In this document: in pieces, positions 1 to 32,162 of the stretch | How the letters are laid out: each line of letters opens with the position of its first letter | Position numbering within the stretch: position 1 is the stretch's first letter | From: Myxococcales bacterium | GTDB lineage: Bacteria; Myxococcota_A; UBA9042 | Direction: 5' to 3' | NCBI GenBank assembly: GCA_037441385.1 | Contig: JBBISH010000078.1 | Location: forward strand, 1-32,162 | Length of the DNA stretch: 32,162 nt | Translations under genes and position numbers: made by a program | Notes under the pieces: generated by a model | The model's input: the letters and a program-made list of their open reading frames with translations, nothing else | Told to the model about the DNA's origin: nothing | Database searches by the model: none

Positions 1-122
1 CCGTCTGATTCACGCCTGTACGGTTCCTCTGACCCGGTCTGCAACCGGCGAGAATCAGGCGGGGACCCCGGTTCGGGCCCGAAGAATTGCCGAAGTTTTC
101 GAGCCGATTTGGACGGAAACCG
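1..122 (+). repeat. ~122-bp structured intergenic repeat, copy A (may extend left of the window)
   Basis: Aligns without gaps to the reverse complement of 20477-20598 (96/122 identical by manual count). Partial copies at 7590-7674 and 8486-8546. Abuts the kinase stop codon at 125. Confidence 0.9.
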
Positions 123-124
123 TA

Positions 125-2227
125 TTATTCGTGCTGGCACGTGGGATCGCGCGGATTGCAGCGGCAAAACGCGGGCGAGCCGATCTTGTGATCCTCTTTG
201 GGGAACACGCACTTGCAGTAGTACGTGAGGCCCGTGGTCTGGCCCTGAGCCACGAGGCACGGGCAGAAATTCTTGGAACTGGGCGTCAGATCCTTGGCCT
301 TGCTGCACCCGGTGCACCACTCGCGGCTGCCCTCGCTGGCAGAGCAGCCCCGACCCGAACTCCGCGGCGTTTCGCTAGGTTTTTCGGCCGCCTTGGCCTC
401 GGCGGCCTTTTCGTGGTGCTTCGCCTTGTGTTCTGCGCCGTCGGGCCCAGTTGGGTGGGCGGGCGACTCGGGCTCTACGGCGACGGCGGTCGCGGCAGCA
501 GGCGCAGGCACCGCGACGGGGACGGGAGCCGCGGCCACGGCAACCGGTTGCGCTGGCGCGGGGGCGGCTGCCGACGGCGGCGGTACGGGAGGGCGCGGGG
601 GCTGATCGGACGGGCGCTTTGGCGCAGTTGGTGCCTCCGGTACCTCACTGGCCGGTGGTCGAGCGGGGACCGGTTCGGGGCTGCGCAACACGAACCACCA
701 AGTGGCCACGCCAAACGCCAGCAGCATCGCTGCGCCCGCCAGACCCACCAGCAGCGGCCCGCGCGACTTGGCCGGGACTCGCGTCGGGGCCCCCGTAGTC
801 TGTGCGCCGGGTGCAGCAATGGGCAGAACCACGTCCATGGCCTGCGTGGCCATCTCGCTCCGATCGGCGGTGGGGCGCGACGACGGGCCCGCGACCCGCA
901 CCGACGGCGGCGCATTGGGGCGCTTGGAATCCCCTGCAACAGCAGGCTGTTTGCGGCTGTGGGACTCGGCCGGACGCATCGGCCGGGGCGGCGCGCCGCG
1001 GCGGGCCACCGAGGGCGCGCCTTGGATCAACGCCGTATCTGAGCTGACCGGCGGCGGCCCCGGCACGGGGCCCACGGCTGTGGCCGCAGGATCGACCTGG
1101 ACGGTCTCGCCCGGTGAGCTGACGCTGGCCACGACGGTCTGGGCGCTGGCAGGCAGGTGTGCTTCTGGATTGGGCCGCAACTGACTGGGGCCGATCACGT
1201 CGAATGACACTTGAGTCTTGTCGTCGCTTTGACCCGGAGCGCTGGGCGCACTGGCGATGTGCGCCAGCCAAGCGTCTAGTGCGTGGCGGAACGCGTCGGC
1301 CGTGGGGTAGCGCTGCCCACGTTCCCGCGCCAGCGACTTGGCGACCACGGCCTCGAGTTCGCGATCGACACCGGGCATGGTGATGGCGGGCAGCGGGTCC
1401 TGCAAATGCGCAGCCAAGACGGCAAACGTGGTGTCGCCGTCGAACGGATGCCGACCCGTCAAGCAGCGGTACAAAAGGACGCCCACCGAGTACAAGTCTG
1501 CTCGGGCATCCAGTTGCTCGCCGCGCACTTGCTCGGGGCTCATGTAGTGCGGCGTCCCCAAGATCGCGCCGGCCTGGGTGATGACCGCGCTGGCGCCTTC
1601 GGCCAGGAACTTGGCGATGCCAAAGTCGATCACGCGCACGAAGTCGTCTTCGCCTGCAAGATTGCCGACAAAGATGTTGTCGGGCTTCAGGTCGCGGTGC
1701 ACGATGCGCTTGCCGTGCGCCTCGGACAGTGACTTGAGGATCTGCACGGTCAGCCGTACCGAGCGGTCGGCCGGCAAGTGACCGTCGGCCTGAAGAATCT
1801 CTTCCAGCGACTTGCCTTCCAGGAACTCCATCGCAAGGTAGAGCAGCCCGTCTGGCGTTTGCCCAAAGTCAAAAACCCGCACCGTATTGGGGTGTTTCAG
1901 GCTGGCCGATAGCCGCGCCTCCGATGTGAAGCGCTCGGCGGCCTTGGCCTCGGCCACCAGATCGGGACGCAACACCTTGAGCGCCACAGGTTCGTGGGTA
2001 CCCACGTGCACCGCGCGGTAGACATCGCCGAACCCGCCGCGACCGAGCAACTGCTCGACTTTGTAGCGATCGCCCACCACCGTGCCGGACCGAAACAGGG
2101 CCTCGCCCGGCACGCGCAGCCGCGGTGCGTTGGGGTCGGCGCGCGCAATCTCGATAGGCGTAGCCCCCGGCGGCGCGGTCCGCCCGGTCGGCGCTGGAGC
2201 AGATTCGGGCGGGACAGAGCTCGACAT
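125..2227 (-). CDS. Membrane Hanks-type Ser/Thr protein kinase with Pro/Ala linker and C-terminal Cys-rich domain
   Basis: GRGGFGDVY, VALKVL, HRDLKPDN, DFG, GTPHYMSPE; TM helix LLVGLAGAAMLLAFGVATWWFVL; 10 Cys in the last 73 aa. ATG at 2227 preferred over TTG at 2296; start uncertain. Confidence 0.93.
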   Translation of the reverse strand: MSSSVPPESAPAPTGRTAPPGATPIEIARADPNAPRLRVPGEALFRSGTVVGDRYKVEQLLGRGGFGDVYRAVHVGTHEPVALKVLRPDLVAEAKAAERFTSEARLSASLKHPNTVRVFDFGQTPDGLLYLAMEFLEGKSLEEILQADGHLPADRSVRLTVQILKSLSEAHGKRIVHRDLKPDNIFVGNLAGEDDFVRVIDFGIAKFLAEGASAVITQAGAILGTPHYMSPEQVRGEQLDARADLYSVGVLLYRCLTGRHPFDGDTTFAVLAAHLQDPLPAITMPGVDRELEAVVAKSLARERGQRYPTADAFRHALDAWLAHIASAPSAPGQSDDKTQVSFDVIGPSQLRPNPEAHLPASAQTVVASVSSPGETVQVDPAATAVGPVPGPPPVSSDTALIQGAPSVARRGAPPRPMRPAESHSRKQPAVAGDSKRPNAPPSVRVAGPSSRPTADRSEMATQAMDVVLPIAAPGAQTTGAPTRVPAKSRGPLLVGLAGAAMLLAFGVATWWFVLRSPEPVPARPPASEVPEAPTAPKRPSDQPPRPPVPPPSAAAPAPAQPVAVAAAPVPVAVPAPAAATAVAVEPESPAHPTGPDGAEHKAKHHEKAAEAKAAEKPSETPRSSGRGCSASEGSREWCTGCSKAKDLTPSSKNFCPCLVAQGQTTGLTYYCKCVFPKEDHKIGSPAFCRCNPRDPTCQHE

Positions 2228-2361
2228 GGTGCCCAAGCCGAAGTGAGCCTCCGGCGCAGTGGAGCGAGGATAGCCGCCTGGACCCCTGCGCGACAAGCCA
2301 TGGCGCCGTCAAACGCGCCGCAGAGCGGCCGGCACACCCCGCGACGGCCAAATAACTTGAA

Positions 2362-3564
2362 CTATTGGCAGTTTTGCAGGCCGCACATCGCAAAGCTGAG
2401 GGCCTTGCTGTTGCCAAGCACGGGGCCGCGGCACTGGCCGACGCAGCTGGAGCCGGTGCCGCACTGCTTCATGCAGTTGGTGGTCTTGGTCAAGGCGTCC
2501 AGGCAACCAGGGTCGGCCTTGCACGCGGCCGCTTCAGCTGGGCATTTGGCGGCACCGCAAGCCCAGGCCTTGGCAAAGTCGGCGTCGCAGTCCAGTGGGC
2601 AAGTGGCAGCCGTCTCGCCGCTGTCGCACGATCCGTTGCCACAACCGCCGCTGCTGGCCGGAGCTGGGCAGTCCGGCGCGCAATTCGAGGTCGTTTCGCC
2701 GGGATCACACGTCCCATCGCCACAGATGGTCCCAGCCGTCGCCGCCACACAACCGGAGAAGCCGCAGGCAGCGACCGCACCGGCACTGGGATTTTGGTCG
2801 GCCATGTCTTTGCAGAAGCCGACGCAGTTGCTGTCGACACAGTTGGCCAAGCACTGCGCGGAGTTGGCCAAGAACGAGGTGCACTCGGTGCTGGCCAAAC
2901 AGGTCGACGTGGCACTGGCGCAGGCCTTTTTCAAGCACGCGATCACGCCCACGGTGTCGGGATCGCAGTCGATTTGGCAGGCGATGGCGTTCTCGCCGGG
3001 TGTGCACACGCCGTCGCCGCAGACCGAGGGCGGTGGAGGGCAATCGATCCAGCAGGTTGACCACGTCTCGCCGGCCGTGCACGCACCGTCGCCGCAGACT
3101 CCTTGCGGAACCGCCGTGTCGCCTTCGCTGGCGTCTGGGTCGGCGCCAGCATCGGTCGGCGCCAGATCGGCCGCAGAGGAATCCGCTGATGTGGTGTCGG
3201 GTTTGCTGGTATCGGCGCCGGCAGAATCCGGTTTGGCCGTGGGGACCGAATCGACGCCGCTGGCGTCCGCGTCTTGGCCCGCAGTCGGTTGCACGTCCCC
3301 GCCGCCCGACCAGCTGAGATCGAGCGAACTCCCATCGCTGGGCGACCAGCCGGCCCCGGTGCCCTCACTCTTGCTGGACCCGCAGGCCGCCACGGCCACG
3401 GCGAGAATCGCCAGGATCCACCAGGGCCTGCGGCAGCCGGCAGTGGAGCTTTGTCCGGCTTGGCAAAGCTCACAGCCCAAGGCGGGATCCCCGGCTGGCT
3501 CGCGCCGGTTGCCCAGCGCAGCGGGCGCGCCGAACTTGCGTGGATCGGGTGGGGTTGGGCTCAT
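2362..3564 (-). CDS. Cys-rich repeat lipoprotein (CG[DN]GxC..E...C..DC repeats)
   Basis: Hydrophobic stretch and lipobox-like WWILAILAVAVAA-C; Asp/Ser linker; four CG[DN]GxC repeats in two pairs; ATGA overlap with the upstream menC-menE stop. Confidence 0.85.
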   Translation of the reverse strand: MSPTPPDPRKFGAPAALGNRREPAGDPALGCELCQAGQSSTAGCRRPWWILAILAVAVAACGSSKSEGTGAGWSPSDGSSLDLSWSGGGDVQPTAGQDADASGVDSVPTAKPDSAGADTSKPDTTSADSSAADLAPTDAGADPDASEGDTAVPQGVCGDGACTAGETWSTCWIDCPPPPSVCGDGVCTPGENAIACQIDCDPDTVGVIACLKKACASATSTCLASTECTSFLANSAQCLANCVDSNCVGFCKDMADQNPSAGAVAACGFSGCVAATAGTICGDGTCDPGETTSNCAPDCPAPASSGGCGNGSCDSGETAATCPLDCDADFAKAWACGAAKCPAEAAACKADPGCLDALTKTTNCMKQCGTGSSCVGQCRGPVLGNSKALSFAMCGLQNCQ

Positions 3565-5927
3565 ACCTTCTTGGTAGCAGGTTCCCCGGCCGTTGGCCAG
3601 TGCGGCAGGTCCCGGCCGGCGCGTTCAAGCTCGCTGCGCACCACAGAGCGCTGCAGCTTGCCCATGGCGTTGCGCGGCAGTGGCTCGCGCGTCAACAGCC
3701 AGCGACGCGGCCGCTTGAACGGCGCCAACGTCGGCAATTCAAGAGAATACGGCCCCGCGTACGCGCCATCCACCTGCAACCACGCCGCCACCGCTTCGCC
3801 GCGGGCTCCGGCGGGCACACCCACGACCGCAGCGTCGAGCACGCCCGGCCTGCGCAGCAGCTCGGACTCGACCTCGAGCGGGTCCACGTTCTCGCCCGCC
3901 ACGATGATGCGGTCGGCGCGCCGGCTGGCCACCCACAGGGCGCCGTCTTGCCCCAAATGGCCAAGGTCGCCCGTAGGCCAGAATTGTCCGCGGGTTATGG
4001 GTTGCCCCACGTAGCCGATGGTGAGTTGTAGCGCCGCCACCTCGATCTCGCCCACGCCGTCCGGTTCGACGGGATCGGCGATGCGAAGCCAGACCCCGGG
4101 CAAGGGCCGGCCAACGCGGCGCAAGCCTTGAAGATCCTGGCTGGGCTCCCCCAGGGCCCCGGTTGCCGCCTGCCCCACGGTCTCGCTCATGCCCCAACTG
4201 GGCACGGCCGGCCAACCGTGCTCGCGCGCGCGATCGAGCAGACCAGGATCGAGCGACGCCCCGCCGACGAGCAACCAGCGCAAGGACGGTGGCGGCGGGC
4301 CCTGAGCCACCAACCCGGCCAATTGCAGAGGCACCACCGATAGATGCGTGACCGCGTGCGCCCCGGCGATGCGTTGGATGGCGCCAGCGTCGCCCAGGGC
4401 CGTCAGCGTCATGCACCCGGCCACCGCCGCCACCCGCAGCGCAATCGAGACGCCCGAGACATGCGAAAGAGGCAGACACGTCAACCAGTTGCAGGACGTC
4501 TCGGGCCAACACGCCCAGTGGGCGGCGGCCGCCGCGTGCAGGGTCTGGTGCGTGTGGACCACCAACCGGGCGCTCCCCGTAGTCCCCGAGGTGGCAATCC
4601 TGAGCGCGGCGCCCTGTGGGTCCAGCCAATGGCGCGGCGGGCGGGCGGCAGGCAGACTGACGGTGCAAGGAAGTGCTGTCGCCGCTGGCAGTTGTGTCTG
4701 GTGACTGGCGTCGACCAGGACCAACGTCGCGCCGCTGCGGTCCAGCACGGCGGTGGCCTCGGTCACCGTCCAGCGCGGGTGCAGCGGCTGCCAGCACGCC
4801 CCCAGACGCCAGATCGCCCACGCACAAACCAGCAGGTCCGGGTGGTTGTCGCACCAAGTCGCCACCGTGTGGCCCGGACCGATTCCACGGCCATCCAGCC
4901 AGGCGGCCGCAGAATCGACCAGATGATCCAGCTCTTGCCAGCTCCAGGCCCCGCGGCCATCGGCCCAGTGTAGCGCAGGGGCCCGCGGAGAACGGGCTGC
5001 CGCCTGGGCACACAGGTCGGGCAGGCAGGCCGCGGTGGTCGGTTGCGGCGCACGCCAGCGCGGGTCCACGCCGAGATCCGTGGCCAGGCCGCTCGCGACA
5101 ATCCGACCGGGAGCGGCCGCAGCCAAGGTTTTCAAGTGATCCAGCCCCAACGGCGCATCAAAGAGCGACGAAAAGGCGACCGGGATATCCAGTTCGGCCA
5201 ATTCGGCCAGCACCGTGCCCAGGGCATCCAGCGAGCCCAACAAACTGGGTTTGACAATCGCCAGCTGAGCGCGGCGCGTGCGCAACAGCGACAGCCAAGT
5301 CGGCAGATCGGAATCGACCAGATCGGCAGCCAGGGGCAGCGGCGCCTCGTGCGGCCAGCGATCGGCTGGGGTGGGATCCTCGACGCTCGCGATCCCTGCG
5401 GCATGACACGATTGCAGAATCGTCTGCAGTTCTGCCGCGTGCAACGCTGCCCAGGCCTGGTTCGCGTCGAGCCGGATTTCCCAGCCTTGCGCCAAGGGCC
5501 GCAGCCGAGCGAGCAGAGCGAGCAACGGCGTATCGACCGTGACTTTCACCTTGGCAGCAACGGCCTGGGTGGCACGCAGCAGGGCCTCGAGCTCGCCGGC
5601 AAAAACCGTGTGCTCGTCGACCGTCAGGGCTAGGGGCACCAACGGCCGCAGTTGGGTGCGCCAGCGTTGCGCCAAGTGCTCGCGCCACGGACGGCCCAGG
5701 CGCGCGGCGGTGTACTGGTCCTGAGCCACCTCGCGAGCGAATTGCTCCACCGAAGCAGACCATTGCGGCCGGTTGGCCAGGTAGGGCGCGGTCATCCAAC
5801 CCTGGACCGCGGGCGTGCCGTAGCCGATGAGGCGGCCGCTGAGCATCGCGTGGCGATCGCGGCTGCCTTGCACCCGTTGTTGCAGCGGGAGGCAGTAGGT
5901 TTGCTGGGGTAGCCACTGGGGATTCAT
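3561..5927 (-). CDS. menC-menE: Fused o-succinylbenzoate synthase (MenC) / o-succinylbenzoate-CoA ligase (MenE)
   Basis: N-terminal enolase-superfamily motifs KVK, RLDANQAW, VEDP, AAD, VKP. C-terminal adenylate-forming motifs TSGTTG, WGMSET, TGDLG, RRADRIIVAGENVDPLEVE, LPRNAMGKL. Lies 6 nt downstream of menA. Confidence 0.85.
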   Translation of the reverse strand: MNPQWLPQQTYCLPLQQRVQGSRDRHAMLSGRLIGYGTPAVQGWMTAPYLANRPQWSASVEQFAREVAQDQYTAARLGRPWREHLAQRWRTQLRPLVPLALTVDEHTVFAGELEALLRATQAVAAKVKVTVDTPLLALLARLRPLAQGWEIRLDANQAWAALHAAELQTILQSCHAAGIASVEDPTPADRWPHEAPLPLAADLVDSDLPTWLSLLRTRRAQLAIVKPSLLGSLDALGTVLAELAELDIPVAFSSLFDAPLGLDHLKTLAAAAPGRIVASGLATDLGVDPRWRAPQPTTAACLPDLCAQAAARSPRAPALHWADGRGAWSWQELDHLVDSAAAWLDGRGIGPGHTVATWCDNHPDLLVCAWAIWRLGACWQPLHPRWTVTEATAVLDRSGATLVLVDASHQTQLPAATALPCTVSLPAARPPRHWLDPQGAALRIATSGTTGSARLVVHTHQTLHAAAAAHWACWPETSCNWLTCLPLSHVSGVSIALRVAAVAGCMTLTALGDAGAIQRIAGAHAVTHLSVVPLQLAGLVAQGPPPPSLRWLLVGGASLDPGLLDRAREHGWPAVPSWGMSETVGQAATGALGEPSQDLQGLRRVGRPLPGVWLRIADPVEPDGVGEIEVAALQLTIGYVGQPITRGQFWPTGDLGHLGQDGALWVASRRADRIIVAGENVDPLEVESELLRRPGVLDAAVVGVPAGARGEAVAAWLQVDGAYAGPYSLELPTLAPFKRPRRWLLTREPLPRNAMGKLQRSVVRSELERAGRDLPHWPTAGEPATKKV

Positions 5928-5933
5928 CGCGAT

Positions 5934-6854
5934 CTAGCGCGCCAAGCCGCGCTGCAGGCCCAGCCCGATCGCCGCGAGCGTGCCGACCAGCAGGTGCCAG
6001 CGCGCCGTGCTGCCCAAGGCGCCGTTGAGCGTGGGGCCGTCGCTGTGCTTCCACACGACGCGCGCACTGCGAGCGATGGCGGGAAGGGCCAGCAGCGGCA
6101 ACGCCAACGGCCACGCGCCGTCGCGAACGGCCAGGCCAACGGGCACGCCCACGGCCATTGCTGCCATCAGCAAATACTCGACGCGGACCGCCGTAGCGCC
6201 CCAGCGGACGGCCAGCGTGCGCTTGCCCACCAGCACATCGGTCTCGGCATCGCGCAAGTTGTTGACGACCAAGATGGCGGTACACGAAGCGCCCACGGGC
6301 AGCGACCACAACACCGCGTCTGGGCCAAAGGTGCCGGCCTGGACAAAGTACGTGCCGACCACCGCCACGACCCCAAAGAAGGCAAAGACGAAGACGTCTC
6401 CCAGACCCAAGTAGCCCAGCGGCCACGGTCCACCGGTATACAGCACACCCGCCGCGACCGAGGCCAGGCCGATGTAGACCACCGGCATCCCACAGCGCCA
6501 GACCAAGTAGCTGCCACACAGTACAGCCAGCGCAAAGGTCAGGATCATCGCCCGCTTGACGGCTGCCGGCGTGACTAGGCCGGCCTGGGTCACCCGCAGC
6601 GGTCCCTTGCGCGCGGCCGTGTCGGCGCCCTTTTCGTAGTCAAAAACGTCGTTGGCGAAGTTGGTGCCCAGCTGAATGAGGAGCGCCCCCACCAGCGCGG
6701 CCAGCCACGGCAGCGCCTCGCCAACCCGGTCGCGCCAGGCAAGCGCGCCCCCAACCGCCAACGGGGCCAGCGCCGCCGTCAACGTGGCCGGGCGGGCGGC
6801 GAGCCACCAGATCTTCAGCGGGTGGATGGGCACGGACTCGGACACGGCGGGCAT
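5934..6854 (-). CDS. menA: 1,4-dihydroxy-2-naphthoate polyprenyltransferase
   Basis: AARPATL, QLGTNFANDVFDYEKGAD, YTGGPWPLGYLGLGD, NNLRDAETD..GKRTLAVR; polytopic membrane pattern. ATG at 6854. Confidence 0.95.
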   Translation of the reverse strand: MPAVSESVPIHPLKIWWLAARPATLTAALAPLAVGGALAWRDRVGEALPWLAALVGALLIQLGTNFANDVFDYEKGADTAARKGPLRVTQAGLVTPAAVKRAMILTFALAVLCGSYLVWRCGMPVVYIGLASVAAGVLYTGGPWPLGYLGLGDVFVFAFFGVVAVVGTYFVQAGTFGPDAVLWSLPVGASCTAILVVNNLRDAETDVLVGKRTLAVRWGATAVRVEYLLMAAMAVGVPVGLAVRDGAWPLALPLLALPAIARSARVVWKHSDGPTLNGALGSTARWHLLVGTLAAIGLGLQRGLAR

Positions 6855-7023
6855 GGTCACTCGGGCCGGGCCGGGCCGGCGGCCGGGCACTATAGCAGCA
6901 ACGCCGAGGCTGCGGAACCGGGTGACGGTCGCAACTCGGGCCTAGCGCAGATGTTTGCGCGCGGCCGCAACCTGCCCTACTCTGCGGCCATGGCGCCCAG
7001 CAAGGGCTGCCGCGAGGACATTC

Positions 7024-7524
7024 GTGCAACACAAGTCGATTCAGCTGATCTTGAAAACGGTGCTGGCCAGCCTGCTTGCCGCTACTTGGCTGTTCGCTGG
7101 CTGCGGCGGCGCGCAGAAGACGGAAACGTCGGCGCCAGCGGCCGCCGAGATGACCTGCCCCGTAAGCGGCAAGACCTTCACGCCCACGGCCGACTCGCCC
7201 AAGAGCGAGTACAAGGGCAAGACCTACACGTTCTGCTGCCCGGGCTGCAAAGCCAAATTCGACGCCAACCCTGATCAGTTTGCCGACAAGGCGGCCGCGG
7301 CGGCACCGGCCGGTCCGGCGATGGCCGTATGCCCGGTCAGCGGCGAGAAATTCGCCCCGACCGCCGAGTCGCCCAAGAGCGAATACAAAGGCAAAACCTA
7401 CGTATTTTGCTGCGCCGGCTGCAAGACGAAGTTCGACGCCGATCCTGACAAGATCCTGGCGGCGCCCGGCCAGCACCCCGACTGCGGCGGCGACTGCGAC
7501 GACAAGGCGCCGGCCGCGAAATAG
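7024..7524 (+). CDS. Lipoprotein with two YHS (metal-binding) domains
   Basis: GTG start at 7024 after GAGGA (7014-7018); lipobox LFAG-C; two CPVSG..F...SEYKGKTYxFCCxGCKxKFDAxP units; C-terminal HPDCGGDC. Confidence 0.88.
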   Translation: MQHKSIQLILKTVLASLLAATWLFAGCGGAQKTETSAPAAAEMTCPVSGKTFTPTADSPKSEYKGKTYTFCCPGCKAKFDANPDQFADKAAAAAPAGPAMAVCPVSGEKFAPTAESPKSEYKGKTYVFCCAGCKTKFDADPDKILAAPGQHPDCGGDCDDKAPAAK

Positions 7525-7589
7525 CGGCCATGCACCAGCTGGCACGGCGCGGCCCTTGGCGCCCAGCCGATGGATCGGTCATGAGCAGC

Positions 7590-7674
7590 CGACCTGATTC
7601 GCGCCGGCGCGGCTTGCCTGGCCCGCTCTGCAACTAGCGAGAATCAGGCCGGTGCCCCGGCTCGAACCCGATGA
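7590..7674 (+). repeat. Structured intergenic repeat, copy B (5' part, element positions ~1-85)
   Basis: Ungapped match to 1-85, about 63/85 identical, including CTGCAAC..GCGAGAATCAGGC. Confidence 0.85.
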
Positions 7675-7692
7675 GCTAGTTTTGCGGGAAAT

Positions 7693-8403
7693 CTACGGCT
7701 GCTTGGGGGTCTTGGCCGCCTCGATGACCAACTGCTTGATTGCAGCGTACGAGTCCGGGTTGCTGAGAGTGGTGTCTTGCGCGCCACCATAAGGCAAGTA
7801 CTTGAAGAGCTTGCCTTCGCTGTCGTAGATATAAATATCGTCTTTGTGACCACCAAAGATGGTAGTCCACGACTGGACCGCGTCGCTGTCCTGCAGGACC
7901 GGGAAATCGCAGCGGCTCAGAAGCGCGGCCTGGTTGGCGACCGCGTCGCTTTTGTTGATGGTGACGAACCAGGCATCCACGCCGTGGTTCTTGAGTTCGG
8001 AGCGCATTCGGTCGAGCATCCCAGCCTGGGACACGCAGAAGCCTCACCACCCAGCTAAGAGTGCGACCACGGTTGGCCGCCCAACAAAGGCTTTGAGCCC
8101 GTAAGTGGCCTTGTAGCCACAACTGTGGGGCTGCACGTCCGGGAGCGCGAAATCGTCCACGCCTTGGCCCACGACCGGCGTGTGCTCTGCAGCGCCGGGC
8201 AGCGCCGCCGGACCGGCCTGGGCCTGCCAAGCTGCGGCGGGCGGAGTTGGCCCCACGCACACGAACGGGACGTCGGCGCCGGCATCAACCGTGGCCGTCG
8301 TGGCGGCGGTCGGAGCGCTTTCGGTGCAGGCTAGTAGGGCGATGACGGCAGTCAGGGACGCGGGCAACCCGCGCCACACCCAGGCCGAGCAGTGGCTGTT
8401 CAT
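7693..8403 (-). CDS. Probable selenoprotein: thioredoxin-fold (AhpC/TSA/redoxin-like) lipoprotein with UxxC motif, read through TGA at 8044-8046
   Basis: ORFs 8044-8460 and 7693-8034 are in one frame, joined by TGG TGA GGC TTC TGC (W-U-G-F-C) at the CxxC position after GRPTVVALLAG. Redoxin-like DFALPD upstream and FPVLQD / DIYIYDSEGKL downstream. Lipobox-like IALLA-C; GAGG before ATG 8403; SECIS-like hairpin follows. 236 aa if read through. Confidence 0.85.
8016..8034 (-). promoter_or_regulatory. Putative bacterial SECIS hairpin
   Basis: GUGUCCCA-GGC-UGGGAUGC: 8-bp stem (2 G-U), loop starting with G, 17 nt between the UGA and the loop. Confidence 0.65.
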
Positions 8404-8485
8404 GAAACCTCGCGCGGCCGCCTTGCGCCGCTCCAACAGCATAACCGCAAGCGACCCCAACGTTCAAAGCGGCCGTGTCACGCGC

Positions 8486-8546
8486 ACCCTGGATCGGGCC
8501 CAAGGATTTGCCGAGTGTTTCGATCCGATTTGGACGGAACCGGTAT
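8486..8546 (+). repeat. Structured intergenic repeat, copy C (3' part, element positions ~65-125)
   Basis: Ungapped match to 65-125, about 50/61 identical, including CCGATTTGGACGGAA. Confidence 0.85.
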
Positions 8547-8568
8547 CACGAGCCGGTCGGCGCGCACA

Positions 8569-10170
8569 CTACAGACGAAAATCGTCGTCTTTTTTGGACG
8601 GTTGCGTGCTCGAAGGCCGCTTGGCCGGGCGGGCCGCAGCTGGGGCCGCCGGCGATTCTGCGGTCGCTTCGTCGGGCAGCGGCTGCGCGGGAGGGACCGC
8701 GGCCGGGGGGGCTGCTGTGGGCGCGGCCACCGCGGGCGGACGAGCGGCCACAACTGGAGCGGCCGGCGCTGGGTTCGCCGGGACTGGGTTGGCCGGGGCA
8801 ATGGGTGCCGGAATCGCGACTTGGCCGGCAGCGGACGGCGCCGGGGGAGAAACCGCCGCGGGAGCTGGCGCGGACGGGGCCGCGATCGCGGGCGAGGCGG
8901 GCTGAACGGGGGCCTGGCCGCGGGCAAACCACAGCGCCGCCGCCGCGCCTGCGGCCAAAAGTCCAACGGCGGCGACGACCATAGCGACCATGGGTCCACG
9001 GCCCGTCTTGGCGGCCGCCGCAGGGTCTGCAACCGGTGCCGCTGCCAGGGCTGCTGGATCGGGACGATAGGCCAGGGTCGCTTGGGGCGCGGCGGCACCG
9101 TCGGCCAGGGGTGCGGTGGTGCGCTGCATGGCCACGGTGGGCTTGACGTCCGTGGGCATCTGCCGGTCCGGGCGCTGCGGCACCGGCCGATTGGGCCGCA
9201 CGCCGGCGGCGCCGGCAAGAATCCTTTGCAGTTCCGCTTTGTAGGCCTGCGCATCCGCGCTGCGACCGGCGGGCGATTTGCTCAAGTTGCGCGCCAGGAA
9301 CGGCTCGATGGCCGCCGCCACCGCTAGGTTGGGCGCCACTTGCGACAGCCGCGGCGGCTCGTCTTTGAGGTGCTTGATCAGCAACGACATCGGCGACGAG
9401 TCCTGGAACGGCAGCTGCCCGGACAACATCTCGAATACCATAACTGTCAAGGAATATAGATCCGAGCTGCCGATCACGTCGCTGCGCCCATCGATCTGCT
9501 CGGGGCTCATGTACTGAGGCGTGCCCACGATGGCGCCGGCCTCGGTCAACGTGCTCAGCGCGCGCTCGTCGTGGCCGGCCACCTTGGCGATGCCAAAGTC
9601 CAGGATTTTGACAAAGTCGTCGGCGCCGGCCTGGCTGGTCAGCAACACGTTGTCGGGCTTGAGGTCGCGGTGGATGATGCCTTGGGCGTGCGCTTCGGCC
9701 AAGGCGTCGCAAATCTGCCCAGCAATCGCCGATACGCGCGGCGGCGGCAGCGGCCCCTTGGCCAAGTCGTGCGACAGCGAGCGCCCCTTGACCAACTCCA
9801 TGACCAGATACAGCAGGCCCTGGCTGGTCTGGCCAAAGTCGACCAGATGCACCGTATGCGAGTGCGCCAGCCGCGAAATGACCTGGGCCTCGCGGTGGAA
9901 GCGGCGCACGGTCTCGGCGTCGGCGACCTGATCGGGGTGGATGACCTTGATGGCCACCTCGCGCCCCACGGACACCTGCGTGCCCACGTAGACGGCGCCC
10001 ATCCCGCCCTGACCCAGGAGCCGGTCGATGCGGAAGCGGCCGTCCAAGTCGGTACCGACCAACTGCGCGGCCCGGTCGGGCTGGACGAGCAAGAGCTTGG
10101 CGCCATCGTCCGGGCAGACTTGGACGCCGGCTTCAAAATCACGACTACAGGCAGGGCAGACAGAACGCAT
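8569..10170 (-). CDS. Membrane Ser/Thr protein kinase with N-terminal Zn-ribbon-like CPAC..CPDD
   Basis: GQGGMGAVY, VAIKVI, HRDLKPDN, DFG, GTPQYMSPE; TM helix then Pro/Ala tail. Start set at ATG 10170 because the longer ORF overlaps the divergent gene. Confidence 0.93.
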   Translation of the reverse strand: MRSVCPACSRDFEAGVQVCPDDGAKLLLVQPDRAAQLVGTDLDGRFRIDRLLGQGGMGAVYVGTQVSVGREVAIKVIHPDQVADAETVRRFHREAQVISRLAHSHTVHLVDFGQTSQGLLYLVMELVKGRSLSHDLAKGPLPPPRVSAIAGQICDALAEAHAQGIIHRDLKPDNVLLTSQAGADDFVKILDFGIAKVAGHDERALSTLTEAGAIVGTPQYMSPEQIDGRSDVIGSSDLYSLTVMVFEMLSGQLPFQDSSPMSLLIKHLKDEPPRLSQVAPNLAVAAAIEPFLARNLSKSPAGRSADAQAYKAELQRILAGAAGVRPNRPVPQRPDRQMPTDVKPTVAMQRTTAPLADGAAAPQATLAYRPDPAALAAAPVADPAAAAKTGRGPMVAMVVAAVGLLAAGAAAALWFARGQAPVQPASPAIAAPSAPAPAAVSPPAPSAAGQVAIPAPIAPANPVPANPAPAAPVVAARPPAVAAPTAAPPAAVPPAQPLPDEATAESPAAPAAARPAKRPSSTQPSKKDDDFRL

Positions 10171-10354
10171 CACAGGGCGATGGTAGGGCCGAGCGCGCCC
10201 CCGCGCAATCAATTGCGGATTGAACGGCCAATCCTTCGGCTCTTCTGGGCTTTGCGGGCAGGCAATCGCGGCGGCTGCCGTTGCTCGCAGCGGCCAATTC
10301 CGGTACAAACGCGCTCGAAACTGCCGGCCACGCCTTGGCCGCGAGATCCCAAAG

Positions 10355-11935
10355 ATGCAAGCTCTTCCCTCTCTGCTGCGAATTCGTTGGTCAGCGGCTG
10401 CCCTGGCGTTGACCGTGGTTGCGACCGGCTGCGGCGGTTCCAAGCTGTCGGCCTTCCTGCGCGACGACCCCTCGCTGAGCTACGGCAAGACCTGCGCGGC
10501 CCAGTCCAAGTCGCAGACCGAGCGCCTGATCTCGGGCGACTACGTGCCTGCGCGCCTTTTTGTAGAGACGTGGCCCAAGGCGAGCGCGCCCACCGAGCCC
10601 TTCATCCGCGAAGGTCGGTTGGTCGCCGCCATCGAGTCCGGCGAAGTGCATCGCGTCTTGGTCCTGGCGCGCGGCGGCATGGGCAAGTCGGCGCTGGTCG
10701 AGTCGATCACGGGGCAACTGTGCGGAACAGTTCCCGTATTCCCGCTGGACCTGACGGCGCTGTCCAAGGTCGACCGGCCCGTGTCCGCCACGATTGTGGG
10801 GCAGATTGCCCGCGAAATCGGCGCGTCGGGCAAGCCCGAGCAGCAGCAAGAATTGCTCGAGGCCATGGCCAACGAGGCGTTCTTGGTGGTGGCCGACCAC
10901 GCCGACGAAGTCGACCTGGCCCGCCGCCCTGCCGTAATGCAAGCCCTGGCCGACTTTGGCAAAGAGCACGCGCGCACTGTGACGTTGTTGCTGGCGCGTC
11001 CGCCCGTCCTGGATGCCGACTATGGTTTTTCGGCCGACACCAAGCTGGAGATTCCGCCGCTGGAGTGCCAGGCGACCGATGCCGTATTAGCCAAGCAATT
11101 CAAAGATGAAGAGGACCGCGCGGCCTTCTCGCAGCTGCTCAACCGCTACGGCTTGGACGAAAAGGCCCGCTATGGCGTGCAGTGCATGTATCCGTCGCTG
11201 TCGACCTATCGCGACGTGCAGGTGGTGAGCGAGTTCTTCCGCACCTCGCGCACCGGCGAGAGCCTGGTCAGCCCGTCGGCCGTGTTCGAAGCCCTGATTG
11301 GCGCACGTCTGCACAAGGAATTCGAGGACATGCGTTGGACTCAGGCCGACGCCCTGGACATGGGCGATCGGTTGCTGCGGGCCAGCAACGCCGCCACCGG
11401 TCTGTCGAACCTGACCTTTGACCTGGCGGTCTGCGAGAAGTCGATCGACCCGCGCTGGGGCGATGCCGCAGTGGACGCGGGTGTGTCGGGCAGCGCGACC
11501 GATCGCAAACGCCACGTATGCGAAAAGACTTTCCAAAGCGCGATGTTCACCTCTGCAGAGGGTGACAAGGGCTACAAGTTCTCGGACCACTCGACGCAAG
11601 AACTGTTCCTGGCGCGTTGGCTCAACGGCGAGGTCGCGCGTGCGGGCCAGAACTGCGGGTCGCTAGAGGCCCACCGCGACTTGATCGCCAACACGGGTGT
11701 GCTCAAGTTCCTGGCAGGTCAGCCTTTTGGCCGTCGCTGTCTGGCCAACGTGGTGGCCATCGGCTGCGCCAAGATCGACGCCATCGAACTCACCAAGACC
11801 CTGGATGTGGGCCTACCGGTGGGCAAAGTGCGCAACCAAATCCTGCAAGAAGCGCACGCGGCGGGTACGTCGCTGCAACCCCAGGCGTGCGTGAAGCAAG
11901 TTCTGGACGACCTGGACCGCACGGTGAGCGAGTAG
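10355..11935 (+). CDS. Lipoprotein containing a NACHT/STAND-like P-loop NTPase module
   Basis: Signal peptide and lipobox AAALALTVVATG-C; Walker A VLVLARGGMGKS; Walker B FLVVADHADE; sensor-like LLLARP; LEIPPL; winged-helix-like YKFSDHSTQELFLARWL. Confidence 0.75.
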   Translation: MQALPSLLRIRWSAAALALTVVATGCGGSKLSAFLRDDPSLSYGKTCAAQSKSQTERLISGDYVPARLFVETWPKASAPTEPFIREGRLVAAIESGEVHRVLVLARGGMGKSALVESITGQLCGTVPVFPLDLTALSKVDRPVSATIVGQIAREIGASGKPEQQQELLEAMANEAFLVVADHADEVDLARRPAVMQALADFGKEHARTVTLLLARPPVLDADYGFSADTKLEIPPLECQATDAVLAKQFKDEEDRAAFSQLLNRYGLDEKARYGVQCMYPSLSTYRDVQVVSEFFRTSRTGESLVSPSAVFEALIGARLHKEFEDMRWTQADALDMGDRLLRASNAATGLSNLTFDLAVCEKSIDPRWGDAAVDAGVSGSATDRKRHVCEKTFQSAMFTSAEGDKGYKFSDHSTQELFLARWLNGEVARAGQNCGSLEAHRDLIANTGVLKFLAGQPFGRRCLANVVAIGCAKIDAIELTKTLDVGLPVGKVRNQILQEAHAAGTSLQPQACVKQVLDDLDRTVSE

Positions 11936-11950
11936 GCTGAGGGCCCCGGC

Positions 11951-12619
11951 ATGAGCACAGAGCCCTTTGTCCATGGCGAACCCCTTGCGGCCGATGGCCA
12001 CGCTGCGCCTTCGGTGGCCCTGTGGGTGCTGGTGGCGCTGGTGGCGGCGGTCGCGGCGCTGTGGACTGGGCCAGGGGCGGCACTGCCGCCAGCGCAGACC
12101 GACGCCGCCTTTGACCTGGAGCGCGATCTTGGCGAAGCCACTGTGGTTCTGTCGCGCCCCTCTGGCGAAGTGCCCTGCCCGCGTTCGGCCGCCGACGGGC
12201 GCTTTCGCTGCGGCAGCGAGTACTGGCAGTTTGTCGGCGCCTACGCCGGCATGAGCGGGGGCCGCCCGCGCCGCTGCACCTGGGTCCACCCGATCGCCGC
12301 CGACGCCACCACCGTCCTTCGCTGGAAAGATCAGACCTTGGGGCAGACTCTGCAGGCTGGCATTGGCTTGGTCGACGAAGCGGGCGGCGGCGCGGCGGTC
12401 ACCATGCGGGTCCTCACGGGCACCGAAGAGCTCGTCAGCTTGTCAAGCAGCGATTCGCGCCAGTGGGCGAGTGCCGACAAGCCACTGCCGGTCGGGCGGG
12501 CCAAGGGCGACGTGCGGATCGAGATTCGCACCAGCAACCCCAATTTACGCATGGCGTGCATCGACTTGCACATGGTTGGCCGCCGCCCCGCTAGCGTCCG
12601 CGCCGGGGACCAGCCATGA
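11951..12619 (+). CDS. Exported or membrane-anchored protein, C-terminal beta-sandwich (NPCBM/NEW2-like, tentative)
   Basis: N-terminal hydrophobic helix; four Cys; LQAGIGLVDE..AVTMRV pattern; 15 nt after the upstream stop; ATGA overlap with the next gene. Confidence 0.65.
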   Translation: MSTEPFVHGEPLAADGHAAPSVALWVLVALVAAVAALWTGPGAALPPAQTDAAFDLERDLGEATVVLSRPSGEVPCPRSAADGRFRCGSEYWQFVGAYAGMSGGRPRRCTWVHPIAADATTVLRWKDQTLGQTLQAGIGLVDEAGGGAAVTMRVLTGTEELVSLSSSDSRQWASADKPLPVGRAKGDVRIEIRTSNPNLRMACIDLHMVGRRPASVRAGDQP

Positions 12620-14103
12620 GCGTTCGTTCGCCGGAGCCGGGCGTCGGCCCGCTGTATTGGCTGGGTCAGGCGGCTACCCTGGCGGCTTGCCTGGTCTTGG
12701 CTTGGTTCTGGACTGCGAGTGGGGCGCCGCTCGCCGCATCGGCTTGGCATTGGTTCACGGCGCTTGGGGGCCCGGCGGGCGAAGCGCGCGGCTGGGGCCA
12801 GCTGCTGGTGCGGGGGGTGGCGGCCCTGCCCAAGGCGGCTCAGGCCGACTCGCTGTGGACGGTGCAGAGCCTGCAACTTGGCATTGCGGCAGCCTGTTTG
12901 TATGCCGCGGCGACCCTGGCGCACCGGTTGGTGGGTCTGTGGGCGGCGCTGCCCACGGCGCTGCTTCTGGCGGTGTGGCCACTGGCCCGCCAGGGCGTAG
13001 AGGCGGTCTCTGCCGAGTCGCTGCTGGCCCTGGCCTCGCTGATGGCAGCCCACGCGACCGTGCGCTGGAACAGCAAGCCGCGCCTGTCGGCGGTGCTGCT
13101 GGGTGTGGGGACGGCGTTGGCGGCCGTAGCGCACCCGCTGGGCCTGCTGTGGGCGCCAGGTCTGGCGTTGGCCACGCTAGTGCTCCCGGTGGCGCAGGAT
13201 CCCAGCGAAGTCGACAGCAGCCAGCCGCGACCCGACATGCCGGTGGGCGATCGGTTCTTGGCGTGGTTGGCGGCGATGGCGCTCGCGGTCGGATTGTTGC
13301 TGCTGGCGCTGCGACCGGGCGGGTTGGGGCCGTGGGGAACCGGTCAATTCGCGGCGTTGCGGCACAGCGGCGAGCCAACCGAACTGGGCACAGTGGCGGC
13401 GCTGCCGCTGGTGGGCCCGCTTTGGGTAGTGGTGGCGCAGTGGCCGGTGGCGGTGGCGTTCTTGGCTGCGGCGACGATGGTGCGCGGGGTGACGGCGCTG
13501 CGCAAGACCCGGCTGGGCGGACCGGCTGGCGTGGCGGTGATTGGCTGGCTGGCGATTGGCATTGCCCGGTTTCCGTTGGCGGATCACCTGGACGCCGCCG
13601 TGGCCCTGGCGCCCATGGCAACCGTGATGGCGGGTGTGGGCGCGGGCCGCCGCTTGCGCGACCTGGTCGTGCAGGGCCGACAGCCGGCCGCCGCGGTGTG
13701 GGCCGCAGCCGCGATGATGCTGCTGTCGGCCGACTTGTGGGTGCAGCAAAAACAAGATCGCCGATCGCTCGTGGCGCGCGTGGCTGGCGTGCCGGTCAAC
13801 GTAGATTGCACCCAGGCCGCGCGGCTTGGGCCCGGCGACATCGCGCTGTTGCAGATGTACCCCGAACCTACAGCCGTCCTGCCCGCGCGCTCTGGCGGCG
13901 CCGACTTGGCCACTTCGCTGCGCCACCTGCTGCCGCGGTTCGGCGGCCGCAGTTTTGGGGCGGCCCATTCGGCGCGGATCGCGCTGCTGCCAGATCCGCC
14001 TCGCTCGCCGATCGACCGCGCCCTGGCGGAACACGGCAAACGGTTGGCCTGCACGCAAAATGGCCGGCGCTGTGCCTACCGGCTGGCCGTTGCGGCGCCC
14101 TGA
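12616..14103 (+). CDS. Polytopic membrane protein, possible GT-C (PMT-like) glycosyltransferase
   Basis: Many hydrophobic helices plus a soluble C-terminal domain; ATGA coupling. The family call rests on topology only. Confidence 0.6.
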   Translation: MSVRSPEPGVGPLYWLGQAATLAACLVLAWFWTASGAPLAASAWHWFTALGGPAGEARGWGQLLVRGVAALPKAAQADSLWTVQSLQLGIAAACLYAAATLAHRLVGLWAALPTALLLAVWPLARQGVEAVSAESLLALASLMAAHATVRWNSKPRLSAVLLGVGTALAAVAHPLGLLWAPGLALATLVLPVAQDPSEVDSSQPRPDMPVGDRFLAWLAAMALAVGLLLLALRPGGLGPWGTGQFAALRHSGEPTELGTVAALPLVGPLWVVVAQWPVAVAFLAAATMVRGVTALRKTRLGGPAGVAVIGWLAIGIARFPLADHLDAAVALAPMATVMAGVGAGRRLRDLVVQGRQPAAAVWAAAAMMLLSADLWVQQKQDRRSLVARVAGVPVNVDCTQAARLGPGDIALLQMYPEPTAVLPARSGGADLATSLRHLLPRFGGRSFGAAHSARIALLPDPPRSPIDRALAEHGKRLACTQNGRRCAYRLAVAAP

Positions 14104-14307
14104 CCCCGGCAGGATAGCCTGCGAAAGAAGCGAAGCGCGGCGTGGTGGTCCGCGGCCGAAAACGGGCGCTGGACGGTTCGGATCCGCGGAGGAAGTCTAG
14201 AATGATCCGCTCTCTAGTTCGACAGGCCTGGTAGGCGCCCTTGCTTCAACGAAAAACCAGCATGTTGAACTACGCGGCCGTGGCTGCGGCCGTGCGCGGG
14301 GGTCGCC

Positions 14308-14324
14308 GGGGGCGGCGCGCCCCC
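14308..14324. terminator. Possible intrinsic terminator hairpin between convergent genes
   Basis: GGGGGCG-GCG-CGCCCCC 7-bp stem followed on + by TTGGCCTTTTCT; weak U-tract. Confidence 0.3.
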
Positions 14325-14338
14325 TTGGCCTTTTCTAC

Positions 14339-16102
14339 CTAAAGCCGCTCTTCCAAAGCGCTCTTACCGCCGGTCTTTTCGCCCCCGGTCTTGGTGCCAC
14401 CCGTCTTGACCTTGGCGGGCCCGCCGGTAGCGGCCTTCTTGGGCTCGGCCGGCCGCTCGTCTTCTAGCTTGCGCAGATCGACCTGGACCGTGGGTGCGTC
14501 GGCGCGGGTGACATCCATCTCGCGGTCGGCAAAGCCCTCTGCCTGCAGCAGCACGGTCACGCGCTCGCTGCCCTGGATCTTGACCGCATACGGCGTCTTG
14601 CCCACTTCTTTTTCGCCGATCTTCACGGCGGCACCGGCCGGCTTGGTGTGGAGCATTACCTCGACCGGCCCAGAGGGGACCGGCGCCGCCGCGACCGGGG
14701 CTGGGGCAGGGGCGGGCGCTGGCGCAGGCTCTGCGGGTTTGGGTGCAGGGGCGACGGGGGCAGCGGCCGCGGCTGGTGGCGGCACAGGAGCCTCCTCGCT
14801 GCGCGACATGAAGTAGCCCCCCACCACGAGGATGAGCGCCAAAACCGCACCGCCGGCCGCCAGGGCCGCCATAGGCAGCGACTTGGCGGTGGGCGGGGTC
14901 ATCAAGGCGACGTCCACTGCCGCGACTCCCGCAGTGTGGCTGGCCGGGGCGGGCGGCGGCACAGGTGTCACGCCCTTGGGCCCGGTGTTGGGCCGGACCG
15001 AAGGGGGCGTACGCGCCCGACCGCCATCGGTGTACGACGACGTCTTGTGGCGCGCCGCCACCACATCGTAGCTCTCGGTCGCGGGCTCGGCGTCGTCGGT
15101 GGCGGGCACGGTGCCGGGCAAGATGGTCGGCCGAATTCGCTCGCCGCGATCGGCACCCCGGCACGCATCCAGCGCTTGGCGCATCTCGATGGCAGTCTCG
15201 AAGCGGTCGGATGGCGACTTGGCCATCGCCCTCTCGACCACGCGGATGAAGTCGTCGCTGAGCGGCGAACGTGCCGTCTCGTGCAGATCCGGCGCCGTAT
15301 CCGCCACATGCGACATCAAGATCGACAGCGGGTTGTCGGCATCAAACGGCGGCTTGCCGGAAGCCAACTGGTACAGCACGCAACCCAGCGAATACAGGTC
15401 CGAGCGCCGGTCGACGTTCTTGTTCTGCGCCTGCTCGGGGCTCATGTACGCCGGCGTGCCAAAGGCCTTGCCTGTGCCCGTCAGGTTGCTGCCCAGGCGC
15501 TTGGCGATGCCAAAGTCCAGCACCTTCACCACGGGGTCATCGCCCTGCACTTGGTGCAAGAAGATGTTGTGCGGCTTCAGGTCGCGGTGCACCAGGTTCG
15601 CCATATGGGCTTCGGACAGCGAGCGCAGCACCTGCGAGCCGATCGTGATGATCTCCGCCTCGGTAAACGGCTGGTTTTCGGCCAGGCGGTCGCGCAGCTC
15701 TTCGTTGAGCGGCCGACCACTCAGCAGCTCCATGGCGATGTAGAGCGCGCCGCCCTCGGTCTGGCCAAAATCAAAGACGCGGATGGTGTTGGGATGCTTG
15801 AGCGATGCCGTCACCTGCGCTTCGGCAAAAAAGCGCTGGATCACGTCCGAGTCGTCTTGGTCCAGGGCCACCGCCAGCAGCTTGATGGCAATGTCCTGGT
15901 CGGTGGCCATGTTCTTGGCCTTGTAGACCGCGCCGAATCCGCCTTGGCCGATGATCTTGTCGATGCGGTAGCGCCCGTTGACTTCGGTGCCCTCGGGCAG
16001 CTTGGCGTCGGGGTTCTGCGACAGCACCAAGGTGGCGGTCCCGTCGTCCGGGCACCGCGCTTCCTGAGTCTTTTTGCCGCATTTGGGACAAAGGCGTTTC
16101 AA
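14339..16102 (-). CDS. Membrane Ser/Thr protein kinase with N-terminal CPKC..CPDD and C-terminal PEGA domain
   Basis: TTG start at 16102, 8 nt after GGAGG; GQGGFGAVY, IAIKLL, HRDLKPHN, DFG, GTPAYMSPE; TM helix; PEGA-like TKPAGAAVKIGEKEVGKTP. The rest of the 1111-aa ORF is antisense to ffh. Confidence 0.92.
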   Translation of the reverse strand: MKRLCPKCGKKTQEARCPDDGTATLVLSQNPDAKLPEGTEVNGRYRIDKIIGQGGFGAVYKAKNMATDQDIAIKLLAVALDQDDSDVIQRFFAEAQVTASLKHPNTIRVFDFGQTEGGALYIAMELLSGRPLNEELRDRLAENQPFTEAEIITIGSQVLRSLSEAHMANLVHRDLKPHNIFLHQVQGDDPVVKVLDFGIAKRLGSNLTGTGKAFGTPAYMSPEQAQNKNVDRRSDLYSLGCVLYQLASGKPPFDADNPLSILMSHVADTAPDLHETARSPLSDDFIRVVERAMAKSPSDRFETAIEMRQALDACRGADRGERIRPTILPGTVPATDDAEPATESYDVVAARHKTSSYTDGGRARTPPSVRPNTGPKGVTPVPPPAPASHTAGVAAVDVALMTPPTAKSLPMAALAAGGAVLALILVVGGYFMSRSEEAPVPPPAAAAAPVAPAPKPAEPAPAPAPAPAPVAAAPVPSGPVEVMLHTKPAGAAVKIGEKEVGKTPYAVKIQGSERVTVLLQAEGFADREMDVTRADAPTVQVDLRKLEDERPAEPKKAATGGPAKVKTGGTKTGGEKTGGKSALEERL

Positions 16103-16312
16103 CTTGCCATCCTCCGAGCGACCTTGCGCCGCGCCGCCTGAAAGGTTGGACGCAGCAACTGCACGCCGGATTCGGTATCTTAGACCATGCGTAGCCAGTT
16201 TGGCGAATTCGCCGAGTTGGCAATTCGCGAGCCGTGCGTTGCCAGAAGCCGGGCTGGGCGCTACCCTACGCGGCCTTTGCCGGCCCAGCCATCGGGCCGA
16301 AACACTGCGATC

Positions 16313-17986
16313 ATGCTCGAATCGATTACCAAAGGTTTCCGCTCTGCCCGTCACCGCCTGCAGGGCTATCGCGAACTGGACGAAGACACCCTGGAAGAGG
16401 TGCTGCAGGACATCCGCACGTCGCTGCTGGAAGCCGACGTCGAGTTCGGGGTCGCCAAGCGGTTCCTGGCCGAGGTCAAGGCCAAGGCGCTGGGCGAGGT
16501 CGTGCAAGTGCGCGCCGCCGATGGCGCAGGCCAGACCCGCCGCGTAACTCCTCAAGATCACTTCATCAAGATCTGTCACGACGAGCTCATGACGCTGATG
16601 GATCCGGGCGAGCCGGGCATCACCTTCAAGCCGAAGGGCGTGACCAGCATCATGATGGTCGGTCTGCAGGGCTCGGGCAAGACGACCACGGCCGGCAAGC
16701 TGGCGAATCTGTTCAAGTCCGAGGGCAAGAAGGTCCTTTTGGTCGCCGCCGACGTGTACCGCCCGGCCGCCATCGACCAGTTGAAGGTCCTGGGCCAGCG
16801 CCTGGAGGTGCCGGTGCACTCGGTAGCGGGCATGATGCCGCCCGAGCTGTGCAAGACCGGGTTCGACAAGGCCAAAGACGGCAACTTCGACGTCGTGATC
16901 TTCGATACCGCCGGCCGCTTGACGATCGATCAGCAGCTGATGGACGAGCTGGGCACGATCCGCAAGCAGACCCCGCCCGATCACGTGCTGCTGGTCATCG
17001 ACGCGATGATCGGTCAGGACGCGGTCACGACCGCCAAGCATTTCAACGAGAAGGTGGGCATCGACGGCGTGGTGCTGACCAAGCTCGACGGCGATGCCCG
17101 CGGCGGCGCAGCGCTGTCGGTCAAGATGGTCACGGGCGCGCCGGTCAAGTTCGTGGGCTTGGGCGAGGGCCTGGACAAGCTGGAGCCGTTCCGCGCCGAA
17201 GGCATGGCCAGCCGCATCCTGGGCATGGGCGACGTCGTCAGCTTGATGAACGATTTCAGCAAGCTCATTGACGAAAAGAAGGCCGAGCAAGACGCCAAGC
17301 GGCTGCTGACCGGCAAGTTCACGCTGTCGGATTTCTTGGAGCAGATCCGTTTGCTCAAGAAGATGGGCAGCTTGCGCGACGTGATGGAGCGGCTGCCGTT
17401 TTTCTCGGACGCGCTGGCCGACGGGATGAAATTCGACGATCGCGAGCTGATCCGCATCGAGGCGATCATCCAGTCGATGACACCCGAAGAGCGCAAGAAG
17501 CCTGCGATTTTGAACGCGCGCCGGGTGCAGCGCATCGCTCGCGGCTCGGGTCGCAAGCCGCAAGATGTGCTGGATCTGGTGCAGCGCTACGAGGTGATGC
17601 GGCAGATGATGGCGCGTATCGGCCAGGCGCCGGGGCTGCTGTCGCGGCTGCCGGGCTTTGGCCAGATGGCGCAACTTAGCAAGATGAAAGGCGCGGGCGT
17701 CGACGGCTTCTTTGACGAAGTGGAGAAGATGGCGATGCCGGGGATGGGCGGCATGCCGGGGATGCCGGGGATGCCCGGAATGGGTGGCATGCCGGGGATG
17801 CCCGGAATGCCGGGGATGCCTGGGATGGGCGGTATGCCCGGAATGCCGGGCGGTTTTGGCGGGATGGACCCCTTTGGCATGGCCGGCCAGCCCAAGCTGC
17901 CGCCGCGCCGCGAGGTCGACCGCGACGACCGCAAGAAGAAGAACAAGCAGGCCGCCCAGGCGCGCAAGAAGAACCGCAAGAAGTAG
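16313..17986 (+). CDS. ffh: Signal recognition particle protein Ffh
   Basis: LLEADV, GLQGSGKTT, ADVYRPAA, DTAGR, TKLDGDARGGAALS, RILGMGD, IIQSMT.EER, RIARGSG. Confidence 0.98.
   Translation: MLESITKGFRSARHRLQGYRELDEDTLEEVLQDIRTSLLEADVEFGVAKRFLAEVKAKALGEVVQVRAADGAGQTRRVTPQDHFIKICHDELMTLMDPGEPGITFKPKGVTSIMMVGLQGSGKTTTAGKLANLFKSEGKKVLLVAADVYRPAAIDQLKVLGQRLEVPVHSVAGMMPPELCKTGFDKAKDGNFDVVIFDTAGRLTIDQQLMDELGTIRKQTPPDHVLLVIDAMIGQDAVTTAKHFNEKVGIDGVVLTKLDGDARGGAALSVKMVTGAPVKFVGLGEGLDKLEPFRAEGMASRILGMGDVVSLMNDFSKLIDEKKAEQDAKRLLTGKFTLSDFLEQIRLLKKMGSLRDVMERLPFFSDALADGMKFDDRELIRIEAIIQSMTPEERKKPAILNARRVQRIARGSGRKPQDVLDLVQRYEVMRQMMARIGQAPGLLSRLPGFGQMAQLSKMKGAGVDGFFDEVEKMAMPGMGGMPGMPGMPGMGGMPGMPGMPGMPGMGGMPGMPGGFGGMDPFGMAGQPKLPPRREVDRDDRKKKNKQAAQARKKNRKK
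17735..17851 (+). repeat. 13 x 9-bp coding tandem repeat (MPG x10, MGG x3) in the Ffh C-tail
   Basis: ATGCCNGGN / ATGGGNGGN units with synonymous variation. Confidence 0.9.
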
Positions 17987-18709
17987 CTACAGTTGGCCAA
18001 GGCGAGGCCGCAGCAACTGCCCCGCCAGCACAAGACCCGCCAAGGCACACAGCCACTGCACCGCGGACAGGCCCAGCGCCAGGGGCTGCGCGTCGATCCG
18101 GACGAATTCCAACCCGAAGCGAATCACCGCGTAGCCCGCCAGGTAGAGCTTGAACAGGTGGCCACGCGGCAACGGCAGACGGCGCGCCCCAAAGATCAGT
18201 GCAAAAAGCAGCAAGTCCAAGGCGAGTTCGTAAAGCTGCGCGGGGTGGTGCCCGGCCACGCTCCAGGGCAGTTCGCTGGGCTTGCCGCCGCAACAGCCGT
18301 GCAGAAAGCAGCCCAGCCGCCCCACGGCCTGGCCCAGTGGCAGGGCCAGCGCCCAGGCGTCGCCCGTCGACTCGCGGATTCCCAGCAACCGCTTGTGGAT
18401 TTCTACACCCGCGTAGCCGCCGGCCAGCCCGCCGACCACCGTCTTGCCGGTAAAATCCAGGTCGCGCATCCGCGCCACGGTGTGGGCAAAATCGCCCAAG
18501 TCCTCAAACAGCAACATGCCCAGCTTGGCGCCGGCCATCGCCCCCAGCAGCGCACCGATACCCAGCCAGCGCAGGCGCGGATCCCGGTCGTAGCCCAGCC
18601 GCCGCACCTCGCTGCGGCGAACCCGCCAGCCCACCAGCAGCGCCAAGGCCACCAGAACCGCGTAGGAGCTGACGGCGAAGTCGCCGATTTGGAACAGAAC
18701 TGGCTGCAT
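17987..18709 (-). CDS. lgt: Prolipoprotein diacylglyceryl transferase family protein (divergent Lgt-like)
   Basis: MQPVLFQIG..VSSY, GRLGCFLHGCCGG, HPAQLYE, IRFGLEFVR. Its stop codon directly abuts the ffh stop. Confidence 0.85.
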   Translation of the reverse strand: MQPVLFQIGDFAVSSYAVLVALALLVGWRVRRSEVRRLGYDRDPRLRWLGIGALLGAMAGAKLGMLLFEDLGDFAHTVARMRDLDFTGKTVVGGLAGGYAGVEIHKRLLGIRESTGDAWALALPLGQAVGRLGCFLHGCCGGKPSELPWSVAGHHPAQLYELALDLLLFALIFGARRLPLPRGHLFKLYLAGYAVIRFGLEFVRIDAQPLALGLSAVQWLCALAGLVLAGQLLRPRLGQL

Positions 18710-18815
18710 ACTTGCCCTTTGCGACGCCGAGTCCACTAGCATAACACCGCACGGCGTGGCACCGAAGTACGGCCGGCGCCCGGCCATCGACCCCAGCAAA
18801 TTCAACGAGTAGAAA

Positions 18816-19250
18816 ATGCCCCCCTTTTCGACCAAGGTGTCCTTGCCGGGAATTCTGCGCCTGCGCTGCCCGGCGTGCTGGACCGGCGCGATGTTCGCCG
18901 GGCCCCTGCGCATGAACCCGCGCTGCCCCCACTGCGACTACCAGTTCGACCGCGGCAACGGCTACTTCATCGGCGCCATGTACAGCAGCTACTTGCTGTC
19001 GTTGGGCCTAGCGGCGGTGGTGGCGGGGGCGCTGTTCTGGGCGGGCTGGAGCGTGTGGCCGATCGTCGGCGCCTGCGCGATCGCGGTGAGCCTGGCCGGT
19101 CCGCTGGCGATCTTCCCGTATTCGCGCGTGTTGTGGGTCTGGGCAGAGCGCGACGGCTGGCTGCACGACGGCCAAGAGGATGTGGCCACCTTGCGGGCTC
19201 GGCACTTGCAGAAGGCGCGCGGCGCCGCGCGGCCCCCCACGGCGAGCTAG
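18816..19250 (+). CDS. DUF983-like Zn-ribbon membrane protein
   Basis: RCPAC..G.MF...CPHC..F.R..GYFIGAMY.SY followed by two TM helices. Confidence 0.8.
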   Translation: MPPFSTKVSLPGILRLRCPACWTGAMFAGPLRMNPRCPHCDYQFDRGNGYFIGAMYSSYLLSLGLAAVVAGALFWAGWSVWPIVGACAIAVSLAGPLAIFPYSRVLWVWAERDGWLHDGQEDVATLRARHLQKARGAARPPTAS

Positions 19251-19287
19251 CAAGATAGAAGCGACAGAATTTGTCGCATGACCAGCG

Positions 19288-19692
19288 CTACGGCGTTTGC
19301 AGCCACTCGGTCAGCGGCTCGAAGTAGTAGTCGATCCAGCCCTGCTTGTAGCGATCGCCGCTGCCCGGCGGAATTTCGGTGTGGCGCAGGGTGAGCCAGG
19401 TACCGCCGTCGCCCGCGCGCAGATGGATCTCCACCTGCGAATCCGGCGCGTCGCTTGGGAACTCGCCGGTGCGCCAGCGCTGCAAGATGCGGACATTGGG
19501 CTGCAACTCGAGATGAACGCCCTGGATGTAGCCGTCCCAAGCCGTAAAGGCGCCGCCGGGAACCGGGTCCGACGTGGCCCCCGCCTCGGTAAAGTCGGCG
19601 TGCAGCTCGGCGGTGATCCAGGCACGGAAGATGGCTTCAGGGCTCGCCACAAAGAACGCTTCGAGTTCGAACGCTTCGGTCGCTCCGCTCAT
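19288..19692 (-). CDS. SRPBCC / AHSA1-like (START-fold) protein
   Basis: SPEAIFRAW, PGGAFTAWDGYIQG, RILQRWR, TWLTLRHTEIP, GWIDYYFEPL. Confidence 0.88.
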   Translation of the reverse strand: MSGATEAFELEAFFVASPEAIFRAWITAELHADFTEAGATSDPVPGGAFTAWDGYIQGVHLELQPNVRILQRWRTGEFPSDAPDSQVEIHLRAGDGGTWLTLRHTEIPPGSGDRYKQGWIDYYFEPLTEWLQTP

Positions 19693-19722
19693 CGCTTCCC
19701 CCTTTGGCGGCCGCCGTGGCGG

Positions 19723-20460
19723 TCAGCCCATTGCTTGCAGCACAGCTTGCTCGAATCGGCGAGCATCCCCAGCAAATTCAGCAAGCTCCGCCGGCTCGAA
19801 CTGACGCGCCAGCACGCCCCCGGCCACCACGGCCGCGCGGGTCGCCACGGCGAGCGTCGCCTCGGCCATGTGGCTGGCCAGCACAAACGCCGTGCCCTGA
19901 TCGCGGCGTGCGCATATCAAATCGCGCAGCGCCAGGGCCGACCGCACGTCCAGTCCGGTGTGCGGCTCGTCCAGCAGGATGAGCGGCGCCCGGCTCAAGA
20001 ACGCGAGGCACAGTGCGGCCTTGTGTGCCATGCCGCCCGACAAAGAGCGGATCGGCAAGTCCAGGGCGCGGTCCAAGCGGAACGTGGCGGCCAACTCGGT
20101 CAACTCCGCGGGCCACTGCGGAGCAAGTCCGCGAAATCCGGCCATCGCTGCGGCATGCTCGCGCAGACTGCACAGGGGCGCCAGCGGGGGATGCTGGGCG
20201 ACGTAGACCAGCTGGGCGCGGGCCTGCTCGGCCTGGCGCCGCAGATCGACGCCGAGCACGGCCACGTCGCCGGCATCGGCGGGCAGCTCGCCCGCCAAAA
20301 GCCGCATCAGGGTGGTCTTGCCCGCACCGTTTTCGCCAAGCAGCACCAGGATCTCGCTGGCGTGCAGACGCAGATCCACCCGCGACAGTACGACCTTGTC
20401 GCCATAGCGCTTGGAAAGACCTGCGGCCTGCAGCACGGGCTCTGTGCCTGGTTGCGTCAT
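19723..20460 (-). CDS. ABC transporter ATP-binding protein
   Basis: GENGAGKT, LSGGM, LILLDEP, H-loop SHM. Confidence 0.93.
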   Translation of the reverse strand: MTQPGTEPVLQAAGLSKRYGDKVVLSRVDLRLHASEILVLLGENGAGKTTLMRLLAGELPADAGDVAVLGVDLRRQAEQARAQLVYVAQHPPLAPLCSLREHAAAMAGFRGLAPQWPAELTELAATFRLDRALDLPIRSLSGGMAHKAALCLAFLSRAPLILLDEPHTGLDVRSALALRDLICARRDQGTAFVLASHMAEATLAVATRAAVVAGGVLARQFEPAELAEFAGDARRFEQAVLQAMG

Positions 20461-20476
20461 GCGCTCCCCACTCCTA

Positions 20477-20598
20477 CGGAATCCGTCCGAATCGGATCAA
20501 AACCTGGGGCCATTCTTCGGGCCCGAACCGGGGTCGACGCCGGATTCTCGCCAGTTGCAGACCAGGCCACAAAAACAGGACCGGCAAGAATCGGGTGG
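20477..20598 (-). repeat. Structured intergenic repeat, copy D (full length, inverted relative to A-C)
   Basis: Reverse complement matches 1-122 without gaps (96/122). Fills most of the gap between the membrane protein gene and the ABC ATPase gene. Confidence 0.9.
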
Positions 20599-20606
20599 GG
20601 TGCGCA

Positions 20607-21908
20607 TCATGGGGCCCCGTGGTGGCCGGTCGCGGCCAGGCAAAGTACCGTCAAGGCTGGCCCCAAGCGTGGCCACCAGCGCGCGGCCGGACCATGCCAG
20701 CGCCCGGCCAGCGCCCACCCCAGGCCGATGCCGACCAGCGAACCGGCCAACGGCGCCCAGAACGGCGACGCCACGGTGCTCAGGCCAATCGTCAACAGGG
20801 CTTGGCCGCCCAGCTGCAGGGCGAGTCGCCGCGCCACCGCAAGATCGTCGCGACCGGCGGCCCCCAGCCAAGCGCCCGCGCTCGCGACTTCGCTGTCGGC
20901 CAATTCGCCCGTCCGCGCGCTCGCATACCAGCCGATCCCCAAGCCCACGCCCAACCAGTTGACCAGAGCCAGGTCGTCGCGCGCCGCCACCGCCGCCAAC
21001 CCCACCAACAGGGCGACCGCCACGTGCGAGGCCGGATGCTGGCGCGACCACCCCAGCAAGTGCCAGCGCTCGACCGCGTCCTGCACCGGCGGCCAGTCCA
21101 GCCAGGGCGGCAGCTCGGGCAACAACTGTCCTTGGGCAAAGGGAGTCGCGTGCGCCAGCTCCACGGCCCGCAGGCCCGCGTGCAGCCCCGTCACGGTGTG
21201 GGCCCAGGCCCGCCGCACCAGCGCGCCCCCCAACACCGCGGTGATCGCGAAAATCAACGCCGACGCGGCCCAAGGATCCTGCGCCGGCCGAGCCCCCAGC
21301 CACGCCGAGAGCAGCGCCGCGGGCACCAGGCCCAGCAGCAGGCCCAACGCTGGGGCATATAGGAGCGGCGCCGCCTCGGCCGGGCCAAAAACGCCCCCGC
21401 CAGACAGCAGTTCAAAGGCCTGCCGCCGTTCGCCGCCTACCATCCCCAGGGCCACCAACAACGCTGCGGCACTGCCCGCCCAGGCGCCCACCTGGCCACA
21501 GGCCACCAACACGGCCAGATGGGGCGACTCGCCGCTTCCGCTCAGCGCAGCGGCCATCGCCAACGGTCCGGCCAGCGTGGCCAGCAGCACCTTGGCCGAA
21601 TCAGCAAGAGCTGCATGCACTTGCTGCGACGAGGCCTCGCCCAGCCAGCGCCGGGTCGCGCCGTTCTTGGGCGTGGTGAGCATCTGCAGTTGCAGAGCTG
21701 GCAGGGCCAAAGCAGCCAAGGCCGCAAGACGAAATGCGATATCGGCAGCGCGCACCGGGCTCAGGCCGCGCAGCGAGCCGGCCAGCAACGCCCCCAAGCC
21801 TGCGCTTGCCACGGCGACTGCTGTCAAGACCCAGAACGACGGCGCCCCCGACAGGTGGCGCGGGAGGGACTTGGACGCGGGCATCGGTTGGCGGGCAGGG
21901 GCAAGCAC
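20607..21908 (-). CDS. Polytopic membrane protein, probable permease partner of the ABC ATPase
   Basis: Many Ala/Leu-rich hydrophobic segments; co-directional and upstream of the ABC ATPase. Start GTG 21908 or ATG 21884. Confidence 0.6.
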   Translation of the reverse strand: MLAPARQPMPASKSLPRHLSGAPSFWVLTAVAVASAGLGALLAGSLRGLSPVRAADIAFRLAALAALALPALQLQMLTTPKNGATRRWLGEASSQQVHAALADSAKVLLATLAGPLAMAAALSGSGESPHLAVLVACGQVGAWAGSAAALLVALGMVGGERRQAFELLSGGGVFGPAEAAPLLYAPALGLLLGLVPAALLSAWLGARPAQDPWAASALIFAITAVLGGALVRRAWAHTVTGLHAGLRAVELAHATPFAQGQLLPELPPWLDWPPVQDAVERWHLLGWSRQHPASHVAVALLVGLAAVAARDDLALVNWLGVGLGIGWYASARTGELADSEVASAGAWLGAAGRDDLAVARRLALQLGGQALLTIGLSTVASPFWAPLAGSLVGIGLGWALAGRWHGPAARWWPRLGPALTVLCLAATGHHGAP

Positions 21909-21971
21909 GGCGTCAAACTAGCACACCCAAGTCGATTTGTCGTGCCGCGGCGGGCGTGGCAGCATCGCGGC

Positions 21972-23552
21972 ATGCACGACGCGAACCCACACCCTGTTCC
22001 CCGGTCGCCCGCACCCCGCGCAGGGCTGACCACGGCTGTGGCGGCACTGCTGGCGGGCCTGTTGGGGTCCGCGCCGCTCAGCGACGGCGACGCGGTAATG
22101 CACGCCGCCATCGGCCGGTGGATGGTGCGGCATGGCCAGCTCCTGCCTACCCCAGACCCGCTGGTCTGGACCGACCGCGGGGGCGACCACCAGCACGAGT
22201 GGCTGGCGCAGCTGCTGATCGGTGCCGCCGTGAACGCGGGAGGTTTGGGCAGCCTGCGCGTCTTGGGCGGCTTGCTTGCGGCCGTATGCGCGGTGCTGCT
22301 GTCTCGCTTGGCGCACCGCCACGGCGCAGCCATGGGTGCGGTGGTGGGGCTGTGGCTGCTGGCCGTGCAACCGCACTTGGCACCCCGGCCGCACCTGCTG
22401 GGCTGGACGATGGCAGTCGCTGTGCTGGGCTATGGAGTGCTGGCCCCGCAACCCTGGACGCGCCGGCAGGCGCTGGGCTGGTTGGCGGCCGGTGCGCTGT
22501 GGGCCAACCTCCACTCCAGCGTCTTGATCGCGCCCGTGTATGCCGCCCTGATCGCCGCGGATCGCCTGCTACTGGCCCGCATGGCCAAGCAACCGTTGCC
22601 GTGGCAAGACTCGCTCGTACGCGTGGGCGTGTGTGGGGTCGCGACCCTGCTGCAGCCGTTGGGTCCCCAGCTTGCCGGGTATGTGTGGCAGTCGCAGCAG
22701 ATCGGCGCCGGCTTGTCAGACGAGTGGCTGCCCCTGCTGGCCCCCGACGTGGTGGCCGGCCAGCCGTTTGCGCTTGCTGCCTGGGCGGTTGCGCTGATTC
22801 TCTTGGCCCTGGCGGCGCGGCAGGTATGGCGCGGCCAGCGACCGTCGTGGCCGGGATCCTTGGCTGGTACGGCCGCGGTGCTGCACGCGGCGGTGACGCG
22901 GCGCATGTCGGTGTTCTTGTTCTTGCCGCTGTTGTTCGGCGCCCAGGCCTTGCCGGGCAAGCCATGGCTCGGCGCGGGCGTGCTCGCAGGGGCGGCCGCC
23001 GTGCTCCTGCCCCGCGTCAGCGATGTTTGGACGGCGCGCGAGACGCGCCAGGGTGCGTTTCCAGAGGCCGCAACCGCGTTTCTGCAGCGTGCTCACCTCC
23101 GCGGCCGGGTGTTCAACCCCGATCCGTGGGGTGGCTGGCTGGCCTGGAACCTGAGCGAGCCGCAGCAGACCCAAGTCTTCTTGGATGGCCGGCTACTCTT
23201 GGGTGGGCGACAAGTCGCGGAAGACCTAATTGCCATGCAAGTCCGTAATCTGCATGGACAAGAGCTACTGACCCGCTACGACATCGAAGTCTTGATTCAA
23301 CGCACAGGCGACTATCTGCAAGTGCCGCCCCCCGATCCAAACCAATGGTACTTGGCCTGGCGCGACAGCCAGGCGGTCGTGCTGGTGCGAAAAGGTGCAA
23401 ACTGGCAGCACAATCGTGCCGGCGCCGCCGCCGCCCTGGCCGAAAGCGAGCGCGTTCGCCGCACCCATTGGCCGCAGCCTTTGCGTGGGCCACCCGGCGT
23501 GGCGACCCCCACCGACGTGCGCTCCATCTTGGAAGCCGGCCCCAATCCGTAG
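21972..23552 (+). CDS. Polytopic membrane protein of a widespread uncharacterised GT-C-like family
   Basis: D..MH..IGRW..DP..HEWLAQ, RPHL, LWANLHS, EWLP, FP.AA..FL, GRVFN..WGGWL.W, VFLDGR motifs. ATG at 21972. Confidence 0.75.
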   Translation: MHDANPHPVPRSPAPRAGLTTAVAALLAGLLGSAPLSDGDAVMHAAIGRWMVRHGQLLPTPDPLVWTDRGGDHQHEWLAQLLIGAAVNAGGLGSLRVLGGLLAAVCAVLLSRLAHRHGAAMGAVVGLWLLAVQPHLAPRPHLLGWTMAVAVLGYGVLAPQPWTRRQALGWLAAGALWANLHSSVLIAPVYAALIAADRLLLARMAKQPLPWQDSLVRVGVCGVATLLQPLGPQLAGYVWQSQQIGAGLSDEWLPLLAPDVVAGQPFALAAWAVALILLALAARQVWRGQRPSWPGSLAGTAAVLHAAVTRRMSVFLFLPLLFGAQALPGKPWLGAGVLAGAAAVLLPRVSDVWTARETRQGAFPEAATAFLQRAHLRGRVFNPDPWGGWLAWNLSEPQQTQVFLDGRLLLGGRQVAEDLIAMQVRNLHGQELLTRYDIEVLIQRTGDYLQVPPPDPNQWYLAWRDSQAVVLVRKGANWQHNRAGAAAALAESERVRRTHWPQPLRGPPGVATPTDVRSILEAGPNP

Positions 23553-23966
23553 CCCGCGAGACAGGCGAAGCACGCGACGCAACACTTCTTTTCCGACATG
23601 ACACTTTTGCAACAAACGTTCGTTTTATGGCTTGACGCTCCTGCGGCACCCGCCCAGACTGGCCGTAGACGCTGTACGAGCGCGCTGGCAGGGGGTCAGT
23701 GGGCATCGTTCTACTTGTCGACACCGGCGGTTCGGGGTTGGGTGGGCACCCGCCCGTGGCGCCAAGGAGGTTCCATCGCAGCGCCTGGGCAGAGGGCCGC
23801 CTGCGACAACCCATCGACGCTTCGGTCCGCCGCGCTGTCTCCGTCGCCAAGGGGACATCGGCAGCGGAAAGGCTAGCGAAAATGCCTGGGTCCTACGGCC
23901 CGGTCAGGTTCGCAGGGCCGTCCTGGGCGCAGGGTCTCGTCGCAGCCAGCAGAGGTGACTCGCATC

Positions 23967-25028
23967 ATGGCAGATCCACAACAGCATCCCGAGCCGACGC
24001 CGACCTCGGCCAAGGCAGGTATCTTCTCGTTCGCCTACTCCAGGCGTGTCTTTGGACTCCTCGTCGTCGCCCTGGCCGTGGGCGCGGCCGTGCGGGCTGC
24101 CGCTAAGCCCGCAGGATTTGGGGTGCGCGGCCATTGGCGCGACGCCGCACCGGCCGAAGAAGCGGCTCGCACGCCGCTGCTGCAAGGCAAGCTGACCTGC
24201 GCGGACTGCCACAAACCCGAATTCACCGGCCACGAAAAGGACGTGCACCGCTCGATCCAGTGCGAAGTCTGCCACGGACCCGGTCGCGAACACGTCAAGG
24301 CCCGCAAGTCCGACGCGCCGGTCGACCAAGAGCGGATGTTCCGCGAGCTCGAGCCGTCGAACTGCCTGACTTGCCACAGCCGGCTGTCGGCGCGGCCCAG
24401 TTCGCACCCGACCATCGACCCCGTCGCCCACTACGAGTTCCGCGGCGTGACCGATCCCAAGACGCCGTGTCAGTCGTGCCACAGCCCGCACGAGCCACTG
24501 TACTTGGAGACCGAGGTCGGCAAGGCGCGGCCCCACCCATTGGTCCAGCAGTGCCGCGACTGCCACCGCGACCCGGCCACCCAGGCCAAGCCCGTGCCAG
24601 AGGGCCACGTCGCCATCTTTGACTGCAAGGACTGCCACGACGACATCGCCGCCAGTTTTGCCCAGCGTCCGCACGCCAAGGAACTGCAGTGCCGCACTTG
24701 CCACAAGCTGCACAAAGAGACGGAGTCGTCGGCGCGCATGTTCAAGAACGGCAACCCGCGCTTCTGCCTGATGTGCCACGAGCAAAAGCCGTTCAAGGGC
24801 AAGGGCAAGATCCCGCTCATCGCCGGCTTTGCCCAGCACGTCGCGGACATGGGCGGCCCAGAGGACAAGGACAAGCGCTGCGTGGACTGCCACTTCACCG
24901 AGTACATCCACGAGCGCTCGACCCGGCGTGCCCACTTGGTACCGCCAGCCACTGCCACACCAACGGACGCCCCGGCAGCCGCGACGCCCACTCAGCCCAC
25001 CTCGGCACCGACGCAGAAGGAGGAGTAG
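23967..25028 (+). CDS. Multiheme cytochrome c, 9 CxxCH, N-terminal membrane anchor or signal
   Basis: CADCH, CEVCH, CLTCH, CQSCH, CRDCH, CKDCH, CRTCH, CLMCH, CVDCH; GAGGTGA before ATG 23967. Confidence 0.93.
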   Translation: MADPQQHPEPTPTSAKAGIFSFAYSRRVFGLLVVALAVGAAVRAAAKPAGFGVRGHWRDAAPAEEAARTPLLQGKLTCADCHKPEFTGHEKDVHRSIQCEVCHGPGREHVKARKSDAPVDQERMFRELEPSNCLTCHSRLSARPSSHPTIDPVAHYEFRGVTDPKTPCQSCHSPHEPLYLETEVGKARPHPLVQQCRDCHRDPATQAKPVPEGHVAIFDCKDCHDDIAASFAQRPHAKELQCRTCHKLHKETESSARMFKNGNPRFCLMCHEQKPFKGKGKIPLIAGFAQHVADMGGPEDKDKRCVDCHFTEYIHERSTRRAHLVPPATATPTDAPAAATPTQPTSAPTQKEE

Positions 25029-25030
25029 CC

Positions 25031-25855
25031 ATGAGTCGTCTCCCAACCGAAAAACTGTCGCTGGGCCAAGGCTGCGCCGCCGCGGCGGGCCTGAAGGTCA
25101 GCCGCCGCGACGCCGTCAAGACCGGTATCACCATCACCATGGGCTCGCTGTACGTGTACGCGTTCCAGCGCAACGCCGAAGCCAGCTCGACGGCCGAAGG
25201 CAGCAAGTCGCCGTTCCCGCCCAGCGATCACTGGTACGCCTACGCGGTCGACACCACCAAGTGCATCGGCTGCGGCTCGTGCGCCCGCGCCTGCAAGGCC
25301 GAAAACAACGTGCCGGACGGCTACTACCGCACCTGGGTCGAGCGCTACACCATCACTGAGGACCGCGAAGTCATCGTCGACTCGCCGCTGGGCGCGCTCA
25401 AGGGCTTCAAGGGCGACCCCGACACCAAGGGCAAGAAGATCGAAAAGAGCTTCTTTGTCCCCAAGCTGTGCAACCACTGCGAGTCATCGCCGTGCGTGCA
25501 GGTCTGCCCGGTCGGCGCATCGTACATGTCGCCCGAAGGCGTCATGCTGGTCGACCGCGAACACTGCGTGGGCTGCGGCTATTGCGTGCAAGCGTGCCCG
25601 TACGGCTCGCGCTTCTTGGACCCGGTCCACGGCTGGGCCGACAAGTGCACGCTGTGCTACCACCGCATCAGCAAGGGTCTTCCGCCGGCTTGCGTACAGT
25701 CGTGCCCCGTGGGCGCGCGCACGTACGGCGACCTGCGCGACCCCAAGAGCGCCGTGCGCAAGCTCATCGGCACCAGTCGCTACAAGGTGATCAAGCCCGA
25801 GCTCGGCACCAAGCCCAAGTGCTACTACATCGGTCTGGACGAGGAGGTGAGGTAA
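25031..25855 (+). CDS. Tat-exported 4x[4Fe-4S] protein (NrfC/PsrB/TtrB family)
   Basis: SRRDAVK twin-arginine motif; CIGCGSCARAC, CNHC..SPCVQVCP, CVGCGYCVQACP, KCTLC..ACVQSCP; AGGAG RBS. Confidence 0.95.
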   Translation: MSRLPTEKLSLGQGCAAAAGLKVSRRDAVKTGITITMGSLYVYAFQRNAEASSTAEGSKSPFPPSDHWYAYAVDTTKCIGCGSCARACKAENNVPDGYYRTWVERYTITEDREVIVDSPLGALKGFKGDPDTKGKKIEKSFFVPKLCNHCESSPCVQVCPVGASYMSPEGVMLVDREHCVGCGYCVQACPYGSRFLDPVHGWADKCTLCYHRISKGLPPACVQSCPVGARTYGDLRDPKSAVRKLIGTSRYKVIKPELGTKPKCYYIGLDEEVR

Positions 25856-25987
25856 GGAAACCCGCGGAGTCGAGCCGATTTCCGTGGTGACCTTGGCCAC
25901 TGCAGCGCGCACCGCCATTGCCCGCCAGGCGCGGGCCCAAGCGCCGCACCGCTGCCCCTATCACCGCCTTTTCGAGTTGAGGTCCAC

Positions 25988-27223
25988 ATGCACAACATCG
26001 CAGAAAACGTAACTGGATTCGTGTTTCCCAACGAGGTGAACGTCCACTGGACGATCATGATCGTGCTCTACCCGTACATCACGGGCCTGGTGGCCGGCGC
26101 CTTCATCGTCTCGTCGCTGTACCACCTGTTTGGCCGCCACGAGCTCAAGCCGGTCGCCCGGTTCGCTTTGACGGCGTCGCTGGTGTTCCTGCTGTTTGCG
26201 CCCCTGCCGCTGCTGACCCACCTGGGCATCCCGTCGCGGGCGTTCAACATCATGATCACCCCCAACTCCAGCTCGGCCATGGCCGGGTTTGGCTTTGTGT
26301 ACCTGACCTACTTCATCATCGTCGCCATCGAGGTGTGGTTCTCGCTGCGCGAAGACATCGTAGCCCGCGCCAAAACGGCCACGGGGCTCAAGGGCTTTGG
26401 CTATCGGGCGTTGGCGTTCTTCGACACCACCGTCACGCCAGGCACCCACGCGGTCGATCACAAGATCGTCAGCTTCTTTGCTGCCGTGGGTATCCCGGCC
26501 GCCTGCTTCCTGCACGGCTACGTGGGCTTCTTGTTCGGCGCGATCAAGGCCAACCCGTGGTGGTCCACGCCCCTGATGTTCATCATCTTCTTGCTGTCGG
26601 CGATCGTGTCGGGCATTTCGGTGCTGATCTTCTTGTTCTTCCTGATCTCGTGGCTCCGCAAGGCGCCCGTCGACCGCCCGTGCGTGCAGACCATGGGGAA
26701 CTACCTGTGGGGCTTCATGATCATCGACGTAACCCTAGAGGTCCTGCAGCTGCTGTCGCTCAGCTACGCCAAGCAGCGCGACTGGGATGCACTGAACACG
26801 CTGATCCACGACAAGCTGTTCATCTCGCACGTGGTGATTCAGCTGCTCATCTGCTCGCTGCTGCCGTTCCTCTTCCTGGGCGCCAACGCCATCTGGAAGG
26901 TCAAAGAGAAAGTGTCCAACTTCCTGATCCTGTCGTCGGCGATTCTGCTGCTGATCCAGGTGCTGGCGATGCGCTGGAACGTGGTCATCGGTGGCCAGCT
27001 GATGTCGCGCAGCTTCCGCGGCTTTACCAGCTACACGCCCGGTCTGTGGGAGCGCGAAGGCCTGATCGTGGCGGCAGTGATCTTCACGGTCCCGTTCTTC
27101 CTGCTGCGCGTGGTGGACAAGATTGTGCCCCTGTTCCCGCCGGACAGCGCCATTGGCTCGGTCAGCAAGCGCGGTGCTGCCCCGGCGGCCGTGGAGCCCC
27201 CGGCGGCCCCGCCCGCAGCCTGA
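25988..27223 (+). CDS. nrfD: NrfD/PsrC-family quinol-interacting membrane subunit
   Basis: W...IVLYPYITGLVAGAF, HLGIPSR, SSAMAGFG, LHGYVGFLF, NPWW.TP, MRWNVVIGGQ; follows the NrfC-like gene. The symbol is at family level only. Confidence 0.9.
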   Translation: MHNIAENVTGFVFPNEVNVHWTIMIVLYPYITGLVAGAFIVSSLYHLFGRHELKPVARFALTASLVFLLFAPLPLLTHLGIPSRAFNIMITPNSSSAMAGFGFVYLTYFIIVAIEVWFSLREDIVARAKTATGLKGFGYRALAFFDTTVTPGTHAVDHKIVSFFAAVGIPAACFLHGYVGFLFGAIKANPWWSTPLMFIIFLLSAIVSGISVLIFLFFLISWLRKAPVDRPCVQTMGNYLWGFMIIDVTLEVLQLLSLSYAKQRDWDALNTLIHDKLFISHVVIQLLICSLLPFLFLGANAIWKVKEKVSNFLILSSAILLLIQVLAMRWNVVIGGQLMSRSFRGFTSYTPGLWEREGLIVAAVIFTVPFFLLRVVDKIVPLFPPDSAIGSVSKRGAAPAAVEPPAAPPAA

Positions 27224-27439
27224 GCGCCAAACCCGCCGACCGGAGCCCACGCACGGACGCATATTCGCCGGCCTCCAGGTCATTAGCTGCATAATTCCAA
27301 TACATTACAGACACCAAATCCCGGCAACGCGTGACAGCAGCGTGACCGTGTAGCGGCCTTTCGATCTGCCGCAACGCGTCAAGCTGCGTTATCCTGCCCC
27401 TGTAGGGCGGGCCTGACCCCGCTTGAGCAGGAGAACCGC

Positions 27440-27673
27440 ATGGACCCCCAGTTCCAAAGCGAACTGACCGCCGCCATCCTGACCCTGACGCCGGGCATGA
27501 TCCTCCTGGCGTTGGTCGCCCTGGTCGGGCTGCTGATGCTTCTTGAGAAAGCCGGCATCCTGGCCTCGTTCAGCGGCACCGCCAAGCCGGCCGCGGCAGC
27601 GACCGCCGAAGCAGCCAAAGTCGAGACTCCGACAGAGCCCAGCCCGACCCCGCCCGAGACCAAGTCGCCCTAG
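27440..27673 (+). CDS. Small single-pass membrane protein (77 aa)
   Basis: AGGAGA RBS; hydrophobic helix; Pro/Ala/Thr tail; lies inside the cytochrome cluster. Confidence 0.65.
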   Translation: MDPQFQSELTAAILTLTPGMILLALVALVGLLMLLEKAGILASFSGTAKPAAAATAEAAKVETPTEPSPTPPETKSP

Positions 27674-27777
27674 CCGGCTTCCGTTCGACCTGGACCCCTT
27701 CTCACTTACCCCCGCCCGCGCCACCGCGGCACGCCCAAGCAAGGTCAGCGTGCCACCGGCGCTGTGGAGCCAAGGTC

Positions 27778-29157
27778 ATGAAAAGAATTGACCGTATCAT
27801 CGGTTACCTGGCTGCGCCCGAAGATCAGGCCCTGCTAGAACAACCCACCATGACGCGCCGACTGCGCGTGATCGCCCGCACCGGCCTCCGCTACTTGTGG
27901 CTGTACGCCATCTTGTTGGTCGTGTCGATCGCCTGGGTCGGTGCCGCCGGCAACGTGGTCTACCACAAGACCGAGTCGCCCGAGATGTGCAAGGGCTGTC
28001 ACGAGATGGGCGTCAACTTCAAGACCTGGGCCAACTCGCGCCACCACGCCATCAAGTGCGTCGACTGCCACGCCAACCCCGGCCTGGCGGGTTGGGTCGC
28101 GGCCAAGACCGGCGGCCTGGTGCAGCTGTACACGCACGTCACGGTCGAGAAGGTCAACCACGAGGACATCGAGCTCAAGCCGGTCCATGAGGACATCGTC
28201 TCGCGCAACTGTGCGCGCTGCCACACGGGTTCGGCCCGCGTCTCGGAGCGCGCCGGCCGCCGTCTGGCCCACGCGCGCCACACCGAAGTCGGCATCGCCT
28301 GCATCGACTGCCACTCGGGCCGGGTTGCGCACCCCAGTCCCAAGGACCCGACCAACACCTACGTGGGCTTGGCCGATACCGACGCCTGCTTCAAGTGCCA
28401 CGACGGCAAGCACAAGTTCGACGGTCCCAAGGGCGTAGTCACCGCCTTTGCGCTGACCGACGAAGGCTCGTGCACCAAGTGCCACCCGGATGCGCAGCAC
28501 GCCGTGGACCACTTTGGCAACGATCCGCGCGCCCAAGCCCGCAAGCCCTGCCTGGAATGCCACGAGCACAAAGAGGGCGGCCGCCACTACCTACTGGACC
28601 ACAACGACCTGATGCCGATGTGCAGCAAGTGCCACGAGAAGCTGAAGGAAAGCGCGACCTACGTGTCCAAGCACAAGCCCTTTGCCGACGGCAAGTGCAA
28701 CACCTGCCACCAAGTGATGGCGCCGGCCTACCTGTTCAAAGATGGCCCCAAGCCGACCAAGGCCTTCTGCCTGAGTTGCCACGAGAATATCGCCGGTGCC
28801 CTGGCGCTGCCCAAGGCGACGACCCTGACGTCGTTCAATAACGACGGGGCGGACTTGCACGCTTCGCACGCCTCGGACGCCTCGGATCAGGGCGAGGGCC
28901 TGTGCCTGGCCTGCCACGATGGTCACGGCAGCGGCGCCACCCGGGCGATGATCTTCTTGCGGCCCGCCGAGAAGGACGGCAAGCCGGGCCGGTACATCGG
29001 CACGCCCACGGGCGGCACCTGCCAAGGCGCTTGCCACGACGAAACCGGCAACACCTACAACCGCGCCGGCTCCAAGCCTGCCGAGCCCGCCGCGGCCCCG
29101 GCAGCCCCCACCGCGGCCGATGCGCCGGCGGCTCAGCCCGCCGCCCCCAAGGAGTAA
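27778..29157 (+). CDS. NapC/NirT-headed multiheme cytochrome c (11 CxxCH + 1 CxxxCH)
   Basis: TM helix then TESPEMCKGCHEM..W..S.H..CVDCH (NapC/NirT-like), nine more CxxCH and a terminal CQGACH. Confidence 0.92.
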   Translation: MKRIDRIIGYLAAPEDQALLEQPTMTRRLRVIARTGLRYLWLYAILLVVSIAWVGAAGNVVYHKTESPEMCKGCHEMGVNFKTWANSRHHAIKCVDCHANPGLAGWVAAKTGGLVQLYTHVTVEKVNHEDIELKPVHEDIVSRNCARCHTGSARVSERAGRRLAHARHTEVGIACIDCHSGRVAHPSPKDPTNTYVGLADTDACFKCHDGKHKFDGPKGVVTAFALTDEGSCTKCHPDAQHAVDHFGNDPRAQARKPCLECHEHKEGGRHYLLDHNDLMPMCSKCHEKLKESATYVSKHKPFADGKCNTCHQVMAPAYLFKDGPKPTKAFCLSCHENIAGALALPKATTLTSFNNDGADLHASHASDASDQGEGLCLACHDGHGSGATRAMIFLRPAEKDGKPGRYIGTPTGGTCQGACHDETGNTYNRAGSKPAEPAAAPAAPTAADAPAAQPAAPKE

Positions 29158-29160
29158 GCC

Positions 29161-29961
29161 ATGCCTGCACAGGAACTTCGCCTTAGCCGGCCCTGGTTTG
29201 GCGCCGCCATGGCCCTGGCAATGGTCGTCGCCACCGGCTGCCACCAAGAAGAGTCCGAGACGATGGAGCCCTCGGGCCCAACGCTGGAAGCGGCCAACTT
29301 TGCCAGCAAAACTCTTTCTGAGTACTTTGCCGGCAACACCAAGCTGCTCGAGGGCGTGCTAGCCGACGTCGAGAAAGAGGGGGCCAAGACGCCGGATCTG
29401 CCGGCGAAATTGGCGGCCGTGCGCGCCAAGCTGCCGGATCATGCCCCGCTGATGGTGTTTGATGCCAAGCGCCAGCTCGTCGCCAGCGACGTGGGCCCCG
29501 AGGGCCTGCCCCCCTACAAGGTGGTGATGCCGCTGCTCCGCCGCTGCCAGTTGACGAAGAAGCCCGTCGTGACGGCGGTCTGGTTGGGCAACGACAAGCA
29601 CTATTGGGTAGCCCAGGGCCGCATGACCGGCGACGGCGACAAGGCGTTGACCGCCGTGACCGCCTACCCGCTCGTCGGCAAGACGACGGCGGCCTTGTTC
29701 GCGTCGCTGCAGAAGGTGGGCGCACACAACCTGCAAGTACTGGACGAGACGGGCATGGCCGCATGGTCGACCAACATCGACGACCGCTTCAAGTCGGCTG
29801 TGCACGGCACGTACCTGCTGGACAGGATCCAGGGTGGCAAGCCGTTCCAGACCAAGTGCCACAACTGCCACGAGACTGAGAAGCACCAGATCGAGCGCAG
29901 CGAAGTCCGGATCACCGTGGTCCCCGTGCCCGGCACCGGTTGGAGTGTGTCCGTCCGCTAG
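29161..29961 (+). CDS. Lipoprotein with Cache/PDC-like fold and one CxxCH (CHNCH)
   Basis: Lipobox VVATG-C; FDAKRQLVAS and VLDETGMAAWS PAS-like strands; CHNCH; ends VPVPGTGWSVSVR; GGAG RBS 3 nt after the upstream stop. Confidence 0.75.
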   Translation: MPAQELRLSRPWFGAAMALAMVVATGCHQEESETMEPSGPTLEAANFASKTLSEYFAGNTKLLEGVLADVEKEGAKTPDLPAKLAAVRAKLPDHAPLMVFDAKRQLVASDVGPEGLPPYKVVMPLLRRCQLTKKPVVTAVWLGNDKHYWVAQGRMTGDGDKALTAVTAYPLVGKTTAALFASLQKVGAHNLQVLDETGMAAWSTNIDDRFKSAVHGTYLLDRIQGGKPFQTKCHNCHETEKHQIERSEVRITVVPVPGTGWSVSVR

Positions 29962-30310
29962 CCGCCCACCCTGCCCGGCACTTGACCGCAATCCGCCTAG
30001 TTCGCGCGTGGGCGCGACCTCCCCCAAAGCACTTCAGCAAGACGATGCTGGCAGACCTGCTAGCTGGCTCGCGTGCGCGAAGCGGTGCCATGCCGCTGCC
30101 CGTGGCGGGATCGGCTGCGGCGCCCGCGAGGGCGCGGCACGGCGATGGGCGGCGACCAGAGACTTGGCCAATTGCTGGGCAGTCGTTCAGTACCAAGCGG
30201 ATTCGGTTGCGTCTCTCACCCCAAGTGGGGCGCAAGCGAGCGCCTGCAGCGACTCGCCGCGCCGTTTCCAAGGTTCGGATGCGCAGAGAAAGCCTGGTCT
30301 GACCGGCGCT

Positions 30311-32161
30311 CTACAGGGCGTAGAGCTTGATGTCGTCTAGGAACGGCCCGGCGGTGTCGTTGTACTTGTCGTCCACCGCGTTGAAACGGACGCGCAGGTA
30401 GACGGTTTTGCCGGCCAGCGAGCTGGCGTCAAAGCTCTGCTGATTCCACTTCTTCAGTACGTCGCGCGACAGCTTGAACGACACGGCGTTGTTGAAGTCG
30501 GCCGTGGTCGCGAGCTCGACGTAGGTGTTGTCGTAGTTGGCGCCGTTCTGCTGATTCGGGTCCTCTACGTCCAGATAGGCCCATAGCGCCACCGTAATCT
30601 TCTTGTTCGCCGGCAGCGCAAAGGTGGTCGCCAGCGTGGCGGTGCCTGTGGGGGTGGGCATGTTGGCGGCGCACTGCGGCGAGGTGCAGTAGTTGGTGCC
30701 GTTGTTGAAGTTGAGAGCGCAGGCGCCGTAAGGCATCGGTCCGATGTTGGGCGTCGCGTCCACGGCCCACGCCACGCCGTTGCCGACCGAGGTGCTGAGC
30801 GTCCAGCCCAAGCTGTTGCACTGATCGAAGTTCCAGCTCTGGATCGGCTTGGCACAGGCGTAGTTGCCCGCGCAGTCGCTGTCGGCGCAGTCGGTCAGGC
30901 TGTCCATGTCGTTGTCGATGCCGTCGCTGCAATTCTCGATGCAGCTAGGCAGCTGGGCGCATTGGCTGTCGGCGCAGTCGACGGCGCCGTCAAAGTCGTC
31001 GTCCAGGCCGTTGCCGCAGATCTCGGCGGTGCCGGGCGCAGCGGTGACGTTGAAGTTGTCAACGAACCAGCCCGCCCCAGAATTGCCCTGGTCGTACGGG
31101 GTGGTAACGGTCACGTTCAAGCTGAACTCGACTTTGACCTTCTTGCCGATCGCCTCGGGCACGGTGATGGTGTAGCCCGTCTTCAAGACTTTGATGTCGC
31201 CATTGCCCTTGGGCAGCATCAGGGACTTCAGCTCTTGGCCGGTGGTGGCATCCAAGATCCGCACCTTGGGCGTGTCGTTGTCGGCGCTGCCGGTGTCGAC
31301 GTCGTAGTAGGTGTCGAAGGTGATGGTTGGGAGCAGGCCCGCGGTGGTGGTGAAATCGAGCACCGGCGAAGTTGCCGTTCCCAGCGGCAGCTGGCACAGC
31401 GTGATGCCGTTGTTTTGGCCGATCGCGTCGCAGAAGTCCGTGCCGTCGTTGAAGTTCAGGGCGCAGCCCATGCCGGCCAGCGCGGCCACCTTGGGCGTGT
31501 CGTCCACGAGCCACTTCACCGCCCGCGCCGGGTTGGGCGGGGTCGGGTCGGGTACAGAAAAGGCAAACGGGGTGTTCACGTTGCAGTCAAAGCCGTTCGA
31601 GAACACCTGGCAGACCTTGGTGGGTTTGCAGCCGCCGCCGGCGCACTGCGAAGCGGTGGTGCAGGCAATGCCGTCGTCGCAGGCCGCGCCGTCGTTGGCG
31701 GCTTTGTGCAGGCAAGCGCCGGTGGCGGTGTCGCAACTGTCGGCCGTGCAAGGGTTCTTGTCGTCGCACGACTTGGGTGTGCTGGCGGCGATGCACTTGC
31801 CGTTGCCGCAGGTGGCGGCGACGCATTTGTCCGCGGTCGTACACGGCAAGGTGTTGGCGAGCAAGCTGCAATTGCCGGTGGCCGGGTCGCAGCCGTCGGT
31901 GGTGCAGACGTTGCCGTCGTCGCAGTTGGCCGCCACGCCGGTGCATTTGCCCTGCACGCAGGCATCGCCAGTGGTGCACTTGCTGCCATCGTCGCACGGC
32001 GGGTTGGCGGGGTTCACGCTGTAGACGCAACCGGACTTGGGGTCACAAGCATCGGTGCTGCAAGGATCTTTGTCGTCGCAGTTCTTGGCCGTGCCGCCGC
32101 CGCAATTGCCGCTGGCGCACGCTTCGGCCACGGTGCAAGGGTTGCCGTCGTCGCAGGGGCC
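30311..32161 (-). CDS. Large Cys-rich repeat secreted protein (5' end outside the window)
   Basis: Frame open to the window edge (..GPCDDGNPCTV); CDDxxxCTxDxC repeats; two ExCxxGxDxDxDxxxDCADSxC motifs (MopE-like putative metal-binding) between two homologous beta-rich domains. Confidence 0.9.
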   Translation of the reverse strand, partial: GPCDDGNPCTVAEACASGNCGGGTAKNCDDKDPCSTDACDPKSGCVYSVNPANPPCDDGSKCTTGDACVQGKCTGVAANCDDGNVCTTDGCDPATGNCSLLANTLPCTTADKCVAATCGNGKCIAASTPKSCDDKNPCTADSCDTATGACLHKAANDGAACDDGIACTTASQCAGGGCKPTKVCQVFSNGFDCNVNTPFAFSVPDPTPPNPARAVKWLVDDTPKVAALAGMGCALNFNDGTDFCDAIGQNNGITLCQLPLGTATSPVLDFTTTAGLLPTITFDTYYDVDTGSADNDTPKVRILDATTGQELKSLMLPKGNGDIKVLKTGYTITVPEAIGKKVKVEFSLNVTVTTPYDQGNSGAGWFVDNFNVTAAPGTAEICGNGLDDDFDGAVDCADSQCAQLPSCIENCSDGIDNDMDSLTDCADSDCAGNYACAKPIQSWNFDQCNSLGWTLSTSVGNGVAWAVDATPNIGPMPYGACALNFNNGTNYCTSPQCAANMPTPTGTATLATTFALPANKKITVALWAYLDVEDPNQQNGANYDNTYVELATTADFNNAVSFKLSRDVLKKWNQQSFDASSLAGKTVYLRVRFNAVDDKYNDTAGPFLDDIKLYAL

Positions 32162-32162
32162 G

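Follow-up and report, generated by a model that had tools for sequence, protein, structure and literature searches.

Analysis of the window (the whole stretch of 32,162 nucleotides) revealed on its minus strand a gene, running from 8403 to 7693, that very probably encodes an exported, lipid-anchored thiol/selenol oxidoreductase of 236 residues, with a thioredoxin fold, a Trp-Sec-Gly-Phe-Cys active site and a bSECIS-decoded UGA codon. Direct support was obtained for a single reading frame, for the pairing of Sec with Cys among relatives, for conservation of the UGA, for a hairpin that is both conserved and covarying, and for the fold. Judged from its sequence, the gene is a solid prediction of a real and unannotated UxxC selenoprotein, a rather unremarkable new member of an established class of bacterial selenoproteins, and it provides a clean case of a predicted selenoprotein gene being split by standard annotation into two hypothetical proteins. 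The features on which this reading is based are the following.

7693..8403, minus strand: complete selenoprotein gene (predicted), 236 codons plus a TAG stop, with the UGA at codon 120 read through.
8326..8403, minus strand: predicted signal peptide and lipobox L-L-A-C (Cys26 at 8328-8326), from the translation.
8119..8259, minus strand: N-terminal extension with two extra conserved Cys, from the translation.
7717..8160, minus strand: thioredoxin-fold (redoxin/SelP_N-like) domain, residues 82-229, from domain matches, the AF2 model and Foldseek.
8044..8046, minus strand: in-frame UGA, predicted Sec codon (residue 120, first position of UxxC), from the Cys/TGA comparison.
8035..8046, minus strand: redox motif U-G-F-C (Sec120...Cys123), with Trp119 before it, from the translation.
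8016..8034, minus strand: bSECIS-like hairpin, in which stem 8034-8027 pairs with 8023-8016 around the apical loop GGC (8026-8024).
8031-8020, minus strand: invariant hairpin core TCCCAGGCTGGG, from the comparison of TGA genes.

The initial annotation had described two same-frame open reading frames separated by one TGA at 8044-8046, and both the sequence and its translation agreed with this description. The minus-strand translation around the codon reads VALLAGW-TGA-GFC, with the TGA at 8046-8044. The upstream open reading frame (8044..8460, 138 aa) terminates at this TGA, and the downstream one (7693..8034, 113 aa) begins at a GTG located three codons past the Cys of the CxxC motif. Read-through from the ATG at 8403 yields 236 aa, with U as residue 120. 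This ATG is preceded by GAGG and corresponds to the Met common to the L001 and L002 orthologues; the equivalent start is used where the L001 contig is publicly annotated, with an N-terminal half of 116 aa. An alternative ATG further upstream, at 8442 (the start of P0002), could conceivably be the start of the gene. The GC3 in the gene frame was 0.78 before the TGA and 0.80 after it, thus indicating that the two halves form a single coding frame; downstream of the TGA, the other two frames had GC3 values of 0.55 and 0.40.

The translation contains L-L-A-C at residues 23-26, after a hydrophobic stretch. A lipobox of this kind is a mark of lipoproteins, and of 118 full-length relatives, 99 had Cys aligned at the lipobox position; the protein is probably a lipid-anchored lipoprotein. 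The two extra N-terminal Cys that had been pointed out in FVCVG and HSCG were indeed found, as C49 (8259-8257) and C95 (8121-8119), and further Cys are located at positions 5, 26 (lipobox) and 165. C95 was kept in 72 of the 118 relatives, and C95 together with an upstream C-x-G in 65, and a disulfide between C49 and C95 may be envisaged.

Pfam analysis of the full read-through protein revealed SelP_N as the top match (44.2 bits, cut-off 23.2, E = 2e-11), followed by Redoxin (36.5 bits, cut-off 26.6) and AhpC-TSA (36.3 bits, cut-off 26), and all three matches cross the UGA junction. Together with the single frame indicated by GC3, these matches bore out the earlier proposal of one gene of 236 aa. 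The C-terminal half by itself still matched SelP_N, and no Pfam family was matched by the N-terminal half by itself. Modelled with AF2, the joined protein had a pLDDT of 88.7, rising above 94 across residues 82-229 and the junction, and consisted of one compact domain. The best PDB matches of this model in Foldseek were DsbE, ResA, DsbF, CcmG and TlpA, with E values down to 1e-9 and target-normalised TM scores up to 0.84; a sequence search of solved structures gave only weak PDI matches (23.5 bits).

The function of the protein may be read differently, as that of a selenoprotein engaged in peroxide reduction, in the manner of peroxiredoxins or glutathione peroxidases, instead of thiol:disulfide exchange. 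Such a role would suit the AhpC-TSA and Redoxin matches as well as the presence of peroxiredoxins and glutathione peroxidases among the Foldseek matches (e.g., 2p5q and AhpC entries). It would also suit animal SelP, which, in the relevant passage of Lobanov et al. 2008 (PMC2397514), reduces phospholipid hydroperoxides in vitro, a reaction that its N-terminal domain may perform. The top structural neighbours, however, were DsbE, ResA, CcmG and TlpA and not peroxiredoxins, and the W-U-x-x-C motif is of the thioredoxin/TlpA type. Peroxiredoxins have a Thr or Ser three residues upstream of the peroxidatic Cys (T/S-x-x-C), whereas A-G-W-U has neither at this position. A peroxidase was therefore considered an unlikely, though reasonable, description of this selenoprotein, and thiol:disulfide exchange was preferred.

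Standard gene callers read the UGA as a true stop, which would leave a lipoprotein of 119 residues ending at the UGA and a separate protein of 113 residues with GTG 8034 as its start. Such an annotation has been given to the nearest relative: the supposition that such a gene would be mis-annotated as two hypothetical proteins turned out to be literally the case in the public record of the closest relative, where the halves are listed separately under that name. Some termination at UGA is moreover expected in any bacterial selenoprotein gene, especially under scarce selenium. As an account of the gene, two separate proteins are nevertheless very improbable: the break would split a thioredoxin fold within its CxxC active site, the Cys-form relatives are continuous, the joined model is compact and confident over the junction, the N-terminal half lacks any Pfam match of its own, and no Shine-Dalgarno-like motif was seen upstream of GTG 8034.

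It had been asked of homologues whether they carry Cys at the TGA position, and among the 150 best representatives 118 had Cys in the U120 column. Another 30 of the 150 were halves broken at U120 (5 N-terminal and 25 C-terminal halves), and the remaining cases were one W and one piece broken there, with a clearly different residue in none. A genome scan with a 5-row alignment provided 12 related loci, all in Myxococcota MAGs, of which 10 had TGA at this codon and 2 had TGC; the TGA itself is thus conserved at the site. Protein identity of the orthologues to the window gene was 51-100% upstream of the codon and 38-90% downstream. In alignment A4, with its 85 members, no columns other than C120 and C123 were invariant. 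Most family members (118/150) use Cys, so neither the fold nor the basic chemistry depends on Sec. Switching between Sec and Cys was seen repeatedly inside one orthologous locus, which offers a small natural experiment on Sec retention.

The hairpin that had been noted at 8016-8034, beginning at the 10th nucleotide downstream of the TGA, is present, with a stem of 7-8 bp and a GGC loop closed by an A-U pair (A-GGC-U). The gap between UGA and hairpin is 9 nt, and the spacing between UGA and loop is 17 nt. Comparison among relatives revealed that all 11 TGA genes have the 12-nt core TCCCAGGCTGGG without a single difference, synonymous sites included, and within the window this 12-mer occurs once. 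Among 42 columns with an invariant amino acid that can be encoded by more than one codon, only six have the same codon in every one of the 11 TGA genes, and four of these six are adjacent, forming the S-Q-A-G of the hairpin. The codons concerned are minor ones in the window, where TCC accounts for 11% of Ser, GCT for 8% of Ala and GGG for 16% of Gly codons. The two TGC genes, in contrast, have neither the core nor the hairpin, and encode T/A-Q-S-G by other codons. Two basal pairs of the hairpin change on both sides (UG/AU/CG/GC); 97.4% of the cells in the hairpin alignment were paired, and the observed covariation was reached by 1 of 500 shuffles. A covariance model built from the UGA and hairpin scored the 11 TGA genes at 48.6-58.4 bits and left both TGC genes unmatched, and no further site was detected with it in the rest of the window (best score 9.8 bits, E ~1).

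Folding energy was rejected as stand-alone evidence for the hairpin. The 35-nt stretch containing it folds at -11.7 kcal/mol, a value that includes a 2-bp side helix and does not refer to the hairpin folded alone, and this was no better than chance (z = -0.54, with 61 of 200 shuffles folding as well); a 66-nt fold with the hairpin gave z = +0.69 against shuffled sequences. As the energy is at chance level, the significance of the hairpin was drawn from the comparison with relatives only. An Rfam scan of 7600-8500 (E <= 10) returned two chance-level matches to unrelated families, and, to our knowledge, Rfam holds no general bacterial SECIS model. The bSECIS model given in section 5 of PMC13188914 has a loop of 3-9 nt with G in its first two positions, a stem of 4-16 bp, a distance of 16-37 nt between UGA and loop, and an MFE of -7.5 kcal/mol or lower. 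With its GGC loop, its stem of 7-8 bp, its spacing of 17 nt and the energy of the 35-nt stretch, the hairpin lies within the ranges given in that section. The proposal that it is SECIS-like was in this way strengthened, by a core found in 11/11 TGA genes vs 0/2 TGC genes, by two covarying pairs and by the agreement with the bSECIS model.

These comparisons also bear on decoding of the UGA as an amino acid other than Sec, that is, as Trp or Cys by near-cognate or suppressor decoding or by local reassignment of the code. The relative P0013 has W at the U120 column, which would most simply be a code-4/25 translation by the gene caller, and the Sec machinery can insert Cys under selenium limitation. 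Global reassignment is contradicted by the window itself, in which TGA terminates 3 of 14 well-supported genes (those with family support), and what relatives carry at the aligned position is Cys, to which Sec is chemically analogous. Considering in addition that a SECIS-type hairpin at canonical spacing is kept only alongside TGA, non-Sec decoding was judged highly improbable. That the TGA should be a nonsense mutation, or an assembly or sequencing error for TGC or TGT, in an ordinary CxxC redoxin, and the gene a pseudogene or artefact, would take a single base (TGC to TGA) and would fit the prevalence of Cys among the best representatives and the TGC of two loci, but is the least credible reading of all, since TGA recurs in 10 of 12 independent loci whose proteins are only 38-90% identical to the window protein downstream of the codon, the downstream frame retains a coding-type GC3, and a hairpin fixed at synonymous sites goes with TGA and is missing in both TGC genes.

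Genomic context analyses revealed that, in 8 of the 12 related loci, a gene for a di-haem cytochrome c-rhodanese lipoprotein lies immediately downstream of the redoxin, which suggests this protein as a redoxin partner and gives a testable functional lead through a recurrent pairing. In the clade of the window itself, the candidate partner may be a neighbouring YHS-domain metal-binding lipoprotein. Complex prediction for the Cys-form redoxin of locus L004 with its neighbouring cytochrome c-rhodanese gave a score of 0.00, which is evidence neither way, and a literature search on a cytochrome c-rhodanese/thioredoxin module retrieved nothing specific. No selA, selB or selD was found among the 22 open reading frames of the 32-kb window or in the 12 related loci, and neither the window nor these loci contain any tRNA genes. 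In the pertinent part of Zhang et al. 2006 (PMC1794560), 11 selenoproteins are counted in the myxobacterium Anaeromyxobacter dehalogenans, and the selenoprotein trait therefore exists in myxobacteria. A second same-frame TGA junction in the window, at 19723-19725, was considered as a Sec site and rejected, being the ordinary stop of an ABC ATPase gene; the AHSA1-like gene after it has an ATG of its own. The Cys homologue P0005 fell into protein clusters of a Myxococcota-dominated AhpC-TSA type, some of them labelled viral on few records.

The mechanism we propose for the selenoprotein is as follows. During translation, UGA codon 120 would be decoded as selenocysteine, with the hairpin 9 nt past the UGA serving as a bacterial SECIS, whose loop, A-GGC-U, begins 17 nt after the UGA and would recruit SelB together with Sec-tRNA(Sec). 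In the mature, presumably lipid-anchored protein, Sec120 would be exposed and attack as the nucleophile, Cys123 would act in resolution, and the two would run a selenenylsulfide/selenol-thiol cycle as in the structurally similar extracytoplasmic reductases DsbE, CcmG, ResA and TlpA. The likeliest class of substrates would be periplasmic Cys-containing partners; for most relatives, the product of the gene directly downstream, the di-haem cytochrome c-rhodanese lipoprotein, is the candidate. Dependence on SelB is likewise part of this proposal, and the substrate and the direction of electron flow are deduced only from the structural neighbours and the gene neighbourhood.

Comparison with curated families showed that the best NCBIfam match was NF053656 ('TUGYCR motif thioredoxin fold (seleno)protein'; E = 2.5e-17), the entire 146-position model being covered by residues 82-229 of the window protein. 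The model was matched by 85 of 85 sampled family members at E <= 1e-3, the best of them reaching only E = 9.3e-27. The fold, a Sec or Cys at the first position of UxxC and the following G-[FY]-C are common to both. The window protein, however, scored 63.1 bits against a cut-off of 100, so that this closest curated model, the sole one for selenoproteins that it matched, would miss the gene, and its G-W-U-G-F-C-V lacks the T-U-G-Y-C-R motif of NF053656. The window family appears to be a sister family, one that would go unnamed by the model. The 11 aligned UGA and hairpin sequences, together with the two matched Cys-form loci, make up a compact set on which SECIS detection in GC-rich Myxococcota can be trained and validated.

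At the structural level, the closest known systems were DsbE (3gl3; E = 1e-9, target-normalised TM 0.84), then ResA (2h1b/1su9), CcmG (2b1k) and TlpA (4txo/4txv), with E values of these top matches from 1e-9 to 6e-7. The window protein shares with DsbE, CcmG, ResA, TlpA and DsbF a predicted exported or membrane-tethered location and a motif of the W-C-x-x-C type. Unlike the TlpA/ResA/DsbE group, it carries Sec instead of the first Cys, as well as an additional N-terminal extension bearing Cys; its sequence fell below every NCBIfam cut-off for such reductases (TlpA, 14.6 bits vs 230; ResA, 18.3 vs 170), and no cytochrome-maturation genes (ccm/res) were found beside it. Among catalogued selenoproteins, PMC13188914 and PMC9312934 include, in their selenoprotein passages, a 'Prx-like thiol:disulfide oxidoreductase' (PF00578, UxxC/UxxU) and a 'Redoxin family protein' (PF08534, UxxC), with which the window protein, compared by description only, shares Pfam domains and motif type. 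These same passages make no mention of SelP_N, lipoproteins or Myxococcota, and literature searches retrieved neither a described Sec-containing bacterial protein of the SelP_N type nor a paper joining Myxococcota, selenoprotein and selenocysteine.

Among bacterial proteins, this family best matches the profile of SelP_N (PF04592), which represents the UxxC thioredoxin-fold domain at the N-terminus of animal selenoprotein P, and like SelP the family has Sec at UxxC. Profile positions 22-124 correspond to residues 105-202, with U120 inside, and SelP_N was matched by 84 of 85 family members; the Sec position of human SelP presumably agrees with the placement of U120 in this match. The window protein differs from animal SelP in being a probable bacterial lipoprotein of 236 aa with a single Sec and no His-rich/Sec-rich C-terminal selenium-transport domain, and in having a bacterial hairpin inside the open reading frame, whereas animal SelP relies on a SECIS in the 3'-UTR. 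Secretion (predicted for the window protein), a UxxC with Sec first and a structural closeness to TlpA/ResA, stated for SelP in a passage of Lobanov et al. 2008 (PMC2397514), are common to both. A bolder and rather doubtful extension of this likeness would make the family a prokaryotic sister, or possibly the source, of the SelP N-terminal domain, with Sec at the homologous UxxC, acting as the selenol arm in a periplasmic relay with the di-haem cytochrome c-rhodanese lipoprotein that couples sulfur/selenium (persulfide/perselenide) transfer to the respiratory chain. If this extension were true, the enzymatic role of the SelP N-terminal domain, still unknown, could be studied with the family as a tractable bacterial model.

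Translation of the minus strand revealed a TGA at 8046-8044, inside GTC GCA CTC TTA GCT GGG TGG TGA GGC TTC TGC GTG TCC CAG GCT GGG ATG, and the list of open reading frames bore out the initial annotation in that this single codon separates two ORFs of the same frame:

8044..8460, minus strand: ORF 1, standard code, 138 aa, stopping at the TGA at 8046-8044
7693..8034, minus strand: ORF 2, standard code, same frame as ORF 1, 113 aa, with a GTG start three codons past the second Cys

Reading the TGA as selenocysteine (Sec, U) gives an unbroken product of 236 residues counted from ATG 8403, with U as residue 120 within W-U-G-F-C. The GC3 of this frame is 0.78 before the TGA and 0.80 after it (the window has 67.5% GC), as compared to values of 0.55 and 0.40 for the two alternative frames downstream; the two halves thus code in a single frame. 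ATG 8403 is preceded by GAGG, corresponds to a Met common to the orthologues at the related loci L001 and L002, and matches the Met at which the nearest relative's public record starts, where the N-terminal half has 116 aa; ATG 8442, located upstream, is a possible alternative start. Elsewhere in the window UGA is a normal stop, ending 3 of the 14 family-supported genes. A second same-frame TGA junction (19723-19725, minus strand), also flanked by segments of high GC3, was rejected as a selenoprotein: it is merely two genes, an ABC-transporter ATPase gene ending there (19723-20460) and, after it, an AHSA1/SRPBCC-like gene (19288-19680) that has an ATG of its own.

An exhaustive HMMER search returned 459 cluster representatives at E <= 1e-3, the best 150 of which were aligned. 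As proposed initially, the TGA occupies the position of the first Cys of a CxxC motif, since 118 of these best 150 have Cys (CxxC) at the U column; a further 5 stop exactly ahead of it (...LLAGW), 25 start just past it, one is a fragment holding a single upstream residue, and one, P0013, carries W. Judged from these aligned counts, the residue that alternates at this column is Cys, and roughly one-fifth of the sampled family is broken exactly here. The Trp of P0013 (221 aa; G-G-W-G-Y-C at the Sec/Cys column) looks like a TGA translated by a gene caller under genetic code 4 or 25, in which case this protein would be one more hidden Sec form. Scanning of species-representative genomes with the C-terminal half of the window protein identified 12 loci (L001-L012), all in Myxococcota MAGs (Myxococcales, Polyangiaceae, 'Deltaproteobacteria'). 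The homologous codon is an in-frame TGA at 10 of them (W-TGA-G-F/Y-C or W-TGA-S-Y-C) and TGC at the other two (L004 and L012). Identity to the window protein ranges from 51 to 100% in the 45 residues preceding the codon and from 38 to 90% after it, indicating, together with the TGA counts, that the stop was kept through substantial divergence and that the downstream frame is under protein-level constraint.

The hairpin reported in the initial annotation exists at 8034-8016, with 8 bp and a GGC loop. Its folding energy alone is no better than that of shuffled sequences (z = +0.69 for 66 nt and z = -0.54 for 35 nt), and it was therefore tested as a signal by comparison with the relatives. An identical 12-mer, TCCCAGGCTGGG (8031-8020 in the window), encoding S-Q-A-G, is present in all 11 TGA genes (the window gene and 10 loci), and the two TGC genes have T/A-Q-S-G written in other codons. 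Of the 42 columns in which a degenerate amino acid is common to the TGA genes, just 6 keep to a single codon throughout, four of them being the consecutive S-Q-A-G codons, which are minor in the window (TCC 11% of Ser, GCT 8% of Ala, GGG 16% of Gly). RNAalifold predicted a common 7-bp hairpin with a GGC loop, whose basal pairs vary as UG/AU/CG/GC and AU/GU/GC; 97.4% of the cells pair, against 26-47% when the partners are slid by 1-3 columns. The observed covariation was matched by only 1 of 500 column shuffles, the four invariant pairs being uninformative either way. The hairpin is not formed at the Cys-form loci L004 and L012, and a covariance model of UGA plus hairpin did not match them; over about 100 kb nothing besides the 11 TGA genes, which score 48.6-58.4 bits by construction, exceeded 12.9 bits. 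The consensus bacterial SECIS (bSECIS) model, as summarized in PMC13188914, has a loop of 3-9 nt with G in its first two positions (N1-G-[G/U]-N-N2), a stem of 4-16 bp, a UGA-to-loop distance of 16-37 nt and an MFE <= -7.5 kcal/mol. The window element satisfies this geometry, with 17 nt from UGA to loop, loop A-GGC-U and a stem of 7-8 bp; the value of -11.7 kcal/mol belongs to the 35-nt stretch holding the hairpin and not to the hairpin by itself.

A maximum-likelihood tree of 27 rows was restricted to the window gene, the 12 loci and, out of all the representatives, 14 Cys-bearing ones chosen by hand. The 11 Sec forms fall in one 15-row subclade. L004 and L012, both Cys forms, nest there with the window gene and the Sec forms L001, L002 and L006-L009 (clade support 98/96), and at least 3 switches between Sec and Cys are required by the starred branches. 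L004, L012 and L007-L009 also share the synteny PEPCK, redoxin, cytochrome c-rhodanese and VWA. The nesting and the common synteny thus indicate that Sec and Cys were swapped within one orthologous locus, the hairpin being lost with the UGA. No tRNA genes were found in the window or the 12 loci, nor selA, selB or selD among the 22 window ORFs. The trait does exist in the myxobacterial group, since 11 selenoproteins are listed for Anaeromyxobacter dehalogenans in Zhang et al. (2006; PMC1794560).

The read-through protein matched Pfam SelP_N with 44.2 bits against a gathering score of 23.2, profile positions 22-124 being aligned to residues 105-202, and exceeded the cut-offs of Redoxin (36.5 bits) and AhpC-TSA (36.3 bits), with a Thioredoxin match under cut-off. 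The C-terminal half by itself retained the SelP_N match, and the N-terminal half by itself matched no Pfam family. An AlphaFold2 model with 85 relatives as input had a mean pLDDT of 88.7, exceeding 94 in the thioredoxin-fold part; its top PDB match was DsbE (3gl3; E = 1e-9, TM 0.84 on target), followed by ResA, DsbF, CcmG and TlpA, so that the model is likest extracytoplasmic thiol:disulfide reductases. The first 26 residues resemble the signal of a lipoprotein: they end in L-L-A-C (23-26), whose Cys is aligned in 99 of 118 full-length relatives. The two extra N-terminal Cys noted at the outset are C49 and C95; C95 is kept in 72 of the 118 and occurs jointly with an upstream C-x-G in 65, and C49-C95 may form a structural disulfide.

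Given the single frame, the Sec/Cys pair, the kept UGA and the covarying canonical hairpin, found together with a DsbE/ResA/TlpA-type thioredoxin fold, the initial proposal of one 236-residue gene with a Sec-decoded UGA is very probably right. SelB with Sec-tRNA(Sec) would decode the UGA, and the mature redoxin would be lipid-anchored outside the cytoplasm, where Sec120 would attack a disulfide or persulfide of the substrate, with Cys123 resolving the intermediate. For the chemistry, a peroxidase role is a live alternative, such a role having been proposed for the SelP N-domain in PMC2397514. Two leads to the substrate come from gene context. As the first, at 8 of the 12 loci (6 of 10 Sec-form, L006-L011, and both Cys-form) a di-haem cytochrome c-rhodanese gene lies directly downstream, its start overlapping or abutting the redoxin stop in L007-L010:

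L004, 3333-4358: cytochrome c-rhodanese gene
L006, 1788-2846: the same
L007, 3327-4352: the same
L008, 3330-4352: the same
L009, 3330-4352: the same
L010, 2402-3439: the same
L011, 3278-4357: the same
L012, 3108-4133: the same

The product, ~341-360 aa long, is a lipoprotein in which two CxxCH cytochrome c domains are joined to a rhodanese domain whose Y-C-A-C-P-H-A loop is invariant in the 8 loci; a literature search found no description of such a fusion. In the window, L001 and L002 its place beside the redoxin is taken by a YHS/TRASH lipoprotein gene, the second lead, whose product may, from this context, be the substrate or partner in that clade. Past it lie menaquinone genes (window 3561-6890, minus strand) in an order repeated in L001 and L002:

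6955-7524, plus strand: YHS/TRASH lipoprotein gene, convergent; two metal-binding domains (Pfam YHS 88.7 bits), lipobox-like F-A-G-C
5934-6890, minus strand: menA (NF004751, 302 bits, cut-off 264)
3561-5927, minus strand: fused menC-like (enolase C-terminal) and menE-like (AMP-binding) ORF, 788 aa

Elsewhere in the window, a multihaem c-type cytochrome cluster (23955-29157, plus strand; 23955-25028 and 27778-29157, the latter with an NrfH/NapC-like N-terminus) surrounds an NrfD/PsrC-like membrane subunit (25988-27223, plus strand) and resembles a periplasmic module for electron transfer linked to quinol. The minus strand holds genes for three Ser/Thr protein kinases of eukaryotic type within 32 kb (125-2296, 8569-10443 and 14339-16180), several per such stretch being typical of Myxococcota; since ORF 14339-17674 overlaps ffh (16187-17986, plus strand), the last kinase starts downstream of its first possible start. 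Acidic double-disulfide repeats (NF033662) occur alongside Cys-rich repeats of the Dictyostelium type (Pfam Dicty_CTDC) in a large open-ended ORF (30311-32131, minus strand), which is predicted to encode a secreted repeat protein rich in Cys.

Thioredoxin-fold proteins with a UxxC motif have long been recognized as a class of selenoproteins in bacteria, and the window gene is a currently mis-annotated addition to it; the suspected annotation as two hypothetical proteins is indeed found in the record of the closest relative (L001 contig; 116 and 109 aa). A literature search found no paper combining 'Myxococcota', 'selenoprotein' and 'selenocysteine'. The top NCBIfam match, NF053656 ('TUGYCR motif thioredoxin fold (seleno)protein'), was spanned over the whole model at 63.1 bits (cut-off 100); as the window protein misses both this cut-off and the TUGYCR motif, it belongs to a related but separate family, arguably a sister family within the known class. 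The SelP N-domain is described as having only distant kinship to bacterial TlpA/ResA-type proteins in Lobanov et al. (2008; PMC2397514), whereas the present bacterial family, with Sec in its UxxC motif, is over the Pfam threshold, SelP_N being exceeded by 84 of 85 sampled members. No paper on a Sec-containing bacterial family matching SelP_N was found in the literature search; precomputed Pfam labels already assign PF04592 to such proteins, so that the likeness is already implicit in databases. This SelP_N kinship is the most interesting link to known systems and, together with the candidate cytochrome c-rhodanese partnership, is worth following.

Follow-up and report, generated by a model that had tools for sequence, protein, structure and literature searches.

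A predicted outer-membrane lipoprotein of a Myxococcales bacterium with an NLR-like NACHT module and conserved cysteine pairs

In a window of 32,162 nucleotides, by which we mean the whole stretch of Myxococcales DNA that was analysed, our results revealed a gene for a lipoprotein-like protein that joins an NLR-like NACHT module with a lipobox cysteine and ten further cysteines. The fold, the NTPase motifs and the co-conservation of the signal, the cysteines and the P-loop were established by computation. On the ground of the sequence, we give a probability of about 0.55 to the reading that the protein would be a NACHT NTPase stabilised by disulfides and directed to the outer membrane, and that it would serve outside the cytoplasm as a switch governed by nucleotide. 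The first-pass annotation of this DNA had proposed a STAND fold redeployed in the envelope, and this proposal gains support here, as the homologs retain signal, cysteines and P-loop together and the structural model is NACHT-like. In fact, STAND/NLR proteins have been studied as cytoplasmic ATP-driven switches, and envelope biology assumes that ATP is not used in the periplasm; since selection has kept NACHT catalytic residues, an export signal and Cys pairs in the same proteins, one of these two assumptions is called into question. Either nucleotides reach the envelope and act there, or the NACHT fold works without nucleotides, and this can be tested directly with one small, single-domain protein.

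The gene (Table 1) occupies a stop-free frame within a longer ORF, where an earlier start at TTG 10220 is possible; upstream of ATG 10355 no strong Shine-Dalgarno sequence is apparent by eye. The family to which its product (P0001) belongs lacks annotation. Besides 44 close homologs it has 105 representatives of clusters, about a hundred when grouped at 50% identity, and it is carried by MAGs labelled Myxococcota or Deltaproteobacteria (28 titled loci); the root of its tree hangs on one long outgroup branch. Among the objections to its own claim, the first-pass annotation had listed a true start downstream of the lipobox. Such a start is implausible, since conserved columns (45 close members) begin with L35, Y43 and C47, L35 lying nine residues past C26, and the first Met beyond the lipobox lies inside Walker A. 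The lipoprotein signal that had been claimed is indeed there and reads MQALPSLLRIRWSAAALALTVVATG-C26, and the strict PROSITE-type lipobox pattern is satisfied by P0001 and by 83 of 122 members in all, where the 122 are the family sequences of at least 400 aa, scored for N-terminal signals. By inspection, a lipobox-type Cys stands directly past the h-region in 101 of the 122. Other membrane or export anchors are found in 12 (6 N-terminal TM, 2 SPI-like, and 4 with an N-domain ahead of a single TM helix), the N-terminus is incomplete in 8, and the sole signal-less member is P0146, a canonical NACHT+SNaCT13 protein; of the 114 members whose N-terminus is complete, 113 thus bear a signal or anchor.

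Table 1. Features of the NACHT lipoprotein gene and of other genes mentioned in the text (window coordinates; residue numbers of the window protein)
Feature	Coordinates	Strand	Remarks
NACHT lipoprotein CDS (predicted)	10355..11935	+	526 aa plus stop; 44 full-length homologs of 519-557 aa
Signal peptide (predicted), residues 1-25	10355..10429	+	R9, R11, then hydrophobic WSAAALALTVVATG
Lipobox Cys26, predicted lipidated +1, Gly at +2	10430..10432	+	invariant in 45/45 close members
N-terminal helical region, residues 27-95, with C47	10433..10639	+	boundaries approximate; DSSP helices 30-37, 43-60, 86-95
Nucleotide-binding domain (NBD), residues 96-235	10640..11059	+	boundaries approximate; AAA_16, hhalign, Foldseek
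Walker A ARGGMGKS, residues 105-112	10667..10690	+	G108, G110, K111 and S/T112 each in 120/120 rows
Walker B LVVAD-HA-DE, residues 177-185	10883..10909	+	D181 in 120/121 rows
Sensor-1 Arg215 in LLLARPP (LLLARP = residues 211-216)	10997..10999	+	R215 in 121/121 rows
Helical domain 1, residues 236-303, with C238, C277	11060..11263	+	boundaries approximate; DSSP/Foldseek on model
Winged-helix region, residues 304-431, with C360, C389	11264..11647	+	DSSP/Foldseek on model
C-terminal helical domain, residues 432-526, with C434, C462, C471, C512	11648..11932	+	DSSP on model
Downstream gene, 222 aa	11951..12619	+	single hydrophobic N-terminal anchor by eye; 15 nt from the NACHT lipoprotein gene
Second downstream gene, 495 aa	12616..14103	+	multi-pass membrane protein by eye
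Lgt gene	17987..18913	-	PF01790, E 2.2e-36

Residues 1-25 behave as signal peptides should, since they are the least conserved part of the protein (mean pairwise identity 26%, where the other parts have 44-61%) and, in comparison with a 90%-identical ortholog in locus L001, have the highest dN/dS of all parts (0.35, against 0.069 for the mature part and 0.077 for the gene as a whole, at dS 0.72); in the AF2 model their pLDDT is 49-62. The protein would be synthesised as a Sec/SPII prolipoprotein whose Cys26 becomes lipidated, and the Gly at +2 makes the outer membrane its probable destination. Across the family the +2 residue (102 rows) is G in 81, S in 10, A in 8, T in 2 and N in 1, and never K or D; passages of PMC3222651 describe a +2 Lys as the mark of inner-membrane lipoproteins in M. 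xanthus. The window also carries a gene for Lgt, and neither LspA nor Lnt genes were seen within it. As for the relatives whose lipobox is replaced, in 7 of 10 TM forms the K+R count is in excess N-terminal of the helix, while 2 show no difference between the sides and 1 shows the reverse, and from this bias the NACHT module is placed outside; the replacing anchors are thus predicted likewise to put the module beyond the cytoplasmic membrane. Tat export with pre-bound nucleotide was considered as a general route and dropped, as an RRx-hydrophobic-hydrophobic motif occurs in just 7 of 108 N-termini.

The inferred export and lipidation may be set against the view that the protein is cytoplasmic after all, with a hydrophobic N-terminus that is due to chance or mis-called and with cysteines that bind metal or sense redox. 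The PROSITE-type lipobox rule wants K or R among the first 7 residues, which R9 and R11 miss, and this, together with the start codon's want of a strong Shine-Dalgarno sequence, speaks for a cytoplasmic protein. Against it stand the near-universal signals and anchors of the complete N-termini and the conserved columns directly past the lipobox. Moreover, CxxC-type metal motifs are absent, the cysteines are lost pairwise, and it is the signal-less P0146 that lacks 8 of the 10. We regard this view as close to refuted by the sequences.

The NACHT assignment comes chiefly from structure. The AF2 model of P0001 (pLDDT 88.4, pTM 0.83) was compared with the PDB by Foldseek, and the best 44 listed matches are all NLR chains, headed by NLRC4 4kxf (E 9.4e-9) and NOD2 5irn (2.1e-8); 149 hits have E<=1e-3. 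NACHT modules of NLRC4, NOD2, NLRP3 and NAIP5 are among the structures matched. The model of a second member, P0084, retrieves the same list of hits. In addition, hhalign of the 121-row family profile with P0146, which bears Pfam NACHT and SNaCT13, gives a probability of 97.4% (E 9e-12) over residues 96-265 of the window protein. At the level of Pfam the likeness is far fainter: NACHT (PF05729) matches neither P0001 nor any of the 45 close members at E<=1e-3, it matches 14 of 76 distant members at this threshold, and the best match of P0001 is AAA_16 (residues 89-211, 22.6 bits, cut-off 32.6). Searches of the PDB sequences with phmmer and with a 45-sequence profile returned P-loop-level matches only (best E 0.23 and 0.31). 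The order NACHT, helical and winged-helix domain that had been claimed from the motifs is borne out by the Foldseek matches, and according to the model the window protein is a complete NACHT-type STAND module, in which an N-terminal helical region, NBD, helical domain 1, winged helix and C-terminal helical domain succeed one another. The motifs themselves were all recovered in the translation as first quoted, that is, the signal, Walker A, Walker B, LLLARP, LEIPPL (residues 231-236) and YKFSDHSTQELFLARWL (residues 407-423). The two models differ in domain arrangement, that of P0001 being nearer to open NLRC4 (TM 0.52 with 8fvu_B) and that of P0084 to closed NOD2, NLRC4 and NLRP3, so that we rejected any functional state read from them.

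The animal NLRs (NLRC4, NOD2, NLRP3, NAIP5) have the same order of NBD, helical domain 1, winged helix and helical domain 2, and Foldseek aligns about 450-550 columns with the window protein at 12-17% identity; Walker A, Walker B with its acidic pair, and the sensor-1 Arg-Pro are common to both. In contrast, the window protein has no CARD, PYD, BIR or LRR, and possesses what animal NLRs do not, namely a lipoprotein signal, ten conserved cysteines and an Asp for the winged-helix His. No Pfam domain lies N- or C-terminal to its NTPase and the model is helical up to the C-terminus, which agrees with the earlier statement that it has no known effector or repeat sensor. NCBIfam and PADLOC searches with P0001 matched no family (PADLOC 0), and as to longer or fused forms of 922-2630 aa, none was found, which is weak evidence.

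The catalytic positions merit particular attention. In NACHT proteins, Walker B reads hhhhD followed two residues on by an acidic pair (D-[GAS]-h-D-E), and the sensor-1 Arg (R-P) comes past the strand after Walker B. Beyond the residues given in Table 1, D or E occupies position 184 in 115 of 121 rows, E185 is found in 113 with D in 5 more, and P216 in 106; in the wide alignment no column other than R215 is fully invariant, and the Walker B of distant members reads LDGLDE or LDSLDE. In NLRs the His of the winged-helix motif FxHxxxQE contacts the bound ADP. The window protein has F409-S-D411-H-S-T-Q-E-L-F-L-A-R-W here, where we take column 411 to be the position of this His; its composition is D 53, N 42, S 8, H 7, A 4 and G 3, the window's clade having Asp and most other members Asn, and nucleotide handling may differ for this reason. 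With the nucleotide site otherwise intact, the protein most likely remains a nucleotide-dependent conformational and oligomerisation switch, now in the envelope, and binding and use of nucleotide are what its sequence suggests.

By common opinion there is no ATP in the periplasm, and a working NTPase there consequently needs a nucleotide source, which we postulate. This is one reason to consider that the protein is exported and yet nucleotide-free, being a rigid disulfide-stapled scaffold, or having a P-loop that binds another phosphorylated ligand of the envelope such as pyrophosphate, polyphosphate, undecaprenyl pyrophosphate or lipid A phosphate. Besides the scarcity of ATP, this would accommodate the D or N at the winged-helix His position in 95 of 120 rows, the finding of neither effector domain nor partner, and the slow evolution of all domains at similar rates, as in structural proteins. 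However, not only the P-loop but also the Mg-binding D181, the acidic pair and R215 are retained down to about 22% identity, and such retention of Walker B and sensor 1 is the pattern that selection on hydrolysis predicts. We consider a nucleotide-free protein unlikely, though not to be dismissed lightly.

The cysteines of the window protein lie at positions 26, 47, 123, 238, 277, 360, 389, 434, 462, 471 and 512, which confirms the earlier count of exactly 10 beyond the lipid Cys, in the contexts KTC/QLC, LEC/VQC, AVC/HVC, QNC/RRC and IGC/QAC. Their conservation exceeds what chance would give: among the 45 close members, C26 and eight others are invariant and two nearly so; in the 121-row alignment, which reaches down to about 22% identity, each of the ten columns has Cys in 108-120 rows, and C47 is kept in 115 of 115. 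Homologs without signal and Cys pairs, named beforehand as what would speak against the proposal, are thus not what the family consists of, given these columns and its 101 lipobox-type members. Concerning the pairing, C238 and C277 are jointly missing in 12 sequences, which on the tree amounts to about 10 independent losses (p 0.002 by sign test), where control column pairs give 0 co-changes on the same tree, and C471 and C512 are replaced together in 2 of 2 cases (P0090, P0116). Of the five sequential pairs first proposed, 238-277 and 471-512 are therefore upheld by joint loss, and 47-123, 360-389 and 434-462 are suggested by order and parity; the four C-terminal cysteines could make a metal site instead. 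If the cysteines do form disulfides, as this pattern suggests, they would be five short-range, within-domain bonds formed outside the cytoplasm, which would stiffen the subdomains and leave the inter-domain hinges mostly free.

An exported NTPase might also find its ATP elsewhere. Myxobacteria deliver lipoprotein toxins by outer-membrane exchange, and the window protein could similarly be a cargo, passed to other cells by such exchange, by vesicles or by prey contact, and active in the ATP-containing cytoplasm of the recipient. A partial precedent exists in Amoebophilus asiaticus, whose effectors, as described in portions of Zhang et al. 2012 (PMC3482391), carry a signal peptide and lipobox before a STAND NTPase, like the window protein so far as the description can be compared. 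However, those effectors come from an endosymbiont, contain an APD1 or APD2 prodomain and would be exposed to the host cytoplasm, and the same portions deem the lipobox-anchored strategy limited to endosymbiotic or parasitic forms. The relatives of the window protein come instead from groundwater and lake MAGs, and their Cys pairs point to an oxidising compartment; the NACHT module comes almost immediately behind the lipobox, and in P0001 there is no room for a prodomain, since the first helix starts at residue 30, four past Cys26. Ten conserved, pairwise-lost cysteines suit an oxidising compartment and not the reducing cytoplasm of a recipient. Furthermore, a toxin domain, a conserved downstream immunity-like gene and a polymorphic C-terminus are all missing, and the TM-anchored relatives could not be transferred as lipoproteins. 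Delivery as cargo seems to us very improbable.

How the preferred switch in the envelope might work is suggested by rare relatives. Four members near the base of the family tree have a cytoplasmic-looking N-domain, then one TM helix, and then the NACHT module, and so resemble transmembrane NLRs with the sensor module outside. Their N-domain is all-helical with an aligned R[NS]xxxH motif, and hhalign among the four is weak (P 0.021, 0.074 and 0.31); it has no match in Pfam (E<=10), NCBIfam (E<=10), the ESM Atlas or a homolog search, nor in whole-chain Foldseek against PDB and BFVD. A motif of the type Rx4-6H is borne by HEPN RNases, as stated in the parts of PMC3710099 concerned, and an HEPN-like nature of the N-domain is what this motif may hint at. 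The arrangement of an outside module, a TM helix and a cytoplasmic R-N-x-x-x-H domain suggests outside-in signalling, from which the window lipoprotein would be an effector-less derivative. As trigger we prefer NTP that appears in the periplasm or at the surface after a membrane breach or the lysis of a neighbour, and the protein would respond by forming an oligomer at the membrane. In its boldest form, which we offer as a tentative and rather doubtful conjecture, this would be the first STAND/NLR switch outside the cytoplasm, a module folded under oxidising conditions at the outer membrane or in the periplasm, off without nucleotide and firing by NTP binding, opening and oligomerisation when a breach or the lysis of neighbours lets ATP leak into the envelope, with the TM relatives thereby gathering HEPN-like RNase domains in the cytoplasm. 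If this is true, the basal TM relatives would be outside-in transmembrane NLRs, and bacteria would possess in them a receptor for ATP in the periplasm or outside the cell.

The protein had been put forward as a candidate for an undescribed system, and this calls for qualification: the family is unannotated, but exported STAND or NACHT proteins have appeared in print. In the literature searched for exported NACHT or STAND families we found only two partial precedents. The first is Amoebophilus, discussed above, and the second is a DGR-diversified NACHT-CLec protein of Thiohalocapsa PB-PSB1 (Doré et al., bioRxiv 10.1101/2023.09.22.558884), whose NACHT domain, like that of the window protein, is predicted to be outside the cytoplasm, in this case in the periplasm and from topology. 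Unlike the window protein, it has TM segments and a hypervariable C-type lectin and is not a lipoprotein; its location is given as a single passing prediction, and the passages on it describe neither a Cys pattern nor a family.

Another possibility, which concerns the role of the protein and not its chemistry, is that it acts in the envelope as a sensor for immunity or danger like bacterial NLRs, detecting phage, a predator or a toxin attack at the surface of the cell and setting off a response. Portions of Kibby et al. (bioRxiv 10.1101/2022.07.19.500537) describe antiphage defence by bacterial NACHT proteins and present the TM regions of membrane-linked bNACHT proteins as sensors of 'intra-membrane or periplasmic signals'; the term 'signal peptide' has 0 occurrences in the main text. 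Both bNACHT and the window protein are short, bacterial and repeat-free, and the most distant hit of the family, P0146, is itself NACHT+SNaCT13. The R[NS]xxxH motif of the basal N-domains, in recalling HEPN (PMC3710099, in the part cited), would also fit a defence role. However, the NACHT module of the window protein is itself predicted to lie outside, and the protein has no SNaCT match in Pfam, no effector, no PADLOC match and no diversifying C-terminus, in which it differs from bNACHT. The HEPN reading comes from a motif to which the domain and structure searches of the N-domain add nothing. Moreover, a hypervariable region is not observed: mean pairwise identity in the 45 close members is 48% in the C-terminal domain and 52% in the NBD, the winged-helix region is the most conserved at 61%, and dN/dS is 0.08. 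We judge an immune role to be distinctly unlikely.

The genomic neighbourhood points in the same direction. The surroundings in the window are of housekeeping kind (ffh, lgt and menaquinone-type genes), and against defence models the neighbours give generic Ser/Thr kinase and ABC ATPase matches only. The two genes directly downstream overlap each other by 4 nt, no terminator-like site was found between them and the lipoprotein gene, and they are possibly co-transcribed with it; neither matches Pfam even at E<=1. That they are parts of one system with it is doubtful, as they adjoin it only in L001 and L002 and are absent at 26 other loci, and for this reason the flanking kinase and both membrane proteins were dropped as candidate components. 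No operon partner that is conserved across the window's clade, and would point to an output, was found. In a distant clade, by comparison, two tandem paralogs, an A/B pair (the B type with His at column 411) that resembles paired NLRs and so lends something to the immune interpretation, are followed by three more signal- or lipobox-bearing proteins, of which the first recurs at five loci and each of the others at three. These neighbours provide an envelope context that speaks for the preferred reading.

Each motif quoted in the first-pass annotation is found at its position in the translated frame of the NACHT lipoprotein (P0001, whose residue numbers are used except where another protein is named), and the gene, enclosed in a larger ORF with a possible TTG start at 10220, has a GC content of 0.80 at third against 0.48 at second codon positions, resembling the adjacent genes. 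Compared with a 90%-identical ortholog in L001, a locus of another genome, its dN/dS is 0.077 with a dS of 0.72; the mature part alone has 0.069 and the signal peptide 0.35. These values mark it as a genuine gene under constraint. A word-indexed search returned 44 homologs of 519-557 aa with identities of 41-90%, named by their sources, where at all, as hypothetical with one exception (pimeloyl-ACP methyl ester carboxylesterase), while exhaustive phmmer against 1.84 billion cluster representatives gave 105 representatives at E<=1e-3, of which 90 remain at E<=1e-10 and 53 at E<=1e-30. When one genome was scanned for each species, 28 loci were obtained, every one of them from a MAG, and the titles are mostly Myxococcota, Myxococcales or Deltaproteobacteria. 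Three of them (L012, L014 and L024) are titled 'uncultured Enterobacteriaceae bacterium' though bearing the Myxococcota-type gene, and the flanks in L012 are the same as in the Myxococcota-titled L011 and L013; these titles look like mislabels.

Features of P0001, its neighbours and the tandem loci, with the fraction of family alignment rows bearing each residue
Feature	Position	Strand	Sequence or content	Rows
NACHT lipoprotein CDS	10355..11935	+	open frame, 526 codons	
Signal	lipobox Cys at C26		MQALPSLLRIRWSAAALALTVVATG-C26	
Walker A	residues 105-112		ARGGMGKS	
G108, G110, K111				each 120/120
S or T	112			120/120
Walker B	residues 177-185		LVVAD-HA-DE	
D181				120/121
D or E	184			115/121
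E185				113/121
LLLARP motif	residues 211-216		LLLARP	
R215				121/121
LEIPPL motif	residues 231-236		LEIPPL	
Motif	residues 407-423		YKFSDHSTQELFLARWL	
Cys of P0001	26, 47, 123, 238, 277, 360, 389, 434, 462, 471, 512			
C47				115/115
C123				120/120
C238				109/121
C277				108/121
C360, C389, C434, C462				each 119/119
C471, C512				each 116/118
Window neighbours			divergent Ser/Thr kinase; two downstream membrane proteins without family match; kinase with PEGA domain; ffh; lgt; menaquinone-type genes; multihaem cytochrome cluster	
Tandem pair and following genes	L023:4191-13648; L027:543-9619; L024:7881-17552		partial in L025, L026, L028	

As regards the fold, Pfam matches P0001 with AAA_16 alone, at 22.6 bits under a cut-off of 32.6, NCBIfam and PADLOC give no match, and sequence searches of the PDB match at the level of the P-loop only. 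The AlphaFold2 model, built with 45 family sequences as input, has a mean pLDDT of 88.4 and a pTM of 0.83, and in Foldseek against the PDB the 44 best of the listed matches are NLR chains, for example NLRC4 (4kxf, E 9.4e-9) and NOD2 (5irn, 2.1e-8), next to which come NLRP3 and NAIP5; the alignments are about 450-550 columns long, and 149 matches have E<=1e-3. The same list was obtained with a separate model of the family member P0084 (pLDDT 81.8). Moreover, hhalign of the 121-row family profile to the most distant match P0146, a protein with Pfam NACHT (46.4 bits) and SNaCT13, gives a probability of 97.4% and an E of 9e-12. Pfam NACHT is found at E<=1e-3 in 14 of the 76 distant members and in none of the 45 close ones, namely P0001 with its 44 homologs, and the ESM Atlas clusters nearest P0001 carry nSTAND4, NACHT and nSTAND3. 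A winged-helix His is a feature of NACHT proteins, and P0001 has Asp411 at that position. Because the Foldseek and profile results are clear, the NACHT/STAND-like fold first proposed from motifs stands, and P0001 is, as judged from model and profile, a divergent NACHT module.

The family alignment holds 122 sequences of at least 400 aa, and the columns were counted over 121 rows with P0146 excluded (Table). By computation, the NTP site of the family is shown to be intact and under strong purifying selection; a rival reading would be a nucleotide-independent scaffold, or a P-loop kept for some other phosphate ligand.

With respect to export, the PROSITE-type lipobox rule in its strict form matches 83 of the 122 N-termini, and inspection of the other 39 revealed 18 with a Cys right behind the hydrophobic stretch and a Pro mostly at -2 or -3, bringing the lipobox-type total to 101. 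Six members have an N-terminal TM anchor without a lipobox-type Cys, two have an ordinary cleavable-looking signal, and four (P0084, P0096, P0101 and P0132) have a signal-less N-domain of 250-325 aa followed by a single hydrophobic helix and the Cys-bearing NACHT module. Eight more start within the module and are incomplete gene calls, and the canonical NACHT outgroup P0146 has no signal, with 8 of the 10 Cys missing as well. Thus, of the 114 members whose N-terminus is complete, 113 have a signal or anchor, in agreement with the lipoprotein signal of the first-pass annotation, and homologs keep both the signal and the Cys pairs. Of the 10 TM forms, 7 have more K+R in the 15-residue stretch preceding the helix than in that following it, two have equal numbers and one has fewer, which suggests an N-terminus inside and a NACHT module outside, and the four different anchoring devices are all predicted to put the module outside the cytoplasmic membrane. 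A rival would be that the exported NACHT lipoprotein is a cytoplasmic artefact; conservation sets in at L35, Y43 and C47 and the next available Met is in Walker A, which makes a true start beyond the lipobox implausible.

Since a twin-arginine-like pattern occurs in just 7 of 108 N-termini, Sec is the likely route. Among the 102 rows with a lipobox Cys, the +2 residue is G in 81, S in 10, A in 8, T in 2 and N in 1, and never K or D. As a +2 Lys is given as the mark of inner-membrane lipoproteins in passages on M. xanthus (PMC3222651), the outer membrane would be our default guess for the destination, extrapolated from this distant relative. In the window, lgt lies 6 kb from the gene.

The disulfide question was approached through the pattern of Cys losses across the family. 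C238 and C277 are both missing in 12 sequences, only P0128 lacking just one, and the FastTree phylogeny spreads these losses over about 10-11 separate positions; of 10 pairs independent in the phylogeny, 9-10 show a change of C277 along with that of C238 and none the opposite (sign test, median p 0.002), while the control column pairs 238 and 360, 238 and 471, and 277 and 512 show zero co-change. In P0090 and P0116, other residues stand in place of C471 as well as C512, two cases of two and too few to test. The family Cys are thereby shown by computation to behave as pairs, and of the five sequential pairs originally proposed, 238-277 and 471-512 are lost jointly, whereas 47-123, 360-389 and 434-462 come from order and parity only, because these six Cys are never substituted. 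Alternatively, the four C-terminal Cys might form a metal site instead of disulfides. By the secondary structure of the model, each proposed pair lies inside one subdomain, except 47-123, which would link the N-terminal helix to the end of the P-loop helix, and such pairs would leave the hinges needed by a STAND switch free of disulfides.

Taken together, we infer SPII processing, lipidation, outer-membrane sorting, five intradomain disulfides and continued nucleotide use. Our best guess is that the NACHT lipoprotein is a nucleotide-gated switch ordinarily short of its ligand, which would bind NTP and oligomerise when nucleotide enters the envelope. The first-pass annotation had taken it for an undescribed system; in the literature no exported, Cys-paired NACHT family was found described, although preprint supplementary tables may list such architectures, and the passages found in Kaur et al. 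2020 (PMC7159879) hold nothing on exported NACHT. However, partial precedents are in print and qualify this claim: passages on Amoebophilus effectors describe a lipobox with STAND NTPase domains (PMC3482391), as in the present family, and one DGR target is reported to have NACHT and CLec domains predicted periplasmic (bioRxiv 10.1101/2023.09.22.558884). Beside these effectors stands the rival that the NACHT lipoprotein is a transferred cargo.

Another rival is an immune sensor role. A further partial precedent is the remark that TM-bearing bNACHT proteins may sense periplasmic signals (bioRxiv 10.1101/2022.07.19.500537). Among the 45 close members the mean pairwise identity per domain is 44, 52, 55, 61 and 48% from N- to C-terminus, all domains alike, and no diversifying sensor appears by this measure. 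The window's neighbours adjoin the gene again only in the closest loci L001 and L002 and differ in the 26 others, and PADLOC matches among the window neighbours are generic kinase and ABC ones; because of this, the gene of the window's clade has no conserved partner among the 28 loci compared and lies outside a defence island. On the strand opposite the NACHT lipoprotein and upstream of it, L011 (4304-7856, -), L012 and L013 hold proteins which look vWA-like, PP2C-like and kinase-like by sequence.

In the family tree, P0143, P0084 with P0096, and P0101 with P0116 branch outside a clade of 116 rows, well supported, to which all lipobox forms belong, though the root is tentative, being placed on a single long outgroup branch. 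The P0084 model has an all-helical N-domain, a low-confidence linker (259-289), a helix (290-310) coinciding with the hydrophobic stretch, and a confidently modelled NACHT module at the end. All four N-domains (P0084, P0096, P0101 and P0132) carry R[NS]xxxH, in the same columns of a motif-blind alignment and against a background rate of 0.057 per 290 aa. In P0084 the motif is at the end of helix 188-207, and passages on HEPN RNases place their Rx4-6H motif, with a polar residue behind the R, likewise at a helix end, that of helix 3 (PMC3710099). Library and fold searches gave no further support, and a HEPN RNase-like N-domain may be taken as no more than a lead.

At 34-37% identity, the loci L023-L028 are the six most distant, and in each the gene has a tandem paralog as second copy (31-35% identity between the two), likewise with a lipobox, 10 of 10 Cys and an intact P-loop; column 411 is Asp in the first copy (A) and His in the second (B). 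Behind the pair come three more proteins, each with a signal or lipobox and none with a homolog in the window: one of about 600 aa with a signal and the C-terminal end ...GFSYG(S)RK (L023, L024, L027, partly L025 and L028), and then two lipoproteins, both in L023, L024 and L027, of which the second protein has about 350 aa and the third about 900 aa, Cys-rich repeats and a GHSQGG motif. In L025 and L028, proteins of >1000 aa with a MopE motif precede the pair.

Several other genes of the window merit mention. Two listed ORFs at 7693..8460 (-) are one frame with a single in-frame TGA at codon 139 (8046..8044), which, read as Sec, gives 255 aa with a lipoprotein-type signal (...AVIALLAC) and a thioredoxin-type W-U-G-F-C motif; Pfam SelP_N matches its C-terminal half, a hairpin begins 11 nt past the UGA, and L002 has a TGA at the same site with the protein sequence conserved on both sides. 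Lying two genes upstream of P0001, this frame probably encodes a selenoprotein with a Trx fold that is exported. The 1111-aa ORF at 14339..17674 (-) is a composite: its 3' portion alone (about 14339..16141) encodes a PEGA-domain Ser/Thr kinase, and the 5' portion runs antisense to ffh (SRP54), by GC3 and Pfam the true gene at 16187..17986 (+). At 3561..6890 (-), a 788-aa protein joins an enolase-superfamily C-terminal domain (MR_MLE_C) to an AMP-binding enzyme and adjoins a UbiA prenyltransferase, and looks like a fused MenC-MenE beside MenA of the menaquinone pathway, as the names would go. Finally, the clustered multihaem cytochromes c, 4Fe-4S dicluster protein and NrfD-type membrane subunit at 23955..29157 (+) are a respiratory or electron-transfer module.
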